Shown: positions 1 through 64,000 of the stretch, piece by piece
Position numbering within the stretch: the first letter of the stretch is position 1
Layout of the letters: every line of letters starts with the position of its first letter
NCBI GenBank assembly: GCA_002010075.1
Contig: MTMG01000013.1
Span: forward strand, 72,796-136,795
Direction: 5' to 3'
Source of the DNA: Methanomicrobia archaeon JdFR-19
GTDB taxonomy: Archaea > Halobacteriota > Methanosarcinia > DSM-18856 > Methermicoccaceae
DNA length: 64,000 bases
Made by a program: the position numbers and the translations under genes
The notes under the pieces: generated by a model
What the model saw: the letters and a program-made list of their open reading frames with translations, nothing else
What the model was told of the DNA's origin: nothing
The model's database searches: none

Positions 1-408
1 CTCACAAATTTCCTTCCAAGTGCGCCATCGTAGTTTGAAAGAGCATTGAACGAGAAACCTGCAACATCGTGTTTCTCACCACCCTGCCATATTGCCTTAC
101 ATCCACTTCTCTCGTACAGTTCCTTGTACTGGACACCAATCCCTCCCGGTGTTGCATCCACCACCACATCTGCTTCTCTGCACATATCCTCAATCGTTCC
201 CGCCACTTCAAGTTCAGCCTCTTCGAATGCTGGTATTCTATCCTCTGGAACATACAATGAAAAACCTCTTTTCGACGCAAGTTTTGCCTCAAAATTTGGC
301 CTGGTCTTTGAGACACCAATTATTTCCATATCATCCTGTAAAGAAACCGCATCTGCAACCCTTTTACCTATCGTTCCATATCCATTTATGGCAACCTTTA
401 CTTTATCC
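1..408 (-). CDS. gap: Glyceraldehyde-3-phosphate dehydrogenase, archaeal type II. Only the N-terminal 136 aa are present; the gene runs off the window start.
   Basis: Minus-strand frame starting ATG at 408 reads MDKVKVAINGYGTIGKRVADAV..., the classic archaeal GAPDH NAD-binding N-terminus. The frame is open to position 1. The track misses it because there is no stop inside the window. Confidence 0.85.
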
Positions 409-608
409 ATATTCTCACCCCATCACATACTTCCTATCACACACTTTTCGTTTGTTATGTCCACCTCAACAATCATCCCCTCAGACACATATTTTGTTCC
501 GAGAACGTCGTACATCTCTATCTTCCCATTCTTTGCTGTTATTTTAACAACTCCTTCTGCTATCTTTTTTCCTTCCTTATACACGTCCAATTCACACATA
601 CTCTCACC

Positions 609-1511
609 TCACTCAAACTCGATGGTTGCCGGAGGCTTTGGTGTGAGGTCGTACACAACACGCGTAACCTCTGGAATCTCGCTTGTAAGTCTTGATTGTA
701 TTTTGAATAGGACATCGTATGGAAGCTCCATCGCCTTCGCAGTCATTCCATCTCTTGACTCGACTGCCCTAATGGCAATTATCCATCCATACACTCTCAC
801 ATCTCCCTTTACACCAGTCCCCTTCCCCAGAAGTGCAGCGTATGTCTGCCATGGTTGATATTTGATAATCTCCTCCTCCACAATCTTGGTAGCCTTTCTA
901 ACAACCTCCACCTTTTCTTTTGTAACCTCACCCAGTATTCTCACAGCAAGTCCGGGTCCCGGGAATGGCATTCTCTCAGATATCTCCTCTGGGAGTCCGA
1001 TAGCTCTCGCAACTTCCCTGACCTCATCTTTGTAAAGCTCTCTCAACGGCTCTATTATCTTTTTGAATTCGTACACATCGGGCAGTCCTCGGACGTTGTG
1101 GTGTGATTTTATTCCTCCGATCGACTCTATGAAGTCAGGGTAAATGGTCCCTTGAATCAGGTATTCCACTTTCTCTTTCCGTGCGACATCCTCCAGTAAT
1201 CTGATGTACGTCTCCCCGAACACCTTCCTCTTCTCCTCAGGGTCTTCGACTCCCTTTAGAGAAGACATAAACCTCTCTTCAGCCTCTATTACAATCACAT
1301 CTGGAAATAACTGTTTTATTCTCTCGGTTTCTCCTTCTCTCATGAGCCCCGTATCGAGATAAACTGGAACGAGAAGCTCACCAATCGCTTTTTTTGCAAG
1401 AACATAACAAACCGAGCTATCCACTCCCCCAGACAAAGCAAGTAACGCCTTTCCATCTATCTGTTTGAGCTCTTTAATCGATTTTTCGATAAACTTATCT
1501 ACGTTTACCAT
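609..1511 (-). CDS. guaA: GMP synthase subunit B (ATP pyrophosphatase subunit)
   Basis: 300 aa with the PP-loop SGGVDSS motif and a GMP synthase C-terminal dimerisation region. It is standalone B-subunit length, as in archaea. Stop is TGA. Confidence 0.9.
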
Positions 1512-1588
1512 TGGGATTAATTATCAACCTCTCATTATATAATGCTGATGCAAAGAGTTAAAAATGGTAGGAAGTTGGTGATGATTGT

Positions 1589-2980
1589 ATGGATGTGATA
1601 GTGGTAGGGGCAGGTCCTGCTGGATTATGTGCAGCTTGGGAACTCTCGAATAATGGGTGTAAAGTGTTGGTCGTGGACATGGGAAAGGATGTGATAGAGA
1701 GAAAATGTAAGATGAGTGAGATACCCGAAGGAATGTGCTATCATTGTAGTCCTTGTGATGTGATGTGTGGGGTTGGAGGGGCAGGTACCTTCTCGGATGG
1801 AACACTCAATCTGAGGCCGGATATAGGTGGCAATCTTTCAGATTTTGTTCCCAATTCAGAAGCATGGAAACTCGTTGAAGAGGTCGATAGGATTTTTGTG
1901 ATGTGTGGAGCTCCACCAAAGATAGAGCCATCTGAAGAGGAGGTTGAGGTAATCGAGAGGAGGGCAGCATCTGTCGGTGCAAAATTTCTACCAACCCCCC
2001 AGAGACATATTGGCTCTGATAATGCACCAGAAGTCATATTGAATCTGAAGAAGAGGCTGGAAGAAAAAGGAGTCGAATTTTTGCTGGAAACTGAGGTAAA
2101 GGACATACTGGTGGAGGACGGCGTTTGCAAGGGTGTTGTGCTTGCAGATGGCAGGAAATTGTGCGCAAAGTACGTCATACTTGCACCCGGCAGAATTGGA
2201 GTCTCTTGGGTTGAGGAGCTTGTTGAGAGACACAATATAAAGGCACATCATGGTCCGATAGATGTTGGCATAAGGGTTGAAGTACCCGCAATAGTGATGG
2301 ACCCGATCACAAAGATAAACCGTGATCCGAAGTTCCATATAAGAACCAAAAAATACGATGACTTTGTGAGAACATTCTGTACAAATGAAAGAGGCTTTGT
2401 TGTGAAGGAGGAATATGAGGGATTTGTGGCGACAAACGGACACTCATACAAAGAGAAAAAAAGTGAAAATACAAATTTTGCATTCCTCGTAAGAATCGAA
2501 CTGACTGAGCCTCTTGAAAACACCACAAAGTACGGGAAATCCATAGCAAAGCTTGCCACAACGATTGGTGGTGGAAAACCAGTCCTTCAGAGGATGGGAG
2601 ACCTGAGGAAAGGCAGGCGCTCAACATGGAAGAGACTCGAAATGAACTCAGTCTCACCCACCCTAAAAGATGTGACCCCTGGCGATATATCCATGGCTCT
2701 CCCCCACAGAATTGTTATGGACATCATAGAAGGATTGGAGAAACTGAACGAGATAATGCCAGGTGTCGCATCTGATTCGGTATTGCTTTATGCTCCTGAG
2801 ATAAAGTTCTATGCGAGAGTATTTGAGGTTGATTCCAACATGGAGACAAACATAAAGAACCTCTTTGCTGCTGGTGATGGAGCAGGACTCTCACGAGATA
2901 TCGTGAATGCGTCTGCAACAGGGATACTTGCAGCAAGAGGAATCCTTAGGAGGCTTGGAAAGTATGGAGGTATGGATTAA
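1589..2980 (+). CDS. FAD-dependent oxidoreductase (COG2509-like NAD(FAD)-utilizing dehydrogenase)
   Basis: 463 aa. N-terminal VIVVGAGPAGLCAA Rossmann dinucleotide motif. Stop is TAA. Confidence 0.7.
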   Translation: MDVIVVGAGPAGLCAAWELSNNGCKVLVVDMGKDVIERKCKMSEIPEGMCYHCSPCDVMCGVGGAGTFSDGTLNLRPDIGGNLSDFVPNSEAWKLVEEVDRIFVMCGAPPKIEPSEEEVEVIERRAASVGAKFLPTPQRHIGSDNAPEVILNLKKRLEEKGVEFLLETEVKDILVEDGVCKGVVLADGRKLCAKYVILAPGRIGVSWVEELVERHNIKAHHGPIDVGIRVEVPAIVMDPITKINRDPKFHIRTKKYDDFVRTFCTNERGFVVKEEYEGFVATNGHSYKEKKSENTNFAFLVRIELTEPLENTTKYGKSIAKLATTIGGGKPVLQRMGDLRKGRRSTWKRLEMNSVSPTLKDVTPGDISMALPHRIVMDIIEGLEKLNEIMPGVASDSVLLYAPEIKFYARVFEVDSNMETNIKNLFAAGDGAGLSRDIVNASATGILAARGILRRLGKYGGMD

Positions 2981-4079
2981 AGCAGATGAGGGAGAATGGG
3001 AAGAAGTAAAACCCATAGTCGTAAAGGCACTTGAGTCTGGTGTTGATTGCATCCTCACAACAGCCGAACATTCTCCGAAGATAAAGGAACTTGGTGCTAT
3101 CAAAACAGCTGTTCATTACCCCGGAGAGGGGGATGTGGTGGTTGTCGGAAAAGGCACATCGTTTGACGGAACAAAGCCAATCGAAGAAAAGGAAGAGGTT
3201 ATAAAGCTGATAAATTCGTTGAAGAAAAAGGAATACGAGGTCGGAGCTTTTGTTGTGATACGGGGAAAGGAGTACGAGATGCTGGCTTCAGAGCTTGGAG
3301 GAATCTGTGATTATGTGATAGTGGTCAGCACAGACTGGAAGATTATACCGCTTGAGAACCTCATAGCAGCACTCCAACCCACCCCCACAAAACTGATAGC
3401 CAGTGTGTCGAGTGCAGAGGAGGCAAAACTCGCTTTTGAGACACTCGAAGTTGGTACGGATGGAGTTTTGCTATCCACAAAAGACCCGAATGTAGTTGTG
3501 GATACGATGAAGGTTGTGGAGAGCTTGAGAGAGGAAAGGGTTGAACTTGTCCCAGCCCGCATCATCAACTTAGAATAGGTTGGGATGGGAGACAGAGTGT
3601 GTATCGATACGTGTGCAATCATGCAAGTTGGAGAGGGAATGCTTATAGGCTCTCAGGCAAACGGTTTCTTTTTGGTTCATTCCGAAAGCGAGGATTCGCC
3701 CTATGTAGCAGCCCGCCCGTTCAGGGTGAATGCAGGTGCAGTTCATGCCTACATAAAGGTAGGGGATAAGACGAAGTATCTTGCAGAACTCAAGAGCGGA
3801 GACGAGGTGATGGTTGTCAGCAAGGATGGAAGGGCAAGGAGAGAGATTGTGGGCAGAGTGAAGATTGAGAGGAGACCTCTCATTCTTGTGGAGGCAGAGG
3901 TTGGCGGGAGAATCATAAAAACCATTCTTCAGAATGCTGAGACAATAAAGCTAGTGTCCAAAGATGGAAATCCGGTCTCGATAGCCAGTCTCAAGGAGGG
4001 TGACGAAGTTCTTGTTCATGTTGAGGAAGTGGGAAGACATTTTGGTATGGAGGTTAAAGAGACTATCATAGAAAGGTGA
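2964..4079 (+). CDS. aroB': 3-dehydroquinate synthase II (archaeal AroB-prime), with an in-frame TAG at 3576..3578
   Basis: Track ORFs 2907..3578 and 3585..4079 are in the same frame and separated only by TAG GTT GGG. The first half ([14 protein letters not shown]...VDCIL) and the second half ([35 protein letters not shown]) are both DHQ synthase II signature regions. The likely start is ATG 2964, with AGGAGG 12 nt upstream. Final stop is TGA. Confidence 0.85.
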
Positions 4080-4909
4080 AGAGCATGATTTTCCCAGAAG
4101 ACCCCAAGTATGTGGGAGTGTGTGACAAAAATGAGAACAGAAGTGGAATGGTGTATAATCTGACCAAGTATCTAGTGGATTTGGCTACCAATACGATATA
4201 CGAGGTGAGCACCGAGGGTTCGGGCATCATGAGAAATATTGTAGGTCTCAAAGTCATAGCGGTAGCTGATGAGATATTCGAGTACGAACAGCCTGTTGAC
4301 ATCCATAACCGTTCGGAGTTGATAGAGTTATCGAGTATGCTGTGTGGAGGGGATATAACAACTGTCCTCTTCAGAGGATTCGATGAACACATAACGTTTG
4401 TACATAAACCAGACCCTTCTGTTCTCACTGAGATAGAGATATGGGATGTTGTTCCACCTTATCCATCCATACTCGTGCATATGATTGGAAAGCTGAAAGA
4501 AGCCGGCGCCTTCAACGAGTTTCTTGTGAGATTTTTACCAAGACTCGTGAACATAGGTGAGATAGAGGGAAAGAACCTCGTGTTCCCCTGTTCGTGCAGT
4601 GGATTACCATCTCCCCATCTTGACAGAGACTCCATCAAAGGTGAGGTGAAAATCATAGGCTGTGAGATATCGAAGGAGGTTGTGGAGGCGATGTACCCAG
4701 ATGTGAAGCACGACCTCGTGAGCATATGCCCGCACAACAGCGATTACATATCCCCGACCAGACCCTTCATAGCAAGGTGCTGTCGAAAGGAAAGGTGTGG
4801 CCCAACCGAGGTAAATGGCGTTCCAGGTTATATTGTGCATTGGGGAGCAAGACAGAACGAGCTGATTCAGGCTGTGCATACACTTTGTAAGGGGACGACA
4901 GATGTTTGA
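4076..4909 (+). CDS. Hypothetical protein, Cys-rich C-terminus
   Basis: 277 aa with no recognisable family. C-terminal CSCSG...C..H...CC..C cluster. Translationally coupled to neighbours by ATGA/TGA overlaps. Confidence 0.5.
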
Positions 4910-6383
4910 AATAAAAATCAAGGATTTTCTTGGGAGAATTGGAGTTCTTGATACACCACACGGAAAAATAGAAACACCCGCACTTTTACCCGTGATAAAT
5001 CCCAACAGACTTTTACTGCCTGTGGACAAGATGAAGGAGATAGGTGCAGAAGCCCTGATCACGAATGCGTACATAATCTACAGAACTCCGCATCTACGGG
5101 AGAGAGCAGTGGATGTTGGCATCCACCGATTACTCGGTTTTGACGCTCCAGTCATGACGGATTCAGGGTCATACCAGCTTTCAGTGTACGGAGATATTGA
5201 GGTCGAGAATGAGGACATAGTGCAGTTTCAGATTGAAATCGGCAGTGATATAATCGTTCCAAAGGACATTCCAACCCCCCCGTTCTCACCCAGAGAGAGG
5301 ACAGAGAAAGAGCTTATGACAACTGTCAGGAATGTGGGCGAGGCGTGGGAAATGCTGGCAGAGCTACCCAATCGCCCTTTACTTGCCTCACCAATCCAAG
5401 GCTCAACGTACCCCGATTTACGTGAGAAATGTGCAAGAATGTTGAGGGGAATGGGAGACATCTTTCCCATAGGCGCTGTCGTTCCTTTGCTCGAGAATTA
5501 CAGATTTAAACAGCTTGCCGAAATAATATTACATTCCAAGATGGGAACCTCCTCATGTACCCCCCTCCATTTGTTTGGTGCAGGGCATCCAATGATCCTC
5601 TCGTTTGCAGTCGCTTTTGGGTGTGATTTGTTTGATTCGGCCGCCTATGCTCTTTTTGCCAAAGAGAACCGTTATCTGTCTCCCCATGGAACTTATGACC
5701 TTTCCAGTATGGAATACCTTCCATGTGCATGTCCGATATGTTCAACCCATACCGCAAAGGAGTTGAGGGAGTCTGATGAGAGGGAGAGACTTCTTGCAGA
5801 GCATAACCTCCACACAGCTTTCAGCGAGATAAGGTTGATAAAGGAGAGTATAAGGGAAGGAACTCTCATCGAACTCGTTCAACAGAGGTGCAGAGCCCAC
5901 CCCAGACTTCTTGACGCCCTGAAAATAGCACTTTCGCACACAGACATAATAGACGAGCTATCTCCTCAGAGAAGGTCATCCCCGTTTTACTCCGGTCCAG
6001 AATCTGCCCTGATGCCAGAGGTGAGGAGACATCAAAAGAGACTTGAGAGACTCGAGGTTGGAAAGAACTGCATAATCTTCACAACTCATCCAAGCTCAAC
6101 ACACCCAGACCTATCGTTGAAAGATTTTGATTCAGTTTTTATTCTCAAAGCTCCGTTTGGCCCATTTCCACCCGAATTAGCTGAAACACTTCCCGTGAAT
6201 ACGGTTCATGTTAGCGGTGATTTGGAAGCAAAGCATAAAGCTTTGGAGGGCGTAGTATATCTGATAAAGAACAATCCAACCACTTCATTCACACTCGTGC
6301 TTGAGAGGGAGTGGCTCGATATTGCTAAACAGAGACTGAATGGGTTGGATAATGTGGAAGTATGGGGGGAGGAGAATGGTTGA
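4902..6383 (+). CDS. tgtA: Archaeosine tRNA-guanine transglycosylase (tRNA-guanine(15) transglycosylase)
   Basis: 493 aa with TGT-family motifs (DSGSYQL, LFGAGHP, CxCxxC zinc site CACPICS). Confidence 0.85.
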   Translation: MFEIKIKDFLGRIGVLDTPHGKIETPALLPVINPNRLLLPVDKMKEIGAEALITNAYIIYRTPHLRERAVDVGIHRLLGFDAPVMTDSGSYQLSVYGDIEVENEDIVQFQIEIGSDIIVPKDIPTPPFSPRERTEKELMTTVRNVGEAWEMLAELPNRPLLASPIQGSTYPDLREKCARMLRGMGDIFPIGAVVPLLENYRFKQLAEIILHSKMGTSSCTPLHLFGAGHPMILSFAVAFGCDLFDSAAYALFAKENRYLSPHGTYDLSSMEYLPCACPICSTHTAKELRESDERERLLAEHNLHTAFSEIRLIKESIREGTLIELVQQRCRAHPRLLDALKIALSHTDIIDELSPQRRSSPFYSGPESALMPEVRRHQKRLERLEVGKNCIIFTTHPSSTHPDLSLKDFDSVFILKAPFGPFPPELAETLPVNTVHVSGDLEAKHKALEGVVYLIKNNPTTSFTLVLEREWLDIAKQRLNGLDNVEVWGEENG

Positions 6384-6696
6384 GAAAGCACCGTGTGAGA
6401 AGATGGCGAAGTTCGTTCTTCCAGCCATAAGAGCTGAAATGGCAAGAACCCTCGTAAAAGAATACAACCTACCTCAGCAGAATGTTGCGAAAGTACTTGG
6501 CGTCACGAATGCTGCAATATCCCAGTATCTGAGTGAGAGGAGGGGAGCAGAAATAGAGCTTCCACAAGATGTTGTGTTGTACATAAAGAAATACGCAAAA
6601 AAATTTTTAAATGGCGACTTTGATGAGGACTATCTCTGTGAAATATGCAGAGTTTTCCAGAAAAGCCTTGAAAAATATGGTGATGATGTATCATGA
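6340..6696 (+). CDS. Small HTH transcriptional regulator (COG2522-like)
   Basis: Predicted HTH at QQNVAKVLGVTNAAISQYL. It overlaps the tgtA 3' end, so the real start is probably the internal ATG near 6376 (MVEKAP). Confidence 0.55.
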   Translation: MGWIMWKYGGRRMVEKAPCEKMAKFVLPAIRAEMARTLVKEYNLPQQNVAKVLGVTNAAISQYLSERRGAEIELPQDVVLYIKKYAKKFLNGDFDEDYLCEICRVFQKSLEKYGDDVS

Positions 6697-8063
6697 GGGT
6701 TATCATTGTCGGCGCTGGAAACGTTGGTTATAATCTGGCACGTGTATTGTCTGAAAAGCTGGATATCGTTCTGATAGAAAAGGATGAGAGAGCGTGCGAA
6801 AATGTGAGAGAACAGCTCGATGTTGCTGTTGTTTGTGGGAATGGTGCAAATGTGAACATTTTGAAAAGCCTGCTCACAGATGATACGAGGCTTTTCATAG
6901 CGGTAACAGACAACGATGAGCTGAATTTGGTGGCATGTATGGCAGCAAAACAGCTAAACGAAAAAGTGAAGACAATCGCAAGGGTGAGCAATCCCGATTA
7001 CATCGACAAACCAATATCCAGTAGAAGATTTCTGGGCGTTGATGTAATGATATCTCCCGAATTATCTCTCGCAGATAAGATTGTGAGAATAGTTGGCTTG
7101 CCTCCCGCAATAGACTATGAAGAGGTATGCATACCATACGGTGGCGATTGTATTCTGTTGAGCATTGTGAAGTTCAGAATAGGGTCATCATTCCCCGCAC
7201 GAACTTTTTTGAGAGAGTTGGACTTCCCGAGGGGCGCAATCCTCATAGCGATAGACAGAAATGGAAAACTGATAACACCCAAGGGAAATGAGATACTGAA
7301 GGAGAACGACAAAGTACTCGTTCTTGGCAAGCCCGAGGTGATGGGGGAGATAGCCGAATTCTTCGGCAGTGAAAAAGAGAGCGGAGATATCTTCATAGTG
7401 GGTGGTGGAATCGTTGGTCTCTACATAGCAAAGCTTCTTGATAAGGAGGTTGGGGGGAGGATAAAGATCGTTGAGAAGAATGCGGAGAGGTGCAGGTTAC
7501 TCTCGGAGGAGGTTCCGAATCACATCATAATAAATGCTGATGCAACCGATTTGAATGTGCTGGAAGATGAAGGGCTGGAGAGGGCAAGTGTCATGATTTC
7601 GGTCACAGACAGCGATGAAAAGAATCTCTTGTGTTCATTAGCCGCAAAACACATAGGTGTGCCAAAGGTTATTTCAAGAGTCTCAAAATATGAGTACAGA
7701 GACATATTTGAGGTTCTTGGTGTCGATGTTCCATTGAGTCTGCACCAGATAATGGTGAATGAGGTTGTGAAGTTTGTCTGGGGGAAGTACATAAAAGCGG
7801 TTTTGAACCTACTTGACAGTACGAAGGAAGTTCTTGAACTTCCTATAACGAGGAATTCGAAGGTGAATGGAAAGAAACTCAAAGAATTGAAACTTCCAGA
7901 GGACACACTCGTTGTCGCAATTCTCAGAAACGGCACGATCGAGATACCGAGAGGGGAAAGCATTCTGCTGGGAGGGGATGCTGTGATAGTTCTTAGCCCA
8001 CTCAAGGATGTCGATAGGGTTGAAAAGCTGTTTGGATGTCCCGCGGGGGAGTTGTGTGAGTAA
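6693..8063 (+). CDS. trkA: Trk potassium uptake NAD-binding subunit TrkA (two RCK domains)
   Basis: 456 aa. Two tandem GxGxxG Rossmann/RCK modules (IIVGAGNVG and FIVGGGIVG). Confidence 0.85.
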   Translation: MRVIIVGAGNVGYNLARVLSEKLDIVLIEKDERACENVREQLDVAVVCGNGANVNILKSLLTDDTRLFIAVTDNDELNLVACMAAKQLNEKVKTIARVSNPDYIDKPISSRRFLGVDVMISPELSLADKIVRIVGLPPAIDYEEVCIPYGGDCILLSIVKFRIGSSFPARTFLRELDFPRGAILIAIDRNGKLITPKGNEILKENDKVLVLGKPEVMGEIAEFFGSEKESGDIFIVGGGIVGLYIAKLLDKEVGGRIKIVEKNAERCRLLSEEVPNHIIINADATDLNVLEDEGLERASVMISVTDSDEKNLLCSLAAKHIGVPKVISRVSKYEYRDIFEVLGVDVPLSLHQIMVNEVVKFVWGKYIKAVLNLLDSTKEVLELPITRNSKVNGKKLKELKLPEDTLVVAILRNGTIEIPRGESILLGGDAVIVLSPLKDVDRVEKLFGCPAGELCE

Positions 8064-9483
8064 AGTAGTTATGGGGATAATGGGTGTTGTACTTGCATAT
8101 TTCTCCATCTCGCTTTTGGTTCCTACCGCCTTCTCAGTGTATTACGGGGAAGACCCCATCCCATTTTTCATACCTTTCGTTGTGTGTGGTCTTGCCTCCA
8201 TCCCACTGGTCAGATATGGTGTTCATGAGAAAATAAGACACAGTGAGGCAATTCTTGTCGTATCGGTTGCATGGATAACATTTTCGTTGCTCTCTGCGGT
8301 TCCATACATTCTCAGTGGGATACCTGTGGTGGACTCCATATTCGAGGCTGCATCTGGCTTGACAACGACAGGAGCTACCATCATGGAGGACATTGAGTCT
8401 CATGCACTGTCTCTCCTTTTATGGAGGAGCATGACTCAGTGGCTGGGTGGTATGGGTATAATTATGTTGTTCATAGCAATTCTTCCAGAGCTTGGAGTCG
8501 GGGGGAGGGAACTGTTCAAAAGGGAGTTTACAGGACCCACGAAAGAATACATAAGACCCAAGATAAGGGAAACAGCAAGGGTTCTCTTCTTTGTTTATTT
8601 CATCTTCACAGCCATAATGGTTGCTTTGTTATATGTGAAGCTATCATTTTATGATGCTCTGACTGTTGCCTTCTCAACTGTGTCAACAGGGGGTTTCTCA
8701 CCCTACACCGAGAGTATCTCCTACTTCAACAGTGTATATGTTGAAACGGTTGTTATGATTTTCATGGTTCTGTGTGGTGTGAGCTTTGCCCTTCACTATC
8801 AGGCGTTGTACGAACATCCAAGAAACTATCTCAAAAGCTCGGAACTCAGGTTTTATCTGGGATTTCTTGTCTTCTCGATACTGGTATCTGTCGCATATCT
8901 CTATATGGATGGCTTTCAAATTTTGGATGCCATCCGATTTGGAGCATTTCAGGTCATCTCCATCACAACCACAACAGGCTTCACCACCTACAATTACGAC
9001 GAATGGGCACCTGTCATAAAGTTGTTGCTGATGTTTGGGATGATATTCGGTGGTTGTGCTGGTTCTACAGGGGGTGGTGTGAAGATGGTGAGGGTGCAGT
9101 TGTTGATGAAGTTTGTGTATCAGAGCCTCTTCAGGCTGATTCATCCGCGGGCGTACAAGCCAATCATGTTCGATGGAAAAGCGGTTAACGAGAGGGTGGT
9201 GGTTTCGATTCTCGGTTTCATATCTCTTTTCATTCTGGTGGTCTTGCTATCCACTTTTGCACTGACTCTGATGGGGATACATGTGGTGGATGCTCTATCT
9301 GCAACAGTTTCCACCCTTACCAATACCGGTCCCGGCTTTGGGATGGTCGGACCAGAGTTCTCTTACGCACCTCTGCCTCCACTGGCAAAATTGATTCTGG
9401 TTTTTGATATGGTGGCTGGAAGACTTGAATTGATGGTACTGCTTGTTCTTTTTGTCCCCGAATTCTGGAGGGAAGTCAGATGA
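8008..9483 (+). CDS. trkH: Trk potassium transporter membrane subunit TrkH
   Basis: Polytopic protein with TrkH selectivity-filter-like TTTG/TGF motifs. Overlaps trkA. The start is more likely the internal Met near 8068. Confidence 0.85.
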   Translation: MSIGLKSCLDVPRGSCVSKVVMGIMGVVLAYFSISLLVPTAFSVYYGEDPIPFFIPFVVCGLASIPLVRYGVHEKIRHSEAILVVSVAWITFSLLSAVPYILSGIPVVDSIFEAASGLTTTGATIMEDIESHALSLLLWRSMTQWLGGMGIIMLFIAILPELGVGGRELFKREFTGPTKEYIRPKIRETARVLFFVYFIFTAIMVALLYVKLSFYDALTVAFSTVSTGGFSPYTESISYFNSVYVETVVMIFMVLCGVSFALHYQALYEHPRNYLKSSELRFYLGFLVFSILVSVAYLYMDGFQILDAIRFGAFQVISITTTTGFTTYNYDEWAPVIKLLLMFGMIFGGCAGSTGGGVKMVRVQLLMKFVYQSLFRLIHPRAYKPIMFDGKAVNERVVVSILGFISLFILVVLLSTFALTLMGIHVVDALSATVSTLTNTGPGFGMVGPEFSYAPLPPLAKLILVFDMVAGRLELMVLLVLFVPEFWREVR

Positions 9484-11192
9484 CGAGGATGGATGAATTA
9501 AGGATGGCAGCACTCGGAGAAATCGAGTGCGATATTGTGATAAGAGGTGGAGAACTGTACTTACCTACATGTGAGTTTGTTAAAGGAGATGTTGCAGTAC
9601 ATAAGGGCATAATAGTTGGGTTGTTTGATGATTATGAGGGAAAGGTAGAAGTGGATGCAGAGGGTATGTGGGTCTCTCCTGGCTTCATTGACGCTCACAT
9701 ACACGTGGAAAGTACATGTCTGACACTGTGCGAGTTCTCGAAGCTTGCAGTTCCGAGGGGAACAACCACAGTCGTATGCGATCCTCACGAAGTTGCAAAT
9801 GTCTCTGGCATCTTCGGTATTTCGGAGCTTATGATGGAGGCAAAAGGCGTCCCCCTTTCAGTCTTCTTCACAATCCCTTCATGCGTCCCTGCGTCCCCTT
9901 TTGAGACGGGCGGAGCAGAACTTGGTTTAAAGGAGATAAAGCAACTGCTGTGTTGCGATGAAGTACTTGCCCTTGGCGAGGTGATGAATTTCCCAAGTCT
10001 TGTCAGTGGAGATAAGAAGCTCATGGACAAAGTCCAGACTGCCCATAAGGTCGATGGACATGCCCCTCTGTTGAGTGGAAAGGAGTTGAGTACTTACATA
10101 TTGCTCGGTCCCAAGTCTGACCATGAATGCACAACATCAGACGAGGCACTCGAAAAACTCAGAAAGGGTATATGGGTGATGGTAAGAGAAGGGAGTTCAG
10201 CGAAGAACTTGCACATTCTAGAGGGCATTCTTGATGAGGGGTTGTCTCTGAGTAGGTGCATGCTTGTATCCGATGACCGAGACCCCAGAGACATGAAAAA
10301 GGGCTATTTTGATGAGATTTTGAAGAGAGTGGTTGAGATGGGGGTTGAGCCTGGCGATGCGTTGTCCATGATAACCACCAATCCAGCAAATTATTTCGGC
10401 ATAGATGGGCATTTGGAGGTTGGTGCGAGGGCAGACATGGTGATACTGTCTGAGGATTTTTGTGTTCATGAGGTTATAAAGGATGGAAAGGTGGTTGCAG
10501 AGAATGGAAAGCTAATAGTAAGTCCAAAGAAATATAGCTTCGATGAGAGTTTAAAGAAGAGCATCAATGTGCCAGTGCTGGATGAGGATATGTTTAAGGT
10601 GAGGGTTGATTTGGATGGTGAGGTATGTGTGAGGGTGATAGGTGTTAGAGAAGGGTCTCTGATAACCGAGAGTCTGAGATACCGGCTTTCTGTGGAGAAT
10701 GGTGAAATCATGGAGGATGTGGATAGGGATGTGCTGAGAATTGCAGTCATAGAAAGACACAAGGGAAGCGGAAGGGTTGCACTCGGCTTCATCCATGGAT
10801 TTGGTTTGCAAAGCGGAGCATTCGGGTCGAGTGTTGCTCACGACTCACATAATATAGTGGTGGTTGGCGTCAATACAAGGGATATGATGAGGGTGGTGGA
10901 TAGGATACATCAGATGCAGGGAGGATGGGTGGTGTGTGATGGCGATGAAGTTGCCTCGTTGAGGCTTGAGATATGCGGTCTTATGACAACATCCCCCTAT
11001 GAGGAGGTTGTGAAAGGTATTGAAAGAATCGAGAATGAGTTGCTGGGGAGGGGGGTTGAAATTTCCTCACCGTTCATGACCCTCTCGTTCGTTTCGTTAT
11101 CTCCGATTCCCCATCTAAAGCTCACCGATAGGGGATTGGTTGAGGATTTCACACCGGTCCCACTTGTCTTAGGAGGTTGTTCTGATGCTTGA
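9480..11192 (+). CDS. ade: Adenine deaminase
   Basis: 570 aa amidohydrolase with the GFIDAHIHVES metal-binding motif and adenine-deaminase length. Confidence 0.85.
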   Translation: MTRMDELRMAALGEIECDIVIRGGELYLPTCEFVKGDVAVHKGIIVGLFDDYEGKVEVDAEGMWVSPGFIDAHIHVESTCLTLCEFSKLAVPRGTTTVVCDPHEVANVSGIFGISELMMEAKGVPLSVFFTIPSCVPASPFETGGAELGLKEIKQLLCCDEVLALGEVMNFPSLVSGDKKLMDKVQTAHKVDGHAPLLSGKELSTYILLGPKSDHECTTSDEALEKLRKGIWVMVREGSSAKNLHILEGILDEGLSLSRCMLVSDDRDPRDMKKGYFDEILKRVVEMGVEPGDALSMITTNPANYFGIDGHLEVGARADMVILSEDFCVHEVIKDGKVVAENGKLIVSPKKYSFDESLKKSINVPVLDEDMFKVRVDLDGEVCVRVIGVREGSLITESLRYRLSVENGEIMEDVDRDVLRIAVIERHKGSGRVALGFIHGFGLQSGAFGSSVAHDSHNIVVVGVNTRDMMRVVDRIHQMQGGWVVCDGDEVASLRLEICGLMTTSPYEEVVKGIERIENELLGRGVEISSPFMTLSFVSLSPIPHLKLTDRGLVEDFTPVPLVLGGCSDA

Positions 11193-11739
11193 AGTGTTGA
11201 GAAAGTCTTTGAGTCAGAGTCCGATTGTGATGAAAGGGGATTATCCCTATTTCGTGCATCCCATAACAGATGGGATACCAACAGTCCCACCAGCCATGCT
11301 GGAGGAGGTTGCAAATGCCATCGCAGAGAAAATAGATCTCAACATAGACAAGATAGTTGGGATAGAGGCGATGGGAATCCATATTGCAACAGCTCTCTCA
11401 CTGAAAACAAAAATACCATTCACCATTATAAGAAAGAGGAAGTACGGACTTCCCAACGAGGTGGAGGTGGAGCAGAAGACAGGGTATGGGGGAGCCAGGC
11501 TGTACATCAATGGGATTGGAGAAGGAGACAGAGTCGTGGTTGTGGATGATGTTGTGAGTACTGGGGGGACTTTGAAGGCGGTTGTGTCTGCTCTCAAAGA
11601 GGTGGGTGCAGATATAAAGGACATATGCGTTGTTTTTAAGAAAGGGAAAGGCATAGACGAGGTCGATGGTATGAAAATAAAGTATTTGCTGGCGGTGGAT
11701 ATTGTGGATGGTTCCCTTGTCGAGGTCGGGGAGGTGTGA
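11185..11739 (+). CDS. hpt: Purine phosphoribosyltransferase (archaeal Hpt/Apt type)
   Basis: 184 aa with PRPP-binding motif VVVVDDVVSTGGT. Adjacent to ade and translationally coupled to it. Confidence 0.8.
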   Translation: MLEVLRKSLSQSPIVMKGDYPYFVHPITDGIPTVPPAMLEEVANAIAEKIDLNIDKIVGIEAMGIHIATALSLKTKIPFTIIRKRKYGLPNEVEVEQKTGYGGARLYINGIGEGDRVVVVDDVVSTGGTLKAVVSALKEVGADIKDICVVFKKGKGIDEVDGMKIKYLLAVDIVDGSLVEVGEV

Positions 11740-13037
11740 TGGTGAAACTTGACCCATGGGGCACATCGACAATCGAGGACTATTCTCACCTCTTTGAGGA
11801 GTTTGGAATCCAACCCTTCAAAGCTCTGGTCGAAAAGATACCGAACCCTCATAGATTGATGAGAAGAGGCATCATATTTGGACATCGGAATTACGAAGCC
11901 ATTCTGGATGCTCTACTATCTAACAGTCCATTTGCGGTGATGAGTGGTTTCATGCCGAGTGGCAAAGCCCATTTCGGCAGTAAAATGGTGATGGAAGAGA
12001 TCATATGGCATCAGGAAATGGGAGGAGATGCTTATGTGGCGATTGCAGACATAGAGGCACATGTTGTCAGAGGCCTTTCGTGGGATAGGTGTGCTGAGTT
12101 GGGAAGGGATTACATACTCAGCATAATTGCTCTTGGCCTCAAACCAGAAGCCACCATATACTTCCAGTCCACAATGGAGAGGGTGAAAGACCTTGCAATC
12201 GAGCTTTCTGGTGAGGTAAATCTATCAGAACTCGTGTCCATATATGGGTTTGGAGGTGATGTATCGCTTGCCCATATGCACACTCCCATCATACAGAGTG
12301 CTGACATACTGAATCCTCAGCTTGACTCTCCAAAGCCGGTAGTGGTTCCGGTCGGACCAGACCAAGACCCCCACATCAGACTTACAAGAGAACTCGCAGA
12401 CAGAGTTAATATGTTCAAGGTTTTCGAGGCAGACAATGGAAAAGTTAAAGTCTATCCAAAGGTCTCAAAGCAGGAGGTCGGAGTGGTTCTCAATCATCTC
12501 AAAACAGAACTCGAAAAAGAATTCGAGGTTTCTGAGTATGAGGCACATCTTGAGATAGCGGGAAGTGTTGAAAGGGTGAGGGATGTTGCTACCAAAGTGG
12601 AACTCGAACACGGTGGCTTTGCCTTCTTACCACCCTCTTCCACCTATCATCGATTCATGGAGGGATTGACAGGTGGCAAGATGTCATCAAGCAAGCCAGA
12701 GAGCTATATTGCACTCACAGATGATGTGGATGAGGCGGTATCGAAGTTGATGAGAGCAAAGACAGGTGGAAGGATATCAAGGGAGGAGCAGATAAAGCTT
12801 GGGGGAAATCCAGAGGAGTGTTCTGTTTATGCTATGTTGCTTTTCCATCTTGTTGAGGATGATGAGGAACTCACCAGAATATATATGGAATGTAGGAATG
12901 GAGAGCGGTTGTGTGGACAATGCAAGAGCGAAGCATCATCTCATCTCAGAAACTTTTTGATAGACCACCAGCAAAAGAGAGAGGAAGCAGTCGAAAAACT
13001 TGACGAATACAACATCGTATGGGGGAAAAGAAAGTGA
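11736..13037 (+). CDS. trpS: Tryptophanyl-tRNA synthetase, archaeal/eukaryotic type
   Basis: 433 aa class I aaRS with a KMSSS motif and TrpRS-specific regions. Confidence 0.9.
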   Translation: MMVKLDPWGTSTIEDYSHLFEEFGIQPFKALVEKIPNPHRLMRRGIIFGHRNYEAILDALLSNSPFAVMSGFMPSGKAHFGSKMVMEEIIWHQEMGGDAYVAIADIEAHVVRGLSWDRCAELGRDYILSIIALGLKPEATIYFQSTMERVKDLAIELSGEVNLSELVSIYGFGGDVSLAHMHTPIIQSADILNPQLDSPKPVVVPVGPDQDPHIRLTRELADRVNMFKVFEADNGKVKVYPKVSKQEVGVVLNHLKTELEKEFEVSEYEAHLEIAGSVERVRDVATKVELEHGGFAFLPPSSTYHRFMEGLTGGKMSSSKPESYIALTDDVDEAVSKLMRAKTGGRISREEQIKLGGNPEECSVYAMLLFHLVEDDEELTRIYMECRNGERLCGQCKSEASSHLRNFLIDHQQKREEAVEKLDEYNIVWGKRK

Positions 13038-14239
13038 GGAGCGGTCTGCAGAAAATCGAGTGGGCTGAAATGCACATGCCAGTTCTCAGAGCAGTCTCGG
13101 AGGAACTTTCAGACTCCTTGAAGGGACATACTGTTGGAATGGCTCTCCATGTGGAGGCAAAGACTGCAGTACTGGTAAGGACTCTCGTGAAGGCAGGGGC
13201 AGAGGTTGCAATCACAGGATGCAATCCATTGAGCACGCAGGACGATGTTGCAGATGCCCTCAGGGAAGAGGGTGTGCATTGCTATGCAAAGAGAGGGTGC
13301 TCGACAGAAGAGTACTACGAGGCAATAAACAAAGTGCTTGACCATGAGCCGGATGTGGTTGTGGATGATGGTGGAGACCTGATATTCACCCTCCACACCC
13401 ACAGGAGAGAACTGCTCAAAAACATCAGAGGGGCGACAGAGGAAACTACCACAGGTGTCAAGAGACTGATTGCCATGCACAGAGATGGAAAACTGGGATT
13501 TCCAGTGATAGCCGTGAACAACGCAAGAACGAAATACCTCTTCGATAACAGGTATGGCACTGGTCAATCGACATGGGACGCCATCATCAGAACAACGAAT
13601 CTGCTTGTTGCGGGGAAGACTGTGGTGGTTGCCGGGTATGGGTGGTGTGGAAAAGGTGTTGCGATGAGGGCGAGAGGACTTGGAGCAAACGTGATAATAA
13701 CAGAGATTGACCCAGTTAAGGCTCTTGAAGCGTGTATGGATGGCTACCGTGTGATGAAAATGGAGAAGGCGTCAGAAGTTGGTGATATCTTCATAACAAC
13801 AACCGGCAACAAAGATGTGATAAGACTTGAGCACATCATGAAGATGAAGGATGGGGTTTTGTTGGCGAATGCAGGGCATTTCAATGTCGAAATAGATGTG
13901 GAGTCGCTGAGAAATACTGCACAGTCAAGGAGTGTGAGAAACAACGTGGAGGAGTTCGTATTAAACGGGAAAAGGATTTATTTGATAGCAGAGGGAAGAC
14001 TTGTGAATCTCGCAGCTGGAGATGGGCATCCCGTTGAGGTAATGGATATGAGCTTTTCAAATCAGGCTTTGTGTGTGAGGTACATAGCAGAGAACGAATT
14101 GTCTCCTGGTGTGTATAATGTGCCAGATGAGATTGATGAGCATGTGGCAACTCTCAAGCTGAACTCTCTGGGAATAGAAATAGACAAACTCACACCTGAA
14201 CAGGCAAAATATCTCTCCGAGTGGAGGATGGGAACATGA
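13019..14239 (+). CDS. ahcY: S-adenosyl-L-homocysteine hydrolase
   Basis: 406 aa with the NAD-binding GYGWCGKG motif and AdoHcyase catalytic-domain conservation. Confidence 0.9.
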   Translation: MGEKKVRSGLQKIEWAEMHMPVLRAVSEELSDSLKGHTVGMALHVEAKTAVLVRTLVKAGAEVAITGCNPLSTQDDVADALREEGVHCYAKRGCSTEEYYEAINKVLDHEPDVVVDDGGDLIFTLHTHRRELLKNIRGATEETTTGVKRLIAMHRDGKLGFPVIAVNNARTKYLFDNRYGTGQSTWDAIIRTTNLLVAGKTVVVAGYGWCGKGVAMRARGLGANVIITEIDPVKALEACMDGYRVMKMEKASEVGDIFITTTGNKDVIRLEHIMKMKDGVLLANAGHFNVEIDVESLRNTAQSRSVRNNVEEFVLNGKRIYLIAEGRLVNLAAGDGHPVEVMDMSFSNQALCVRYIAENELSPGVYNVPDEIDEHVATLKLNSLGIEIDKLTPEQAKYLSEWRMGT

Positions 14240-14523
14240 GCGTGATAACAAAGGACGTACTTGAACATTTGCTCTGGTTATCAAAACTTTCGGTGAGCGA
14301 GGAAGAAAAGGAAAGAATATTGACACAGCTGAACAGCGTTCTGGAGTATTTCTCGATTTTGGATGAGCTTGAAATCGAGGATGTCGAGCCAATGTACCAT
14401 GTTGCAGGTCTTGTGAATGTGTTCAGAGAAGATGAGGTTGAACCATCTCTCTCTCAGGAGGAGGTTCTGAAAAACGCACCAAAAACCGAGAATGGCTTCA
14501 TAAAAACCCCAAGGATGATGTGA
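14221..14523 (+). CDS. gatC: Asp/Glu-tRNA amidotransferase subunit C
   Basis: 100 aa, GatC-like (LLWLSKLSVSEEE...), immediately upstream of gatA and gatB. Confidence 0.8.
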   Translation: MEDGNMSVITKDVLEHLLWLSKLSVSEEEKERILTQLNSVLEYFSILDELEIEDVEPMYHVAGLVNVFREDEVEPSLSQEEVLKNAPKTENGFIKTPRMM

Positions 14524-14524
14524 T

Positions 14525-15913
14525 ATGAGGACAATAGGAGAGACAAGGGAGAGCATAGAGAGTGAAGGGTGTGTTGAGGTTGTTCATCGGGTTCTGGATG
14601 ATATAGAAAGGTCTCCCCTGAACGATTTCATAACGGTTGCGAGAGAGCAAGCTCTTTCGAGTGCAGAGTAGATTGAGAGAAACTGGGGGGAGTGGTGCGA
14701 TAAACCACTTGCAGGCATTCCAATTGCCATAAAGGATAACATATCCACCCGAGGTATAGAAACCACATGTGCCTCCCGCATTCTGAGGGGTTATGTGCCA
14801 CCATTTGATGCAACAGTTGTGGAAAGACTGAAGAACGCAGGAGCAATCATAGTCGGAAAGACAAACATGGACGAGTTCGGCATGGGAACAACATGTGAAT
14901 ACAGCTTCATAGGTCCTACCAAAAATCCACATGATTTGACAAGGGTTGCTGGAGGTTCATCTGGCGGGAGTGCTGCCACTGTTGCATCTGGTGAGCTTCC
15001 CATATCACTGGGGAGCGATACAGGAGGGTCGATAAGATGTCCCGCATCTTTCTGCGGTTGCATTGGATTAAAACCTACATATGGTGCGGTATCGAGGTAT
15101 GGACTCGTTGCTTATGCAAATTCACTTGAGCAGATTGGACCACTATCCAATACGATTTCAGACCTCGCCCTTGTTTTTGATGTGATAGCTGGATGGGACA
15201 GAAGAGATTCCACCACCGTGAACGTCCAGATGAACATAAAAGAGAGGATTGAGAATGTTATGGAGAGGCGCAAAATTACGCTGGGCATTCCGAAGGAACT
15301 CTCCATACCAGATGACAGAATTCAAAAGACTCTGTGGAGTGTGATACATTCCTTTGAGGAGAGCGGGGTTGATTATAGGGAGGTGAGTCTGCCCCACATA
15401 GATTACTCTCTCCCTTCGTATTATATCATAGCAATGAGCGAGGCGTCGTCGAATCTTGCAAGGTTTGATGGGATGAGATACGGTCTCAGAACCGAGGATA
15501 CTGTGTGGTATGAAACATTTTCCAGTGTGCGGGGAATGGGATTTGGAGAGGAAGTGAAGAGGAGGATTGTGTTGGGGACGTTTGCTCTTTCGAAGGGTTA
15601 TCAGGACAGATACTATCTCAAGGCTCTTAAAGTAAGGACAGTTGTGAAGATGGAATTTGAACGGGTGTTGAATGAGGTTGATGCCATCATAACCCCCACA
15701 ATGCCGTGTCAGGCTTTCAAAATAGGTGAGATAAAAGACCCGCTGACGATGTACCTTGCGGATGTCTTCACGGTTCCTGTGAATCTGGCTGGTCTCCCAT
15801 CGTTATCACTGCCTGCCCCCGTACGTGGTCTTCCAATCGGTGTTCAGTTAATAGGAAGACCATTTTCAGAGGGGGAACTCATGGGAATAGCGATGAGAGG
15901 GGGGTGGCAGTGA
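14525..15913 (+). CDS. gatA: Asp/Glu-tRNA amidotransferase subunit A (amidase), with an in-frame TAG at 14669..14671
   Basis: ATG 14525 opens the GatA N-terminus (...LNDFITVAREQALSSAE), then TAG. The same frame continues ...KPLAGIPIAIKDNISTRGIETTCASRIL... (amidase signature) into track ORF 14795..15913 (GGSSGGSAA). Stop is TGA. Confidence 0.9.
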
Positions 15914-17328
15914 TGAATGAAAATGTGAAGATAGGACTTGAAATACACGTACAACTGAACAAGCTGAAGTCGAAGATGTTCTGCGGGTGTTCGACCGATT
16001 ATCATGATGCTCCCCCAAATACACACGTATGCCCCGTATGTTTGGGACTTCCCGGTTCCCTTCCAACCATCAATAAGAAAGCGGTGGAGTATGCTCTCAA
16101 GGTTGCACTTGCATTGAATTGTGAGGTGGAAACCCGTACCCACTTCTACCGAAAGAATTACTTCTACCCTGATTTACCCAAGAACTTCCAGATTTCTCAG
16201 TATGACTTCCCCATCGGCTCGAATGGATATGTGGAGATTGAGGGAGATAATGGTGCAAAAGTGGTGAGAATAAAGAGGGTTCATATGGAGGAGGACCCTG
16301 GAAGGCTCGTTCATATCGGCACAATAGACCGTTCGAGATACACACTTGTCGATTATAACAGGAGTGGCATGGCTTTGCTTGAGATAGTGACAGAGCCAGA
16401 CATGGGGTCGCCAAAGGAAGCGAGGTCGTTTCTGGCAAAGCTGAGGTCGATACTCGAGTATCTGGATGTATTCGATGGGGATAAAGAGGGTGCGATGAGG
16501 ATTGATGCCAATATCTCAATAGAGGGAAACGAGAGAGCAGAAGTCAAGAACATAAGTTCTCATAAGGGTGTGGAAAAGGCTCTACAGTACGAAATCATAA
16601 GACAGAGGAACATACTGCGAAGGGGCGGAAGGATAGTCAGAGAGACCCGACATTTTGACGAAGAGAGAAACATCACGATTTCCATGAGGTTAAAGGAAGA
16701 AGAGGAAGACTATCGCTACTTCCCAGAACCAGACCTTCCTCCGTTTTCAGTGGTTGATTGGGTTCCTGTTATCAGAGAAACAATACCTGAGCTTCCAGAT
16801 GAAAAGAGGGATAGGTTCATTTCCCAGTACGGAATATCAGAAGCTCTTGCAAAGGCTCTCACATCAGATCATAAAATCGCTGACCTTTTTGAGGATGTTG
16901 CATCTGAGTTTGAACCGAAGCTTGTTGCGGGGTGGGTTGCTGACGTTTTGAAAGGTGAGTTGAATTACAGAGGACTATCCCTAGATGTCTTCCCACCCTC
17001 GTACATGAAGGAGATATTGAAGATGCTCGTGTCTGACGAAATAACTGACAGAGGTGCGGTTATTGTTATTAGGAAGGTGCTTGATGAGGGACTGACCCCT
17101 CAGGAAGTCATAGAAAGAGAGGGCTTGAGAAAGGCAGGAGAGAGCGAACTGGAGACAGTGGTGAGAGATGTCCTGAAAAACAACACAAAGGCAGTGGAGG
17201 ATTACCGTGCTGGCAAGAAAGAAGCTTTGAACTTTCTTGTGGGGCAGGTCATTAGAAATACAAAGGGCAGAGCAGACCCCAAACTTGCGAGAAAAATGAT
17301 AGAGGAAATGATAGAGAACTTGGCGTAA
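15904..17328 (+). CDS. gatB: Asp/Glu-tRNA amidotransferase subunit B
   Basis: 474 aa with a GatB N-terminal zinc site (CGCSTDY...CPVCLG) and a YqeY-like tail. Confidence 0.9.
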   Translation: MAVMNENVKIGLEIHVQLNKLKSKMFCGCSTDYHDAPPNTHVCPVCLGLPGSLPTINKKAVEYALKVALALNCEVETRTHFYRKNYFYPDLPKNFQISQYDFPIGSNGYVEIEGDNGAKVVRIKRVHMEEDPGRLVHIGTIDRSRYTLVDYNRSGMALLEIVTEPDMGSPKEARSFLAKLRSILEYLDVFDGDKEGAMRIDANISIEGNERAEVKNISSHKGVEKALQYEIIRQRNILRRGGRIVRETRHFDEERNITISMRLKEEEEDYRYFPEPDLPPFSVVDWVPVIRETIPELPDEKRDRFISQYGISEALAKALTSDHKIADLFEDVASEFEPKLVAGWVADVLKGELNYRGLSLDVFPPSYMKEILKMLVSDEITDRGAVIVIRKVLDEGLTPQEVIEREGLRKAGESELETVVRDVLKNNTKAVEDYRAGKKEALNFLVGQVIRNTKGRADPKLARKMIEEMIENLA

Positions 17329-17377
17329 TCATCTCAAATCAAGTTTTCAAGTCCAATTTCGGATTTTAATGGTGAAA

Positions 17378-17452
17378 TGGGGCTGCGGAGATTCGAACTC
17401 CGGTCTCAGGACCCCCAGTCCTGAAGGATAGTCCAGGCTACCCTACAGCCCC
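17378..17452 (-). tRNA. tRNA-Pro (anticodon GGG)
   Basis: Hand-folded cloverleaf: acceptor GGGGCUG/CAGCCCC, anticodon loop CUGGGGG, T-loop GUUCGAAUC. CCA is not encoded. Confidence 0.75.
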
Positions 17453-17512
17453 CCACTTTTTAGTGTGACTCTATTATTTAAAGGATGTTTTTCTCCATCT
17501 CCCATCGTGAAA

Positions 17513-18688
17513 TCACTCCTTGACCAGAAACACAAGCAGTAGAGACGCCACAATCGAACATCCAGCACCCCAGAGAAATGTTGCATGATACGATGAATAC
17601 TCCCAGAGAAAGCCAGCAACCATGCTCGCAGGAAATGCACACAATCCCACACTCGTATGAAATGCTCCCAGCCCTGTCCCCCTCTCAAACCTCCTGCACA
17701 AATCTGATGCAAAGGCTCTTTCAACCGTTTCTATGAAGGCAAACGACAGACCATACATGGCAAAGAGTGGTATGAGACTCAATTTTGAGATTGAGAGTGA
17801 GAAGAACAGGCAGGTGATTGCGAATGCGGTATAGCCGACCAAAAGAGAATTCCTTCTTCCGATTCTGTCAGAAAGAGAGCCAGCTGGCACGCAGAATATT
17901 GCATAGCTTATGTTGAACAGGATGTACAGAAGAACAACAGTTGCAATCCCATCCTCGAACTCTATCGACGCTCTCAGAATGAAGAACATGTATGAGAAAT
18001 TTCCGAGAGCAAATATCGATGCGACCAGAATGAACTTTTTAAGTTCGGCAGATAGACCAGCCACACCCTCAAAAAGTTTTGATTTTATTTTTTCTGTTTT
18101 TATTTCCTTTACAAAATACAGTGGAATGATTGAAAAAAACGATATTATTGCACCTATGAGGAACACGTCTCTCATATCCATCAGAAAGACCCACAGGAAG
18201 ACAAAAGCGAGAAAAGAACCCATGACTGCACCAAGCGTATCCATTGCTCTGTGTATCCCGAACCCCTTTCCTCTCTCTCCCTCTTCGGTATAACCTGCAA
18301 CAAGGGCATCCCTCGGTGCTGTTCTTATTCCTTTTCCAACTCTTTCGAGAACCCTTGCACCCACCACTTCGTATCCGGAGTGAGCAAACGGGAATATGAG
18401 CTTTGCAAATGCGGATAGGATATACCCATACACGACAAGCCCCTTCTTCTTTCCGAGTCTGTCAGAGATGTAGCCGGAAAAAACTTTTAAGAGGCTGGCA
18501 ACACTGTCCCCCACCCCTCCAGCCAATCCCACAACGAGTCCGCTTCCGCCAAGAGAGACTATGAAAAGTGGAATCAGAGGCATCATCATTTCGCTTGACA
18601 AATCTGTTATGAAGCTCGTGATTCCCAGAAGAAAGATTGGAAAAAATTTTTTTGGAATTTTCATAATTTCACCTGCTGTCCATATCAC
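17513..18688 (-). CDS. MFS transporter
   Basis: About 12 TM helices with the MFS D-R/K-x-G-R-K/R-like loop (ISDRLGKKKG). Confidence 0.8.
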   Translation of the reverse strand: MIWTAGEIMKIPKKFFPIFLLGITSFITDLSSEMMMPLIPLFIVSLGGSGLVVGLAGGVGDSVASLLKVFSGYISDRLGKKKGLVVYGYILSAFAKLIFPFAHSGYEVVGARVLERVGKGIRTAPRDALVAGYTEEGERGKGFGIHRAMDTLGAVMGSFLAFVFLWVFLMDMRDVFLIGAIISFFSIIPLYFVKEIKTEKIKSKLFEGVAGLSAELKKFILVASIFALGNFSYMFFILRASIEFEDGIATVVLLYILFNISYAIFCVPAGSLSDRIGRRNSLLVGYTAFAITCLFFSLSISKLSLIPLFAMYGLSFAFIETVERAFASDLCRRFERGTGLGAFHTSVGLCAFPASMVAGFLWEYSSYHATFLWGAGCSIVASLLLVFLVKE

Positions 18689-18696
18689 ATCACAAG

Positions 18697-18769
18697 TGGG
18701 CTCGCCCGGATTCGAACCGGGGATCTCCTCCGTGTGAGGGAGGCGTCATAACCCCTAGACCACGAGCCC
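18697..18769 (-). tRNA. tRNA-Val (anticodon CAC)
   Basis: Cloverleaf with acceptor GGGCUCG/CGAGCCC, anticodon loop CUCACAC and T-arm CCCGGUUCGAAUCCGGG. Confidence 0.85.
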
Positions 18770-18853
18770 AGCATCTGATTTAATCTGAAATTAAAAAAGC
18801 TTTTTCTATGCAGGATTGAGTCCCAGACAAAGTATATAACAGATGTAAAAAAG

Positions 18854-21178
18854 ATGTCAGATGTGGAGTTTAGAGGACTGAGCGAGGATGAGGCGAGTAA
18901 AAGACTCAAGGAATTTGGCTACAATGAGATAACAGAGAAAAAGAAACACCCTCTTCTGCACTTCTTGTCGTATTTCTGGGGTCCTATTCCATGGATGATC
19001 GAGGTAGCAATCGTTTTATCTGCCATTGTTCAGCACTGGGAGGATTTTTACATCATACTCGCCCTCCTCATCGCCAACGGCATCGTCGGATTCTGGCAAG
19101 AACACAGAGCCGAGAATGCGATAGAGACACTCAAAAAACATCTCGCCCTGAACGCAAGAGTTCTCAGAGACGGCGAGTGGAAAACAGTACCTGCGAGATT
19201 GCTTGTTCCGGGAGACATCGTAAAGGTCAGGATAGGGGACATAATTCCAGCTGACATTGAAATCCTTGATGGAAGATGTGAGATAGACGAGTCTTCTCTC
19301 ACAGGAGAGTCTTTACCCGTTGAGAAGAAAGAGGGAGATATCGCCTACTCTGGTTCTGTGTGCAAAAGAGGGGAGTTCGTTGGAATCGTGAATGCGACAG
19401 GAGACAGGACATACTTCGGAAAGACTGCGAAGCTCGTTGAGGAGGAGGGCGTTAGCAGGTTTCAGAAGGTTGTTGTCAAAATCGGCAACTATCTGATAAT
19501 CGTTGCAACGTTCGTGATAATGCTCGTAATACTCGTCTCGATAAAAAGGCACGAGAGCATCATTGAGATGCTCAGATTCTCACTTGTCCTGATGGTCGCT
19601 GCAATTCCAGCTGCTCTCCCCGCTGTGATGTCTGTCACGATGGCAGTCGGTGCTTTAAGTCTTGCGAAGAGGGAGGCGATTGTGAGGAAGCTGGTTGCGG
19701 TCGAGGAGCTTGCGGGTGTTGATGTTCTGTGTTCTGACAAGACAGGCACCCTCACAGAAGGGAGATTAACGATTGGAAAACCCATAACGTTTGGCTTCAC
19801 CGAAGAGGAGGTTCTCATGTTTGCCTCTCTCGCATCCGAGGGAGGAGACCCAATAGATGATGCAATTCTTGGAAGTGCAGAAACTCTGGGAGAGGAGTAC
19901 GAGGTTGTGGAGTTTGTACCATGGGACCCCGTAAGCAAAAGGACAGAGGCACTTGTCAGAAAGAACGGAATGGAGTTCAGAGTGAGCAAAGGAGCTCCAC
20001 AGATAATAGAAGAGATGTGTAGAGGAGAAGAATCCATAGATGAGTCTGCTGAGTCTATCATGAAGTATGTGGATGAACTTGCCGAGAGAGGTTATAGAAC
20101 GGTAGCGGTTGCTGTGAATTTTGGCGAATGGAAAATAGCTGGGCTGATACCTCTCTATGATCCGCCACGGAAGGAATCTAAGGAGATGATAAAGACCGCA
20201 AGGGAGATGGGCGTTGATGTGAAGATGATTACCGGAGACCACATAGCCATAGCGAGAGAGGTAGCCACTCTCCTAAATCTCGGAGCGAACGTCATCAGAG
20301 CAAAGGACTTTCTGGATAAGGGATACTCCGAGCTCACGAGAATCGTGGAGGAAGCAAACGGCTTTGCAGAGGTTTTTCCAGAGCATAAGTATGTGATAGT
20401 GGATGCGCTACAGAAGCACGGACACATCGTTGCAATGACAGGAGATGGTGTGAATGACGCTCCTGCTTTGAAGAAGGCAGATGTTGGGATAGCTGTGCAG
20501 GGCGCAACAGATGCTGCAAGAGCCTCATCTGATATTGTTCTTGCGAATTCTGGACTTTCCGTGATAGTGGATGCGATAAAGGAGAGCAGGAAAATCTTTC
20601 AGAAGATGCAGAATTATGCGGTTTACAGAATAGCTGAAACGATCAGAGTGCTGTTTTTCATTGCCCTCTCCATAATCGTGTTCAACTTCTATCCAGTTAC
20701 AGCAACCATGATAATCCTACTTGCCCTTCTCAATGACATCCCCATTCTTTCGATAGCATACGATAACGTGGTTTATTCAGAAAAGCCAGAGAAATGGGAG
20801 CTTGAACGGTTGCTCGTTGTATCAACCATTCTTGGCATTGTGGGACTCATATCAAGCTTTGTTCTGTTCTTCATAGCCAACTCCATGATTTCAGACCATG
20901 AGGTTATAAGGACGTTCATGTTTCTGAAGTTGGCGGTTGCAGGGCATCTGACCATATTCGTTACGAGGACGAGAGGACCTTTCTGGAGCATAAAACCCGG
21001 GTCTTTGCTTTTGGGGAGTGCAATAGGAACGAAACTCATTGCAACCCTCTTCGCAATCTTTGGAGTTCTTATGGCACCCATCGGATTCTGGTATGCCTTT
21101 CTCATCTGGGGATACTGCCTTGCATGGTTCCTTGTAGAAGACTATGTGAAGATCAAGTGCTACAATGTTTGGCTTTGA
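18854..21178 (+). CDS. P-type cation-transporting ATPase (plasma-membrane H+-ATPase-like, P3A type)
   Basis: 774 aa with CSDKTGTLT phosphorylation site, MITGDH and GDGVNDAPALKKADVGIAV hinge motifs. Confidence 0.85.
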   Translation: MSDVEFRGLSEDEASKRLKEFGYNEITEKKKHPLLHFLSYFWGPIPWMIEVAIVLSAIVQHWEDFYIILALLIANGIVGFWQEHRAENAIETLKKHLALNARVLRDGEWKTVPARLLVPGDIVKVRIGDIIPADIEILDGRCEIDESSLTGESLPVEKKEGDIAYSGSVCKRGEFVGIVNATGDRTYFGKTAKLVEEEGVSRFQKVVVKIGNYLIIVATFVIMLVILVSIKRHESIIEMLRFSLVLMVAAIPAALPAVMSVTMAVGALSLAKREAIVRKLVAVEELAGVDVLCSDKTGTLTEGRLTIGKPITFGFTEEEVLMFASLASEGGDPIDDAILGSAETLGEEYEVVEFVPWDPVSKRTEALVRKNGMEFRVSKGAPQIIEEMCRGEESIDESAESIMKYVDELAERGYRTVAVAVNFGEWKIAGLIPLYDPPRKESKEMIKTAREMGVDVKMITGDHIAIAREVATLLNLGANVIRAKDFLDKGYSELTRIVEEANGFAEVFPEHKYVIVDALQKHGHIVAMTGDGVNDAPALKKADVGIAVQGATDAARASSDIVLANSGLSVIVDAIKESRKIFQKMQNYAVYRIAETIRVLFFIALSIIVFNFYPVTATMIILLALLNDIPILSIAYDNVVYSEKPEKWELERLLVVSTILGIVGLISSFVLFFIANSMISDHEVIRTFMFLKLAVAGHLTIFVTRTRGPFWSIKPGSLLLGSAIGTKLIATLFAIFGVLMAPIGFWYAFLIWGYCLAWFLVEDYVKIKCYNVWL

Positions 21179-21874
21179 TCATCTCAAAAGTTCCATCATC
21201 TGGAGTGCGTTCTTCGGTGCGTATGCGTTGAAGTCATTGTTGAAATACACAAAACCCTCATCGAATTTTTTTATGAGGTCAGCCCACTCTTTCAATTCGT
21301 GTGTTGTGTAGAGGTGTCTGTACCATCTTGATGTTCCATGGAACCTCGCATACATATACTTCCCCACACATTCATCAAACATAGATGGGGAACGAATCTG
21401 GGGAGAACTCACGAAACACATCACCACATTCCCCTTCAGTTCCACTGGCGGTTCGAACCAGCTTTTGTGTCTAAACTCGATGGCACATCTGCACCCGAGC
21501 CTCTCTGCCATTTCGGTTATCTCGTTGAGTTTTTCCTCATCCCTTTTTAAAGAAGGTGGAAACTGGAACAACACACATCCCAACTTCTCCCCAACAACCG
21601 AGACAATCTCCTCAAAATCCTCTAAAACACTCTCATCCCACATGTGCGTAAGCTGTTTGTTCATCTTCAGGCTTATTTTGAAATCCTCTGGGGTTTTTGT
21701 TAACCATCCCTTCACCGTTGTGATTTTGGGAATCCGGTAGAAGGTGCTGTTTATCTCAACTGTGTTGAAGTGTTTGCAATAATACTCAAACCATTTGCTC
21801 TTTTTCAGGTCATCCGGATAGAATATCCCTCTCCAGCGGGGGTAATACCATCCAGAACATCCGACCCACATCAT
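21179..21874 (-). CDS. DUF72 family protein
   Basis: DUF72 core (WVGCSGWYY...FYRIP...). The track ORF extends 24 codons upstream into the neighbouring gene. The likely start is the ATG that overlaps the upstream TGA as ATGA. Confidence 0.7.
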   Translation of the reverse strand: MMWVGCSGWYYPRWRGIFYPDDLKKSKWFEYYCKHFNTVEINSTFYRIPKITTVKGWLTKTPEDFKISLKMNKQLTHMWDESVLEDFEEIVSVVGEKLGCVLFQFPPSLKRDEEKLNEITEMAERLGCRCAIEFRHKSWFEPPVELKGNVVMCFVSSPQIRSPSMFDECVGKYMYARFHGTSRWYRHLYTTHELKEWADLIKKFDEGFVYFNNDFNAYAPKNALQMMELLR

Positions 21875-22611
21875 GTGATGACAACCATTATCATCGACTT
21901 GTCTCCTTCCTTTATTTTGTGGAACTCGACGTCGTACCCTTTCCACTTGGTCACCATCTCTTCCTCGAACTCGTCAACGATTTCGCCAAACACATCTCTC
22001 AGATTTTTGCCAACCACATCCCCCACCCTCTCCTTTGCAATCCTGTTCATATCTATGATTTTCCCATCCTCTGCAGAAATCATCAGTCCGAAGGAATGCG
22101 TCTCGTAGAGCTTCTCAATGTACCCTTCTTTCTTCTCAACTTCCTCTTTGAGCTTCTCGATTTCCCTCTTCATCTCCTCGATTTCCTTCTCAACCTCCCT
22201 CATCCTCAGGTACTCTGCAACTCTCTGAGAAATCTCCTCCTTTTTCCGTTCAACCTCTTCGAGTGCCTTGTTCACAACCTCAAGAAACTCTCTCCTCTCT
22301 ATGGGTTTTGTGATGTAGTCGAACGCCTTGTACCTCACCGCCTCCTGAACTGTCTCTATCGAGGGTTTTCCAGTTATCATTACTATCGGGTTCTCGTATC
22401 CAGCCTCTTTGAGAAACTTCAAAAGTTCTGTACCTGACACATCTGGAAGAACTATGTCCATTATTATGAGGTCAAAATCTCTCTCAACAAACCTCTCACA
22501 AGCCTCTTTATAACTATCTGCGGTCTCGACAAAATGTCCTTCCTTTTCAAGTATCCTCTTCAATGTTTTCCTAATCCCCTCCTCATCATCCACGACAAGA
22601 ATGTTTGCCAT
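21871..22611 (-). CDS. Response regulator, receiver (CheY-like) domain fused to a PAS domain, with no DNA-binding output
   Basis: N-terminal REC (VVDDEEG...DLIIMDIVLPD...KP) followed by a coiled linker and a PAS-like C-terminus. Confidence 0.8.
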   Translation of the reverse strand: MANILVVDDEEGIRKTLKRILEKEGHFVETADSYKEACERFVERDFDLIIMDIVLPDVSGTELLKFLKEAGYENPIVMITGKPSIETVQEAVRYKAFDYITKPIERREFLEVVNKALEEVERKKEEISQRVAEYLRMREVEKEIEEMKREIEKLKEEVEKKEGYIEKLYETHSFGLMISAEDGKIIDMNRIAKERVGDVVGKNLRDVFGEIVDEFEEEMVTKWKGYDVEFHKIKEGDKSMIMVVIT

Positions 22612-22795
22612 ACTTTCCCTCCAACATCCCTTTTTAATTTAGATTATTTTAATCTATTGAGTCAAATTATTTAAACCATGAACACTTTCACATCTGTTTG
22701 TTTATTTGCAAGGAATAAACTCATCAGCAGATTTTTGGATTTGCATCACTGGGTTGGCATTGACGGGAAGGTTGAAATCAGTGTCCCATCCATCC

Positions 22796-23694
22796 TCACC
22801 ATGATGAAATATCTTCGTCCGAGGGGTTCATTATCACCCTGAAATTGAAGCTTGGGATATCACATCTCACCTTTATACTCCATTCCCCGCTCTCTGGCGA
22901 ATTGACCAAGTTCTTGTAGGTGTGCCTTATCTGGGAGTTATCGTTGAAGTAGTCATCTGGTCCAACCCATCCAGAAACCACACTCTTTACCTCTCCCCCA
23001 CCCACAACTCCAGAAGGGGATTCGAGTGTTATCTCTGTATTCTCATTCGCTCCATCGTACTCGTTCCACTCCACTATCACAAGTATTCTCTCCACACTCT
23101 CTCCCACCTCAAACGTCCTCACAATCTCCTTTTCGAGTGGTTGATAAACATACACAGAATAGTACCTCAACTGCTCTGGATAGCTTGAACTTCTCACAGC
23201 AATCGTTCCACTGTAATATCCTTCGGCAACATTTTCAGGAACACTCACTATTATCTCCACCACCTCGCTCTCGCCGGGTGAAAGGCTCACACTCGAAGGA
23301 GACACACTCACCCATTCTGGGTCTATCTGTGTTCTTTCGTACATGGGCATTTCATAAGAAACAGGGACTATGTCGAACTTCTGGGTCGTATCCGCATTGT
23401 TCGATATCTTCATCTTGATGGATACCGTGCCACCCACTTTCACATACTTCTGAGACCATGGGATGTAGATACTGAGAGCCTTCTCCCCCATCTGTCCCGG
23501 AGATGACATCATGGTGTCCATGGGACGCTCTTCGGCTGATGGCATCATCTCGCCCGTATCCATGGGATGCTCTTCAACAGGCTGTTCTTCGACCACCCCC
23601 TCACCTCCAATGCTTTCACTCCCCTCCTGACCGATACAGCCGAGGAGTGCAACGACCATCAGCACTGCCAACAGAATTCCCAATTTTCTCATGA
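22796..23694 (-). CDS. Secreted protein or lipoprotein, function unknown
   Basis: The true start is probably the Met of the signal peptide MRKLGILLAVLMVVALLGCIG (lipobox-like LLGC). The 145 aa upstream of it in the track ORF run antisense through the lysK promoter and start. Confidence 0.6.
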
Positions 23695-23746
23695 CCCCAT
23701 AGAAAAGACCAAACTTAATAAATGTATGCGTATTAAAAATGAGAGA

Positions 23747-25231
23747 ATGCACTGGGCTGATGCCATCGCACAAGAGCTTGCTGGTAAGAAGCATGTGATT
23801 GCAACAGGAATCACACCCTCTGGCCCCATACACATAGGGAACATGAGGGAAGTAATAACAGGGGACTTGATATACAGGGCTATCAAAGATGCGGGGGGAG
23901 ATGCAACCCTCGTGTACATCGCAGATAACCTCGACCCATTGAGGAAGAGGTATCCCTTCCTTGGTAAAGAGTATGAGAAGTATGTGGGCATGCCACTCTG
24001 CGATATTCCCTGTCCGTGTGGGGAATGTGAGAACTATGCAGAGCATTTTCTGAAACCGTTCCTGAAATCGCTTGAAAAGCTCGATATACATCCCATTATT
24101 TACAGATCTGACGAACTTTACACACACGGAAAGTTCGATGAAGTGATCAAAATAGCAATTCAGTCCACCGAAAGAATTGCGAAAATTCTGAAAGAAACGT
24201 CTGGGAGGGATGTTCCTGAGGGATGGTCTCCATTCATGCCAAAATGCCCATTCTGTGGAAAACTGACAACCACCCGAGTTCTCGACTTCTCAGACATGGT
24301 CGAATTCGAGTGTGAGTGTGGGGAAGAGGGAAAGGTGGGAATAAGAGAAGGAAAACTCGTGTGGAGAGTTGATTGGCCTGCGAGGTGGAAAGTTCTCAAT
24401 GTTACAGTTGAGCCGTTCGGGAAAGACCATGCAGCTGCAGGAGGTTCGTATGATACTGGTGCTAGAATATCTAGGGAAATATATGGATACGAACCGCCTC
24501 ATCCCGTGGTTTATGAGTGGATAACGCTTAAAGGAAAGCCAATGTCCTCGTCCAAGGGAGTGAGTGTAACGGTTGAGGACATGCTCAAGGTGGTTCCCCC
24601 CGACATTCTGAGATACATGATAGTCAGGGTGAAACCTGAAAAGCATATAGACTTCGACCCGCAAATCACATTATTGCAACTCGTTGATGAGTTCGAGGAA
24701 CTCGACAGAGGCTCGAGAGAGTACGAACTCTCACATGTCGAGCTTCAGGCAGACATTCCTTTCCGCCATATGATAACTGTGGTGCAGATAGCGAAGAACG
24801 ATGACCAGATATTCGAGGTTCTTGAGAGGAGCGGATACAAAGTAGACCGGAGTGATAAGAGACAGGTGGAGGCAGTGCTTTCCCTTGCCTCGAATGCAAG
24901 GGAATGGGTGAAAATGTACGCACCAGAAAGGATGAAGTTCGAGGTGAAGGAGAGGGTGGATGTTAAGTTCGATGAAAAGGAGAGGGAGGGGTTAAGGAGA
25001 TTGGCTGAGTTGTTTGAAAAAAGAGAGATGGATGCAAAGGAAGTTCATGATTCCATATACAGAGTGGCGAATGAGATTGGAATGAAGCCGAGCAAACTCT
25101 TCGAGGCTATATACAAGGTGTTCCTCGGAAAGAAGTATGGACCGAGAGCTGGCTGGTTCTTGGTTTCCCTTCCTCGCAACTTCGTGATACAGAGACTTAA
25201 AGAGAGTCAAGAGGGAAACAATGAAAGTTGA
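23747..25231 (+). CDS. lysK: Lysyl-tRNA synthetase, class I
   Basis: HIGN and KMSSSKG class I motifs. The N-terminus MHWADAIA matches archaeal LysK starts (MVHWAD...). The track ORF begins further upstream in frame. Confidence 0.85.
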   Translation: MHWADAIAQELAGKKHVIATGITPSGPIHIGNMREVITGDLIYRAIKDAGGDATLVYIADNLDPLRKRYPFLGKEYEKYVGMPLCDIPCPCGECENYAEHFLKPFLKSLEKLDIHPIIYRSDELYTHGKFDEVIKIAIQSTERIAKILKETSGRDVPEGWSPFMPKCPFCGKLTTTRVLDFSDMVEFECECGEEGKVGIREGKLVWRVDWPARWKVLNVTVEPFGKDHAAAGGSYDTGARISREIYGYEPPHPVVYEWITLKGKPMSSSKGVSVTVEDMLKVVPPDILRYMIVRVKPEKHIDFDPQITLLQLVDEFEELDRGSREYELSHVELQADIPFRHMITVVQIAKNDDQIFEVLERSGYKVDRSDKRQVEAVLSLASNAREWVKMYAPERMKFEVKERVDVKFDEKEREGLRRLAELFEKREMDAKEVHDSIYRVANEIGMKPSKLFEAIYKVFLGKKYGPRAGWFLVSLPRNFVIQRLKESQEGNNES

Positions 25232-26090
25232 TGCGAGATGCATAGAATGTTTGCTTTCGAGAGTGAGATATGAGGCAAAGCTATCGACAGGGGATGAGGA
25301 AAAGATAATGAAGGCTTGCCTCACTGGTCTGAGGGCAATGTGCAACTACTTCAGACCAGATGAGTGTTCTGGAAGGGTCGCAACACTTGTGCATAGGGAG
25401 GTGTATGAGGTATTAGGGGACTCCGACCCGTACAAGTAGGTAAAGGACTTGTCAAATCTGGTTGCGATGGAGATTCTGCCTCTGGCAAAGAGGGCGGTGG
25501 AGAAGGGGAAGACAAGAAAGGAGAGGATAAAGAGAGCCTTGCTCTCAGCCACGATTGGAAACGCATTCGATTTTGGTGTGAGTGGATATGAGGTTCCTTA
25601 CAAGGAGTTCGAGAGAAAGTTCTTCGAGTATTTTGAAAAGGGGTTCGAGATAGACGACACAGACGAGATAATCGAAATGCTGGACAACGTTGTGTATGTT
25701 GTGGATAACTGTGGTGAAATTGTGCTTGACTCCATTGCATTGAGGGAATTGAAGGGTGTGGGGAGGGTGACGCTTGTTGTGAGAGGGGCACCCATACTCA
25801 CAGATGCCACCCTCGAGGAGGTGAAATGGCTCGGACTTGATTTGGTTGTGGATGAGGTGCTGACAACAGGGGGTGCAACAATTGGTATTCTGATGGAAGA
25901 AGCACCCGAAGAACTCAAGAATGCGATGGATGATGCAACGCTTGTGATTGCGAAGGGGATGGCTAACTATGAGACCCTTTCAGAGTACGATGTACGGCCC
26001 ATATGTTATTTGATGATGGCTAAATGCAGTGTCGTGGCAAGGAGCATTGGTACGAGGAAAGGCAGTCTGGTTGCGAAGCTGGTGAGGTAA
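25221..26090 (+). CDS. DUF89 (ARMT1-like damage-control phosphatase) family protein, with an in-frame TAG at 25437..25439
   Basis: Track ORFs 25221..25439 and 25449..26090 are in the same frame and joined by TAG. The conserved DUF89 N-terminal CIECL...DPYK region continues as VKDLSNLVA...DNCGEIVLD after the TAG. The downstream ORF start was only callable as TTG. Confidence 0.8.
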
Positions 26091-26094
26091 AACC

Positions 26095-26304
26095 TCAATC
26101 ATCTGCTGTATCTACTCTTTTGAGCATTTCATGGTGCAACGAGCCCTCTCGTATTAACCTCACACCGCAATTCGGACATCTCTCTTCTCTACAAGGTATC
26201 CCTGCTTCGTGTGGTTTCTTATAACCACATTTTGGACAGAAACAAAATCCATGTGGTCCAAGACCCATTTTTTCATCCTTTTCATCCATGTGATACCTTC
26301 TCAA
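26095..26304 (-). CDS. Small zinc-ribbon protein
   Basis: CPKC...CPNC pair in 69 aa. No family assignment. Confidence 0.5.
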   Translation of the reverse strand: MRRYHMDEKDEKMGLGPHGFCFCPKCGYKKPHEAGIPCREERCPNCGVRLIREGSLHHEMLKRVDTADD

Positions 26305-26407
26305 CTAACACGTATTTATGTTTTACAAATACTTGGAAGTTATTTTCGAATCTCTTTGAGTTGCCACGGTCTGATTTGCAGGGAAATGAGAGGATTGAAA
26401 ATACAAC

Positions 26408-26481
26408 ATGCCCAGACCCGGATTTGAACCGGGGACAACCGCGTCTTCAGCGCGGCGCTCTCCCAGACTGAGCTACCTGGG
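26408..26481 (-). tRNA. tRNA-Phe (anticodon GAA)
   Basis: Cloverleaf with acceptor GCCCAGG/UCUGGGC, anticodon loop CUGAAGA and T-arm CCCGGUUCAAAUCCGGG. Confidence 0.85.
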
Positions 26482-26523
26482 CTAACATTATATTAACTAT
26501 AACAATTTAAAACATTTACTCTG

Positions 26524-28329
26524 ATGGAACCTCTGAAGAAAGCGTTTGCAAGGGTAAGGGAACGGATATCTGTGGACGATAGCGAGAGACAGAAACTTTC
26601 ACACATCAGAGATGAATCACTACAGAAGTTGGATGAGCTTTGGGACATCGCTTTGAAGAATCTGAAAAAGAACGGCTTCGAAGTTTTCTTTGCAAGAACA
26701 AAAGAGGATGCACTTTCAGTTATAAAATCCGTAATAGGGTCTGAAAAGAAGGTTGTGAAGTCGAAAACAAACCTCACATACGAACTTGACCTCAGAAAGT
26801 TTTTTGAATCAGAAGGAATCGAATTCGTGGAAACAGACCTCGGAGATCGAATTCTTCAGCTCACGGGAGACCCCCCTTCCCATCCAACCGCTCCCATATC
26901 TCACCTCTCTGCAGAGGATGTGAAGCGAGTCCTCATCGAACGCGGAATACTCGACAGGGAAGAGGTCAGTGTGGAGGAGATGACTGATTTGGTAAGAAAG
27001 GATGTCCTCTTCCACATCAGAGATTCAAAGGTGGGAATACTTGGTGTGAATGGTGTATGTGCGAAAGAGGGTTGCTGTTTCACAATACACAACGAGGGGA
27101 ATGTGACCCAGATTCTATCGAATGCGGAAAGGGTGGTGATGCTCGTTGGACTCGATAAGATATATGAAAGTATGGAGGAAGCATCGCTTGCAATAAAGCT
27201 CCAGACCCAGTACGCAACCGGTTCGTTAGTCCCATCCTTCGTGGAGTTTGTTGGAGGACCATCCAAAACAGCTGACATCGAGAAAAGGTACATCAGAGGT
27301 ATGTACGGACCGAGGGAAGTTGTGCTTGTCGTAATAGACAATGGAAGGAGGGAGCTTCTCAGTTCTCAGTTCAGAGATATTCTGAAGTGCATTGGATGTG
27401 GTTCGTGTATCGTTCACTGCCCGGTTTACAACGCAGAGATGGTTGGGAGTTCTGCTGGAATCGTGAGGTCTGCAGTCTTGGGGATAGACTCGGATGTTGC
27501 ATTCAAATGCACGATGTGTTCGCTCTGCAACGATAACTGCCCATCGATGATCGAACTCAACTCCCTCTTGCTCGAATTGAGGAGGCGAAGGATATCAAGA
27601 GGGGACGTGCTGAAGCCTCATCAGAAACTCTATCGAAAGGCTCTTTCTGGAAGAATTTTTGAATACGATTTTGATTTTAACATCAGGAACGATGCAGACA
27701 CGGTTCTGTTTGCGGGATGCTTCACTCTGGCAAGAAGAAGAGATACTCTGCTCAAGGGAATAGAGCTTCTGAACTCGGCAGAATTCGATTTCTCTTTCAC
27801 AGACGAAGTGTGCTGTGGCTCTCCCCTGAAAAACATAGGACTTCCCCACGAAGGTGTGCTGAACAGACTTCTTGAGAGACTGGAGGGAAAGAGAGTTGTG
27901 TGTATGTGTGTTGCATGCCATTCGGTTTTGAGTGGGGCAGGTGTAGATGCAATCCACATAGGTGAGGTTCTACTTGACCTCATAGAAGAGGGAAAACTCA
28001 GTGTGAGCAATTTCGACAGTACAACCTACAACTACCATCACTCGTGCCATATGAGTAAAGACTTCGAAAAGAGATTCCTGTCCATGCTTGATGCATTCGA
28101 TTTCAACATAGAGTCACTGCCGAGATGGTGCTGTGGTGGAGGAGGCGGTGTAAGGTCTGCCTTTCCAGAACTCACTCTAAAGATGTCTCGTGAAATCGTG
28201 GAGAGAGCTGGCAACTCTACCATCATAACCCCGTGCAACTTCTGTGCCCACAACCTCACAGAAGCGGGTGGCAAAGTTCTCGATGTTGTTGAGTTCATCT
28301 GGCACCACACCAAAACAACAAACTTATAA
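26524..28329 (+). CDS. Iron-sulfur oxidoreductase: LUD/DUF162 (LutC-like) domain + 2x[4Fe-4S] ferredoxin + two CCG domains (LutB/GlcF/HdrD-like)
   Basis: 601 aa with CIGCGSCIVHCP and CTMCSLCNDNCP clusters, followed by CCG-type cysteine motifs (CCGSPL, CCGGGGG). Confidence 0.75.
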   Translation: MEPLKKAFARVRERISVDDSERQKLSHIRDESLQKLDELWDIALKNLKKNGFEVFFARTKEDALSVIKSVIGSEKKVVKSKTNLTYELDLRKFFESEGIEFVETDLGDRILQLTGDPPSHPTAPISHLSAEDVKRVLIERGILDREEVSVEEMTDLVRKDVLFHIRDSKVGILGVNGVCAKEGCCFTIHNEGNVTQILSNAERVVMLVGLDKIYESMEEASLAIKLQTQYATGSLVPSFVEFVGGPSKTADIEKRYIRGMYGPREVVLVVIDNGRRELLSSQFRDILKCIGCGSCIVHCPVYNAEMVGSSAGIVRSAVLGIDSDVAFKCTMCSLCNDNCPSMIELNSLLLELRRRRISRGDVLKPHQKLYRKALSGRIFEYDFDFNIRNDADTVLFAGCFTLARRRDTLLKGIELLNSAEFDFSFTDEVCCGSPLKNIGLPHEGVLNRLLERLEGKRVVCMCVACHSVLSGAGVDAIHIGEVLLDLIEEGKLSVSNFDSTTYNYHHSCHMSKDFEKRFLSMLDAFDFNIESLPRWCCGGGGGVRSAFPELTLKMSREIVERAGNSTIITPCNFCAHNLTEAGGKVLDVVEFIWHHTKTTNL

Positions 28330-28354
28330 TCGAATTACGATATAGTTCGGTGAG

Positions 28355-30547
28355 ATGTCCATCAGAAGGTTCTACGAGAGACTTGGCATATTCGTGGAGG
28401 GTCATGGCAGACTGATAATCGTATGTGCCATTCTTCTCTTCATATTCTCCTTGTTAATGGCTCAACAGATAGAATTTGCAACTGGCACCGATACATTTGT
28501 TGACAAGGACTCTCGCATATACCAGGACTATCAGCACCTCTATCTCGAAAATTTCAGGACAGACTCATTGGTTGTGATGGTTTCGTCTGATGATGTAACA
28601 TCTCCAGAAGTCCTGGAAGCGATGGATTCGCTCGAGAACTACATCAGAGAAGTTGAACACGTGATTTCTGTGTCGAGCATAACTGATTATGCGAAGCAGA
28701 TGAATGTGCAGAGGAGTGGCATTTCCGAGATAGGCAATCGTCAGACGTACAAGCGAGTTCTGAGTCAGTTCTATGGGACACCGTTGTTGCCGAACAAGAA
28801 CAACGCATTCATTTTCATCGAAATAGAGTCAGATCTAACAACTGACCAGCAGGAGGAGATTCTGAACCAGATTCAGCAGAGGATAGACTTCATGGACCTT
28901 CCCCCATCCACCACAATGGTGCTGACAGGTGAGACAGCGTTCAATCTTGAACTTCAGGGCGAGATGTCTAAGACACTTGGAACCACAATGGCTATCGCGG
29001 CTCTTTTGATGGTTGTCATACTCACACTCGTTTTCAGGTACGTCAGATGGTATTTCCTTCCCTTCATCATAATCATCATCGCCCTTATCTACACATTTGG
29101 ACTCATGGGATTTCTCGATATTAAGATGACGATGGTTTCCATGGCCATCTTCCCGATTCTGTTGGGTCTCGGTCTCGATTATGCAATTCAGTTTCACAAC
29201 CGCATCGAGGAAGAACTCAAAAGAAGGGAGGACAGGAAGGAGGCGGTGTATTACACTGTTGGAAGAACCGGGCCCGCAGTTGCAATCGCCCTCACAATCA
29301 CAGCCTTCGGTTTTTCAGCTCTTCTCACATCTCCAGTTCCGATGATAAGGGGATTCGCCATGATGGGCATAGTCGGAATAGTTGTATGTTATCTGACCGC
29401 TCTGTTCGTAGGAGTGTTCATCATATACGAACTCGATAGAAGATGGATTAAAAAACACGGAATAAACAGAGAGAACAAAAGAAACAAAAAAGTGAGTAGG
29501 GTAGATAATAAGGTAAGTAAAGTAAAAATATCAGATATCACGATGTGGACTGCAAAACGTCCCTTTGCCATTCTCAGCATTGCTCTCCTTCTCGGTGGAA
29601 TCGGCTTCTATTATGATGAGAAGGTTGATGTGCAGACCGATGTGAGGGAATACGTCCCTCCTGATTTGGATTGTCTGCTCGAGTTCAAAAAGATGGAGAG
29701 CCTGATGGGAGGAAGGACAGACTACATGGTCGTTCTCGTGAGGGGAGATATAGACTCTGAGACACAGAGGTGGATGGAAGACTTTGGGAAACACGAGGTT
29801 GAACTCAATCCACACATCCACTCCTACCACACAGCTTCAGCAGAGGGTAATACACTTGCAGCCATCTATCTGGACATAGGGGATGCGTATGCAGAGCTGG
29901 GTCTATCGGGGACAAAGGAGCTCTCACAACAGATATACGATGACTTGCAATGGCTCCCACCACCTCCTGGCATAACAGCCACTTTAACGGGAGACATGTA
30001 CCTTTTCACAATCGTTCTCGATGCTCTCACGAGCGGTAGGGTTGAGATGACGGTCTTCGGTCTGTTTCTCATATTCCTTGCTCTTCTCGTGATATACAGA
30101 AACCTGAAAAAGGCTCTTGTTCCCGTAATTCCAATGATAATCGTGACGGGATGGAGTGGTGGGCTGATGTATTTTGCAGGAGTACCGTACACCCCACTGA
30201 CTGCAACCCTCGGTGCTCTCATTCTTGGCATTGGTGGTGAGTACACAGTTCTGATGATGGAGAGGTATTATGAGGAGAGGGAAAATGGTCTCGATCCCTA
30301 TGAGGCGATGAAGGAGGCAACAACCAAAATCGGGAGAGCAATTCTCGCATCTGGTTTGACAGTTCTCTTCGGCTTCTCAGCCCTCATCACCTCATCCTTC
30401 CCGATGCAGTCGAACTTCGGTCTTGTCACCGTGATGGACATGACCTTCGTGATTCTTGCAACCTTTTTGATATTCCCACCCCTGATAGTGACGCTTGACA
30501 GATTGGGCGAATTCAGAGGGCGACATATACTGAAATCCAAATTCTGA
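28355..30547 (+). CDS. RND-superfamily exporter (MMPL/HAE3-like, two SSD-type 6-TM bundles)
   Basis: 730 aa, TM-periplasmic-TM-periplasmic-TM architecture. Lys-rich linker around 29440-29560. Confidence 0.8.
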   Translation: MSIRRFYERLGIFVEGHGRLIIVCAILLFIFSLLMAQQIEFATGTDTFVDKDSRIYQDYQHLYLENFRTDSLVVMVSSDDVTSPEVLEAMDSLENYIREVEHVISVSSITDYAKQMNVQRSGISEIGNRQTYKRVLSQFYGTPLLPNKNNAFIFIEIESDLTTDQQEEILNQIQQRIDFMDLPPSTTMVLTGETAFNLELQGEMSKTLGTTMAIAALLMVVILTLVFRYVRWYFLPFIIIIIALIYTFGLMGFLDIKMTMVSMAIFPILLGLGLDYAIQFHNRIEEELKRREDRKEAVYYTVGRTGPAVAIALTITAFGFSALLTSPVPMIRGFAMMGIVGIVVCYLTALFVGVFIIYELDRRWIKKHGINRENKRNKKVSRVDNKVSKVKISDITMWTAKRPFAILSIALLLGGIGFYYDEKVDVQTDVREYVPPDLDCLLEFKKMESLMGGRTDYMVVLVRGDIDSETQRWMEDFGKHEVELNPHIHSYHTASAEGNTLAAIYLDIGDAYAELGLSGTKELSQQIYDDLQWLPPPPGITATLTGDMYLFTIVLDALTSGRVEMTVFGLFLIFLALLVIYRNLKKALVPVIPMIIVTGWSGGLMYFAGVPYTPLTATLGALILGIGGEYTVLMMERYYEERENGLDPYEAMKEATTKIGRAILASGLTVLFGFSALITSSFPMQSNFGLVTVMDMTFVILATFLIFPPLIVTLDRLGEFRGRHILKSKF

Positions 30548-30584
30548 TTTTAACAAATTCTATCCTTCTTTCGCATTCTAAACC

Positions 30585-31094
30585 ATGATTGTTGAGGGAG
30601 TCGTACTCAGAATAGGCGAGCCAAACTCGAACGGATGGCTGATACCAGAGGAGGAAGCTGATGGGGTGATTGAGTCCCTCCCCTCAACTCCCCTCACCCT
30701 CTCATCAAAAGACCACATGAACGAAAGGGTGGTTGGAACGGTCGTGGATGCATGGAGGGAAGGGGATAGGGTAGTCGTGAGAGCAGAAGTGAGCGACACC
30801 GAGGTGAGGGACATGATGCTCAGGGGGGAACTTCCAAGGGGATGGTCGATCAATGCAAAGGGAGATGTCTCAAACGGTGTTGCCCGCGACATAGAAATCG
30901 ACACCCTCACAATCGTTAAAAATCCAGCATACAAGGAGGCTGAGTTCAGAATGGTGGAAAACAAGGAAGAAATTAGAGACAAAAGTGAAAATAAAACTGA
31001 AAATGAGAAGAAAAAGGATTTCGATATAGAAATCGAATCCTATGGGCTAACGGTTGGATACTACGACAGAGAAAGTGGAAAATGGATTGCGTGA
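30585..31094 (+). CDS. HK97-family prohead protease-like protein (Peptidase S78/U35-like)
   Basis: Pattern PLTLSSKDHMNERVVGTVVDAW..GDRVVVRAEVSD...GELPRGWSI resembles the U35 consensus (PLL.nHd...iG.v....edgL.v...). Charged KE-rich tail. Confidence 0.5.
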   Translation: MIVEGVVLRIGEPNSNGWLIPEEEADGVIESLPSTPLTLSSKDHMNERVVGTVVDAWREGDRVVVRAEVSDTEVRDMMLRGELPRGWSINAKGDVSNGVARDIEIDTLTIVKNPAYKEAEFRMVENKEEIRDKSENKTENEKKKDFDIEIESYGLTVGYYDRESGKWIA

Positions 31095-31104
31095 GGTGGT
31101 TTGA

Positions 31105-31572
31105 ATGTGGAACAAAGGAAACAAGGTTGTGCTTGCCGGCTCCCCAATCGTCGAGGAGATGAAGATGGGCTCGAACGCAACCCAGTCAGATATGGTACCT
31201 GGGCGCCTTGTGGTGAGAGACACGTCTGATGAGAGTGTGAAGGAAGCACCTGCCAACACAACCCAGCCAGCTGGCTGGATCGGATACGAGCAATCACACC
31301 CAGCACATCGCCCCTCAGACAGAACCACCGCATACTCCTCAGGTGCCTACATTCCAGTTCTGAGGGGACCGGGAGTTGTCCTCATATCAGAGATTACATC
31401 CTCTTCGATAACAAAAGGGGACCTCCTCGTGAGTGCGGGTAATGGAAAACTAACAAAGGCAACGTTTGACGCAACCACCAATTCGCTTCAGTACGTGGCA
31501 GTCGCGATAGCACTTGAAACAGTCGACGCATCCACTGTCGATAAGGAATGTGTTGTGATGAGTTTGATTTGA
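31105..31572 (+). CDS. Hypothetical protein between protease and capsid genes (decoration, scaffold or cargo candidate)
   Basis: 155 aa, Thr/Ser-rich. The only evidence is its position in a head-module-like array. Confidence 0.4.
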   Translation: MWNKGNKVVLAGSPIVEEMKMGSNATQSDMVPGRLVVRDTSDESVKEAPANTTQPAGWIGYEQSHPAHRPSDRTTAYSSGAYIPVLRGPGVVLISEITSSSITKGDLLVSAGNGKLTKATFDATTNSLQYVAVAIALETVDASTVDKECVVMSLI

Positions 31573-31585
31573 TGGGGTGATGTGA

Positions 31586-32416
31586 ATGATACTTTCGCCC
31601 GAACATTATCGAAAATTGAGAGAAGATGTTGTGATAGCAGCAAGAAGAGCAAACGTTGCTAGAAAACTCATGGCAATCAGGGGACCACTTGGTCTTGGGG
31701 TACAACAGTACAGCTATGATGTGCTGGGGGAGGTTGCAAATGCCATACTTTCCCATGTGTTCGAGGCAAGAGACATGGATGTTGTCAATCTCACTCGCAC
31801 AGATGTGAATGTTCCAGTACTTCAGAAGATGTTCGAGATTTCGAGGAGGGATGTTGAATCCTCGCGGAGATATGGAATACCACTCAATACCGCACTGGCA
31901 TCATCGTGTGCATACAAGATATCCTGTCTCGAGAATGAACTCTCTCTGGTCGGATGGGAGAAGGACAGCTCATACGACATCAAGGGACTTTACAGCTCTG
32001 CTGGGAACTCAATCACCGGCTCGGATTTCGGAACCGCAGGAAATGCCATAACGAGTGTGGCTGATGCGATGGGTACCCTGATGGAGGACGAAGTCTTCCC
32101 ACCATACAATTTGGTGCTACACCCAACCCAGTACGCAGAGCTTGTTGGAAACGTTCTCACCTCTGGGGACAGAGAGATATCTCACGTAAAGGAGATGATT
32201 GGTGGTGAGGTGGTGGTGACACCCTTCATCTCAGATGGCACTGGGATGTTGCTGGCAACTCCTGAAGCAAGGTTCTTCGAACTCGTCGTCGCCCAAGACC
32301 TCACGGTTGAGACATGGGAGGACCCAGATACCAAAAACCTGAGAGGCAGAGTGTTCGAGTGTGTTGTGCCTGTGGTGTATGATGCGAATGCGATATGCAA
32401 GCTGACAAGCATTTGA
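31586..32416 (+). CDS. Encapsulin / HK97-fold major capsid protein (Linocin_M18-like)
   Basis: 276 aa. Its C-terminal half (PYNLVLHPTQYAELVG...TPFISDGTGMLLATPEARFFELVVAQDLTVE...PVVYDANAICKL) follows the encapsulin family pattern. Confidence 0.7.
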   Translation: MILSPEHYRKLREDVVIAARRANVARKLMAIRGPLGLGVQQYSYDVLGEVANAILSHVFEARDMDVVNLTRTDVNVPVLQKMFEISRRDVESSRRYGIPLNTALASSCAYKISCLENELSLVGWEKDSSYDIKGLYSSAGNSITGSDFGTAGNAITSVADAMGTLMEDEVFPPYNLVLHPTQYAELVGNVLTSGDREISHVKEMIGGEVVVTPFISDGTGMLLATPEARFFELVVAQDLTVETWEDPDTKNLRGRVFECVVPVVYDANAICKLTSI

Positions 32417-32429
32417 TTGAGGTGTCTGG

Positions 32430-32780
32430 ATGGCTACATACGATGACGTGGTTGCACTCACAGGCACACCTCTTTCACAGAGCGAGGTCGAGGACCTGAT
32501 AGCAATCGCAGAGGAAGAGATAGACTCGGTGCTTTCGAGGGAGGGGATTTCCTTGTCTTCACAAGAATCCCCACCCCACATATACCTTGCCACGCTCTAT
32601 CTCTCCTCTGCCCTCGTCCTCGAAAGAGAGATGCCAGACTCGATACGGCTCGGAGACCTCTCAGTTTCAAACAGCAGAGCAGAATCATACCGTAATTTGG
32701 CGTATAAACTCCTCAGGGAATACGTTTCGATGGTCTCTGAAAGGTGTGTTCTAACACTCGTGTCTTCGGATGAAGAGTAA
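32430..32780 (+). CDS. Putative head-tail connector (gp6-like) protein
   Basis: 116 aa. Its N-terminal region (TPLSQSEVEDLIAIAEEEIDSVL) resembles the gp6-like head-tail connector family. It sits immediately downstream of the capsid gene. Confidence 0.4.
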   Translation: MATYDDVVALTGTPLSQSEVEDLIAIAEEEIDSVLSREGISLSSQESPPHIYLATLYLSSALVLEREMPDSIRLGDLSVSNSRAESYRNLAYKLLREYVSMVSERCVLTLVSSDEE

Positions 32781-32794
32781 GGGGATGGGATGAT

Positions 32795-32968
32795 GGATGG
32801 AGTGAAAGGTCCTCTGTGGATGCCAGAGGGAAGTGTGAGGGCAATACTTGCCATAGTGGTTGTGGTCTTTTCGTTGATTACGGTGATTAGGGAAGGTGAA
32901 ATTCCCCAGTCGCTGTTGGGGATACTGGGCATGGTGATGGGATTCTACTTTGGAGTGAGGAAGTGATA
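32795..32968 (+). CDS. Small membrane protein, 57 aa (holin-like candidate), not in the ORF track
   Basis: ATG-initiated frame MDGVKGPLWMPEGSVRAILAIVVVVFSLITVIREGEIPQSLLGILGMVMGFYFGVRK with two hydrophobic helices. It is below the 60-aa track cutoff. Confidence 0.3.
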
Positions 32969-33277
32969 GTATGGAGAGCACATGCGAAACACTCAGTCTG
33001 GTCGAATTACGGGCAGATGTAAAGGAACTGAGAAATCTGGTTGATATGCTGTATGAGAGGAGGAATGGAAGTGGAAGACCATGACCTCCTCATCGAGCTG
33101 AAAAAGGACATAGAGTACATAAAGGCAAAACTGAGGATGTTGTGTGAGTGTGATTCACATCTGGAGGAGAGGATGAGGACAATCGAGCAGAGATATGCAT
33201 ACATCATGGGTGTGGCTTGTGCAATCGCTTTTGTTGTCTCTCTTCTCGTCAATTGGATGGGCAATTGAGGGATAATC

Positions 33278-33601
33278 ATGATGGAAAGACTGGAGAGCTG
33301 GGCAAAAACACTCATAAACAGATTCGGCACCCAGATGACTCTCCGAAGGGTGTCATCAATCTCCTACAACGAATATGACGAGGCTGAGTATACGTATGAT
33401 GAAACAGATGTGAGAGTGCTGGTGGGGGCAAAGAAGCGAACGTTTGTTCGGAAGGAGGATGGCCTTCATGAGGCTGTGTATGTGAAAGCGGTCTTGGAGA
33501 AAGATGTCGATGTGGGAAAGGGTGATAGATTGGGAGAATGGGTAGTTGAAAGTGTAGAGGAGCATTCCTGCTTCAAGACTCTGATTCTGGTGGCTGAATG
33601 A
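33278..33601 (+). CDS. Hypothetical protein (virus-like region)
   Basis: 107 aa ORF with no family recognised. Confidence 0.4.
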   Translation: MMERLESWAKTLINRFGTQMTLRRVSSISYNEYDEAEYTYDETDVRVLVGAKKRTFVRKEDGLHEAVYVKAVLEKDVDVGKGDRLGEWVVESVEEHSCFKTLILVAE

Positions 33602-33696
33602 GAAACTTTTATCGCAAAATATATTAAGAAATTTCTTGTTTTCAGTTAAAATTACACCGGATTGAAATTACAACCGGATTATGGAAAAGAAATAAA
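33602..33696. repeat. Intergenic region with the direct repeat ACCGGATT twice, 7 nt apart, flanked by AT-rich sequence
   Basis: ...acACCGGATTgaaattacaACCGGATTatgg..., upstream of the 33697 gene. It could be an operator-like repeat or an att remnant. Confidence 0.3.
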
Positions 33697-34506
33697 TTGA
33701 ATGAAATCGGAGAATGTGGGATGGGAGTCAGACTCGGCATATACTACAACGGCTCTTTTGGTGAACGGTTTGTGGCAAATCTCGTGAATTATCCGTACTC
33801 ATGTGCTTCCTTTGGGGCGTGCGGTGTGGAATACTGCACACATTGTAAGCACTATTCGTATTCACGAGATATAGTGGGTGTGGTTGAGATGGAGGATCCA
33901 GAAGGGATGCCTGAATTTCTGGATGATTTGGACTATCCAGTTCAGAAGATGGAAGCCGATGTTATCGTTGCGATACATATGCATCCTGACATACTTCTGA
34001 CTCTTCCAGAAAATGTGTCTGCAGACGCCCTCATCGTTCCAATAGAAGGGAAATGGTACCCGAGGGGTGTGATAACCGAGCTCGAAAGAAAGTGTGAGAA
34101 AATGGGTATGGAGTTTTCAGCACCCAAGCCATTCTGCATACTCAGGGAGAGAGAAGACACCCCAGTGATAAACGAGTTCATAAAACATTTCAGAATAGGA
34201 TATCCGAAGTTCAGAATACACAATAGCATAGAGGTACTGAGAAGTGAGCCGTGTGGTGCTGCATGGTTTGTTGCAACCCGACTGAGACTGTCTGGACTGG
34301 ACTCAGATATCAGAGAACTGTGGAACAGGGTGTCTGAGGCACATCACAGTTTTCCCTGCACCGCAACCATGGAAAAGGATGAGGAGTACGGAGACAGTCT
34401 GTTGCACGTTGCAGGGTACGTTCTCAGACACGCAATCGATGAGGCAATCGGGTATGAGGGGGATGAGGAGATACCAGATAAACTGAAGGAGATAGTACTC
34501 TGGTAA
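33697..34506 (+). CDS. Cys-rich hypothetical protein (possibly DUF166/COG1810-like)
   Basis: 269 aa with CASFGACGVEYCTHCKHY and additional Cys/His clusters. TTG start in the track. Confidence 0.5.
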   Translation: MNEIGECGMGVRLGIYYNGSFGERFVANLVNYPYSCASFGACGVEYCTHCKHYSYSRDIVGVVEMEDPEGMPEFLDDLDYPVQKMEADVIVAIHMHPDILLTLPENVSADALIVPIEGKWYPRGVITELERKCEKMGMEFSAPKPFCILREREDTPVINEFIKHFRIGYPKFRIHNSIEVLRSEPCGAAWFVATRLRLSGLDSDIRELWNRVSEAHHSFPCTATMEKDEEYGDSLLHVAGYVLRHAIDEAIGYEGDEEIPDKLKEIVLW

Positions 34507-34510
34507 ATAA

Positions 34511-35077
34511 TCACACAATCGGCATTCTCACCATTACATCCTTCGAATTCCTTCTCATTACCACATACAAATCGAAGGCGTTATGGGTTGCATATCCCTC
34601 GGCTGTTATTCGGAGGGCAATTCTCTCGCCCTGCTCAACTCTCATGGCGGATATGTTTATCCAGTACGGAAATGCAACCGTGATGGAGCCACTTCCCCCA
34701 AAATCGAAGATGTGCTGATGGCATATGAATCCTCCCTCCACCTCCTCTGAACCATCATCCATGATCTTCACAATATCCACACTGGGTGTTATATAGGCAG
34801 TCCCATCACTTCCTGTGTTCTGACACATGAGAGTTATCCATCCACACACAACACCATCCACCACATAAACATCTGCAGGTGTGAAGGGATATAGTACATC
34901 CGCTGTTCCAACATCCCCCCAACTAGTCGGGATATGCCCCAATTCATCGTATTCCTCTATGTCAGCATATTCGTGTGTTGAGAGGGAAGTGAGAATGTGG
35001 TAATACAGAGAGCCACCCCACTCAAATGCGTCTTTGAACTTCACTCCTCTTAACTCGATAACGTTCCTGCTTATCAT
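34511..35077 (-). CDS. Hypothetical protein (virus-like region, minus-strand module)
   Basis: 188 aa with no family recognised. Confidence 0.45.
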   Translation of the reverse strand: MISRNVIELRGVKFKDAFEWGGSLYYHILTSLSTHEYADIEEYDELGHIPTSWGDVGTADVLYPFTPADVYVVDGVVCGWITLMCQNTGSDGTAYITPSVDIVKIMDDGSEEVEGGFICHQHIFDFGGSGSITVAFPYWINISAMRVEQGERIALRITAEGYATHNAFDLYVVMRRNSKDVMVRMPIV

Positions 35078-35081
35078 TAGC

Positions 35082-35435
35082 TCACCCCGTATTCACCGTA
35101 TACTCTCCCCACTTCTCCCGGCTCTGGTATTCAGCGACAGCTCTTGCGAGTGTCTCACCATCAAGGTTGATTGTGATGGGCTGCGGCTCGATTTTTATTG
35201 TTATGTTGTTGGACTCACCGTTTACGTTGGTTGGTTTTACCGAGGATTTTACTGGGAGGAATGTGATGGCAGGATAATCAGAAGTATCTGTGATTTTTAA
35301 GCCCGATAAAATCGGTTTTATTCTGTCCACTGTTTTCAGGATTTCCACGCTCTGATTTATACTGTGGTTTGTTGTGTGTTCTATGTTGTGTGCCATGATG
35401 TACCACACCTTCCTGATTTTATCTATGTTGATCAC
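35082..35435 (-). CDS. Hypothetical protein (virus-like region)
   Basis: 117 aa. GTG start that overlaps the upstream stop. Confidence 0.4.
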   Translation of the reverse strand: MINIDKIRKVWYIMAHNIEHTTNHSINQSVEILKTVDRIKPILSGLKITDTSDYPAITFLPVKSSVKPTNVNGESNNITIKIEPQPITINLDGETLARAVAEYQSREKWGEYTVNTG

Positions 35436-37024
35436 CTCTCCTCAACCCCCCTTCGGATACGTGGGTCCACATGAGCCTGGTTGACGATGTCTTCGAAGCC
35501 GTCTCCTCCTACGAGAAGGGGAACCATCACGAAATAATCGATGTTCACGTCGTAGTCGGTTGTGGATGTTGTTCTTATCACAATGGTGTCGTTCACATCA
35601 CCGTCATCAAATTGAACATCGAGATAATGATATCCCAAATCAGTGGATGGATTCACGGTCGAGGATGAGACTGTGGTGGCATCAGTGGTATTCTCCACAG
35701 ATATCACACACTCCGAACCCGTCTCACCGCTCAATCTGAATATGGCTTTCCATGTCCCTTTCTTCAAACTCGATAAGGTTCCCCAGTTCCACTGCCAGTA
35801 CTCCCCGTTATTGCGCAGAGAAATTCCCTGGGAATTCGAGTATGAGGGGTTGTCTGATATGAAACCGGTTGCTGTCCCACTACAACTCGTAGACTCTGCT
35901 TCGGTGAATAGGTCAGATGTGTTATAGGATTCTGGAACGAAGGCACCGAAGTAGCATGGAGAGTTCCACTGCCACACTGCTCGCCACTTTCCCTCAGTAG
36001 AGTTAGCCCACTGCAAAGAAGCCTCGCCCCCCCTCACAAATATCTGGATTTCGGAGGATGAGGGGTCAAAGAACGCAGCCCAGCTGGTGGTCTTGAAAGC
36101 CTCTGGCATGAGTTCAGCATCTTCCAAATACCCCTGTCCTCTGTACCCGAATCTGTGGTACGGATAAACGTGTTTTGCATAAGAGATGTAGGCGAGAGGC
36201 TTACCCCTCCACATCTTGATGGTTCTTACATTTCCAGATACCGTGATGTTGAGTTCTGCGTAATCTGGCGAAAATGATATGATTTCAGGCGAGGAGTACG
36301 CCCCCTCCAGATGGATGTCATGACTGAGTGATGTCCATGCACCATCATACACATATCCTGCAATGGTGTCTGAGGAAAGTGAACCAACCCCCAGTTTGTA
36401 TATCCCGTTCTCGATGGCTGGATTCCCTGAGAAGTTGTGGGAGGTTGAATAGACTCGGTCGGAACCGTCGAAGATTTTCACCTCCCCAACGTTCACCTCC
36501 TCTCCATCGAGTTCGTATCTGGCTGTCTGGGATTTCACCAGTGTGATTGTTCCGTCTGATGTGGTTCTTGTGATGGTTGGCTCGGTTCCGATGTATTTCG
36601 CACCCACGGGCAGTGGAATGTAACAGTAGTCGGTCGAATATCCCTCATCCGCAACCGGATAGGCTTTTAGAATCGTTCTGTACAGATGGGAGGGAAGGAA
36701 CATTCCCTTTATTCTCGATACGATGATATTTCCAGTCTCACGAAACTCGATATCTGAGACCGCCAGATACCCATCCCGGTTAGCATAACTAATTTTATTA
36801 TAGGAAGCGTCTCTCAAAACCGTCAGCAGGTCTTCCTTGTAATCCCGGGCAGTCTTCCCGCTGGTTGGATACAATATGGCTTCAAGCTCCACTTCCCTCA
36901 CATTGGAGGGAAACGATACCACCACTGGCTGGTTGAGACCCAGAGCTCTGAACTGAATGAGTTTCTGGGACTGGACTTCGTCGAACCGGGTGATTGCAGG
37001 TACGTATATCTCACCTATGTGCAT
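35432..37024 (-). CDS. Large structural protein, tail or tail-fibre-like candidate
   Basis: 530 aa, Ser/Thr/Gly/Tyr/Trp-rich and beta-rich in composition. It is the largest gene in the structural-looking array. Confidence 0.4.
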   Translation of the reverse strand: MHIGEIYVPAITRFDEVQSQKLIQFRALGLNQPVVVSFPSNVREVELEAILYPTSGKTARDYKEDLLTVLRDASYNKISYANRDGYLAVSDIEFRETGNIIVSRIKGMFLPSHLYRTILKAYPVADEGYSTDYCYIPLPVGAKYIGTEPTITRTTSDGTITLVKSQTARYELDGEEVNVGEVKIFDGSDRVYSTSHNFSGNPAIENGIYKLGVGSLSSDTIAGYVYDGAWTSLSHDIHLEGAYSSPEIISFSPDYAELNITVSGNVRTIKMWRGKPLAYISYAKHVYPYHRFGYRGQGYLEDAELMPEAFKTTSWAAFFDPSSSEIQIFVRGGEASLQWANSTEGKWRAVWQWNSPCYFGAFVPESYNTSDLFTEAESTSCSGTATGFISDNPSYSNSQGISLRNNGEYWQWNWGTLSSLKKGTWKAIFRLSGETGSECVISVENTTDATTVSSSTVNPSTDLGYHYLDVQFDDGDVNDTIVIRTTSTTDYDVNIDYFVMVPLLVGGDGFEDIVNQAHVDPRIRRGVEER

Positions 37025-37135
37025 TTCTCATCCTCTCCCTATTCATGATTTCGAGTATTCGTGTGATTCTCACGAAGTCCTCCTCAGCCATCTCGTCTAT
37101 TTCAGAAGGAGTCCATCCGAACTCACGCATGAGCA

Positions 37136-37576
37136 TCACTTCCGTGATTTCTTCTGATGGTTCTTTTCCTCGCAGAGCCCGTTTGATGTGCCTGACCCAT
37201 TCCTTTTCGTGGTATCGATATAACGAGACAAAAAATCCTCACAAGTCCCTCCAAGTGCACGCCTGCTGTTGTTGTAGTGGTACCAGAACTCTTCTTCATT
37301 CAGATTCTCGATTTCCTCTGGACTCATCCCGGTAGAGAGCATGATCGTGCCAGCATACATGAGTTCCTCCACCTCATCAGAAAAGTCGGCAAGTGCATCC
37401 CTGTCCTCTTCTACCTTCTCCTTTATTTTTTCTGGAAGTTCATCTGGGTTGATATTTCCGAAGTACTTCAGAATAATTCTTTTGTATAGTTTCCTGAGAA
37501 CTTTTACATCCTTATGAATGGGATTTCTTCTGTAATCCATACTCATACACCTCATGAGATATTTATCGATTTGCAA
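37136..37576 (-). CDS. Hypothetical protein (virus-like region)
   Basis: 146 aa, acidic helical N-terminal part and basic C-terminal tail. Confidence 0.35.
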   Translation of the reverse strand: MQIDKYLMRCMSMDYRRNPIHKDVKVLRKLYKRIILKYFGNINPDELPEKIKEKVEEDRDALADFSDEVEELMYAGTIMLSTGMSPEEIENLNEEEFWYHYNNSRRALGGTCEDFLSRYIDTTKRNGSGTSNGLCEEKNHQKKSRK

Positions 37577-38436
37577 GGCAGACTTTCCAATGTGGTCTCC
37601 ACCAAGTCATCTGGTGTGAAGTCCCCATCGAAATACGGGAAGGCAACTTCTTCCACACCTATCGTTTTATCACCAACGCTGGCAACCAGATCCCTCTTTG
37701 TGAGGCTCGTTATATCACTCAACATGTCCAGACTTGCGAAGTCCATTGTCAACCCCACCACTATATCCCGCTTGGTGGGAACGAGTCCGACTATTTTGGT
37801 GGATGTTGTTGCATCCACATCCTTCACGATTTTGAGTTCGTAGTCCACCCTGATGGAGAATTCTCTGACGTAGTCGCTGATTGCCTCACCCCCCAGCGTC
37901 AGAGACGTCAGGTCATCCCACTTCAGCACCGAGGTGTATGGGGAAGCGTGGCTTCCAGCCCCTATGTAATCCGTGTCCGAATATCCAGAGAAGTCTGCCC
38001 CCACCAGTGTGAAATCAAGGGATGCGACATCGTCTTCTCTGAATGTCAGAGTTGCACTCTTCACCACACAGCCTGCATACTTGCCGAAGTGTTTTGTGCC
38101 CCCGACATCCACGATATGTCCTATCGAGATCGATGGGAGGGAGTCGTCCGTACCAGATGCACTGCCCAGCACATGAGAAGCCCACCATGTCAGGTCGTTG
38201 GGCTTTATGCTCATCGCCAGCTCTATCTCCTGCCCTGTTTTCTCGACTGTCAGACTTTCGAGTGCCTCCTCACCATTCGCCCTCAGATATCTTACGTCCT
38301 GTGAAAGCGTTCGAATCGTGGGAGTAAACCGTTCGACAAGACCGAACCACTGCATCGTTGGGTCAGTTGGGAAGACGCCAAACGATGTCTCATCCACGTA
38401 TTCAACAGGCTGGTTTCCGATTATCATCTCATGCAC
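37552..38436 (-). CDS. Structural protein, major capsid or major tail candidate
   Basis: 294 aa. It sits directly after a coiled-coil scaffold-like gene, following the portal-scaffold-capsid order. Confidence 0.4.
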   Translation of the reverse strand: MHEMIIGNQPVEYVDETSFGVFPTDPTMQWFGLVERFTPTIRTLSQDVRYLRANGEEALESLTVEKTGQEIELAMSIKPNDLTWWASHVLGSASGTDDSLPSISIGHIVDVGGTKHFGKYAGCVVKSATLTFREDDVASLDFTLVGADFSGYSDTDYIGAGSHASPYTSVLKWDDLTSLTLGGEAISDYVREFSIRVDYELKIVKDVDATTSTKIVGLVPTKRDIVVGLTMDFASLDMLSDITSLTKRDLVASVGDKTIGVEEVAFPYFDGDFTPDDLVETTLESLPCKSINIS

Positions 38437-38731
38437 CTCCGTACTGGGTTATGAGTTCGTCAATTCTTTCGAGTTCTGACTGGATATTCTCGATTCTCTG
38501 CTGGATTACTGATGTTAGTTGAGACTTCGTCTCGTCCGATAACCTTGAATTGAGAATAAGGCTCTTTTCAGATTTCAGGTCGTCCAGATGATTCTGGAGA
38601 GTTTCCTTCTTCGTGTTCAGATACTCCAAAACATCCTTGGTACTCATCACCGTTTTGAGAAGGGACTCGAGCGATTGGGCATAATTTTTGAGATAATCTA
38701 ACTCAATTTTTATCATGTCAAGCTCCTCCAC
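38429..38731 (-). CDS. Coiled-coil protein (scaffold-like)
   Basis: 100 aa with heptad-rich sequence (LESLLKTV...LQNHLDDLKSEK...IENIQSELERIDELI). Confidence 0.4.
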   Translation of the reverse strand: MEELDMIKIELDYLKNYAQSLESLLKTVMSTKDVLEYLNTKKETLQNHLDDLKSEKSLILNSRLSDETKSQLTSVIQQRIENIQSELERIDELITQYGGA

Positions 38732-39127
38732 TCAAACACCTCCTTCAATAAAATGAACTTTGAATTCCACAATCCTGCAATTCGGACTTTTCTCCCTGTT
38801 TGATGTGTTGGCTATGGTGTAGCCAAGTTCTGCACTCAGAAGAAGTTGCACAACAGAATCCGCCAGTTCATCCCTCTGTTTCACAGTGTTTGACCAGACC
38901 TTCACCTTTACATGGGCAACGAACTCACTGAGAACAAGTCCATCCTCGAGGTCTCTGTAGTGTTTGGTGTTCACAATTTCCCCTTCAACCGTTATCATGG
39001 GATACATCGGTTCATGGGAATGGTATGCTGTGAAGATCCACGAGTCTCCAGCCACATTCGGGTCATTGGGATTCGTAAGATTCTCTCTCAGGTAATCCCT
39101 TACCGTGAGTACAACATCCTCCAACAT
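38732..39127 (-). CDS. Hypothetical protein (virus-like region)
   Basis: 131 aa. Its TGA stop abuts the GTG start of the scaffold-like gene. Confidence 0.4.
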   Translation of the reverse strand: MLEDVVLTVRDYLRENLTNPNDPNVAGDSWIFTAYHSHEPMYPMITVEGEIVNTKHYRDLEDGLVLSEFVAHVKVKVWSNTVKQRDELADSVVQLLLSAELGYTIANTSNREKSPNCRIVEFKVHFIEGGV

Positions 39128-39214
39128 CCTGAATGAGGTTGGAGGAGGGATAGAAAATGCTAAATCAGAAAAGTTGAGGGGAATAAAAAGAGAGGATATT
39201 GTGTTAGACTCGCA

Positions 39215-39493
39215 TCATCTTATCTCAAACCTTTTCCTATCAAGCAGTTCCTGTTTCTTTGCCTCGTTCCAGCCACTCACATCTTGGAGATATCCCGTTA
39301 TCCGAGAAATGGGCAGGACGTTGTGCGAACCACATTCCGGACAGTAGAACTCACCACATACCGGACAGACATGTATCCCAGAAATGGGTTTCATGCACGA
39401 ACCATGCTCGCGGGCATACTCCCTGACGGGGCAGTTGTCAGGCGTGTATTTAAACTCACTCTTGATAGCCTTCTCAATGACTTCTTGAAGCAT
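39215..39493 (-). CDS. Stand-alone NrdD-like C-terminal domain: zinc ribbon plus glycyl-radical motif
   Basis: CPVCGEFYCPECGSH ... SRITGYLQDVSGWNEAKKQELLDRKRF parallels the class III RNR C-terminus (CxxC...CxxC, RV(C/T)GY(L/S), WN.GK..E..DR) in only 92 aa. Confidence 0.6.
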   Translation of the reverse strand: MLQEVIEKAIKSEFKYTPDNCPVREYAREHGSCMKPISGIHVCPVCGEFYCPECGSHNVLPISRITGYLQDVSGWNEAKKQELLDRKRFEIR

Positions 39494-39534
39494 GAAAGTG
39501 AATTGACTCCAATTCTACTTAAATGTTAGGATGT

Positions 39535-40614
39535 TTAAATATTAAGAGGGTCGAATCTCATTTCCACCCCCTCATCGTATCCCCATGCTCTCATCTGTGG
39601 GATGAGGACATCTCTCTCGAACACTCTTTTGATTTGGCGTTGCATCGACATCAGAACGTTCAGTCTGTCTTTCTCTGAAACGTAGGAAGATGCGTAGGTT
39701 GAGCCTCTTGCCTTTCCGGTTGTAATCTCTGACTGGAGGAGAGCTATTGCGATGTCTCTTTCCAAGCTCTCCTTGAGTCCGAGAATGTCGGTTGCTCCTG
39801 TGGTTGGAGTCAAAGGCTTCACCTCGAATCCCACCCCCACAATGTCCTCGTTCTGTTCAAGCTTCTGCATCTCCTCTTTCACATCGTCCAGCACTTTCTT
39901 TATCTCCTCGAATCTTCCTTCGTGCAGAAGTGGTTCAAGAGCCTTCATATCGATGTGAAGCCTTCCCATTCCGTATCTTCTGACAGCTTTTGTGAATCCT
40001 TCGAGCAAATCGAGTTTGTACTTCACGATTCTGTCTATGGGGTCGAGGAGTGAGATACCATACAGACCAAGGGTAGTTCTTCCCATGATATCTGTGCATA
40101 CATTCCCCTCTGGAAAGAGGCGAAATAGTGCGAACTCGTCTCTGTTGAATACTGTGGGGACAGACTCCTCCTGAACAACCACTCTGTCCACCTTACCCTT
40201 CAGAACGTGTGTGGGAATCTCTTTCGGTCTCACTCCTTTGGGGAGGAGAGTGATGTACCTCATGGGGAGTGGAGTGAGTGAGGAAATAGTATCACCATCC
40301 CATTCGAGGTGGAGAACAACGGTTCCATCACGGGCAAGCAGTCTGGCAACTGTTGCAATCACGTGGTCGAGATTCACTCCCACAGCCCACTTTTCAAGCT
40401 CCTTCACACCACCACAGAACTCGAAGCCACTTGAGATTGTGAGACCCAGTTTCAGAAGTGAGGTTGCAACATAGGGGTCGATCTGGGAGAGCTGTTCGTA
40501 TCTGATGAAGCGGTTGGATGTGTCAAGGTAGAAGTTCCCCACTTTGTAGTCGTCCGGTGTGATTCTGGGTATTGCCGACAAAGAAGCCTGAATTCTTTTC
40601 TTTCTGAAGAACAT
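39535..40614 (-). CDS. Portal-like protein candidate (virus-like region)
   Basis: 359 aa. The evidence is weak: its size and its position at the head of a scaffold/capsid-like array. Confidence 0.35.
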   Translation of the reverse strand: MFFRKKRIQASLSAIPRITPDDYKVGNFYLDTSNRFIRYEQLSQIDPYVATSLLKLGLTISSGFEFCGGVKELEKWAVGVNLDHVIATVARLLARDGTVVLHLEWDGDTISSLTPLPMRYITLLPKGVRPKEIPTHVLKGKVDRVVVQEESVPTVFNRDEFALFRLFPEGNVCTDIMGRTTLGLYGISLLDPIDRIVKYKLDLLEGFTKAVRRYGMGRLHIDMKALEPLLHEGRFEEIKKVLDDVKEEMQKLEQNEDIVGVGFEVKPLTPTTGATDILGLKESLERDIAIALLQSEITTGKARGSTYASSYVSEKDRLNVLMSMQRQIKRVFERDVLIPQMRAWGYDEGVEMRFDPLNI

Positions 40615-40652
40615 GATTGGTTCTCGGAGGGCTGGTAGATTTGGCTAAATTT

Positions 40653-41816
40653 TTATTTATATTTTCTCAGAACATCCTTCAACTCCCTCAGAAACTCTTC
40701 CACCGTTCTTTCAGAAACGTGGGGCATCATGACCATTCTTATTGCCTCACCCACAGTCGAGACATACCAGTTCCTTCTCATCAGCTCATTCTTCACATCC
40801 TCCGCCCTATCACATCTCACACACAGCACATTGCACACCGGCTCTATGACCGGCTCGAGTCCGAGCTCCTCACATCCCTCTTTCATGAGATGGGTTATAC
40901 GCATGCACTCCTTCACGATTTTCGTGTAACCATCCCATCCGAGATGTCTCATCACCGCATACGCACCCACAACAGAACCACCAGTTCTCGTTCCGGTGAG
41001 TGTGTATTGAGAGCGGTGGGTGAGGTAGGGGGTATCGACCGCCAGCCTATCCATCACGTTCTCTCTGAAAACAAGCACACCGCACGGAATGGTTGAGAAT
41101 CCCATCTTGTGTGGGTCTATCGAAACTGAACTGACACCCTTCACAAAACCCCAGTCTCTCCTTCCAAGAAATGGAAGGACAAATCCACCAAACGCAGCAT
41201 CCACATGCAGAAATATTCCTCTCTCCTCTGCAATCTTCCCCAACTCCTCGATTGGGTCAACCTGTCCGTACTCTGTTGTACATGCGATGCCAACTATTGC
41301 AAACGTGTTATCATCCACCAGACCCTCCACCTCTCCAACATCCACCTTCAAATCCTCATTGAGCGGAGCCTTCCTGACCTCAACACCCAAAAGGTCTGAA
41401 ATTTTATCAAAAGAGAAATGGGCACTCTCAGGAACCACAATATTTCCTTTTTCACCTTCGCTTCCTTTTTTATTTTCTTTCTTTGCAACCCTCATCGCCT
41501 GTATGTTGGATTCTGTTCCTCCAGTGGTTGCAAATCCCCATGTCTTCGAGTTGCCAGCAAGCTCCCCAACCCTCTTCACAACACACCCTTCTATCTATGA
41601 GGAAGCGGGAAACAGCCCCGGGTCTCCAAGGTTCGATTCCATGTAGAGGATGTGGGCTCTCACAGCAACCGGATGGGGTAAGGTGCACATCGAAGAAAGA
41701 ATTCTGGTGTAGGAGATGTCCCTCTCCTTCATCAGCGAAAGCACATACAACACGCTCTCATCTTTTTCGCCCTCTATGTTCCACACCTTCACACCTCCAA
41801 AAGCTCTGCTTCGCAC
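40653..41816 (-). CDS. mfnA: PLP-dependent L-tyrosine/L-aspartate decarboxylase (MfnA family), with an in-frame TAG at 41595..41597
   Basis: Track ORFs 41595..41816 (N-terminus ...SSMCTLPHP...NLGDPGLFPASS) and 40653..41579 (...TTGGTESNIQAM...SIDPHKMG with the PLP lysine) share a frame and are joined through TAG ATA GAA GGG TGT GTT GTG. Both halves align to MfnA. The N-terminal start is uncertain and overlaps the upstream gene. Confidence 0.8.
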
Positions 41817-42424
41817 CTCTCAAAATCAACAACAGCACCCATCCCCATGTAAAGGGGACCCGGATTGACAATCAGAGTTCCCGTGCGATGTTCCACTCCT
41901 CTTGCCTCGTGTATGTGTCCGCACAGAATCACATCCACCTTCCCCACCGCCCCCTATATCGCCTTCGAGCCAACGTGCTCTCCCCTCGCCACATCACACA
42001 CTCCATAGGGTGGTGCATGACTCACGAGACACGTTGTACGGCTCTCATCCCGAATCTTAGAGAGCAGTTCTTCCAGCATGTATCTGATTGAGTCCTCACT
42101 CATCTCGAACGGAGTCGAAAATGGAGTGGGATTCGAGCCACCGATTCCCATGAACAGCACGTCCCCCATCTCGACCACCCTCCTGTGCAGGGGGATTGCT
42201 CCCTCCTCCTCAAGTGCTTGGTGAATTTCTGGCGGGTCACAGTTCCCACCAACTCCAATCACTTTCCTGCCCTTCAGAATCTCCATCATGTGCTTCACAT
42301 GTGTGAGGGGACCGAAGTTCGTGATGTCTCCGCACATCACAACCACATCCACCCCCACCCTTTCAACCACTTCTCTCATTTTCTCGTATCTTCCATGTGC
42401 ATCAGACAAGACGAGTGCTCTCAT
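41789..42424 (-). CDS. Metallophosphoesterase (MJ0936/YfcE-like), with an in-frame TAG at 41954..41956
   Basis: Track ORF 41954..42424 (MRALVLSDAHGRYEKM...VVMCGDITNFG...GGNCD) stops at TAG. The same frame continues GAVGKVDVILCGHIHEARGVEHRTGTLIVNPGPLY... (the GHxH and NPGS motifs) to a TGA at about 41789. Confidence 0.75.
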
Positions 42425-42869
42425 TGGTCTCCCTCCTCAGCTCATATATCCTTGCCCCCTCCCCATCTGGGTAGTAGCTAGGAACGAAACCAGTCTGTCT
42501 GAAACCAAGTCTCTCGTAGAGTGAATATGCGGGAATGTTCGATTCCCTCACTTCGAGTCTGATAACCCCAACACCACTCTTGAACAGATTATCCAGAAGA
42601 GTTTTCAGAAGGCTTTTCCCTATTCCACATCTTCTGTACATGGGATGGACTGCAATCGACACGACCTTTCCGACCGTGTCGAGTACGCTTCCAACCGCAT
42701 ACCCAACAACCTCGCCATCGAGTTCTGCAACCAGAAAATAATCCTGTGTTGCATAGTACGAGATGTAGAGGTGGGCATCTCTCCTTCCAAAAGAGACGTT
42801 CTCTATCCACAGTACGCCCTCGTAGTCTGGGGGGGAGTAGCGTCTGACACGCACCGATACGAGCATCAT
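42402..42869 (-). CDS. rimI: GNAT-family N-acetyltransferase (RimI-like)
   Basis: 155 aa with acetyl-CoA-binding motif RRCGIGKSLL. Confidence 0.75.
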   Translation of the reverse strand: MMLVSVRVRRYSPPDYEGVLWIENVSFGRRDAHLYISYYATQDYFLVAELDGEVVGYAVGSVLDTVGKVVSIAVHPMYRRCGIGKSLLKTLLDNLFKSGVGVIRLEVRESNIPAYSLYERLGFRQTGFVPSYYPDGEGARIYELRRETNESTRLV

Positions 42870-42937
42870 TATAACCTCTCAGTATGAGTAAAAATATTTA
42901 TTGATAAAAAAATATTTATGAGTAGAGAAAATCTAAT

Positions 42938-43882
42938 GTGATGGTTAACATTGGTACAGCAAATGACCTTGGGATGCTGATTGTGGAAATATTGCTTACC
43001 GCCCTCGACTATTTTGCGGATGTGTGGATATATTTCGTTATAGGACTCGTTGCGGGAGGTTTTGTGAGCGAGTTTGTTCCGAGAAGATACCTCTTGAAGG
43101 TGATGGGGGGATACAGGAGCATAAAGGCAATTGTTCTCACGGTTATAGCACTGTTTCCCATCCCGTTGTGTTCGATAGGAGTGATTCCGCTTGTTGGAGG
43201 ATTTTACAGAATGGGGCTCTCAATGGGTGTGATTATGGCAGCTCTCGTGATGGGGGCTGGTGTGAATCCCGTGCTGTTTGCCCTCACCGCAGACGTTCTC
43301 GGTATGAGGGTTGCAGTCACGCGGGTCATCGGAACTTTCGTTCTTGCGATTTTGATTGGTGTTATCGCGATGGAACTCGAGAAGAGGAAGATATTCCTCA
43401 AACTGCCAGACGCCTCTGAAGCAAAGGGAGATGGACATCCCTTGATACTCGAGCCTGAAGCAAAGACGTTCGAAGAGAAGCTGGTCGGGATGGTGAAGAC
43501 GATATGGCTTGAAATCAAGGGAATGGCTCCCGGTCTCATAATCGGAATTTTTCTGACGGGTGCGATTGCGGTTTTGGTCCCCGTCACCATAATAACAGAG
43601 TATCTGAGCGGAACCGACCCGGTCTCGATTCTGTTGATAGCTGGCTTCACAATTCCATGGTATTTCCCTCCCGGAGTGGAGGTTGTGATGGCTCAGGCGA
43701 TGTTTGAAAAAGGGATGACTGAACCGGGCATTGTCACGTTCCTCCTGATAGCAACAGGAACGAGTCTGCCCAACATTCTGATGGTTGCAGGCTTCCTTGG
43801 AAAGAACAACGCAATATATTATGCAATCTCTTGGATACTTGGCGTCACAACCATCGGCATGATATATATGTTTATTGTGTGA
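42938..43882 (+). CDS. Predicted permease (DUF318/COG0701-like)
   Basis: 314 aa polytopic membrane protein. Confidence 0.6.
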   Translation: MMVNIGTANDLGMLIVEILLTALDYFADVWIYFVIGLVAGGFVSEFVPRRYLLKVMGGYRSIKAIVLTVIALFPIPLCSIGVIPLVGGFYRMGLSMGVIMAALVMGAGVNPVLFALTADVLGMRVAVTRVIGTFVLAILIGVIAMELEKRKIFLKLPDASEAKGDGHPLILEPEAKTFEEKLVGMVKTIWLEIKGMAPGLIIGIFLTGAIAVLVPVTIITEYLSGTDPVSILLIAGFTIPWYFPPGVEVVMAQAMFEKGMTEPGIVTFLLIATGTSLPNILMVAGFLGKNNAIYYAISWILGVTTIGMIYMFIV

Positions 43883-43891
43883 TTTACAAAC

Positions 43892-44998
43892 ATGGAATTA
43901 TTGAGGACGATTGAAAACATCCCAATTATTAAGAATAACTACATTCTTTTACCGTTTGTGTTTCTGATGATTGTTCTGTCTGTTTTATATCCCCAAAACA
44001 TAAGAGATTACCATACTTTTGTGGATTGGAGAACACTCGCAGTTTTAACCGGTCTATTAGTCATTACAACCGCAATAAAAGAGAGTTTCTTCTTTCTCAA
44101 AATGATTAAAAAATTTTTCAAAAGAATAGATAACGAAAGAAAGTTAGCATTGACTCTGATTATACTTGCATCATTTTTATCCATGTTCTTAACAAACGAT
44201 ATTGCATTATTCATAGTACTCCCACTGACTCTGGCTTTTCAGATGTATCTGCAAAACAGCTTACAGAAGTTAATAGTCTTCGAGACCATATCGGTCAATG
44301 TCGGCTCAGCTCTTACTCCCATCGGTAACCCCCAAAATCTGTTTTTATGGCACCAATGGAACATCTCCTTTTTCAGTTTTGTGATGAACATGATGCCACT
44401 ATTTGTGATACTGTTCTTCACCCTCCTGATGTTCGGTTTGGTTGTGTTTCCCTCCAGAAAATTGTATTTCAGGATGCCAGAGAATGTGGTGGATTCAAAC
44501 GACAGATTATTCTACCTCTCGACCGTTCTTTTGTTGTTGTTTATTTTAGCTGTCGAATTTGCTTTTTCATACTATGCACTGCCAATTATCCTTTTGATTT
44601 ATGCAATATTTTTCAGAAATGTGTTGAGGAAGGTCAACTGGCTATTGATTGTGTTGGTTGGCATTATGTTCATAGACTTTCATATCATAAGTCAAATGCA
44701 CATCGTGTCTGATTTCATTAATCAATTTGACCTACACAACTCTGCAACAATCTTTGCACTGTCTCTGTTCTCATCCCAGATAATTAGTAATGTTCCTGCG
44801 AGTATCTTCATGTCAAAATTCACAGACAACTGGCTTGCGATAGCTTATGGTGTAAATGTGGGCGGAAATGGACTTTTTATTGGCTCTCTCGCGAATATAA
44901 TAGCTTTGAAATTCATCAACAACTGGTTAGAGTTCCACAAATATTCATTAGCTTACTTCATCCTTACAGGAAGTCTTGTGTATGTCGTCTTCAGATGA
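43892..44998 (+). CDS. ArsB/NhaD-superfamily anion permease
   Basis: 368 aa with the IGNPQNL signature. The gene is visibly AT-rich and has different codon usage from its neighbours. Confidence 0.7.
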   Translation: MELLRTIENIPIIKNNYILLPFVFLMIVLSVLYPQNIRDYHTFVDWRTLAVLTGLLVITTAIKESFFFLKMIKKFFKRIDNERKLALTLIILASFLSMFLTNDIALFIVLPLTLAFQMYLQNSLQKLIVFETISVNVGSALTPIGNPQNLFLWHQWNISFFSFVMNMMPLFVILFFTLLMFGLVVFPSRKLYFRMPENVVDSNDRLFYLSTVLLLLFILAVEFAFSYYALPIILLIYAIFFRNVLRKVNWLLIVLVGIMFIDFHIISQMHIVSDFINQFDLHNSATIFALSLFSSQIISNVPASIFMSKFTDNWLAIAYGVNVGGNGLFIGSLANIIALKFINNWLEFHKYSLAYFILTGSLVYVVFR

Positions 44999-46682
44999 AG
45001 ACCTCTCTGAACTTCGATATTCCTTCTTCTGTTCCAACAACAGCTATCCTGTCCCCTTCCTTCAGCACCTCATCGGGTTTTATGTCCAGAATCACATCCT
45101 CACCCCTCTTTATCCCGATGAGGGAACATCCAAACTTCCTTGGAAGCGAGAGACTTTCAAGGTCAAATTCTGTGAGCAGAGACTTTTCGGGAACTTCGAA
45201 GACCTCTACCACCAGCCCCTGAGCCATTGGCTCGGCTTTGTATTTTTTGTTGTATTTCTTGGCAATCTCTGATGTAATAACCTCAACACACATCACAGGA
45301 ATGGACACCACATAGCTCGAGCCAGCTTTGTGTATCTTGTCTATGTTCTCCCCATTGTTCTCCCTCGTTATTATGAAAGCCCTTGGGTTCATGTCTCTTA
45401 CGAGCAGTGTGGATAACGCACTTTCAGAATCATCTGGAAGGAGTATGAGAACCGTGAGATGACCGGGCTGATCTACGCCTGCCTCCTTCAGCACCTCCTC
45501 ATCGGTTGCAGAGCCGACTATGGTTGGGCATTCGAGACCAGATAGTGCGTGCGGGTTTGAATCAATGACAACCACCCCCACACCCGCATCCATCAATCGG
45601 CGGACAACCTCCTTCCCAACCTCTCCATGTCCGATTACGATGAATCTTCTCGGCGTGTGGGGGGCACCCATGCATTTGCACCTCTCTGTGCATATCGAGT
45701 CCTCGATTGTTCTGAGCTGTTCAGGTGTTCCGACCACCACAAGCACGCTGTTAGATGTGATCACGGTCTCGGGTGCGGGACTTGGTATAAGTTTTCCATC
45801 CTTCCACATCGCTATCACTCTTCCCCCCATCCTCTTTTCGTTCGAGTTCCACACTTCCATGATGGTCTTTCCGACCGCACCGCTCTCGGGATTCACGGGA
45901 AGTTCTGTGATATAGAGACCCTTGAAAAACTCGACCTCACCAACCGGCACGCCTTTCATGAGTTCGATGATTCTATGTGCCACGTGGTCCCCCACAAGCT
46001 TCTTCGGAACGACAACCATGTCCGCTCCCGCCATTTTTAGATGCTCCTCCTTAATCGTCCCCTCGGCAACCACGATGCCTGAACCGAGTTCGAGCAGTAC
46101 TGCAGTGTTCTGAACATCTGTGCCACACATGACCACTGTCTTTGCGCTTTCAACGTTTGCTCTTTTCAGTCCTTCGGACGAGGTGGGGTCCCCAACCACA
46201 CACGGAACACCTTTTTCAAAGAGGGAATGCACAACCTCAGCCCTTGGGTCAAGAACAAGGAACGGTATGTTGAGGGATTCCAGCTCTCCTATGAGCTTTT
46301 CAGCTATCTTTGAGTAATAACACACAACCACATGGTCTCTCAGAGTGGTGGATGTTGGGTGTTCGAACCTCCATGCGAGATATTTCCATATCGTGTTGGA
46401 TATGGGGATGAGGAGGCCAAACATCAGCACTATTCCACTCATGGAGACAATGATTGAGAGGGTTTTTCCAGCGGTTGTTGTCAAAACGACATCTGGAACC
46501 GCACGGGTTGCCATACTCACGATTACCCAGTGGAGTGCATCTGCAACTCCGTATTTCACACCCTCTATGTATCGGGTGATGAACAGGAAAAGGGCGGAGT
46601 AGGTGAATATGAGGGAGAATAGGGCAACAAAGTAGTAGAAGACATACCTGATTACATACCTCGGAAGCTTCATCCTTTCCAC
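44991..46682 (-). CDS. Potassium channel with two RCK (TrkA-N/TrkA-C) domains
   Basis: 563 aa with N-terminal TM/pore segment, then VVVCYY and FIVIGHGEVG Rossmann-type RCK domains. Confidence 0.8.
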   Translation of the reverse strand: MERMKLPRYVIRYVFYYFVALFSLIFTYSALFLFITRYIEGVKYGVADALHWVIVSMATRAVPDVVLTTTAGKTLSIIVSMSGIVLMFGLLIPISNTIWKYLAWRFEHPTSTTLRDHVVVCYYSKIAEKLIGELESLNIPFLVLDPRAEVVHSLFEKGVPCVVGDPTSSEGLKRANVESAKTVVMCGTDVQNTAVLLELGSGIVVAEGTIKEEHLKMAGADMVVVPKKLVGDHVAHRIIELMKGVPVGEVEFFKGLYITELPVNPESGAVGKTIMEVWNSNEKRMGGRVIAMWKDGKLIPSPAPETVITSNSVLVVVGTPEQLRTIEDSICTERCKCMGAPHTPRRFIVIGHGEVGKEVVRRLMDAGVGVVVIDSNPHALSGLECPTIVGSATDEEVLKEAGVDQPGHLTVLILLPDDSESALSTLLVRDMNPRAFIITRENNGENIDKIHKAGSSYVVSIPVMCVEVITSEIAKKYNKKYKAEPMAQGLVVEVFEVPEKSLLTEFDLESLSLPRKFGCSLIGIKRGEDVILDIKPDEVLKEGDRIAVVGTEEGISKFREVFI

Positions 46683-46743
46683 CTGTTTTCAATCAATCCT
46701 CATCTTTTATTAATCTCTTATTTTGTTCTTTTTCTGCTCCTCC

Positions 46744-47184
46744 TCACTCAGCCCCTTCTTCTTCTGCCCCCTCTGTTTCCTCCTCTTTTACCTCCTCCAC
46801 AATTGTCTCCTCTGTTTCCTCCATAAACTCCTCGAGGTTCTCAACCACATCCTTCAAAACAACCGCAGGATTGCGTTCCGGGTCATTGATTATGTACAAT
46901 AGTGTTATAACTCCTTTCTCTCTCTCGATCTGCTTCAACTCCTTCAACATCTCAATCTTCTTCTTCAGTTCGTTCCTGTAGAGTTTTGCAAACTCGTCCC
47001 ACCTCTGAGTTCGGGAAAACCAGTGAGTGAGTATGCTTGAAGGTGCAAGCTTTCTCATCCAAAAATCAACTTTTCCCTCCTCCCTCCTCACCCCTTTGGG
47101 CCAGACCCTCTCGACCAGTATTCTATAACCATCTTCGGGAGACCTGTGTTCAAATATCCTCTTTGTTCTGATCATTTTGACCAC
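46744..47184 (-). CDS. DUF488 family protein, acidic C-terminal tail
   Basis: RIFEHRSPEDGYRILVERVWPKGVRR...LAPSSILTHWF matches the DUF488 pattern. Confidence 0.65.
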   Translation of the reverse strand: MVKMIRTKRIFEHRSPEDGYRILVERVWPKGVRREEGKVDFWMRKLAPSSILTHWFSRTQRWDEFAKLYRNELKKKIEMLKELKQIEREKGVITLLYIINDPERNPAVVLKDVVENLEEFMEETEETIVEEVKEEETEGAEEEGAE

Positions 47185-47246
47185 TATCCTTTAACCACTA
47201 TCCACGGAGATGATAATCTTACTTTATCCTCTTTATTTTTATACAT

Positions 47247-47588
47247 TTAGGCTTCGTACAGTTTTCCGTCTTTCTCGTACAGTCCGAGTTCAGACTTCAG
47301 AAAGTCAAGCACCTCGTACGAAAGAGAGAGTGTGATTCCAAGACATCTTCTCAGCATTCTCAGTGCAAACTCCTTATCCACACCGTTTTCCAGTTTCTCG
47401 GGGGTGAATAGTTCGAGGGCAACCCACCTCACATCGCGCATAAAATCTTCAAACTTCTGGGTGTTCATTATGTGGAGGTCAACCACCTCACCACAGAACT
47501 TCTCATCCTCTCTGTGGAACTCCAAGGTGGTCGTTGTATCGAACACGGTTTTTTCACCACAGTATGCGCATTCAACATGTGCCCTCAT
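47247..47588 (-). CDS. Hypothetical protein, partner of the upstream ribbon-helix-helix gene
   Basis: 113 aa with N-terminal CAYCGE...FCGE. Its start overlaps the RHH stop (ATGA). Confidence 0.4.
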   Translation of the reverse strand: MRAHVECAYCGEKTVFDTTTTLEFHREDEKFCGEVVDLHIMNTQKFEDFMRDVRWVALELFTPEKLENGVDKEFALRMLRRCLGITLSLSYEVLDFLKSELGLYEKDGKLYEA

Positions 47589-47760
47589 AGTTTTACCTCC
47601 CCCACTTTCTCCTTTCTGTCGTACCTGCTCACGAACTCGATAAGGGCATAGCTCACAACGTCCGAAAGCCCTGTAAAGCCCTCCCTCTCAGCAATCTCTT
47701 CAAGCCTTTTCTTGAGATAGGGAGACATCGAGACCGACACCACCATTTTCTTTGTCATAC
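47587..47760 (-). CDS. Ribbon-helix-helix (CopG/Arc-like) protein, 57 aa, not in the ORF track
   Basis: Frame MTKKMVVSVSMSPYLKKRLEEIAEREGFTGLSDVVSYALIEFVSRYDRKEKVGEVKL has beta-strand then two helices, typical of RHH. Confidence 0.5.
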
Positions 47761-47881
47761 AAATAAAAGATTATGATTATGATATTTATATGTTATTAAT
47801 TAGACTGATGGACAAGGTGCCTCTCTCAAAATTCCACCCACCCCATTAGCTTTAAATATTAATTAATAGTATCTTATTAAC
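47761..47881. promoter_or_regulatory. AT-rich divergent intergenic region (RHH operon on minus, TBP-like gene on plus)
   Basis: Multiple TATA/BRE-like A/T tracts (ttatgattatgatatttatatg, ctttaaatattaattaatag). The individual elements are not resolved. Confidence 0.3.
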
Positions 47882-48439
47882 ATGCTATTAACAATAGTGA
47901 ATGTTGTCTCTGCGGGATGGGTCGAGGGACTCGGAAATGCAGATGTGAAAGGAACAAAAAAGAAACACAGAATCGAGTACAGATACGGAAAATGCACACT
48001 TCATCTGTACTCATCAGGTGCGATCACATGCACTGGTGCGAAAACTGAAGAGGAGTCCATTGATACCCTCATGAGGGGAGGGTACTCACTCACGGGACAC
48101 AGGGTGAGAAACGCACGGGTTGTGAATGTGGTCGCGAAAGGACATCTTGGCGATGGTATCCATCTGTCCACCCTGTATGATGTGCTTTCTGAAAATGATT
48201 TCGATGTGAGATACGAGCCAGAGATGTTTTGTGCGGTTGTCATCAGGAACGAGTGGGCAACCTCCATCGTATTCGAGAGTGGAAGTTGTATGGTTATGGG
48301 AGCAAAATCTGTGGAGGATGTGTGGAGGGGGGTGGGAGAGTGGCTGGATATGGCGGGGGTGGACACAGGTAGAATTCCACCCTCGGACCCCCTCCCACTC
48401 AAAATTCCACACGATAAAGTAATGGTGGAGCTTCGTTAA
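47882..48439 (+). CDS. TATA-box-binding protein paralogue (divergent TBP-like, first repeat degenerate)
   Basis: TIVNVVSAG...GAITCTGAKTEEE and VVNVVAKGHLGDGIHL...RYEPEMF...GSCMVMGAKSVED follow the two-repeat TBP pattern. The first repeat lacks about 11 residues around the EYxPEQFPGL segment. Confidence 0.65.
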   Translation: MLLTIVNVVSAGWVEGLGNADVKGTKKKHRIEYRYGKCTLHLYSSGAITCTGAKTEEESIDTLMRGGYSLTGHRVRNARVVNVVAKGHLGDGIHLSTLYDVLSENDFDVRYEPEMFCAVVIRNEWATSIVFESGSCMVMGAKSVEDVWRGVGEWLDMAGVDTGRIPPSDPLPLKIPHDKVMVELR

Positions 48440-48574
48440 GGCTGAATTTCGTGTGAAATTTCGCATGAATTGTGTTGGGCGATAGTCCCACGAACCACGG
48501 TTAGCTCATACCATATCAAGAGCTATCGGGTAGGGTATCGCATACCTTACACTCTGGGGAGGTGGACAGTGGAC

Positions 48575-48910
48575 ATGGGTGGAAAGAATGAGAGAAAGAG
48601 CATAAAAGTGCCTGCAGAGGTGTATGCCCAGCTTGATACACTGAAAAGAAGGCATGGGCGCTCGTATGGGGATGTAATCAGAATGCTGGTCATGAAATAC
48701 GGGGAGGAAATAGACCCGAAGGTCATGGTGAACAGGGCACTGGACGAACTTGTCGAGCAATTGAAACCGACGGGCGTTTCCCTCATCGCCGAGAACATGA
48801 GACCAATTCTTATTAGGGCGGTGGACATGAGCGAGGAGGAGAGGACAGAGGTGGTTGAGGTGGTGATGGGTGCGTTTGTCAGATGGCTCAGGGAGAGGAA
48901 TGGAGAATGA
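48575..48910 (+). CDS. Hypothetical small protein (possible RHH-like N-terminus)
   Basis: Likely start MGGKNERKSIKVPAEVYAQLDTLKRRHG. The track ORF begins 35 codons earlier. Confidence 0.4.
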   Translation: MGGKNERKSIKVPAEVYAQLDTLKRRHGRSYGDVIRMLVMKYGEEIDPKVMVNRALDELVEQLKPTGVSLIAENMRPILIRAVDMSEEERTEVVEVVMGAFVRWLRERNGE

Positions 48911-48968
48911 TGTGTTCTCTGGGAACAGTTTAAGATGGAGAAGATAAAATGAAAAGGTGATGGGATAG

Positions 48969-49519
48969 ATGATGAGGCTAAAAAACAGAGCAGAGATGCT
49001 TAACAGATTGGCATCAGACCCGAAGAACAAGCCGGACGAAATCATAAGAAGGATGGGCTTGAAGGAGGGGCAGGTAATAGCAGATGTAGGCGCCGGAGGT
49101 GGTTATTTCTCAGTGAGATTTTCAGAGGTGGTGGGAGAGAAAGGCAGGGTTTATGCGGTCGATACGAATCCCAAGTTCTTGGAGCACATACAGATGATGG
49201 CAGGGAAGAACAACATCACCAATCTCATCACCGTCCTCGCAACCGAGGACAGATTCAGTCTGCCAGAAAAAGTGGATTTTGTGTTCATGCGCAATGTTAC
49301 ACACCACATCAAAAACAGAGTGGAGTATTTCAAGAGGTTGAGAGAGGTTCTGAAACCAAATGGAAGAGTTGTCATAATAGATTACGAGAAATCGTTATTC
49401 CGCAGAATTTTCGGGCATTATGTGCCTAAGAACACCATAATAATGGAGATGAGATAGGCGGGATACAGGTTGAATGAGGAGTTCGACATTCTACCAAAAC
49501 AGCACTTCACCGTCTACAC
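48969..49519 (+). CDS. Class I SAM-dependent methyltransferase, with an in-frame TAG at 49455..49457
   Basis: Motif I VIADVGAGGGYFS. After the TAG the frame continues AGYRLNEEFDILPKQHFTVYT to a TGA, which is the usual (e)aGF...v.....hf C-terminal strand of these methyltransferases. Confidence 0.75.
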
Positions 49520-49863
49520 TTGACATAGTTCTCTTTCTTACCGCACCTCAAACACTCTCTTTCCACATCCACCACATTAGAAGACGCGTATATGGTGTAT
49601 CTCTCCTTCCATTTGTGCAGTCCAAATTTGCATAGAATGCCCAACATCATGATAAACCATTATGATTAATGATATAAAAAAGAATTGGGGGTATCCCGAA
49701 GGACACCCAATCGTTTCACGCTTTCTTGATGAAGTTCTTGGCAAAGGTTCTCGCCTGATAGAGTGCAATCAAGCTCAGCACCCAAATCAGGATGAAAGCC
49801 ACGTAGTCAATGCCCGCAGCTCTCCACACACCTTCCAATCCAAAGCCCCACATTCATATCACC

Positions 49864-50187
49864 TCACAACATGCACACCTGCTGTGCGCGTTCTCTTCCG
49901 AAGTCCTCTATCTGGTACTTGTAGAGAACTGCGCCCTCTCCGAAGTAAGTCCCGTCATCCACTTTCTGCTCGACACTCGATGTGAGACCACCTGATGCGA
50001 GCTCTATCAGGAGCAGTTTAACCTGTGATTTCCAGTAGTCTCCACTGATTCCGTACTCTTTGCTTATGGTTTCCCAGAGCTCGTAGTCCCACATAGCACC
50101 TTTCTCATCGAGTAATTGAAGTACTCTGCATTTAATCGGCATTTCAGTTGGGTTTTTTGTTCTGGCAGCCATTTCACACCACCTCAC
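49864..50187 (-). CDS. Small winged-helix-like protein (PadR-like?)
   Basis: 107 aa. Weak resemblance to PadR-type wHTH. Confidence 0.35.
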   Translation of the reverse strand: MRWCEMAARTKNPTEMPIKCRVLQLLDEKGAMWDYELWETISKEYGISGDYWKSQVKLLLIELASGGLTSSVEQKVDDGTYFGEGAVLYKYQIEDFGRERAQQVCML

Positions 50188-51260
50188 ATCTCCCTCGTTG
50201 TTTCCTCAACGACAGCACCTTCCCAGTAGTACATTATGAACGTACCAATCACTGCGACTATGACACCCAAGATGAGCCACCAGGCTGGGACGCCACCGAG
50301 GAAGAGTATCACGAATATCACTGCGAGCGGTCCATAAAGGGCTGCGATTGCCTGTCCTCTGCCCACACCGATCAGTGGGAAGGACTTGTACCATGAAACA
50401 TAACAGAATGCGAATGTTATACCAGCTGCCACAAGCCAGACTTGGGCATCTGCATTAGCGGTCGCTGACAAGAGTGGATAGATATTCCATCCGAACAGTG
50501 CAGCTGTGAGTGGGCATATTATGATGATCCAGTAGAAGACCTCGCCCATGAAACGCACTGTTATCCCAATGTCTGGGTCTGAAACATCCAGCGCCCTAGC
50601 AGCGACTGCTCCCTCGATACCCCATCCGAGGAATGCCATTGCACCTCCGAGGTATCCGAGGAACAGCACTTCAGGAGCCGCCGGATTCTGCAGTTGCGCA
50701 ATCATGTCCAGCGGGTTGAATATCAGTATGCCACCGAGAATAATAAGGACTATACCGAGGTATGTTCTCGGAGAAATCCTCTCCTTATACCACAGTTTAG
50801 CAATAGTTGCACCAACAACAGGATACACAAGAGCTGCTGCTGCAGCAAAGGCACCACCGATAATACCCATTGCCATAAACGAACCAAATATAGCTATTGG
50901 ACCACCGCATATTGCTCCAAGCCAGAACCACTTCGAGATGTTTGTGAAGTTTCGCAGTGTCCTTATCAACTCACCAAACTTACCGAGCACACCAACCCAT
51001 ACCAGAAGGAAAATCAGAACCCACACAGCGTTGAACGTCGTTATTACGACAGCTGCAGCCAAGAACTCGCCCAGCGGGTCGGTTCCCGGAAAGAGTGGTG
51101 GAGCCCATTCTCCATATGGGGGGGCATACCATACGACTGTCCCTGGGATGTACCACAATCCCCAGAGAATTGCACACCATAATGCCCAAATAAAACCCCA
51201 TTTAACTTTTACTTTTTGTTCGGCTTTTATTGCTTCAGCCAAACTCGTTACAGCACCCAT
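50184..51260 (-). CDS. Polytopic membrane protein (DMT/EamA-like transporter candidate)
   Basis: 358 aa, about 10 TM helices, Trp/Gly-rich. Confidence 0.55.
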   Translation of the reverse strand: MGAVTSLAEAIKAEQKVKVKWGFIWALWCAILWGLWYIPGTVVWYAPPYGEWAPPLFPGTDPLGEFLAAAVVITTFNAVWVLIFLLVWVGVLGKFGELIRTLRNFTNISKWFWLGAICGGPIAIFGSFMAMGIIGGAFAAAAALVYPVVGATIAKLWYKERISPRTYLGIVLIILGGILIFNPLDMIAQLQNPAAPEVLFLGYLGGAMAFLGWGIEGAVAARALDVSDPDIGITVRFMGEVFYWIIIICPLTAALFGWNIYPLLSATANADAQVWLVAAGITFAFCYVSWYKSFPLIGVGRGQAIAALYGPLAVIFVILFLGGVPAWWLILGVIVAVIGTFIMYYWEGAVVEETTREM

Positions 51261-51312
51261 ATCATCACCTCATTACAAATTTTTGGGGAGAAAAAATGAA
51301 AAAAACTCCCCT

Positions 51313-51957
51313 TTACTCTGCACCTACAAGTTTCTTAGCAATTCTTACGGCGTCGAGAGCATTCTCGGCGTAAGCATCAGCACCAATCTTGTCAGCCCAT
51401 TCTTGGGTTATGGGAGCGCCTCCCACCATCACCTTGACCTTGTCCTTGATGCCAACCTTCTCAAGCTCCTCTACGACTGCACGCTGGTTGAGCATTGTTG
51501 TTGTCATGAGTGCGGATGCCCCTACGATGTCTGCGTTCAGTTCCTTTGCCTTGTTGGCGAACTCCACATTGGGGACATCCCTTCCGAGGTCATGAACATC
51601 GAACCCCGCAATGCTGAGCATGGTTGCGACGATGTCCTTACCGATCGTGTGAATGTCTCCCTCAACTGTTCCAATCAAGTACACTCCTATGGATTCTCCT
51701 GCCTTTGCTCCCTTCAGAACTGGCTCAACCACAGCAACAGCAGCCTTCATGGCTTCAGATGCTGCCATCACGTGAGGTAGGAAAACCTCGCCCTTGTCGA
51801 ACTTATCACCAATCTCACGCATAGCAGCGGTCATGCCCTCAATGAGTTCCACAGGGTCAACACCCGCATCGAGTGCTTCCTGTGCCGCCTTTACAGCCTC
51901 GTCTTTCTTGTAGTTTTTGATTGCATCCTGAACTTTCTGTATAAGCTCGCTTGACAT
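51313..51957 (-). CDS. mttC: Methylamine-specific corrinoid protein (B12-binding, MttC family)
   Basis: 214 aa with the cobalamin-binding DxHxxG motif (GDIHTIGKDIV) and the corrinoid-protein N-terminal helical cap. Confidence 0.85.
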   Translation of the reverse strand: MSSELIQKVQDAIKNYKKDEAVKAAQEALDAGVDPVELIEGMTAAMREIGDKFDKGEVFLPHVMAASEAMKAAVAVVEPVLKGAKAGESIGVYLIGTVEGDIHTIGKDIVATMLSIAGFDVHDLGRDVPNVEFANKAKELNADIVGASALMTTTMLNQRAVVEELEKVGIKDKVKVMVGGAPITQEWADKIGADAYAENALDAVRIAKKLVGAE

Positions 51958-51963
51958 TAAAAA

Positions 51964-53478
51964 TCACCTCCCTTCTAATGCCGCCTTATCGGCCCTCTTC
52001 ATAACCTCTTCCATGTCCTTCAGCACATCGCTGTCTATCGGAGCGACCTCATGCGTCTTGAGAATCTCATCGACCTTATCGCGTGCTGCCTGTGCAAGGT
52101 CCTTTCCGCCAAGGGACTGCCATGTCCCTCTCATGTTCCTGTCGATCAAGGTTGGGTTGGACTGAATGTTGATGAGGTCTCTTGTCTCATCCAGAGCCAA
52201 GAAGTCTCCGCCCGCTCCAACTGACTTGATGGAGTCTACAGCGAGTGTTGTCTCGTTCACTTCGATTCCCTCAACGACCATCCTTGCCATTCCAATGATA
52301 TCGTTGTCGATGACTATCTGCTCAGAGCTGACAGTCATACCAAGCTCGAGCATACCTGCTCCGTATATGCTGTTCGCACCTGCAAGTGCGGGTACGAGTG
52401 TTGTGATTGTCTTCTCATGACCTGCCTGTGCATCTGGGAGTTTGGAGTCGGTCTAAGTTCCAGCCACGTAGCTTGGCAAGTTGTAATACTGAGCCAGCTG
52501 TGCCACTGCTGCACTGATAAGTGCAAGCTCAGGCGAACCAACTGGTGCGGTTCCCTTTCTCAGGTCGAAAGCTGTTGTGGAGCTTCCATACCACACAGGA
52601 GCACCAGGGTTTGCAAGCTGGGACAGGACTATACCTGCCAAAACCTCAGCGTTGTGTGTCACGAGAGTGCCTGCAACATGCACCGGAGATGTCGCTCCTG
52701 CCATTGCCATGCTCAAAACGTTCACTGGCATCTCGTACTTTGCACCATATATTATGACCTTCACAGCGTTCTCGTGGAGTTGTAGTGGGCTTGTTGGACA
52801 GAGAAGCAACGAGAGTATTGGTCTCTTCCTTGCCAGCTCCTCATCTCCACCATAGAACGCCTTTACTACTTCCCAGTATGTGTCGATGCTGGTACCGACA
52901 GGGTCAATGTGCTGGAAGTGTTTGCTCGTACCCTTCAAGGATGCCATCAGTTCGTGTACGTCCTGCGCACCCTTGTCAGACCAGTCTCTTGCAGAGACCG
53001 TCAGGGAGAAGTAGTCAATGTTATCACACCAGTCTGTGACTATTGCGGTGTCGATGATGTCCTGCTCAACTGAGTCCCTGACAACCGGCTTGCCATCTTT
53101 GAATTCGAATACCTGTACACCGGTACCGAAGGTTGTCCAGTATACTTTGCCTCCTGCCTCCTGAATGAGGTCGTTCTCCTTGGTTCTGCCTGCCAGTAAG
53201 AATCTTGATGGGGCAGTCTGCAAAGCCTTCCTCACGACCCACTCAGGAATCTTCACCATCTGTGTCTCGTTGTCTACTTCACAGCCGTTTTCCTCGAACA
53301 CTTTTCTACCGAGTTCATCTGTGACGAGAACGCCTGTGTCTGTGAATACGTCCATGGTAGCTTGGTGTATCTCTCTTAATTCGCTCTTAGAGAAGAGTTT
53401 TAACCCAGCTCCATGAAGCTTCTCAACGCCTGCTTCTACATATTTTCTCATGTTTATCACGTAGGAAGTGTATGCCAT
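51964..53478 (-). CDS. mttB: Trimethylamine:corrinoid methyltransferase MttB, with in-frame TAG (pyrrolysine position) at 52453..52455
   Basis: Track ORFs 52453..53478 and 51964..52353 are in frame. The joined protein reads ...[55 protein letters not shown]... and is collinear with Methanosarcina MttB across about 500 aa. The TAG sits at the canonical Pyl site. Confidence 0.9.
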
Positions 53479-53630
53479 TACATCTAAATAAGTCTTACTA
53501 AAAAACCGAATAAATCAAAATAAATTGAATAAATTATAAAAAAATTTGAGTTTTGAACTGAAAATAGGACGCAGTCTTGTCACTTCATTTTCCACCATAC
53601 ATATATATTTCACAATGATAAATCAAAATC
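53479..53630. promoter_or_regulatory. AT-rich divergent promoter region upstream of mttBC (minus) and a membrane-protein gene (plus)
   Basis: About 150 nt of A/T tracts between divergent starts (aaataaattgaataaattataaaaaaattt). Confidence 0.3.
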
Positions 53631-54140
53631 ATGGATAGACGGATAAAAGTTGTCCTGCCCATAGCTCTCGCAGTCATTTTCGTGGTAATTCAGTCCCGCG
53701 AAATATATCCACTCATGGTAGTTTATTTCTTCCCACCGCTCGGGAAGGAGTCTGTCATCCCCACTGCGGTAGCCCTTGGATTCGGGCCACTTCACACCGC
53801 TCTCACCTTCACCACCATGGACGCCCTCACCTCCCTCTTCATCATATGGAACTTCGACCTTGTGTGCAGACTCAAGGTGATTGGAGACATCATAGCACGG
53901 GTGATGGTGAAGGCTATTAACATCCTCTCCCGCCGTCCATGGATATGGAGGTTTGCCTACATTGGAATATTCGTAGTTGTTTTTATCCCGTTTCAGGGAA
54001 GCGGTGCTGTGACCGCATCCGTACTGGGAAAACTGCTCGGTCTAAAACCCGAATACCTGTGGGTTGTCATAGTTCTAGCATCTTTTTTGAGCTCGATAAC
54101 GATTGCATTCTCCACAAGAATCGCCATACACCTTCTTTAA
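53631..54140 (+). CDS. Small polytopic membrane protein, unknown function
   Basis: 169 aa with about 4-5 TM helices. Confidence 0.5.
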   Translation: MDRRIKVVLPIALAVIFVVIQSREIYPLMVVYFFPPLGKESVIPTAVALGFGPLHTALTFTTMDALTSLFIIWNFDLVCRLKVIGDIIARVMVKAINILSRRPWIWRFAYIGIFVVVFIPFQGSGAVTASVLGKLLGLKPEYLWVVIVLASFLSSITIAFSTRIAIHLL

Positions 54141-56401
54141 GGAGGTGTTTCCAGCCACGGTTTGTAATCCACATTCCCGACAGCCCTTGATGCCCGTGGA
54201 GATGGACCCTTCGGCGAGCCCCACCAGTTGTATTCCGCATTCACTTTCTGTGGTGTTATTCCCCACACTCCAACGCTCGTGTTTCCGAAGTCGTTGTAGT
54301 GGAGTTCACACCCATGCCTCTTGAATATGAGGGCTCCTGAGAATCCTTCGTAGCGGTTATGGACCACGTATGCGAACGGAGTACCAACATCCCCGATTAC
54401 GACTGTCCCGAACTTTGTGGACTGGATGAAGTTGTTGGATATTTCGGTCTGTGCGTTCCTCCATACGGTTATTCCGAGTTTTGTGTCCAGAGAGTTGTTT
54501 TGTATGTGGCAATTCGTGAGTCTCTCTTCTGTGAGACCCGCAATCACAATCCCACTGTTCGCAGATATTTCATTGTCCCTTATTGAGTTGTTGAAGGCTC
54601 TCGATTCTGGGACAGACTGCACCACCACACCCATCTTTGCATCCACCCTGTTTCCAACCACATTGTTCTCGACTCCTGTCACCACCACACCTATATCACC
54701 CGATATCGTGTTCCCCACAACGATATTGTGGTCTGGGAGGTTGTAGAAACCGGGAGGCTCAACAGCACCACTCTTGTTTGTGAAGTATGGGCGTGTTATT
54801 CCGAGTTCGTACATGAGTACAAGCTGTTCTTTCAAGTCCTTTTTCAGTCCCTTAACCTTGATCTTCTTCATCTTCAAGTTCAGCAACTTCACATTTGACC
54901 AGAAGGTTGTGTTCGTGACAACCACACCGAACTTTGCAGATATGGAGTTATTCTGGATGATGGAAGAGGTTGTGTTGTATGCTACGATGCCATACAGACC
55001 TTGGAGGGTGTTGTTTGTGATGCGGGTCGAATCCGAAAAGGCGAGCAAGAGCCCCTCACTACCGGTGTTGTTCTCAAATAGTCCATGGTCATCGAAGCTC
55101 ACCTGATAGGAATATATTCTGCACGAGCTGGCTATGTTGTCCCTCACGACTATGCCACTGCTAACTCTTGTCCATATAGTGAAATTGTTCTCGTATCCGG
55201 TGTTGTTCTCGATGAAGACGTTGTTTAGGTAGGCACCATATATGCCAGAGTGTGTGTCGTTGAACACAGTGTTGTGTCTTACGAACGAATTCGAGACAGT
55301 GTCCATGTGTATCCCGTACGGGCATGAGTGGATGGTGTTGTGGGTGAGGGTCAGGTTGGTGGAATGGACTTCCGCAATTATTCCGTGTTTTTCACACGAT
55401 TGTATGGTGGTGTTCGAGACGGTGGAGTCGTTTACCGTGTAGAGCAGTACACCATACTTCCCTCCATCTATTGTTGAGTCCAAGAGGCTGAGGTATGATG
55501 AGTCTCTTGCGTATACAGGGATTGTTGTTGAGGATGAGGTGAGATTGAATACACGGGAGTGTGAAGAATACTGGACACACACACCGAACTCGCAATCAGT
55601 GGTCGAGATGTTTGAAATCTGCGAGTTCTCGGACAGATACACATAAACACCCTAAGAGCAGTTGGTTGCAGAGATGGATTCAGCTCTCACACCATCCGAA
55701 TCCAGCAGATAAAGTCCTATGTTCAGACCCTCGAACGAGATGTTCGAAAGAGTGGATGAAGAGTTGCGCAGTATCACACCACTCTGCTCTCCTGTGAGGA
55801 GTGCATCCTCGATTTCCCCATTCACGTTGTACAGATAGATGGGAGATGTTTTTCCATATACGGTGGTGTTGTGCATCGAGAAAAAGCCGTTATCCGTGGC
55901 GAACACATCACTTTGAAGTAAGCAGTCCTTTACCCACACCCGAGAGGATATGGGTCTGATCGAGTATCTGGAGGTGGATATTGTGGTGTTGGATACATTC
56001 ACCTCAGAGTTCATTATGACCATGCCATCGGTGGAGTTGATGATGTTGCACCCTTCTATGCTCACGTTGGTGCGTAACGGGTCTGAGTAGTATCCAACGA
56101 GTATTGCGGTTCCGTCTGTATCAACGGTGAGGTTGGCAAGTGTGATGTTCGATGCTTTTATCCAGATGTAGTCTTCAAGTGTGCAACCGAGTGTGCCACC
56201 TATGATGGAGACTTCCTTTCCAATGTTGAGGGTTTCGTTGTATGTTCCGTTCACAACTATCGTGTCCCCATCACTCGCATTTGTGAGCGCCTGAGATAGG
56301 GTGGGATAGTCCTCAGGAACATGGATTACACTTGCATTTGCTCCCGCGGTTGTTATGAATATGAACAACACGATTAGAGGCAATTTCATACTCAATTTCA
56401 T
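54137..56401 (-). CDS. Secreted right-handed parallel beta-helix repeat protein (NosD/pectate-lyase-like), with an in-frame TAG at 55652..55654
   Basis: Track ORFs 55652..56401 (signal peptide MKLSMKLPLIVLFIFITTAGANA plus beta-helix repeats) and 54137..55642 share a frame. They are joined via TAG GGT GTT TAT GTG TAT. The NxS/T-rich repeats continue across the junction. Confidence 0.7.
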
Positions 56402-56437
56402 ACATACACACTCTCCAAACTAATATTTAAATCAAGC

Positions 56438-56854
56438 TCACCATTTCACACTCTCGAGAATCACAGCAGGACAAATCCTATTCACTCCATCCATTCTCGC
56501 TATTTTTTTGTGGATTTCAGACAATTCGTCGAGCGAGAAGGCAACAACCTAACTCATGATTGTGTGGTCTCCTGATGTCAGCATCACAATCTTCACCTCT
56601 TCCATTTCCCTCAGCTTTCTGATCACATCCCAGAGATGTTCAGGACCGACATCTATGCCCGTGAGGGAGGCAAACAGATTTTTGTAGTTCAGCATTGCAT
56701 TGTATCCGAGTATCACACCCTCCTTTTCCAGTTTTGTTATCCTCTTCCTGACCGCAGTCTCACTCAGTCCAAGCATCTTCGCTATCTTCGTCTTGGGGGT
56801 TCTTGCATCTCTCAGCAACATCGAAATGATTTTTCTGTCTCTTTCATCCATCAT
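56438..56854 (-). CDS. lrp: Lrp/AsnC-family transcriptional regulator, with an in-frame TAG at 56549..56551
   Basis: N-terminal HTH (KIISMLLRDARTPKTKIAKMLGLSETAVRKRITKLEKEGVI). After the TAG, the RAM domain continues VVAFSLDELSEIHKKIARMDGVNRICPAVILESVKW to a TGA. The TAG aligns with the conserved Lys of the GDYDLLLKVVA segment. Confidence 0.8.
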
Positions 56855-56951
56855 TATAACCCTCTTTATTCAACTATATATATAGTCTGGTTCGATTTTC
56901 GAACAAAAAATATTATAAATTGTTATTCTAAATTTCGTATGGTGATAAAAA

Positions 56952-57617
56952 ATGTGTGAAAGAATGGAAGAAATGGCTGGGGAGAGGTTTCCCCTGATTG
57001 GGGAGACATTTCCATCAATGGAAGTGCAAACAACCCATGGTGTGATGAATCTGCCAGACGACTACAAAGGAAAATGGCTCGTATTTTTCAGTCATCCTGC
57101 TGATTTTACACCCGTATGCACGACTGAGTTCGTTGCGTTTCAGAAGAGATACGACAAATTCAGGGAACTGAACTGTGAGTTGATAGGGCTGAGCATTGAC
57201 CAGGTGTTCTCTCACATAAAATGGGTAGAGTGGATAAATGAGAAATTGGGGATTGAGATCGAGTTTCCAGTGATAGCGGATGACACAGGTATTGTGTCCA
57301 AAAAGCTGGGCCTCATACATCCGGGCAAGGGAACGAACACTGTGAGGGCGGTGTTCATAGTTGACCCTCAGGGTGTGATAAGAGCGATTCTTTACTATCC
57401 GCAAGAGCTTGGAAGGAACATGGACGAGATTTTGAGGATGGTGAGAGGTCTGCAGATTGTTGATGGGGAAGGAGTTGCAATGCCTGCAAACTGGCCCGAG
57501 AATGAGCTGGTGGGCGACAGTGTAATCATACCACCCGCGAAGACAGTGGAGGATGCGAAGAGGAGATTGGAAGAATACGAGAACTACGACTGGTGGTTCT
57601 GTTACAGGAAGTTGTGA
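56952..57617 (+). CDS. prx: Peroxiredoxin (AhpC/TSA family)
   Basis: Peroxidatic cysteine motif FTPVCTTE. 221 aa. Confidence 0.85.
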
Positions 57618-57648
57618 TATGAGGTTGTGAGAGAGGGAAAAGGGAGGT

Positions 57649-58086
57649 GTGAGAATGACTGAGTTGAATGAGATGTACAGGTGTGAGGTGTGCGGGAACA
57701 TCTTGGAGGTTGTGCATGCTGGGAAATGTGTGCCTGTGTGCTGTGAACAACCCATGAAACTGCTTGAGCCAAAGACAGAGGATGCGGGGAAGGAGAAGCA
57801 TGTTCCGGTTGTGGAGTATGGGAAGAAGTTGGTCGTCAAGGTTGGGAGTGTTCCGCACCCGATGGAAGAGAACCATTACATTGAATGGATAGAGGTGATT
57901 ACAGACGATGCGGTTTACAGAAAGCACCTCAAACCAGGTGATGAGCCAAAGGCTGAGTTCGAGATTCCGGCTGTTAAGAAGGTGAAAGGACCGAGATGCT
58001 GTCCCATGTCGCCCGCAGTCCGCAGGGTGCCAGATGTGAAGGCGGTGAGGGAATACTGTAATGTTCATGGGTTGTGGAGGGCATGA
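57649..58086 (+). CDS. dfx: Desulfoferrodoxin-type superoxide reductase
   Basis: N-terminal desulforedoxin CEVCGN...C..C, centre II EKHVP, C-terminal YCNVHGLW. Confidence 0.8.
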
Positions 58087-59267
58087 AGCCAGAGCCGGTT
58101 GAGATAGCGAAGGGCATATACTGGGTTGGGGCTGTGGACTGGGAGGAGAGAGATTTCCATGGCTTCAGAATCGAAAGAGGTTCGAGCTATAATGCCTATC
58201 TCGTGGTGGATGAGAAGATAACGCTCGTGGATACCGTGAAGCAGAGGTTCTTCCACGAGATGATTGAGAGGGTTTCTCAGGTGGTTGAGCCATCTGAAAT
58301 AGATTACATCGTATCGAACCATGTTGAGACAGACCACTCCGGCGCACTTGCAGATGTAAAGGAACTGACAGATGCAACTGTGATATGTACAGAGAAAGGA
58401 AAGAAGGGACTGTGCAAGCACTTTGACTGTTCAGAGTGGGAGATGAAGGTGGTGAAGACCGGGGACGAACTCTCCATAGGCAGGAGAACTCTCATGTTCG
58501 TCGAGACCCCAATGCTTCACTGGCCAGATAATATGGTGACGTATGTGAAGGAGGACAAAATACTTATGTCGAATGATGCGTTTGGACAGCATTTTGCGAG
58601 TGTGGAGAGGTATGATGAAGAGGTTGGTGTGGACGAGGCGGTAAGGTGGGCGAAGCTGTATTATGCAAACATACTGATGCCGTTTGGGGAGTTAGTCAAG
58701 AGGAAACTGGAGGAGCTTTCCACCATCGAAATCGAAATGATAGCTCCGAGCCATGGGGTGATATGGAAGAACCCGCAGAGGATACTGGAAGCTTATTCGA
58801 AGTGGGCGAGCTTCGTGAGCGAGAGGAAATTGGTCGTGGTGTACGATACGATGTGGGAGAGTACATCCCGAATAGCGAAGGCGATTGCAGAGGGTGCAGG
58901 CTCGGAGGGTGTTGATGTGAGAGTGTTCCGTGTGAGAAACGATGACATCAGCGACATCATGGCTGAGATACTGGATGCGGGTGGTGTTGCTATCGGCTCA
59001 TCAACGATGCACAACACCTTCCTTCCTTCGGTTTCATCCTTCCTTACCTCATTGCAGGGACTGAGACCCAAGGGGAAATTGGGTGTTGCCTTTGGTTCTT
59101 ATGGATGGAGTGGGGGGGCGGTGAAACAAATCACAGAGGTGCTTGAGAAACTCAGGTTCGATGTGCTTCCACCACTCCAAATAAGGTACAGACCCACGGA
59201 TGAGGAACTGAGGAAAGCGTTCGACCTCGGTGTTAATATGGCAGAAAAGATTAAGGAGAGAGTATGA
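58074..59267 (+). CDS. fprA: Flavodiiron protein (FprA; F420H2/rubredoxin:O2 or NO oxidoreductase)
   Basis: Metallo-beta-lactamase-like diiron domain (HVETDH) plus C-terminal flavodoxin domain. 397 aa. Confidence 0.85.
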
Positions 59268-59842
59268 TAGTTGGCATATGCGGAAGTCCGAGAAAAAAGG
59301 CGACTGAGTATGTTCTGACAAAGGCACTTGAGATGATTGAGGAAAGAGGGTTTGAGACCCACCTCTACACAGTAAGGGGAAAGAACATAGGTTTCTGTCA
59401 GCATTGTGATTACTGTTTGAAGAACAAGGAGTGCAGAATAAAGGACGATATGTATGAACTTTATGAGAAATTGAGAGAGGCTAATGGGATTGTGATGGCG
59501 ACTCCAGTTTACAACGGCGGAGTGAGTGGGCAGATAAAAGCAGTAATGGACAGGTGCAGGGCGCTGGTTGCATCAGACTACAACTTCTTCCGTGGGAAGG
59601 TAGGGATGGCGATAGCTGTTGGAGGGGACAGAATAGGCGGGCAAGAACTCGCCCTCCAGCAGATAATCACATTCTACATCCTGAACGGAATCGTGCCGGT
59701 GAGTGGTGGCTCCTTTGGTGCGAACCTCGGTGCAACGTTCTGGTCGAAAGACACGCTGGAGGGCGTGGAAGGGGATGAAGAAGGGTTCAGAACACTCAGA
59801 AAGACTGTAAGGAAGTTTGCCGAATATTTATCAGAGGAATGA
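59264..59842 (+). CDS. isf: Iron-sulfur flavoprotein / NADPH-dependent FMN reductase family (Isf-like)
   Basis: 192 aa. Flavodoxin-like fold with a compact Cys motif (CQHCDYCLKNKEC). Confidence 0.7.
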   Translation: MIVGICGSPRKKATEYVLTKALEMIEERGFETHLYTVRGKNIGFCQHCDYCLKNKECRIKDDMYELYEKLREANGIVMATPVYNGGVSGQIKAVMDRCRALVASDYNFFRGKVGMAIAVGGDRIGGQELALQQIITFYILNGIVPVSGGSFGANLGATFWSKDTLEGVEGDEEGFRTLRKTVRKFAEYLSEE

Positions 59843-60393
59843 TTATGAAGAGTGTTGCGTGGGGAATCACAGGAAGCGGAGACAGGATTGTGGAGACGTA
59901 CGAGGTGATGAGTGGGATAAAGAAGGAATACGAAGATGTTGAGGTCAGGGTTTATCTGAGCAGGGCGGGGGAGCAGGTGGTGAAGTACTATAGACTTACG
60001 GACAAGCTGAAGAACGATTTCGACAGAGTGTATGTGGAAATAAATGCAAACTCACCTTTCCTCGCAGGGCAGTTGCAGATCGGCAGGTTTGAGTTCCTTC
60101 TGATAGCTCCCGCAACCTCCAACACGGTTGCAAAGATTTCGATGGGGGTGGCTGACTCTCTCCTCTCCAACTCAGCAATCATGGCCATGAAGGCTTTTGT
60201 CCCGGTTTATCTCATGCCATCTGACATAGTTGAGGGGATTGTGGAGACCATACTACCCAGTGGAAAAAAGATGAAGCTGAGAATCAGGAGAGAGGATGTT
60301 GAGCATGTGAAGAGGCTTTCACAGATGGACGGAATGTTCATACTCGAAAAGCCTGAGGACATCTGGGGAGTGTTTGAAAAGCACTTCAGATGA
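59839..60393 (+). CDS. afpA: Archaeal flavoprotein AfpA-like (HFCD/PPC-decarboxylase-fold flavoprotein)
   Basis: 184 aa. Translationally coupled to the Isf-like gene, as in described AfpA-partner pairs. Confidence 0.6.
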   Translation: MIMKSVAWGITGSGDRIVETYEVMSGIKKEYEDVEVRVYLSRAGEQVVKYYRLTDKLKNDFDRVYVEINANSPFLAGQLQIGRFEFLLIAPATSNTVAKISMGVADSLLSNSAIMAMKAFVPVYLMPSDIVEGIVETILPSGKKMKLRIRREDVEHVKRLSQMDGMFILEKPEDIWGVFEKHFR

Positions 60394-60440
60394 CAGATGA
60401 GTCCAAGCCTCAAAACCGCCCATTCTCCACAAAAACTTCC

Positions 60441-61619
60441 TCATGACCCCTCTATTTCGCATTCATACTCGTAGTTGAAGAGATTCTCCTTCACAACCTC
60501 CCCGTCTGGCACAACAACCTCTGGCCAGATTCTCACTCCAGAATGTACAACAACTCCGTTCTTGATCACAGTCCTTGGCCCAATCACACAACCGCTCTCG
60601 AGTGTGCAGTCGTTTCCGATTGTCGTGTCTGAATCGACTATCGAACCGCTTACGGTGGTACCACACCCTATGCACACTCTATCGTACAAGTACGAGGAAA
60701 GTATCTTCGAGTTGTCCCTTATCACACATCCCGAACCTATCGATGTGTAGGGTCCTATCAGCACATTATCACCGATGGTCGTGTTCTCACCAATCACTAT
60801 TGGACCCACGAGCGAGGAGTTCATGCCTATCGAGATGTTCCCTCCTATCGATAGCTTGCCCCACAGCTTCGAACTCTTGGTGTTCAGTGTCCCGGTTATT
60901 CTGGTCTCGGTGAGGTTTTCGAGCATCCATTTCGATGCTTCTCTGTATGCCTCTGGACTCCCAACATCACTCCAGTGTCCACTCATCAGATATCCCTTTA
61001 TGATGTATCCTTTCTCCATCAGTGAGGGGAAGAGATTGTATGCGAAGTCGTACTTTCCCTCTGGTATGTAATCGAATATCATGGGGTCACACACATACAT
61101 ACCAGTGCTTGCGAGGTTCGAGAAAATCTCACCAACACTTGGTTTCTCCTTGAATCTGAGTATGTTTCCGTTCACATCGACATCTGCGATTCCGAAGCCA
61201 GAGGGGTCATCTATGCATATCAATCCAATGCTGACAGGTGAGTCATGGTGGAGATGGAAACGGTAGAACCTTCTCAAATCCACATCTGTAACATGGTCAC
61301 CTCCAACCACAAGAAACGGCTCACCATCCAACAGCTTCTGTGCGTTCTTCACACTTCCAGCGGTCCCAAGCGGTTCATCCTCATACACGTAATGAATGCT
61401 CACTCCGTAAAGAGAGCCATCTCCCAGAACCTCCTCGATGTGCTCTCCCATGTATCCAAGCGTTACCACGATGTCTGTGAAGCCGTTATTCGATAAATGG
61501 TCGACAAGTCTCGCAACCGATGGCTTGTTCAGAATCGGAATGGCAGGTTTGGGTCTATCAAATGTGAGAGGTCTCAACCTTGTTCCTCTTCCACCACACA
61601 TAATACAAGCCTTCAACAT
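60441..61619 (-). CDS. Sugar-1-phosphate nucleotidyltransferase with C-terminal left-handed beta-helix domain (GlmU/RmlA-like)
   Basis: GGRGTRLRPLT nucleotide-binding motif and C-terminal hexapeptide repeats. The likely start is the Met of MLKACIMCGG. Confidence 0.8.
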   Translation of the reverse strand: MLKACIMCGGRGTRLRPLTFDRPKPAIPILNKPSVARLVDHLSNNGFTDIVVTLGYMGEHIEEVLGDGSLYGVSIHYVYEDEPLGTAGSVKNAQKLLDGEPFLVVGGDHVTDVDLRRFYRFHLHHDSPVSIGLICIDDPSGFGIADVDVNGNILRFKEKPSVGEIFSNLASTGMYVCDPMIFDYIPEGKYDFAYNLFPSLMEKGYIIKGYLMSGHWSDVGSPEAYREASKWMLENLTETRITGTLNTKSSKLWGKLSIGGNISIGMNSSLVGPIVIGENTTIGDNVLIGPYTSIGSGCVIRDNSKILSSYLYDRVCIGCGTTVSGSIVDSDTTIGNDCTLESGCVIGPRTVIKNGVVVHSGVRIWPEVVVPDGEVVKENLFNYEYECEIEGS

Positions 61620-61620
61620 A

Positions 61621-62436
61621 TCACCCCAACATATCAATAATTTGGTGATGGATGAAGGGGTTCGATGCTATCATATTCACCTTTGCCTTCACATCGAAAA
61701 CGCCCTTATGCTCTCGCCCCCCCTCATCTGTCACAACTCCCCCCGCCTCTTTCACGATGAGATAAGCACCACCGATATCCATCATCCTCAGGTATCCCCT
61801 GACATCAACAAATCCGTCAAGAATGCCAGCTCCCACATAGCACATTTCAAGCGAAGAACAGCCAAAAATCCTCAACCTCTTTGCCCTCTTTGCAAGGTTT
61901 GATATTTCGAGAGGTCTCTGAGAAAATCCATAGAGGCTGAGGTCAGATAAATCGAGGTCTGCAACCGTTGAGACATTTATGGGTATCTCGGTGCCTTTCC
62001 TTACAGCATATGCTCCTCCTCCCATGAACGCATAGTACTCGATGTCATGTGCAAGGTCATACACATAACCGAACCAGATATCGGAGAGTATTCTGTCCCC
62101 TATACCGATGGATACCGTGTAGAAAGGAATTCCTTCGATTGCGTTGGTTGTTCCATCGACTGGGTCGAGCAGAACCGTGAACTCGGGAGAGTCTCCGAAC
62201 CTCCTCTCCCCAGCCTCCTCACTTATCACCCTTATCGGGAAGTCCCATGTCTGAAACTCTTCGAATGCTACCCTCTCTGCGACATCATCTATCTTGTGGG
62301 TGGGCGTACCATCCGCACCCATGTACAGCTTCCTTGCTCCTTCCTCCTCTCCAACCAAAGGTTCTATCACATCTTTGACAGCATGTGCAACATTTCTGCA
62401 CAGTCTGAGTGCTGTTTTCTCACCGACATCAGACAT
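61621..62436 (-). CDS. suhB: Inositol monophosphatase / fructose-1,6-bisphosphatase family (archaeal SuhB-like)
   Basis: IMPase motifs DPVDGT and WDxAAG-like region. 271 aa. Confidence 0.8.
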   Translation of the reverse strand: MSDVGEKTALRLCRNVAHAVKDVIEPLVGEEEGARKLYMGADGTPTHKIDDVAERVAFEEFQTWDFPIRVISEEAGERRFGDSPEFTVLLDPVDGTTNAIEGIPFYTVSIGIGDRILSDIWFGYVYDLAHDIEYYAFMGGGAYAVRKGTEIPINVSTVADLDLSDLSLYGFSQRPLEISNLAKRAKRLRIFGCSSLEMCYVGAGILDGFVDVRGYLRMMDIGGAYLIVKEAGGVVTDEGGREHKGVFDVKAKVNMIASNPFIHHQIIDMLG

Positions 62437-62869
62437 CGAACACCCCTTCTGGCACCTCTATGAGCCTCTTTGCCTCAATATTTGATATATCTGTTTTCCC
62501 TTCAACCACCACAGTGCCGTTCGACTTGAGCGAGTCTATAACCACTCGTGGTCTTATTCTCACATCTCCTTTGCATAAAACCTCTCTCGTAAGCACACAT
62601 CCATCATGCACTTGCAGTTGCTCCTCGACCTGAACACCGCCCACCACTTTACAGTACGCACATATGATTGCCTTTTTTGCGAAGACCTGACCGCCCACAC
62701 TCGAACCCTTCCCGAGAATGAGCTCCCCTCTTACCACGAGGTCATTCCAGAACCTCACACCCGGACCTGTAATGAGATTTCCATTCACCCTCACGTTCCT
62801 GTCAAGGTATCCACTCGTTAGGATGTAGGTATGGGTTGGTTTGTGGAACCTCAGTTTAAATTCACCCAT
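62429..62869 (-). CDS. Bactofilin-like (DUF583) beta-helical protein
   Basis: 146 aa with repeated G.V.G-V hexapeptide-like rungs. Confidence 0.45.
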   Translation of the reverse strand: MGEFKLRFHKPTHTYILTSGYLDRNVRVNGNLITGPGVRFWNDLVVRGELILGKGSSVGGQVFAKKAIICAYCKVVGGVQVEEQLQVHDGCVLTREVLCKGDVRIRPRVVIDSLKSNGTVVVEGKTDISNIEAKRLIEVPEGVFDV

Positions 62870-62873
62870 CTGA

Positions 62874-63725
62874 TCACGCCTTTTTGCTTGAGCCGAACAG
62901 CCTTATCTTGGTCTTCACAACCTCTTTCATGGCATCCCTTGCGGGCCCGAGAATCTTCCTCGGGTCGTACACATCTGACTTACACACAACCTCTCTAACC
63001 GCATCTCTGAATGCCAGCCTCAATTCAGTGTCTATGTTTATCTTGTTTATACCGAGTCTTGTTGCCCTCCTTATATCATCATCGGGGATTCCAGATGCAC
63101 CGTGGAGTACGAGCGGAATATGGACAACCTCATCTATTTCCTTCAACCGGTCAAAATCGAGTTTTGGCTCTCCTTTGTATATGCCGTGTGCATTTCCGAT
63201 CGAAACAGCAAGGAAATCACAGTTTGTCTCCTCTACAAACTTCTGAGCCTCCTTGGGGTCTGTGAAGAAAGCTTCTCTTTCTGTGACCGATATCTCGTCC
63301 TCCACACCCACCAGCCTTCCGAGTTCCGCCTCAACAGGAACTCCCACTGTGTGTGCAACCTCGACAACCTTCTTCGTGAGGGCAACGTTCTCCTCAAACG
63401 GTAAAAACGACCCGTCTATCATCACTGACGTGAAACCAGCCCTTATGCACTTCATCACTGTTTCGAAATCAGGTCCATGGTCAAGATGGAGACTCATGGG
63501 AATGTCAACTTTGCTTGCTGCCGTATGCACAAGCTTCGCAATGTAGTCGATTCCAGCATACTTAATTGCACCCTTTGTTGCTGCCACAATAACGGGAGCA
63601 TCCTCCTCAACCGCCCCCTCCACAATAGCCTGCATGATTTCCATGTTGTTCATGTTAAAAGCCCCGACCGCATACCCCTCTTGATTTGCTTTTTCAAGCA
63701 GTTCTTTGTTGCTTACAAGCACCAT
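62874..63725 (-). CDS. fba: Class II fructose-bisphosphate aldolase
   Basis: 283 aa with class II FBA/TBPA motifs (LHLDHG, HGASG). Confidence 0.85.
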   Translation of the reverse strand: MVLVSNKELLEKANQEGYAVGAFNMNNMEIMQAIVEGAVEEDAPVIVAATKGAIKYAGIDYIAKLVHTAASKVDIPMSLHLDHGPDFETVMKCIRAGFTSVMIDGSFLPFEENVALTKKVVEVAHTVGVPVEAELGRLVGVEDEISVTEREAFFTDPKEAQKFVEETNCDFLAVSIGNAHGIYKGEPKLDFDRLKEIDEVVHIPLVLHGASGIPDDDIRRATRLGINKINIDTELRLAFRDAVREVVCKSDVYDPRKILGPARDAMKEVVKTKIRLFGSSKKA

Positions 63726-63741
63726 AAAAGCACCTCCTTAA

Positions 63742-63816
63742 CGGACCCGGCGCGATTCGAACGCGCGACCCCCGGGTTAGAAGCCCGGTGCTATATCCTG
63801 GCTAAGCCACGGGCCC
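63742..63816 (-). tRNA. tRNA-Arg (anticodon UCU)
   Basis: Cloverleaf with acceptor GGGCCCG/CGGGUCC, anticodon loop CUUCUAA and T-arm GCGCGUUCGAAUCGCGC. Confidence 0.85.
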
Positions 63817-63819
63817 ACA

Positions 63820-63892
63820 GGCCGGGACCGAGATTCGAACTCGGCTCTTGGCCTCCACAGGGCCAAAGGATAACCACTACCCTATCCCGGCC
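63820..63892 (-). tRNA. tRNA-His (anticodon GUG) with genomically encoded G-1
   Basis: Acceptor GCCGGGA/UCCCGGC plus an extra 5' G opposite discriminator C73. Anticodon loop CUGUGGA. It lies 3 nt from tRNA-Arg. Confidence 0.85.
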
Positions 63893-64000
63893 ACCTCAAT
63901 TTTATACAGTATGCATATCTATATTTAACCTTTGTTTTATTAGGTATTTGTGGTGTTTTTTAACACCTAGAAAGATTTAAAATTAAAAAGATTCAAGACC

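What the first reader, a model, noticed from the sequence alone, without database searches (positions are those of the whole stretch)
51313..53478. Intact trimethylamine methyltransferase system (mttB with Pyl-site TAG, plus corrinoid protein mttC) in a window with no other methanogenesis genes
The joined MttB is collinear with Methanosarcina MttB. The TAG sits in the ...SYVAG(S/T)-O-(S/T)D(A/S)K(V/L)PD(D/A)QAGHEK... block, which is the pyrrolysine site. A DxHxxG corrinoid protein lies immediately downstream. The order is mttB then mttC, the reverse of the Methanosarcina mttCB order. This is direct evidence for Pyl decoding machinery in this organism. It also anchors the interpretation of the other eight TAGs.
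Basis: partly seen in the sequence, partly recalled or inferred. Interest (0 to 1): 0.7.

Follow-up and report, generated by a model that had tools for sequence, protein, structure and literature searches.

The report
Pyrrolysine trimethylamine methyltransferase gene cluster
This is a genuine, intact trimethylamine methyltransferase gene whose in-frame TAG sits exactly at the pyrrolysine site, followed by its corrinoid partner and a trimethylamine transporter, in a deep-subsurface archaeon that appears to read every TAG as an amino acid; all of this has already been described.

Summary
On the minus strand, mttB (53478..51964, 504 codons) has one in-frame TAG at 52455..52453. That TAG falls in the Pyl334 column of the crystallised Methanosarcina barkeri MttB. 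The gene scores 698 bits on the Pyl-type equivalog TIGR02369 (cutoff 525). The catalytic residues G110-T111, M249, Y364 and G372 are all conserved, and the 161 codons after the TAG are under purifying selection. mttC (51957..51313) follows, with the DxHxxG/SxL/GG motifs.

mttB-then-mttC is the Methanosarcina order, not its reverse. The cluster also runs beyond the given coordinates into mttP, mttQ and mttS (51260..49716), matching the M. mazei mttB-mttC-mttP-mttQ-mttS operon.

The eight other TAGs are real. Seven interrupt Pfam or NCBIfam domain matches. None of 54 confident genes ends in TAG (42 TGA, 12 TAA).

The sequence is identical to contigs from Juan de Fuca Ridge crustal fluid. Its LysRS is closest to Methermicoccaceae. 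It fits the published "Code 34" outlier JdFR-19, although the GC values differ (46.9 vs 43.2%).

Verdict: real, ordinary for its family, already described; low novelty.

The parts
51964..53478 (-). mttB, Pyl-type trimethylamine:corrinoid methyltransferase. It has 504 codons including one in-frame TAG, and a TGA stop at 51964-51966. An alternative start at M10 (53451) would give the usual 332 residues before Pyl.
   Evidence: TIGR02369 at 697.7 bits (cutoff 525) and PF06253 at 297 bits. PDB 7xcl at 696 bits, ungapped over 485 aa. G118-T119, M257, Y372 and G380 correspond to M. barkeri G110-T111, M249, Y364 and G372. Most listed homologues are called as 331-334 aa fragments ending at the same TAG.
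52453..52455 (-). UAG codon 342 of mttB, the pyrrolysine codon (equivalent to Pyl334 of M. barkeri MttB).
   Evidence: It aligns to X in 7xcl and to K in the 7xcm variant. TAG occupies the same column in L004-L010. The 161 downstream codons stay in frame at 68% aa identity to JdFR-18, with 68 synonymous against 51 non-synonymous codon differences.
52356..52455 (-). Match to Rfam PYLIS_3 (RF02510), starting at the UAG. This is probably conserved coding sequence rather than a required RNA structure.
   Evidence: 89.9 bits against a gathering score of 38. However, 4 model pairs are non-canonical here, and the fold is no better than shuffles (z = -1.32, 24 of 200 shuffles fold at least as well).
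51313..51957 (-). mttC, the cognate corrinoid (B12-binding) protein, 214 aa. Its start lies 6 nt after the mttB stop and is preceded by GGAGGTGA.
   Evidence: TIGR02370 at 254 bits (cutoff 215), PF02607 plus PF02310. DIHTIG at 101-106, SAL at 148-150, GG at 179-180. 65% identical to the JdFR-18 MttC and 59% to the Methanohalobium MttC.
51285..51311 (-). Hairpin GGGGAG-(15 nt T-rich loop)-CTCCCC in the 52-nt mttC-mttP spacer. It may be a partial terminator or attenuator (inference only).
   Evidence: Read directly from the sequence. Not tested.
50184..51260 (-). mttP, a DMT/EamA-family permease (358 aa), the predicted trimethylamine transporter core.
   Evidence: PF00892. 51% identical to the gene at the same position after mttC in Methanohalobium (L005) and 44% in Methanomassiliicoccales (L006). 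48-51% identical to EamA/DMT transporters of Methanosarcina, Methanolobus and Methanomethylovorans. The function of M. mazei MttP is described in bioRxiv 10.64898/2025.12.02.691841.
49864..50187 (-). mttQ candidate, a small soluble subunit (107 aa; 102 aa if it starts at 50172). It overlaps the mttP stop by 4 nt.
   Evidence: 39-44% identical to the ORFs directly after mttP in L005 and L006, and 29% in L007. No Pfam or NCBIfam family matches. Its position and size match M. mazei MttQ.
49716..49853 (-). mttS candidate, a 45-aa single-helix membrane peptide.
   Evidence: It sits 10 nt after mttQ. The conserved C-terminal motif IALYQARTFAK compares with IALWQARVFAK in the syntenic small ORFs of L005 and L006. 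Its size and position match M. mazei MttS, 49 aa. The BLAST E-value alone is weak (0.007).
49689..49708 (-). Terminator-like GC hairpin 8 nt after the mttS stop. It probably marks the 3' end of the cluster.
   Evidence: The number of such sites in the region is not above shuffles, so only its position is suggestive.
53479..53630 (.). AT-rich divergent intergenic region upstream of mttB, containing TTTTTATAAT. It is the presumed archaeal promoter region (inference).
   Evidence: Sequence read. Not tested.

Best explanation
The region is a functional five-gene trimethylamine (TMA) uptake and demethylation cluster, mttB-mttC-mttP-mttQ-mttS, on the minus strand (53478..49716).

How it works, by homology with the Methanosarcina system:
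- MttPQS imports TMA.
- MttB is a TIM-barrel enzyme whose UAG-encoded pyrrolysine (codon 342) binds and activates TMA through its imine.
- MttB transfers one methyl group to the Co(I) corrinoid held by MttC, whose lower ligand is His103 of the DxHxxG motif.
- Methyl-MttC is then demethylated by an MT2 enzyme (MtbA) encoded elsewhere.

The UAG is translated, not terminated. The organism is a Methermicoccaceae-related archaeon from Juan de Fuca Ridge crustal fluid, most likely the published MAG JdFR-19 or its population. It uses TAG as a pyrrolysine sense codon throughout the genome ('Genetic Code 34'), so no local recoding signal is needed.

Shown here: the gene identities, the position of the TAG, conservation of the catalytic residues, selection on the post-TAG codons, the gene order, and the window-wide TAG pattern.

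Inferred: Pyl insertion itself, TMA transport, the downstream methyl acceptor, and the identity of the organism.
For: - MttB: TIGR02369 at 697.7 bits against a cutoff of 525. Ungapped 485-aa alignment to the M. barkeri MttB structure with the TAG on Pyl334. G110-T111, M249, Y364 and G372, named as catalytic or corrinoid-contact residues in PMC9842639, are all conserved.
- TAG column: shared by 7 Pyl-type loci and replaced by ordinary residues in 7 non-Pyl homologues.
- Post-TAG segment: in frame, 56-68% identical to four archaeal MttBs, with synonymous differences exceeding non-synonymous ones against the closest.
- Assemblies: three independent assemblies carry the identical sequence.
- MttC: TIGR02370 above cutoff, with the full B12 motif set.
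- mttP/Q/S: homologues sit at the same positions in Methanohalobium and Methanomassiliicoccales loci. The order matches the M. mazei operon, where MttPQS was shown to transport TMA.
- Genome-wide reading: 54 confident genes end in TGA (42) or TAA (12) and none in TAG. There are 9 in-frame TAGs, and TAG is the rarest codon (9 of 17,857). Single domain matches span the TAG in DHQS-II, GatA, ARMT1-like, MfnA, a metallophosphoesterase, an Lrp/AsnC regulator and a NosD/beta-helix protein.
- Source: the window is 100% identical to a contig from SRR3723048, a Juan de Fuca Ridge flank crustal-fluid metagenome. LysRS is closest to Methermicoccaceae and Methermicoccus shengliensis at 57-59%.
- Literature: Kivenson et al. 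describe JdFR-19 (Methermicoccaceae, same site) as a fully recoded genome with 13% TAG-containing genes and 191 predicted Pyl proteins. Guo et al. report PylSn+PylSc in JdFR-19.
Against: - No pylT, pylS or pylBCD, and no mtbA, ramA or mcr, lie in the window. Pyl decoding and the fate of the methyl group are therefore inferred.
- The published GC of JdFR-19 is 43.2% and the window is 46.9%, so identity with that MAG is not proven.
- In M. acetivorans, UAG was shown experimentally to be read both as stop and as Pyl (PMC12626013). 'TAG is never a stop' is therefore a genomic inference, and some truncated 341-aa MttB may be made.
- The MttS assignment rests on a short motif plus synteny (E = 0.007).
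- One of the nine TAGs (SAM-methyltransferase, 49455-49457) gives only a 21-aa extension that no domain model covers. That TAG could in principle be a stop.
Confidence: 0.88

Rival explanations
1. Ambiguous decoding. UAG keeps a dual meaning (stop and Pyl) in this organism, as shown for Methanosarcina acetivorans. mttB would then yield both a truncated 341-aa product and full-length enzyme, in a ratio set by the supply of Pyl-tRNA(Pyl). TAG would not be a dedicated sense codon.
For: PMC12626013 shows dual reading of UAG in M. acetivorans and finds no conditional suppression mechanism. Kivenson et al. note that a release factor recognising TAG is present in all near-complete Pyl archaeal genomes they examined. 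The 21-aa extension after the TAG of the methyltransferase at 48969-49523 is covered by no domain model.
Against: None of 54 confident genes terminates at TAG. Eight TAGs interrupt domain matches, including housekeeping genes such as GatA and 3-dehydroquinate synthase II. Substantial termination there would be costly. The window's TAG pattern matches the genomes Kivenson et al. class as fully recoded.
Confidence: 0.25
2. Same enzymes, different pathway. The organism is not a methylotrophic methanogen. Instead it feeds the TMA-derived methyl group into the H4MPT/Wood-Ljungdahl pathway, as proposed for the MCR-lacking Hydrothermarchaeota JdFR-18.
For: The window has no mcr, mtr or mtbA. The second-closest MttB (74%) belongs to JdFR-18, for which a non-methanogenic use of methylamines was proposed (PMC6946796). 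JdFR-19 was reported to lack HemBCD (PMC8351635).
Against: LysRS places the organism with Methermicoccaceae, a family of methylotrophic methanogens. Kivenson et al. state that the code transition occurred only in methanogens and include JdFR-19. The MttPQS cluster is of the methanogen type. A 64-kb window cannot show that mcr is absent.
Confidence: 0.12
3. Relic or pseudogene. The TAG is a nonsense mutation in a decaying mttB, and only a 341-aa fragment, or nothing, is made.
For: Standard-code gene callers split the gene into 341-aa and 129-aa pieces.
Against: The TAG is exactly at the conserved Pyl column. The downstream 161 codons have no frameshift or stop, are 68% identical to the closest genome-derived homologue (JdFR-18), and show an excess of synonymous change. 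The catalytic Y372 and G380 lie after the TAG and are conserved. mttC and mttPQS are intact. There is no second mttB copy in the window.
Confidence: 0.02
4. TAG is reassigned to a standard amino acid (for example Gln, Leu or Trp via a suppressor tRNA) rather than to pyrrolysine.
For: The eight non-methyltransferase TAGs do not by themselves say which amino acid is inserted. No pyl gene lies in the window.
Against: The MttB TAG occupies the catalytic Pyl position of an equivalog-level Pyl-type MttB. Non-Pyl relatives that carry ordinary residues there are a different, much more distant subfamily at 30-40% identity. Pyl machinery is published for the matching MAG. No tRNA with a CUA anticodon was found in the window.
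Confidence: 0.02

Closest known systems
Methanosarcina barkeri / M. mazei MttB-MttC (PDB 7xcl, 7xcm, 7xcn; operon MM_1687-MM_1693)
   Same: Same fold family (PF06253) and Pyl equivalog (TIGR02369). Ungapped alignment with UAG at Pyl334. G110-T111, M249, Y364 and G372 are conserved. MttC has the His-on DxHxxG motif. The gene order mttB-mttC-mttP-mttQ-mttS is the same.
   Different: No flanking mtbC or mtbB (dimethylamine) genes in the cluster. The ORF has an 8-residue N-terminal extension unless M10 is the true start. In the protein search, Methanosarcinales MttBs (Methanimicrococcus, Methanosalsum, Methanohalophilus) are 59-62% identical to the N-terminal part. The host is a Methermicoccaceae-related thermophilic subsurface lineage.
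MttB/MttC of Ca. Hydrothermarchaeum profundi JdFR-18 (locus L004) and 'Euryarchaeota archaeon 55_53'
   Same: These are the closest sequences: 81% (55_53) and 74% (JdFR-18) for the MttB N-terminal part, and 65% for MttC. The TAG is in the same column. JdFR-18 comes from the same crustal-fluid site.
   Different: In JdFR-18, mttC lies upstream of mttB and no mttP is found within 10 kb. GC is 39% against 47%. There is no synteny outside the two genes.
Genetic Code 34 archaea (Kivenson et al., bioRxiv 10.1101/2024.09.30.615893), especially Methermicoccaceae MAG JdFR-19
   Same: TAG occurs only inside genes and never as a terminator in the window. 9 of 54 genes (17%) contain TAG, against 13% reported for JdFR-19. 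Same sampling site and same family-level affiliation.
   Different: GC is 46.9% in the window against 43.2% published for the MAG. Only 64 kb was examined. There are no proteomic data for this lineage.
Non-Pyl MttB superfamily (MtgB glycine betaine methyltransferase, PDB 2qne / 9yce)
   Same: Same PF06253 TIM barrel, and a corrinoid partner of the same family.
   Different: Only about 211 bits against 696 bits for true MttB. These proteins have Leu or another ordinary residue at the Pyl column and no TAG. The window's gene is not of this type.

Membership tests
Pyl-dependent trimethylamine:corrinoid methyltransferase MttB (TIGR02369 / PF06253) | Scores above the curated equivalog cutoff over the full length | tested here: met
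   697.7 bits against a cutoff of 525, model positions 2-469 of 469. PF06253 at 297 bits.
Pyl-dependent trimethylamine:corrinoid methyltransferase MttB (TIGR02369 / PF06253) | Single in-frame UAG at the column of Pyl334 of M. barkeri MttB | tested here: met
   The TAG at 52455..52453 aligns to X334 of 7xcl. Same column as the TAG in L004-L010.
Pyl-dependent trimethylamine:corrinoid methyltransferase MttB (TIGR02369 / PF06253) | Conserved active-site residues Gly110-Thr111, Met249, Tyr364 and Gly372 (PMC9842639) | tested here: met
   G118-T119, M257, Y372 and G380.
Pyl-dependent trimethylamine:corrinoid methyltransferase MttB (TIGR02369 / PF06253) | Sequence downstream of the UAG is translated (intact frame under purifying selection) | tested here: met
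   161 aligned codons, 56-68% aa identity, 68 synonymous against 51 non-synonymous differences versus JdFR-18.
Pyl-dependent trimethylamine:corrinoid methyltransferase MttB (TIGR02369 / PF06253) | Genome encodes pylT and pylSBCD | not testable with these tools
   None found in the 64-kb window (Pfam survey). Published for JdFR-19, if that is the source.
Pyl-dependent trimethylamine:corrinoid methyltransferase MttB (TIGR02369 / PF06253) | TMA-dependent methylation of the cognate corrinoid protein | not testable with these tools
   This is a biochemical assay.
Methylamine-methyltransferase cognate corrinoid protein (TIGR02370; MttC) | B12-binding_2 cap plus B12-binding Rossmann domain, above the subfamily cutoff | tested here: met
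   254.1 bits against a cutoff of 215.3. PF02607 at 74.7 bits and PF02310 at 98 bits.
Methylamine-methyltransferase cognate corrinoid protein (TIGR02370; MttC) | DxHxxG...SxL...GG cobalamin-binding signature (His-on ligand) | tested here: met
   D101-I-H103-T-I-G106, S148-A-L150, G179-G180.
Methylamine-methyltransferase cognate corrinoid protein (TIGR02370; MttC) | Specificity for MttB rather than MtbB or MtmB | tested here: inconclusive
   Adjacency to mttB and 59-65% identity to mttB-adjacent homologues support MttC. However, the MtbC equivalog model scores 250 bits, below its 350 cutoff, and there is no dedicated MttC model.
MttPQS trimethylamine transporter (M. mazei MM_1691, MM_1692, mttS) | DMT/DME-family permease encoded directly after mttC | tested here: met
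   PF00892. Syntenic homologues at 44-51% identity. 48-51% identity to Methanosarcinaceae EamA transporters of about 348 aa.
MttPQS trimethylamine transporter (M. mazei MM_1691, MM_1692, mttS) | Small soluble MttQ (about 98 aa) and single-helix MttS (about 49 aa) encoded directly after mttP | tested here: met
   ORFs of 107 aa and 45 aa at the expected positions, homologous to the syntenic ORFs in L005, L006 and L007. They were not compared directly with the M. mazei sequences, which were unavailable.
MttPQS trimethylamine transporter (M. mazei MM_1691, MM_1692, mttS) | TMA transport activity | not testable with these tools
   This needs an experimental assay. It was shown only for M. mazei.
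Genetic Code 34 (all TAG = Pyl) genome, 'Group C' of Kivenson et al. | Most TAGs are internal to homology-supported genes (Category 1), with few or no read-throughs causing long out-of-frame overlaps (Category 4) | tested here: met
   Within the window only: 8 of 9 TAGs lie inside domain matches, 1 gives a 21-aa extension, and none gives a long overlap. Terminators are 42 TGA, 12 TAA and 0 TAG.
Genetic Code 34 (all TAG = Pyl) genome, 'Group C' of Kivenson et al. | Proteomic detection of Pyl at TAG positions outside the methyltransferases | not testable with these tools
   No proteome exists for this uncultured lineage.
PYLIS recoding element (Rfam RF02510) | Stable, conserved stem-loop 3' of the UAG | tested here: not met
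   The Rfam score of 89.9 bits comes mainly from sequence. 4 model pairs are non-canonical, and the MFE z-score is -1.32. [quoted passage not shown]

The most novel reading that the evidence does not exclude
The window may not be from JdFR-19. It could belong to a second, undescribed Methermicoccaceae-related subsurface lineage (GC 47% against 43%) that has also fully reassigned TAG. Its Pyl-type mttBC genes would form a thermophile clade shared by lateral transfer with Hydrothermarchaeota (74%) and an oil-reservoir euryarchaeon (81%), paralleling the published PylSc/tRNA-Pyl affinity of JdFR-19 and JdFR-18. In that case the methylamine genes and the decoding machinery moved together between phyla in the crustal biosphere.
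Probability: 0.15. Interest if true: 0.4.

Novelty: already known. Interest (0 to 1): 0.22.

Why it matters
The finding is a correct call from raw sequence. It shows that the window must be translated with TAG as a sense codon. Otherwise at least nine genes, including gatA, aroB', mfnA and mttB, are split or truncated, as they are in the public gene calls.

It adds little biologically. Pyl in MttB has been textbook knowledge since 2000. The MttB-MttC structure and mechanism were published in 2023, the MttPQS transporter in 2025, and genome-wide TAG-to-Pyl recoding in this very lineage and site in 2024.

The modest additions are these:
- The full mttBCPQS cluster is present in this deep-subsurface lineage.
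- The cluster is of the Methanosarcina type in organisation but of the 'thermophile/Hydrothermarchaeota' type in sequence.
- The Rfam PYLIS_3 hit here is not supported as a structure.

Tried and rejected
1. Pseudogene or relic reading. Rejected on the position of the TAG, the intact and selected downstream frame, and conserved post-TAG catalytic residues.

2. Second mttB or mttC copy in the window. None found by tblastn.

3. PYLIS as a functional hairpin. The Rfam hit is strong, but the fold is not better than shuffles and several model pairs are broken. I treat it as coding-sequence conservation.

4. Synteny with Ca. Hydrothermarchaeum profundi as a way to place the organism. Only mttB and mttC match, with no conserved neighbourhood, so that taxonomic lead was dropped. 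LysRS homologues point to Methermicoccaceae instead.

5. Proving identity with JdFR-19. The supplementary tables of Kivenson et al. are not held. NCBI record names were not returned for the window's own proteins. The published GC differs by 3.7 points. This remains unresolved.

6. Bacterial-type promoter and terminator scan. Counts are not above shuffles. Only the hairpin just after mttS is positionally suggestive.

7. NCBIfam and Pfam give no family for MttQ or MttS. Their assignment rests on synteny and pairwise similarity.

Full report
**1. What is at 51313-53478**

Both genes are on the minus strand. Translating 53478..51961 gives 341 codons, a TAG, 162 more codons and a TGA stop. The TAG occupies window positions 52455..52453. 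Six nucleotides after the TGA, and preceded by GGAGGTGA, a 214-codon ORF runs from 51957 to 51313.

The joined 504-residue protein matches Pfam MTTB (PF06253) in a single stretch covering residues 26-496, at 297 bits. It matches the NCBIfam equivalog for the pyrrolysine-type enzyme, TIGR02369 'trimeth_pyl', at 697.7 bits against a curated cutoff of 525. The second ORF matches B12-binding_2 plus B12-binding and the subfamily model TIGR02370 'methyltransferase cognate corrinoid protein' at 254 bits against a cutoff of 215.

**2. Is the TAG at the pyrrolysine site?**

Yes. The protein aligns without a single gap over 485 residues to the crystallised Methanosarcina barkeri MttB (7xcl, 696 bits). 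The TAG falls on the 'X' that marks Pyl334. In the 7xcm variant that column is Lys, and in the non-Pyl glycine betaine methyltransferase MtgB (2qne) it is Leu.

I fetched 14 related genomic loci. The seven archaeal loci with 57-74% identity (Hydrothermarchaeum, Methanohalobium and Methanomassiliicoccales-group genomes) all have TAG in the same column. The seven distant homologues at 30-40% identity have Q, I, M, L, V or C there. In the large protein database, most of the listed close homologues are annotated as 331-334-residue fragments, that is, cut at the same codon by standard-code gene callers.

The residues that the structural paper names as essential or corrinoid-contacting are Gly110-Thr111, Met249, Tyr364 and Gly372 (PMC9842639). 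They correspond to G118-T119, M257, Y372 and G380 here. Two of these lie after the TAG.

Against four archaeal homologues, the 161 post-TAG codons align in frame at 56-68% identity. Against the closest of the four they show 68 synonymous and 51 non-synonymous codon differences. This is what a translated, selected sequence looks like.

The identical sequence, TAG included, occurs in three independent assemblies. The pseudogene and sequencing-error readings are therefore rejected.

**3. The corrinoid protein**

MttC has D101-I-H103-T-I-G106, S148-A-L150 and G179-G180, the classical His-on cobalamin signature. It is 65% and 59% identical to the corrinoid genes adjacent to mttB in JdFR-18 and Methanohalobium. 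There is no dedicated MttC model. The MtbC equivalog scores below its cutoff (250 against 350). Substrate pairing therefore rests on adjacency and on similarity to other mttB-adjacent copies.

**4. Gene order, and what lies just outside the given coordinates**

It is not. In M. mazei, one transcript carries mtbC (MM_1687), mttB (MM_1688), mttC (MM_1690), mttP (MM_1691), mttQ (MM_1692), mttS and mtbB (MM_1693). MttPQS was shown to import TMA (bioRxiv 10.64898/2025.12.02.691841).

In the window, mttC is followed by three more genes:
- A 358-residue EamA/DMT permease (51260..50184).
- A 107-residue ORF that overlaps the permease stop (50187..49864).
- A 45-residue single-helix ORF (49853..49716).

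All three have homologues at exactly the same positions downstream of mttB-mttC in the Methanohalobium and Methanomassiliicoccales loci. The permease is 51% and 44% identical. The MttQ-like ORF is 39% and 44% identical. The MttS-like ORF shares the motif IALYQARTFAK with IALWQARVFAK. The permease is also 48-51% identical to the roughly 348-residue EamA transporters of Methanosarcina, Methanolobus and Methanomethylovorans.

A GC hairpin sits 8 nt after the mttS stop. A GGGGAG/CTCCCC hairpin with a T-rich loop sits between mttC and mttP. Neither is tested.

The functional unit is therefore mttB-mttC-mttP-mttQ-mttS, spanning 53478..49716. The arrangement with mttC upstream of mttB is the one found in Ca. 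Hydrothermarchaeum profundi JdFR-18 (L004).

**5. The other TAGs and the genetic code**

I re-called ORFs with only TAA and TGA as stops and scanned them against Pfam and NCBIfam. Of 54 confidently identified genes, 42 end in TGA, 12 in TAA and none in TAG. Nine contain one in-frame TAG, and TAG is the rarest codon at 9 of 17,857.

Besides mttB, the TAG lies inside a single continuous domain match in seven genes:
- 3-dehydroquinate synthase II (TAG at 3576-3578).
- GatA (14669-14671).
- An ARMT1-like phosphatase (25437-25439).
- MfnA (41595-41597; TIGR03812 at 473 bits).
- A metallophosphoesterase (41954-41956).
- A NosD/beta-helix surface protein (55652-55654).
- An Lrp/AsnC regulator (56549-56551).

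The ninth TAG (SAM-methyltransferase, 49455-49457) gives a 21-residue extension that no model covers. No read-through creates a long out-of-frame overlap.

This is the pattern Kivenson et al. use to define genomes that have fully reassigned TAG to pyrrolysine, 'Genetic Code 34'.

**6. Does read-through need a local signal?**

Rfam reports PYLIS_3 (RF02510) starting at the UAG, at 89.9 bits. However, the model has few pairs, four of them are non-canonical here, and the segment folds no better than shuffled sequence (z = -1.32). The literature also holds that PYLIS is dispensable. I read the hit as conserved coding sequence. The alternative view, that UAG stays ambiguous and is tuned by Pyl supply as shown in M. 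acetivorans (PMC12626013), cannot be excluded and is kept as a rival for the decoding step.

**7. Whose genome is this?**

The window is 100% identical over 21 kb to a contig assembled from SRR3723048, a Juan de Fuca Ridge flank crustal-fluid metagenome (PMC6474303). Its proteins sit on an NCBI contig of 158,240 bp.

Its class I LysRS is closest, among named sequences, to Methermicoccaceae MAGs and Methermicoccus shengliensis at 57-59%. Its P-type ATPase falls in a 90%-identity cluster with a 'Methanosarcinales archaeon' protein.

From that same site, Methanomicrobia archaeon JdFR-19 was published as a Methanosarcinales-affiliated MAG. It carries split PylSn+PylSc. Kivenson et al. single it out as the Code 34 outlier, with 13% TAG-containing genes and 191 predicted Pyl proteins. 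The window's 17% (9 of 54) fits.

The one discrepancy is GC: 46.9% in the window against 43.2% in the MAG table. The same table's 39.1% for JdFR-18 agrees with 38.7% in L004. I therefore consider JdFR-19 or its population the likely source, but not a proven one.

**8. Relatives of the enzyme**

The nearest MttB sequences are 'Euryarchaeota archaeon 55_53' at 81% and JdFR-18 at 74%. The named Methanosarcinales MttBs are only 59-62% identical. Outside mttB and mttC there is no synteny with JdFR-18. This parallels the published finding that PylSc and tRNA-Pyl of JdFR-19 group with those of Ca. Hydrothermarchaeum. It hints at joint lateral transfer, but I did not test this phylogenetically.

**9. 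Context**

The window has no mcr, mtr, hdrABC, mtbA, ramA, other methylamine methyltransferase or pyl gene. The only methanogenesis-related gene is mfnA. The window cannot show whether the methyl group ends in methane or in the Wood-Ljungdahl pathway, as proposed for JdFR-18 in PMC6946796. The family-level affiliation and the literature favour methanogenesis.

**10. Verdict**

The gene-order comparison is wrong, and the unit is larger than stated. Everything found fits well-described systems: Pyl-MttB/MttC, MttPQS and Code 34. It very probably belongs to a genome in which these features are already published. Novelty is low. The practical value is that this window must be annotated with TAG as a sense codon.

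Noticed in passing
window 30585-40614: Phage-like genes lie on both strands: an XM1 gp53-like minor capsid protein (31105-31572, +), an HK97/encapsulin-type capsid (31586-32416, +), a tail tube protein (37552-38436, -) and a Mu-like portal (39535-40614, -). Several ORFs with no family match lie between them. None of these ORFs contains TAG, and all stop at TGA or TAA. This may be a provirus remnant or tailed-virus-derived element in a TAG-recoded host.
   Followed up: partly
window 40653-41816 (-), TAG at 41595-41597: Tyrosine decarboxylase MfnA (TIGR03812, 473 bits against a cutoff of 299) carries an in-frame TAG at codon 74. It is the only methanogen-cofactor gene in the window.
   Followed up: partly
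window 54137-56401 (-), TAG at 55652-55654: Two ORFs called separately in public data (249 aa and 501 aa) join through a TAG into one 754-residue secreted NosD/right-handed beta-helix protein. The Beta_helix and NosD domain matches span the TAG.
   Followed up: partly
window 26524-28329 (+): A fusion of a LutB/LldF-type LUD domain, a 4Fe-4S dicluster and a CCG (HdrD/TfrB-like) domain. This suggests lactate-type or heterodisulfide-type redox chemistry. All NCBIfam equivalog scores are below their cutoffs.
   Followed up: no
window 4076-4909 (+): A DUF7714 protein (253 bits) with a sub-threshold hit to the XcbA (coenzyme M-related) family, 73 bits against a cutoff of 150. It lies between 3-dehydroquinate synthase II and archaeosine tRNA-guanine transglycosylase.
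   Followed up: no
window 50184-51260 (mttP) versus database hits P0259, P0262, P0267 and others: Close homologues of the MttP-like permease (about 53% identity) are widespread in bacteria such as Aromatoleum, Pseudomonas and Roseovarius. Many of them are 455-467 aa long, which could be MttP-MttQ fusions like the one reported in Methanomassiliicoccus intestinalis.
   Followed up: no
L004 (Ca. Hydrothermarchaeum profundi JdFR-18) 9345-11476, versus the window: This window's MttB and MttC are closer to those of a different phylum from the same crustal fluid (74% and 65%) and to an oil-reservoir euryarchaeon (81%) than to the named Methanosarcinales MttBs (59-62%). JdFR-18 has the order mttC-mttB and no mttP nearby. 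This hints at lateral transfer among thermophilic subsurface archaea.
   Followed up: partly
window 56952-60393 (+): An oxidative-stress cluster: peroxiredoxin, desulfoferrodoxin, an FprA-like flavodiiron protein (424 bits to the flavorubredoxin model, below its cutoff), an FMN reductase and a flavoprotein. It lies next to the TAG-containing Lrp/AsnC regulator at 56438-56854.
   Followed up: no
window overall versus the published JdFR-19 statistics: Window GC is 46.9%, whereas the MAG that otherwise fits best (JdFR-19) is listed at 43.2%. The discrepancy is unexplained.
   Followed up: partly

Follow-up and report, generated by a model that had tools for sequence, protein, structure and literature searches.

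In the window, that is, the whole 64-kb stretch of DNA analyzed here, an Lrp/AsnC-family regulator carries an in-frame TAG within its C-terminal RAM domain. In the account that we favor, TAG would no longer be a stop in the JDFR-19-genus lineage and would be decoded as pyrrolysine (Pyl) by Pyl-tRNA(CUA); a single G-to-T change of an Lrp GAG codon would have occurred in the common ancestor of the window organism and the MAG "Methanosarcinales archaeon B74_G9" (GCA_003661015.1) and been kept since; and reading through this TAG would give a full-length regulator (138 aa) whose residue 102, located on a beta-strand of the RAM domain, is Pyl. Taken as a whole, from the Code 34 lineage to the ancestral GAG-to-TAG change and the Pyl at Lrp residue 102, we regard this account as likely. 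The window is an instance of the Genetic Code 34 of the JDFR-19 genus, an already described phenomenon, and it shows no difference in kind from that description; the codon-level ancestry of the sites is what is added here. The regulator gene and its TAG are located as follows.

56438..56854, minus strand: Lrp/AsnC-family regulator, 138 aa on TAG read-through, 101 aa if the TAG terminates.
56549..56551, minus strand: in-frame TAG, Lrp codon 102, in the RAM domain strand segment 99-105; ancestral codon GAG (Glu).

The plus-strand CTA at 56549-56551 is a TAG on the minus strand, in frame with the open reading frame 56438-56854(-), which starts at 56854 and, when the TAG is read through, ends with a TGA at 56438-56440. 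The translation around the site runs LTSGDHTIMS, the TAG, VVAFSLDELSEIHKKIARMDGVNRICPAVILESVKW and a stop; the residues immediately after the TAG, VVAFSLDELSEIH, are identical to the peptide given in the initial annotation, and the predicted tryptic peptide across residue 102 is IVMLTSGDHTIMS-O-VVAFSLDELSEIHK, where O marks the TAG position. That annotation had placed an in-frame TAG in the RAM domain of an Lrp gene, and the translation, the Pfam span and the full-length orthologs all confirm it. With X placed at the TAG, Pfam recovers an N-terminal HTH (PF13404, HTH_AsnC-type, residues 2-43) and a RAM domain (PF01037, AsnC_trans_reg, residues 66-134 against model positions 2-72 of 73) that crosses residue 102, and the complete HTH and RAM architecture of an Lrp/AsnC regulator is obtained only when the TAG is read through. 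The protein thus described shares with LrpA, FL11 and Escherichia coli Lrp the combination of an N-terminal AsnC-type HTH and a C-terminal RAM domain, and its best solved match is Pyrococcus furiosus LrpA (1I1G; 128.6 bits, residues 1-137 against 1-141). Orthologs of 138 aa align end to end, the best of them being the Methermicoccus shengliensis Lrp/AsnC protein with 70% identity over residues 1-138. An AlphaFold (AF2) model built with 35 aligned sequences has a mean pLDDT of 88.9 and contains the expected helices and strands; it places residue 102 in strand 99-105, with helix 108-119 and strand 124-132 downstream, and according to this model a third of the RAM domain would be missing from a product that ends at the TAG. 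Under code 11, automatic annotation reports the gene as a fragment of 101-104 aa. The gene lies 3 kb from mttB.

The use of TAG across the window was assessed in 64 curated genes covering about 92% of its length. Their stop codons are 50 TGA, 14 TAA and 0 TAG, and nine genes (14%) have exactly one internal TAG each, in agreement with the nine TAG-containing gene families counted in the initial annotation. Pfam models or close homologs span every one of these internal TAGs, and all read-through products end at the usual C-terminus of their family, without large out-of-frame overlaps, so that within the 64-kb sample TAG does not serve as a terminator. In the outgroup, by comparison, TAG ends 7 of the 37 called genes in M. 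shengliensis-type loci, which indicates that TAG was lost as a stop after the split from Methermicoccus. No pylT, pylS, pylBCD or tRNA(CUA) was found within the 64-kb window, whose five tRNAs are those for Pro, Val, Phe, Arg and His.

These features match what has been reported for close relatives. Positions 50440-64000 of the window match a JGI metagenome contig (3300037583, Ga0314848_000307) at 100% identity, and contigs of B74_G9 are collinear with the window, with a DNA identity of about 93%; the names of the B74_G9 contigs indicate Guaymas. According to the accessible text of Kivenson et al. (bioRxiv 10.1101/2024.09.30.615893), all TAG codons are read as pyrrolysine under "Genetic Code 34," 13% of the genes of JDFR-19 (Methermicoccaceae) contain a TAG, with 191 Pyl proteins predicted, most Pyl sites are singletons specific to one lineage, and a PylRS/pylT pair of B74_G9 was cloned as one of the JDFR19-genus homologs, such pairs having been tested for TAG decoding in E. 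coli. The window likewise has many internal TAGs in conserved domains (14% of genes against 13%), no TAG terminators, and a methylamine methyltransferase with a TAG at the Pyl site. No matching codon-ancestry analysis of Pyl sites was found in the accessible text of the same preprint (bioRxiv 10.1101/2024.09.30.615893).

The methyltransferase in question belongs to a methylamine cassette (50184..51957 together with mttB) made up of the following features.

51964..53478, minus strand: MttB trimethylamine methyltransferase, TAG at 52453-52455 (aa 342); Pfam MTTB at residues 26-496.
52356..52455, minus strand: PYLIS_3 RNA element (Rfam RF02510), starting at the mttB TAG.
51313-51957, minus strand: MttC corrinoid protein; Pfam B12-binding.
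50184-51260, minus strand: EamA-like transporter (Pfam EamA), which with MttC completes the cassette.

The mttB TAG aligns with the X (Pyl) of YVAGSXSDAK in the solved Methanosarcina barkeri MttB (7XCL, 696 bits), which is the catalytic Pyl position, and the PYLIS_3 element that begins there scores 89.9 bits (gathering score, 38; E value, 3.5e-17; fold z-score, -2.58). B74_G9 is without the mttB cassette at this locus, which implies that members of the genus differ in their use of methylamines. Pyrrolysine as the inserted residue has three independent lines of support: the TAG and PYLIS element at the catalytic site of mttB, the Pyl machinery reported for B74_G9 and JDFR-19, and the TAGs in the housekeeping genes for GatA, 3-dehydroquinate synthase II (DHQS) and MfnA. 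On the strength of the relatives' Pyl machinery and of mttB, Pyl is almost certainly the residue inserted at the Lrp TAG, and the initial proposal of pyrrolysine is very likely right on these grounds. Read-through of the Lrp TAG is moreover probably efficient, since GatA, DHQS and MfnA, all expected to be essential, carry TAGs and read-through must then be efficient and constitutive.

The PYLIS element associated with Pyl insertion (RF02510) is present after the mttB TAG and absent after the Lrp TAG. The sequence 3' of the latter gave no Rfam match to a PYLIS-like structure and a fold z-score of +0.53; of 200 shuffles, 133 folded just as well. Among the other seven non-mttB TAGs, six lack significant structure (z-scores from -0.91 to +1.65) and GatA is the exception (z-score of -2.38, again with no Rfam match). 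A PYLIS-like structure as a general requirement for TAG sites was considered and discarded, only mttB and GatA being unusual among the nine. The lack of a PYLIS-like fold after the Lrp TAG agrees with context-independent decoding, and a local RNA signal would not be needed for read-through at this site.

The initial annotation had also read the Lrp site itself as a hint of the inserted residue, because the TAG stands where the family has lysine and pyrrolysine is a lysine derivative. We aligned the Lrp protein with 48 database homologs and scored 46 residues in the TAG column; another sequence is cut short at the TAG. The column holds Glu in 41/46 and Lys in 4/46, with one Ile and one Gly; of the four homologs with Lys, one is 54% identical and the other three about 35%. 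The closest full-length ortholog, of the M. shengliensis type, reads SGDHTIMTEIVA across the column, and its gene is a positional ortholog, divergently paired with peroxiredoxin and desulfoferrodoxin genes as in the window, the synteny with peroxiredoxin being kept. In the window, positions 56855-56951 separate the Lrp and peroxiredoxin genes. Its codons are ATG ACC GAG ATA against ATG AGT TAG GTT in the window. In solved structures the column is Val in P. furiosus LrpA (1I1G, the closest), Gln in PH0140 and Lys in both E. coli Lrp (2GQQ) and Pyrococcus horikoshii FL11 (2CYY, PH1519). Among genome loci, Archaeoglobaceae have Glu (GAA or GAG) at this column, Crenarchaeota Ile, Val or Thr, Firmicutes Thr or Leu, and Rhizobium Lys. 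The Lys column of the Lrp/FL11 "DYLLK" motif is thus Val in LrpA, Glu in the orthologs of the window gene and TAG in the window. Lysine does not predominate among the orthologs and, apart from the 4/46 homologs, is confined to distant, paralog-level relatives. The claim of a lysine position therefore holds for the classical family consensus (GDYDLLLK, or "DYLLK") but fails for the gene's own orthologous group, in which Glu prevails (41/46) and the syntenic ortholog has GAG. On this codon comparison, the Lrp TAG derives from a conserved GAG (Glu), one transversion away.

The seven remaining TAG genes of the window are listed here.

2907..4079, plus strand: DHQS, TAG at 3576-3578 (aa 224); Pfam DHQS at residues 21-390 against model positions 2-344 of 344.
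14525..15913, plus strand: GatA amidotransferase subunit, TAG at 14669-14671 (aa 49); Pfam Amidase at residues 18-452 against model positions 1-444 of 445.
25221..26090, plus strand: DUF89/ARMT1-like phosphatase, TAG at 25437-25439 (aa 73); Pfam ARMT1-like at residues 5-283.
40653..41816, minus strand: MfnA tyrosine/aspartate decarboxylase, TAG at 41595-41597 (aa 74); Pfam Pyridoxal_deC.
41789..42424, minus strand: metallophosphoesterase, TAG at 41954-41956 (aa 157); Pfam Metallophos_2 at residues 1-192.
48969..49523, plus strand: class I SAM methyltransferase, TAG at 49455-49457 (aa 163); Pfam Methyltransf_31/11/25.
54137..56401, minus strand: secreted beta-helix (NosD/PbH1) protein of 754 aa, TAG at 55652-55654 (aa 250); Pfam Beta_helix/NosD span the TAG.

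Three of these sites are CAG (Gln) in the nearest relatives: DHQS in its two closest relatives (L026 and L028, 91% and 89% identity), GatA in B74_G9 (P0049/L006), and the SAM methyltransferase in B74_G9 (L008), where the C-terminal tail is identical. The DHQS column is variable across the family (P49, E16, Q11, D11, N10 and, further down, K4 of 150), and distant homologs of the methyltransferase have E, Q, D, R or G among the matches listed; the E initially proposed for this column occurs among those distant homologs, but the nearest relative has Gln and others have Q, D, R or G. For DUF89, whose TAG also occurs in a contig (L027) of the metagenome that yielded the B74_G9 contigs, the column is Glu in all three informative homologs (P0050, from a Methermicoccaceae MAG, and the structures 2FFJ and 2G8L, i.e., AF1104 and PH1575), so that of the "E/K/R" first suggested only E was seen there. 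MfnA has Glu in M. shengliensis (GAA) and in a Methermicoccaceae MAG; its column in the 118 homologs among the matches listed is S46, E40, G9, A7, D7, T5, R3 and Q1, with no K or L, and the earlier reading of "L/K" was wrong. The phosphoesterase site is GCG (Ala) in M. shengliensis and R, K, L or N in distant homologs among the matches listed, while a PDB search gave only marginal matches to MJ0936, in which the column is unreliable. The beta-helix protein of B74_G9 (L008) reads NCS, TAG, GIYVY and stays open to the same end, and a fragment 100% identical to that of the window is found among the database matches listed. In the neighboring repeats of the same protein, as read from the translation, the equivalent position is F, Y, S or H.

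Tabulating residues family by family, as had been suggested initially, thus gave a pattern dominated by E and Q in the nearest relatives, with Lys in none: the seven informative sites, Lrp included, are Gln in three, Glu in three and Ala in one. Where the closest relatives allow the ancestor to be read at the codon level, it is CAG in three cases and GAG in one, and 4/4 are one step from TAG. To set expectations, we considered the eight one-step neighbor codons with equal mutation rates to TAG and the codon usage of the window, which gives E 31%, K 20%, Y 20%, L 8.5%, Q 7%, W 7% and S 7%. The observation of 0 Lys (AAG) among 6 one-step ancestors has a p of about 0.27 under this expectation, meaning that Lys is neither enriched nor significantly avoided; the CAG excess would fit a putative C-to-T transition bias. 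As recent TAGs show one-mutation ancestors (CAG and GAG), the columns cannot identify the inserted amino acid. On these sequence comparisons, the replaced residues reflect one-mutation sense codons and tolerant positions rather than lysine likeness. It had been expected that columns at odds with Lys would point to another amino acid; E and Q do dominate the columns, yet such a rule is unsound for a young sense codon.

The age of the sites can be ordered relative to the split from B74_G9. Three TAGs are absent from B74_G9 and younger than this split, and at least three (Lrp, DUF89 and the beta-helix protein) are older; the presence of both shows that this lineage continues to gain Pyl codons. 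The three of nine absent from B74_G9 are the window's counterpart of the lineage-specific Pyl singletons in the Code 34 preprint. The Lrp TAG is common to three assemblies, namely, the window, B74_G9 (L008) and a 681-nt ENA contig (k141_503542, L004), with the frame and the TGA stop kept. Between the window and B74_G9, 16 of 417 Lrp positions differ, 12 by synonymous and 4 by nonsynonymous changes; the 36 codons past the TAG account for 2 synonymous and 2 conservative nonsynonymous changes (V103I and D122N), which are too few to test selection. In the beta-helix gene, whose TAG occurs in both the window and B74_G9, dN/dS is 0.11 over 504 downstream codons, and in DUF89 it is 0.095 both before and after the TAG (window against L027). 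Such low values (about 0.1) downstream of shared TAGs show that the post-TAG sequence is translated and under selection, and, as estimated from the beta-helix and DUF89 genes, it is purifying selection that acts there.

These observations also bear on other explanations of the Lrp TAG. That the gene is a pseudogene, or its TAG a sequencing or assembly error, would suit the short product of the code 11 annotation, but this idea is effectively refuted: the same TAG occurs in three independent assemblies from different samples, 12 of the 16 Lrp differences from B74_G9 are synonymous, eight more genes have an internal TAG, several of them expected to be essential, and downstream dN/dS is about 0.1 in other TAG genes. 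It is very improbable that the Lys-like column is positive evidence for an inserted lysine derivative. Lysine does stand at this column in E. coli Lrp, FL11, a Rhizobium homolog and the 4/46 database homologs, and R or K is frequent at the TAG column of distant phosphoesterase homologs among the matches listed. However, Glu in 41/46 Lrp homologs and the ancestral GAG speak against it, as do 0/7 informative sites with Lys, no K or L in the 118 MfnA homologs listed and K in only 4/150 for DHQS; AAG ancestors, expected at about 20%, number 0 of 6, with no enrichment (p of about 0.27). The suggestion that a Lys-like context hints at a lysine derivative is accordingly not upheld, the ancestral residue at Lrp being Glu and Lys being missing from the nearest relatives at the other sites.

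TAG-to-Gln codes occur in some eukaryotes and phages. A reassignment of TAG to Gln or Glu through a suppressor tRNA would account for the three Gln and three Glu residues of the nearest relatives, but the same pattern is predicted by single-base origin from CAG and GAG, and mttB needs Pyl at its TAG, which coincides exactly with the Pyl position and is accompanied by a PYLIS element. In addition, no tRNA(CUA) was found in the 64-kb window, and PylRS/tRNAPyl pairs of sister genomes have been cloned and tested in E. coli, according to the accessible text of the preprint (bioRxiv 10.1101/2024.09.30.615893); we give this reassignment hardly any credence. A somewhat greater, though still low, probability attaches to ambiguous decoding, in which the Lrp TAG would sometimes be read as Pyl and sometimes as stop, giving a full-length protein and a 101-aa HTH product whose ratio could report the supply of Pyl-tRNA. 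In Methanosarcina acetivorans, UAG serves both as a stop and as a Pyl codon, and the investigators propose a Pyl-containing repressor as a read-through sensor, with TAG enriched in regulatory genes (PMC12626013); the conservation of the Lrp TAG in three related assemblies and its proximity to mttB also fit. Against this, the TAGs of GatA, DHQS and MfnA demand efficient constitutive read-through, 0/64 window genes terminate with TAG, and the 101-aa product has an incomplete RAM domain, without helix 108-119 and strand 124-132, and shows no sign of function.

Decoding of the Lrp TAG as Pyl in a lineage without TAG stops, the reading that we prefer, has a parallel in the tRNA-His guanylyltransferase Thg1 of M. 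acetivorans, where Pyl is described as having arisen by neutral evolution (cited in the accessible text of PMC12626013). As in Thg1, the TAG lies in a non-methyltransferase gene where relatives have an ordinary residue, with neither an insertion element nor an apparent catalytic role. M. acetivorans differs in that the window has eight non-methyltransferase TAG genes in 64 kb and has lost TAG as a terminator. In Methanosarcina, a Pyl-containing regulator has been hypothesized and none identified (PMC12626013). A nonneutral role for the Lrp TAG, with the regulator acting as a sensor of Pyl-tRNA supply that would oligomerize at full length with Pyl and otherwise remain a 101-aa HTH fragment, seems to us a long shot; it draws on the fact that at least three related lineages have kept the TAG, in place of an otherwise conserved Glu. 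If it were true, such a sensor Lrp would tie expression of the neighboring oxidative-stress genes, or of the methylamine cassette close by, to Pyl status.

These results should be weighed against the fact that genus-wide recoding of TAG to Pyl has been published, so that the discovery value is small and the Lrp site joins the other singleton Pyl positions. The codon-level ancestry and the relative dating of the nine sites are a modest addition. They indicate that, in a lineage with a recent stop-to-sense change, inferring the inserted amino acid from alignment columns would mislead, pointing to Glu or Gln.

The window and the related metagenome-assembled genome of the same genus, B74_G9, differ by an entire metabolic cassette, listed here by window position:

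49829-53595, trimethylamine cassette: an EamA-like transporter, MttC, and the TAG- and PYLIS-bearing MttB

This cassette is missing in full from the collinear B74_G9 contig (QMVI01000028.1), the remainder of which is approximately 90-93% identical to the window, and in the blastn comparison the alignment skips from window position 53596 to 49828. The difference is an insertion or a deletion, and the segment concerned holds mttB, the sole gene of the window that requires pyrrolysine.

The use of TAG itself sets the window apart from its M. shengliensis-type relative, which encodes pyrrolysine and keeps TAG as a terminator: 7 of the 37 genes called on two outgroup contigs (L001 and L005) end in TAG, several of them with a second stop a few codons beyond, whereas none of the 64 genes in the window does. 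The base following the in-frame TAG is a purine at all nine sites (G at six, A at three), which, with nine sites, may be due to chance or to a codon-context preference. Public annotation divides the beta-helix/NosD-like gene at 54137-56401(-) at its TAG into ORFs of 245 and 501 aa; read through, the gene yields a single 754-aa protein conserved in B74_G9, with a hydrophobic N-terminal segment that, from its sequence, looks like a signal peptide.

The 100 nt 3' of the GatA TAG (window 14669-14771, +) form an unusually stable predicted fold (-27.2 kcal/mol, z -2.38), comparable in strength to the PYLIS region of mttB and equaled by 4 of 200 shuffles. No Rfam match was found in this region, and the TAG is young, as B74_G9 has CAG; the fold may merely reflect conserved coding sequence. 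For the TAG-containing DUF89 gene, the gene directly upstream, with a small overlap, is as follows:

23567-25231, +, class I lysyl-tRNA synthetase (PF01921, tRNA-synt_1f)

The gene cluster at 30585-40614 resembles an integrated head-tail virus; none of its genes carries an in-frame TAG, and it includes numerous further ORFs without a Pfam match besides the following:

31105-31572, XM1_gp53-like minor capsid protein
31586-32416, HK97/encapsulin-like major capsid protein
37552-38436, phage tail tube protein
39535-40614, Mu-like portal protein

The cluster adjoins MfnA, at a place where M. shengliensis carries prenyltransferase and MCH genes.

The TAG-containing Lrp/AsnC regulator is divergently paired with the following genes:

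56952-60393, oxygen-detoxification cluster: 1-Cys peroxiredoxin, desulfoferrodoxin, FprA-type flavodiiron protein, FMN reductase and a flavoprotein

Since the M. shengliensis-type contigs, where rubrerythrin is also present, keep the pairing of Lrp with peroxiredoxin and desulfoferrodoxin, this conservation suggests that the oxygen-detoxification cluster is the target of Lrp.
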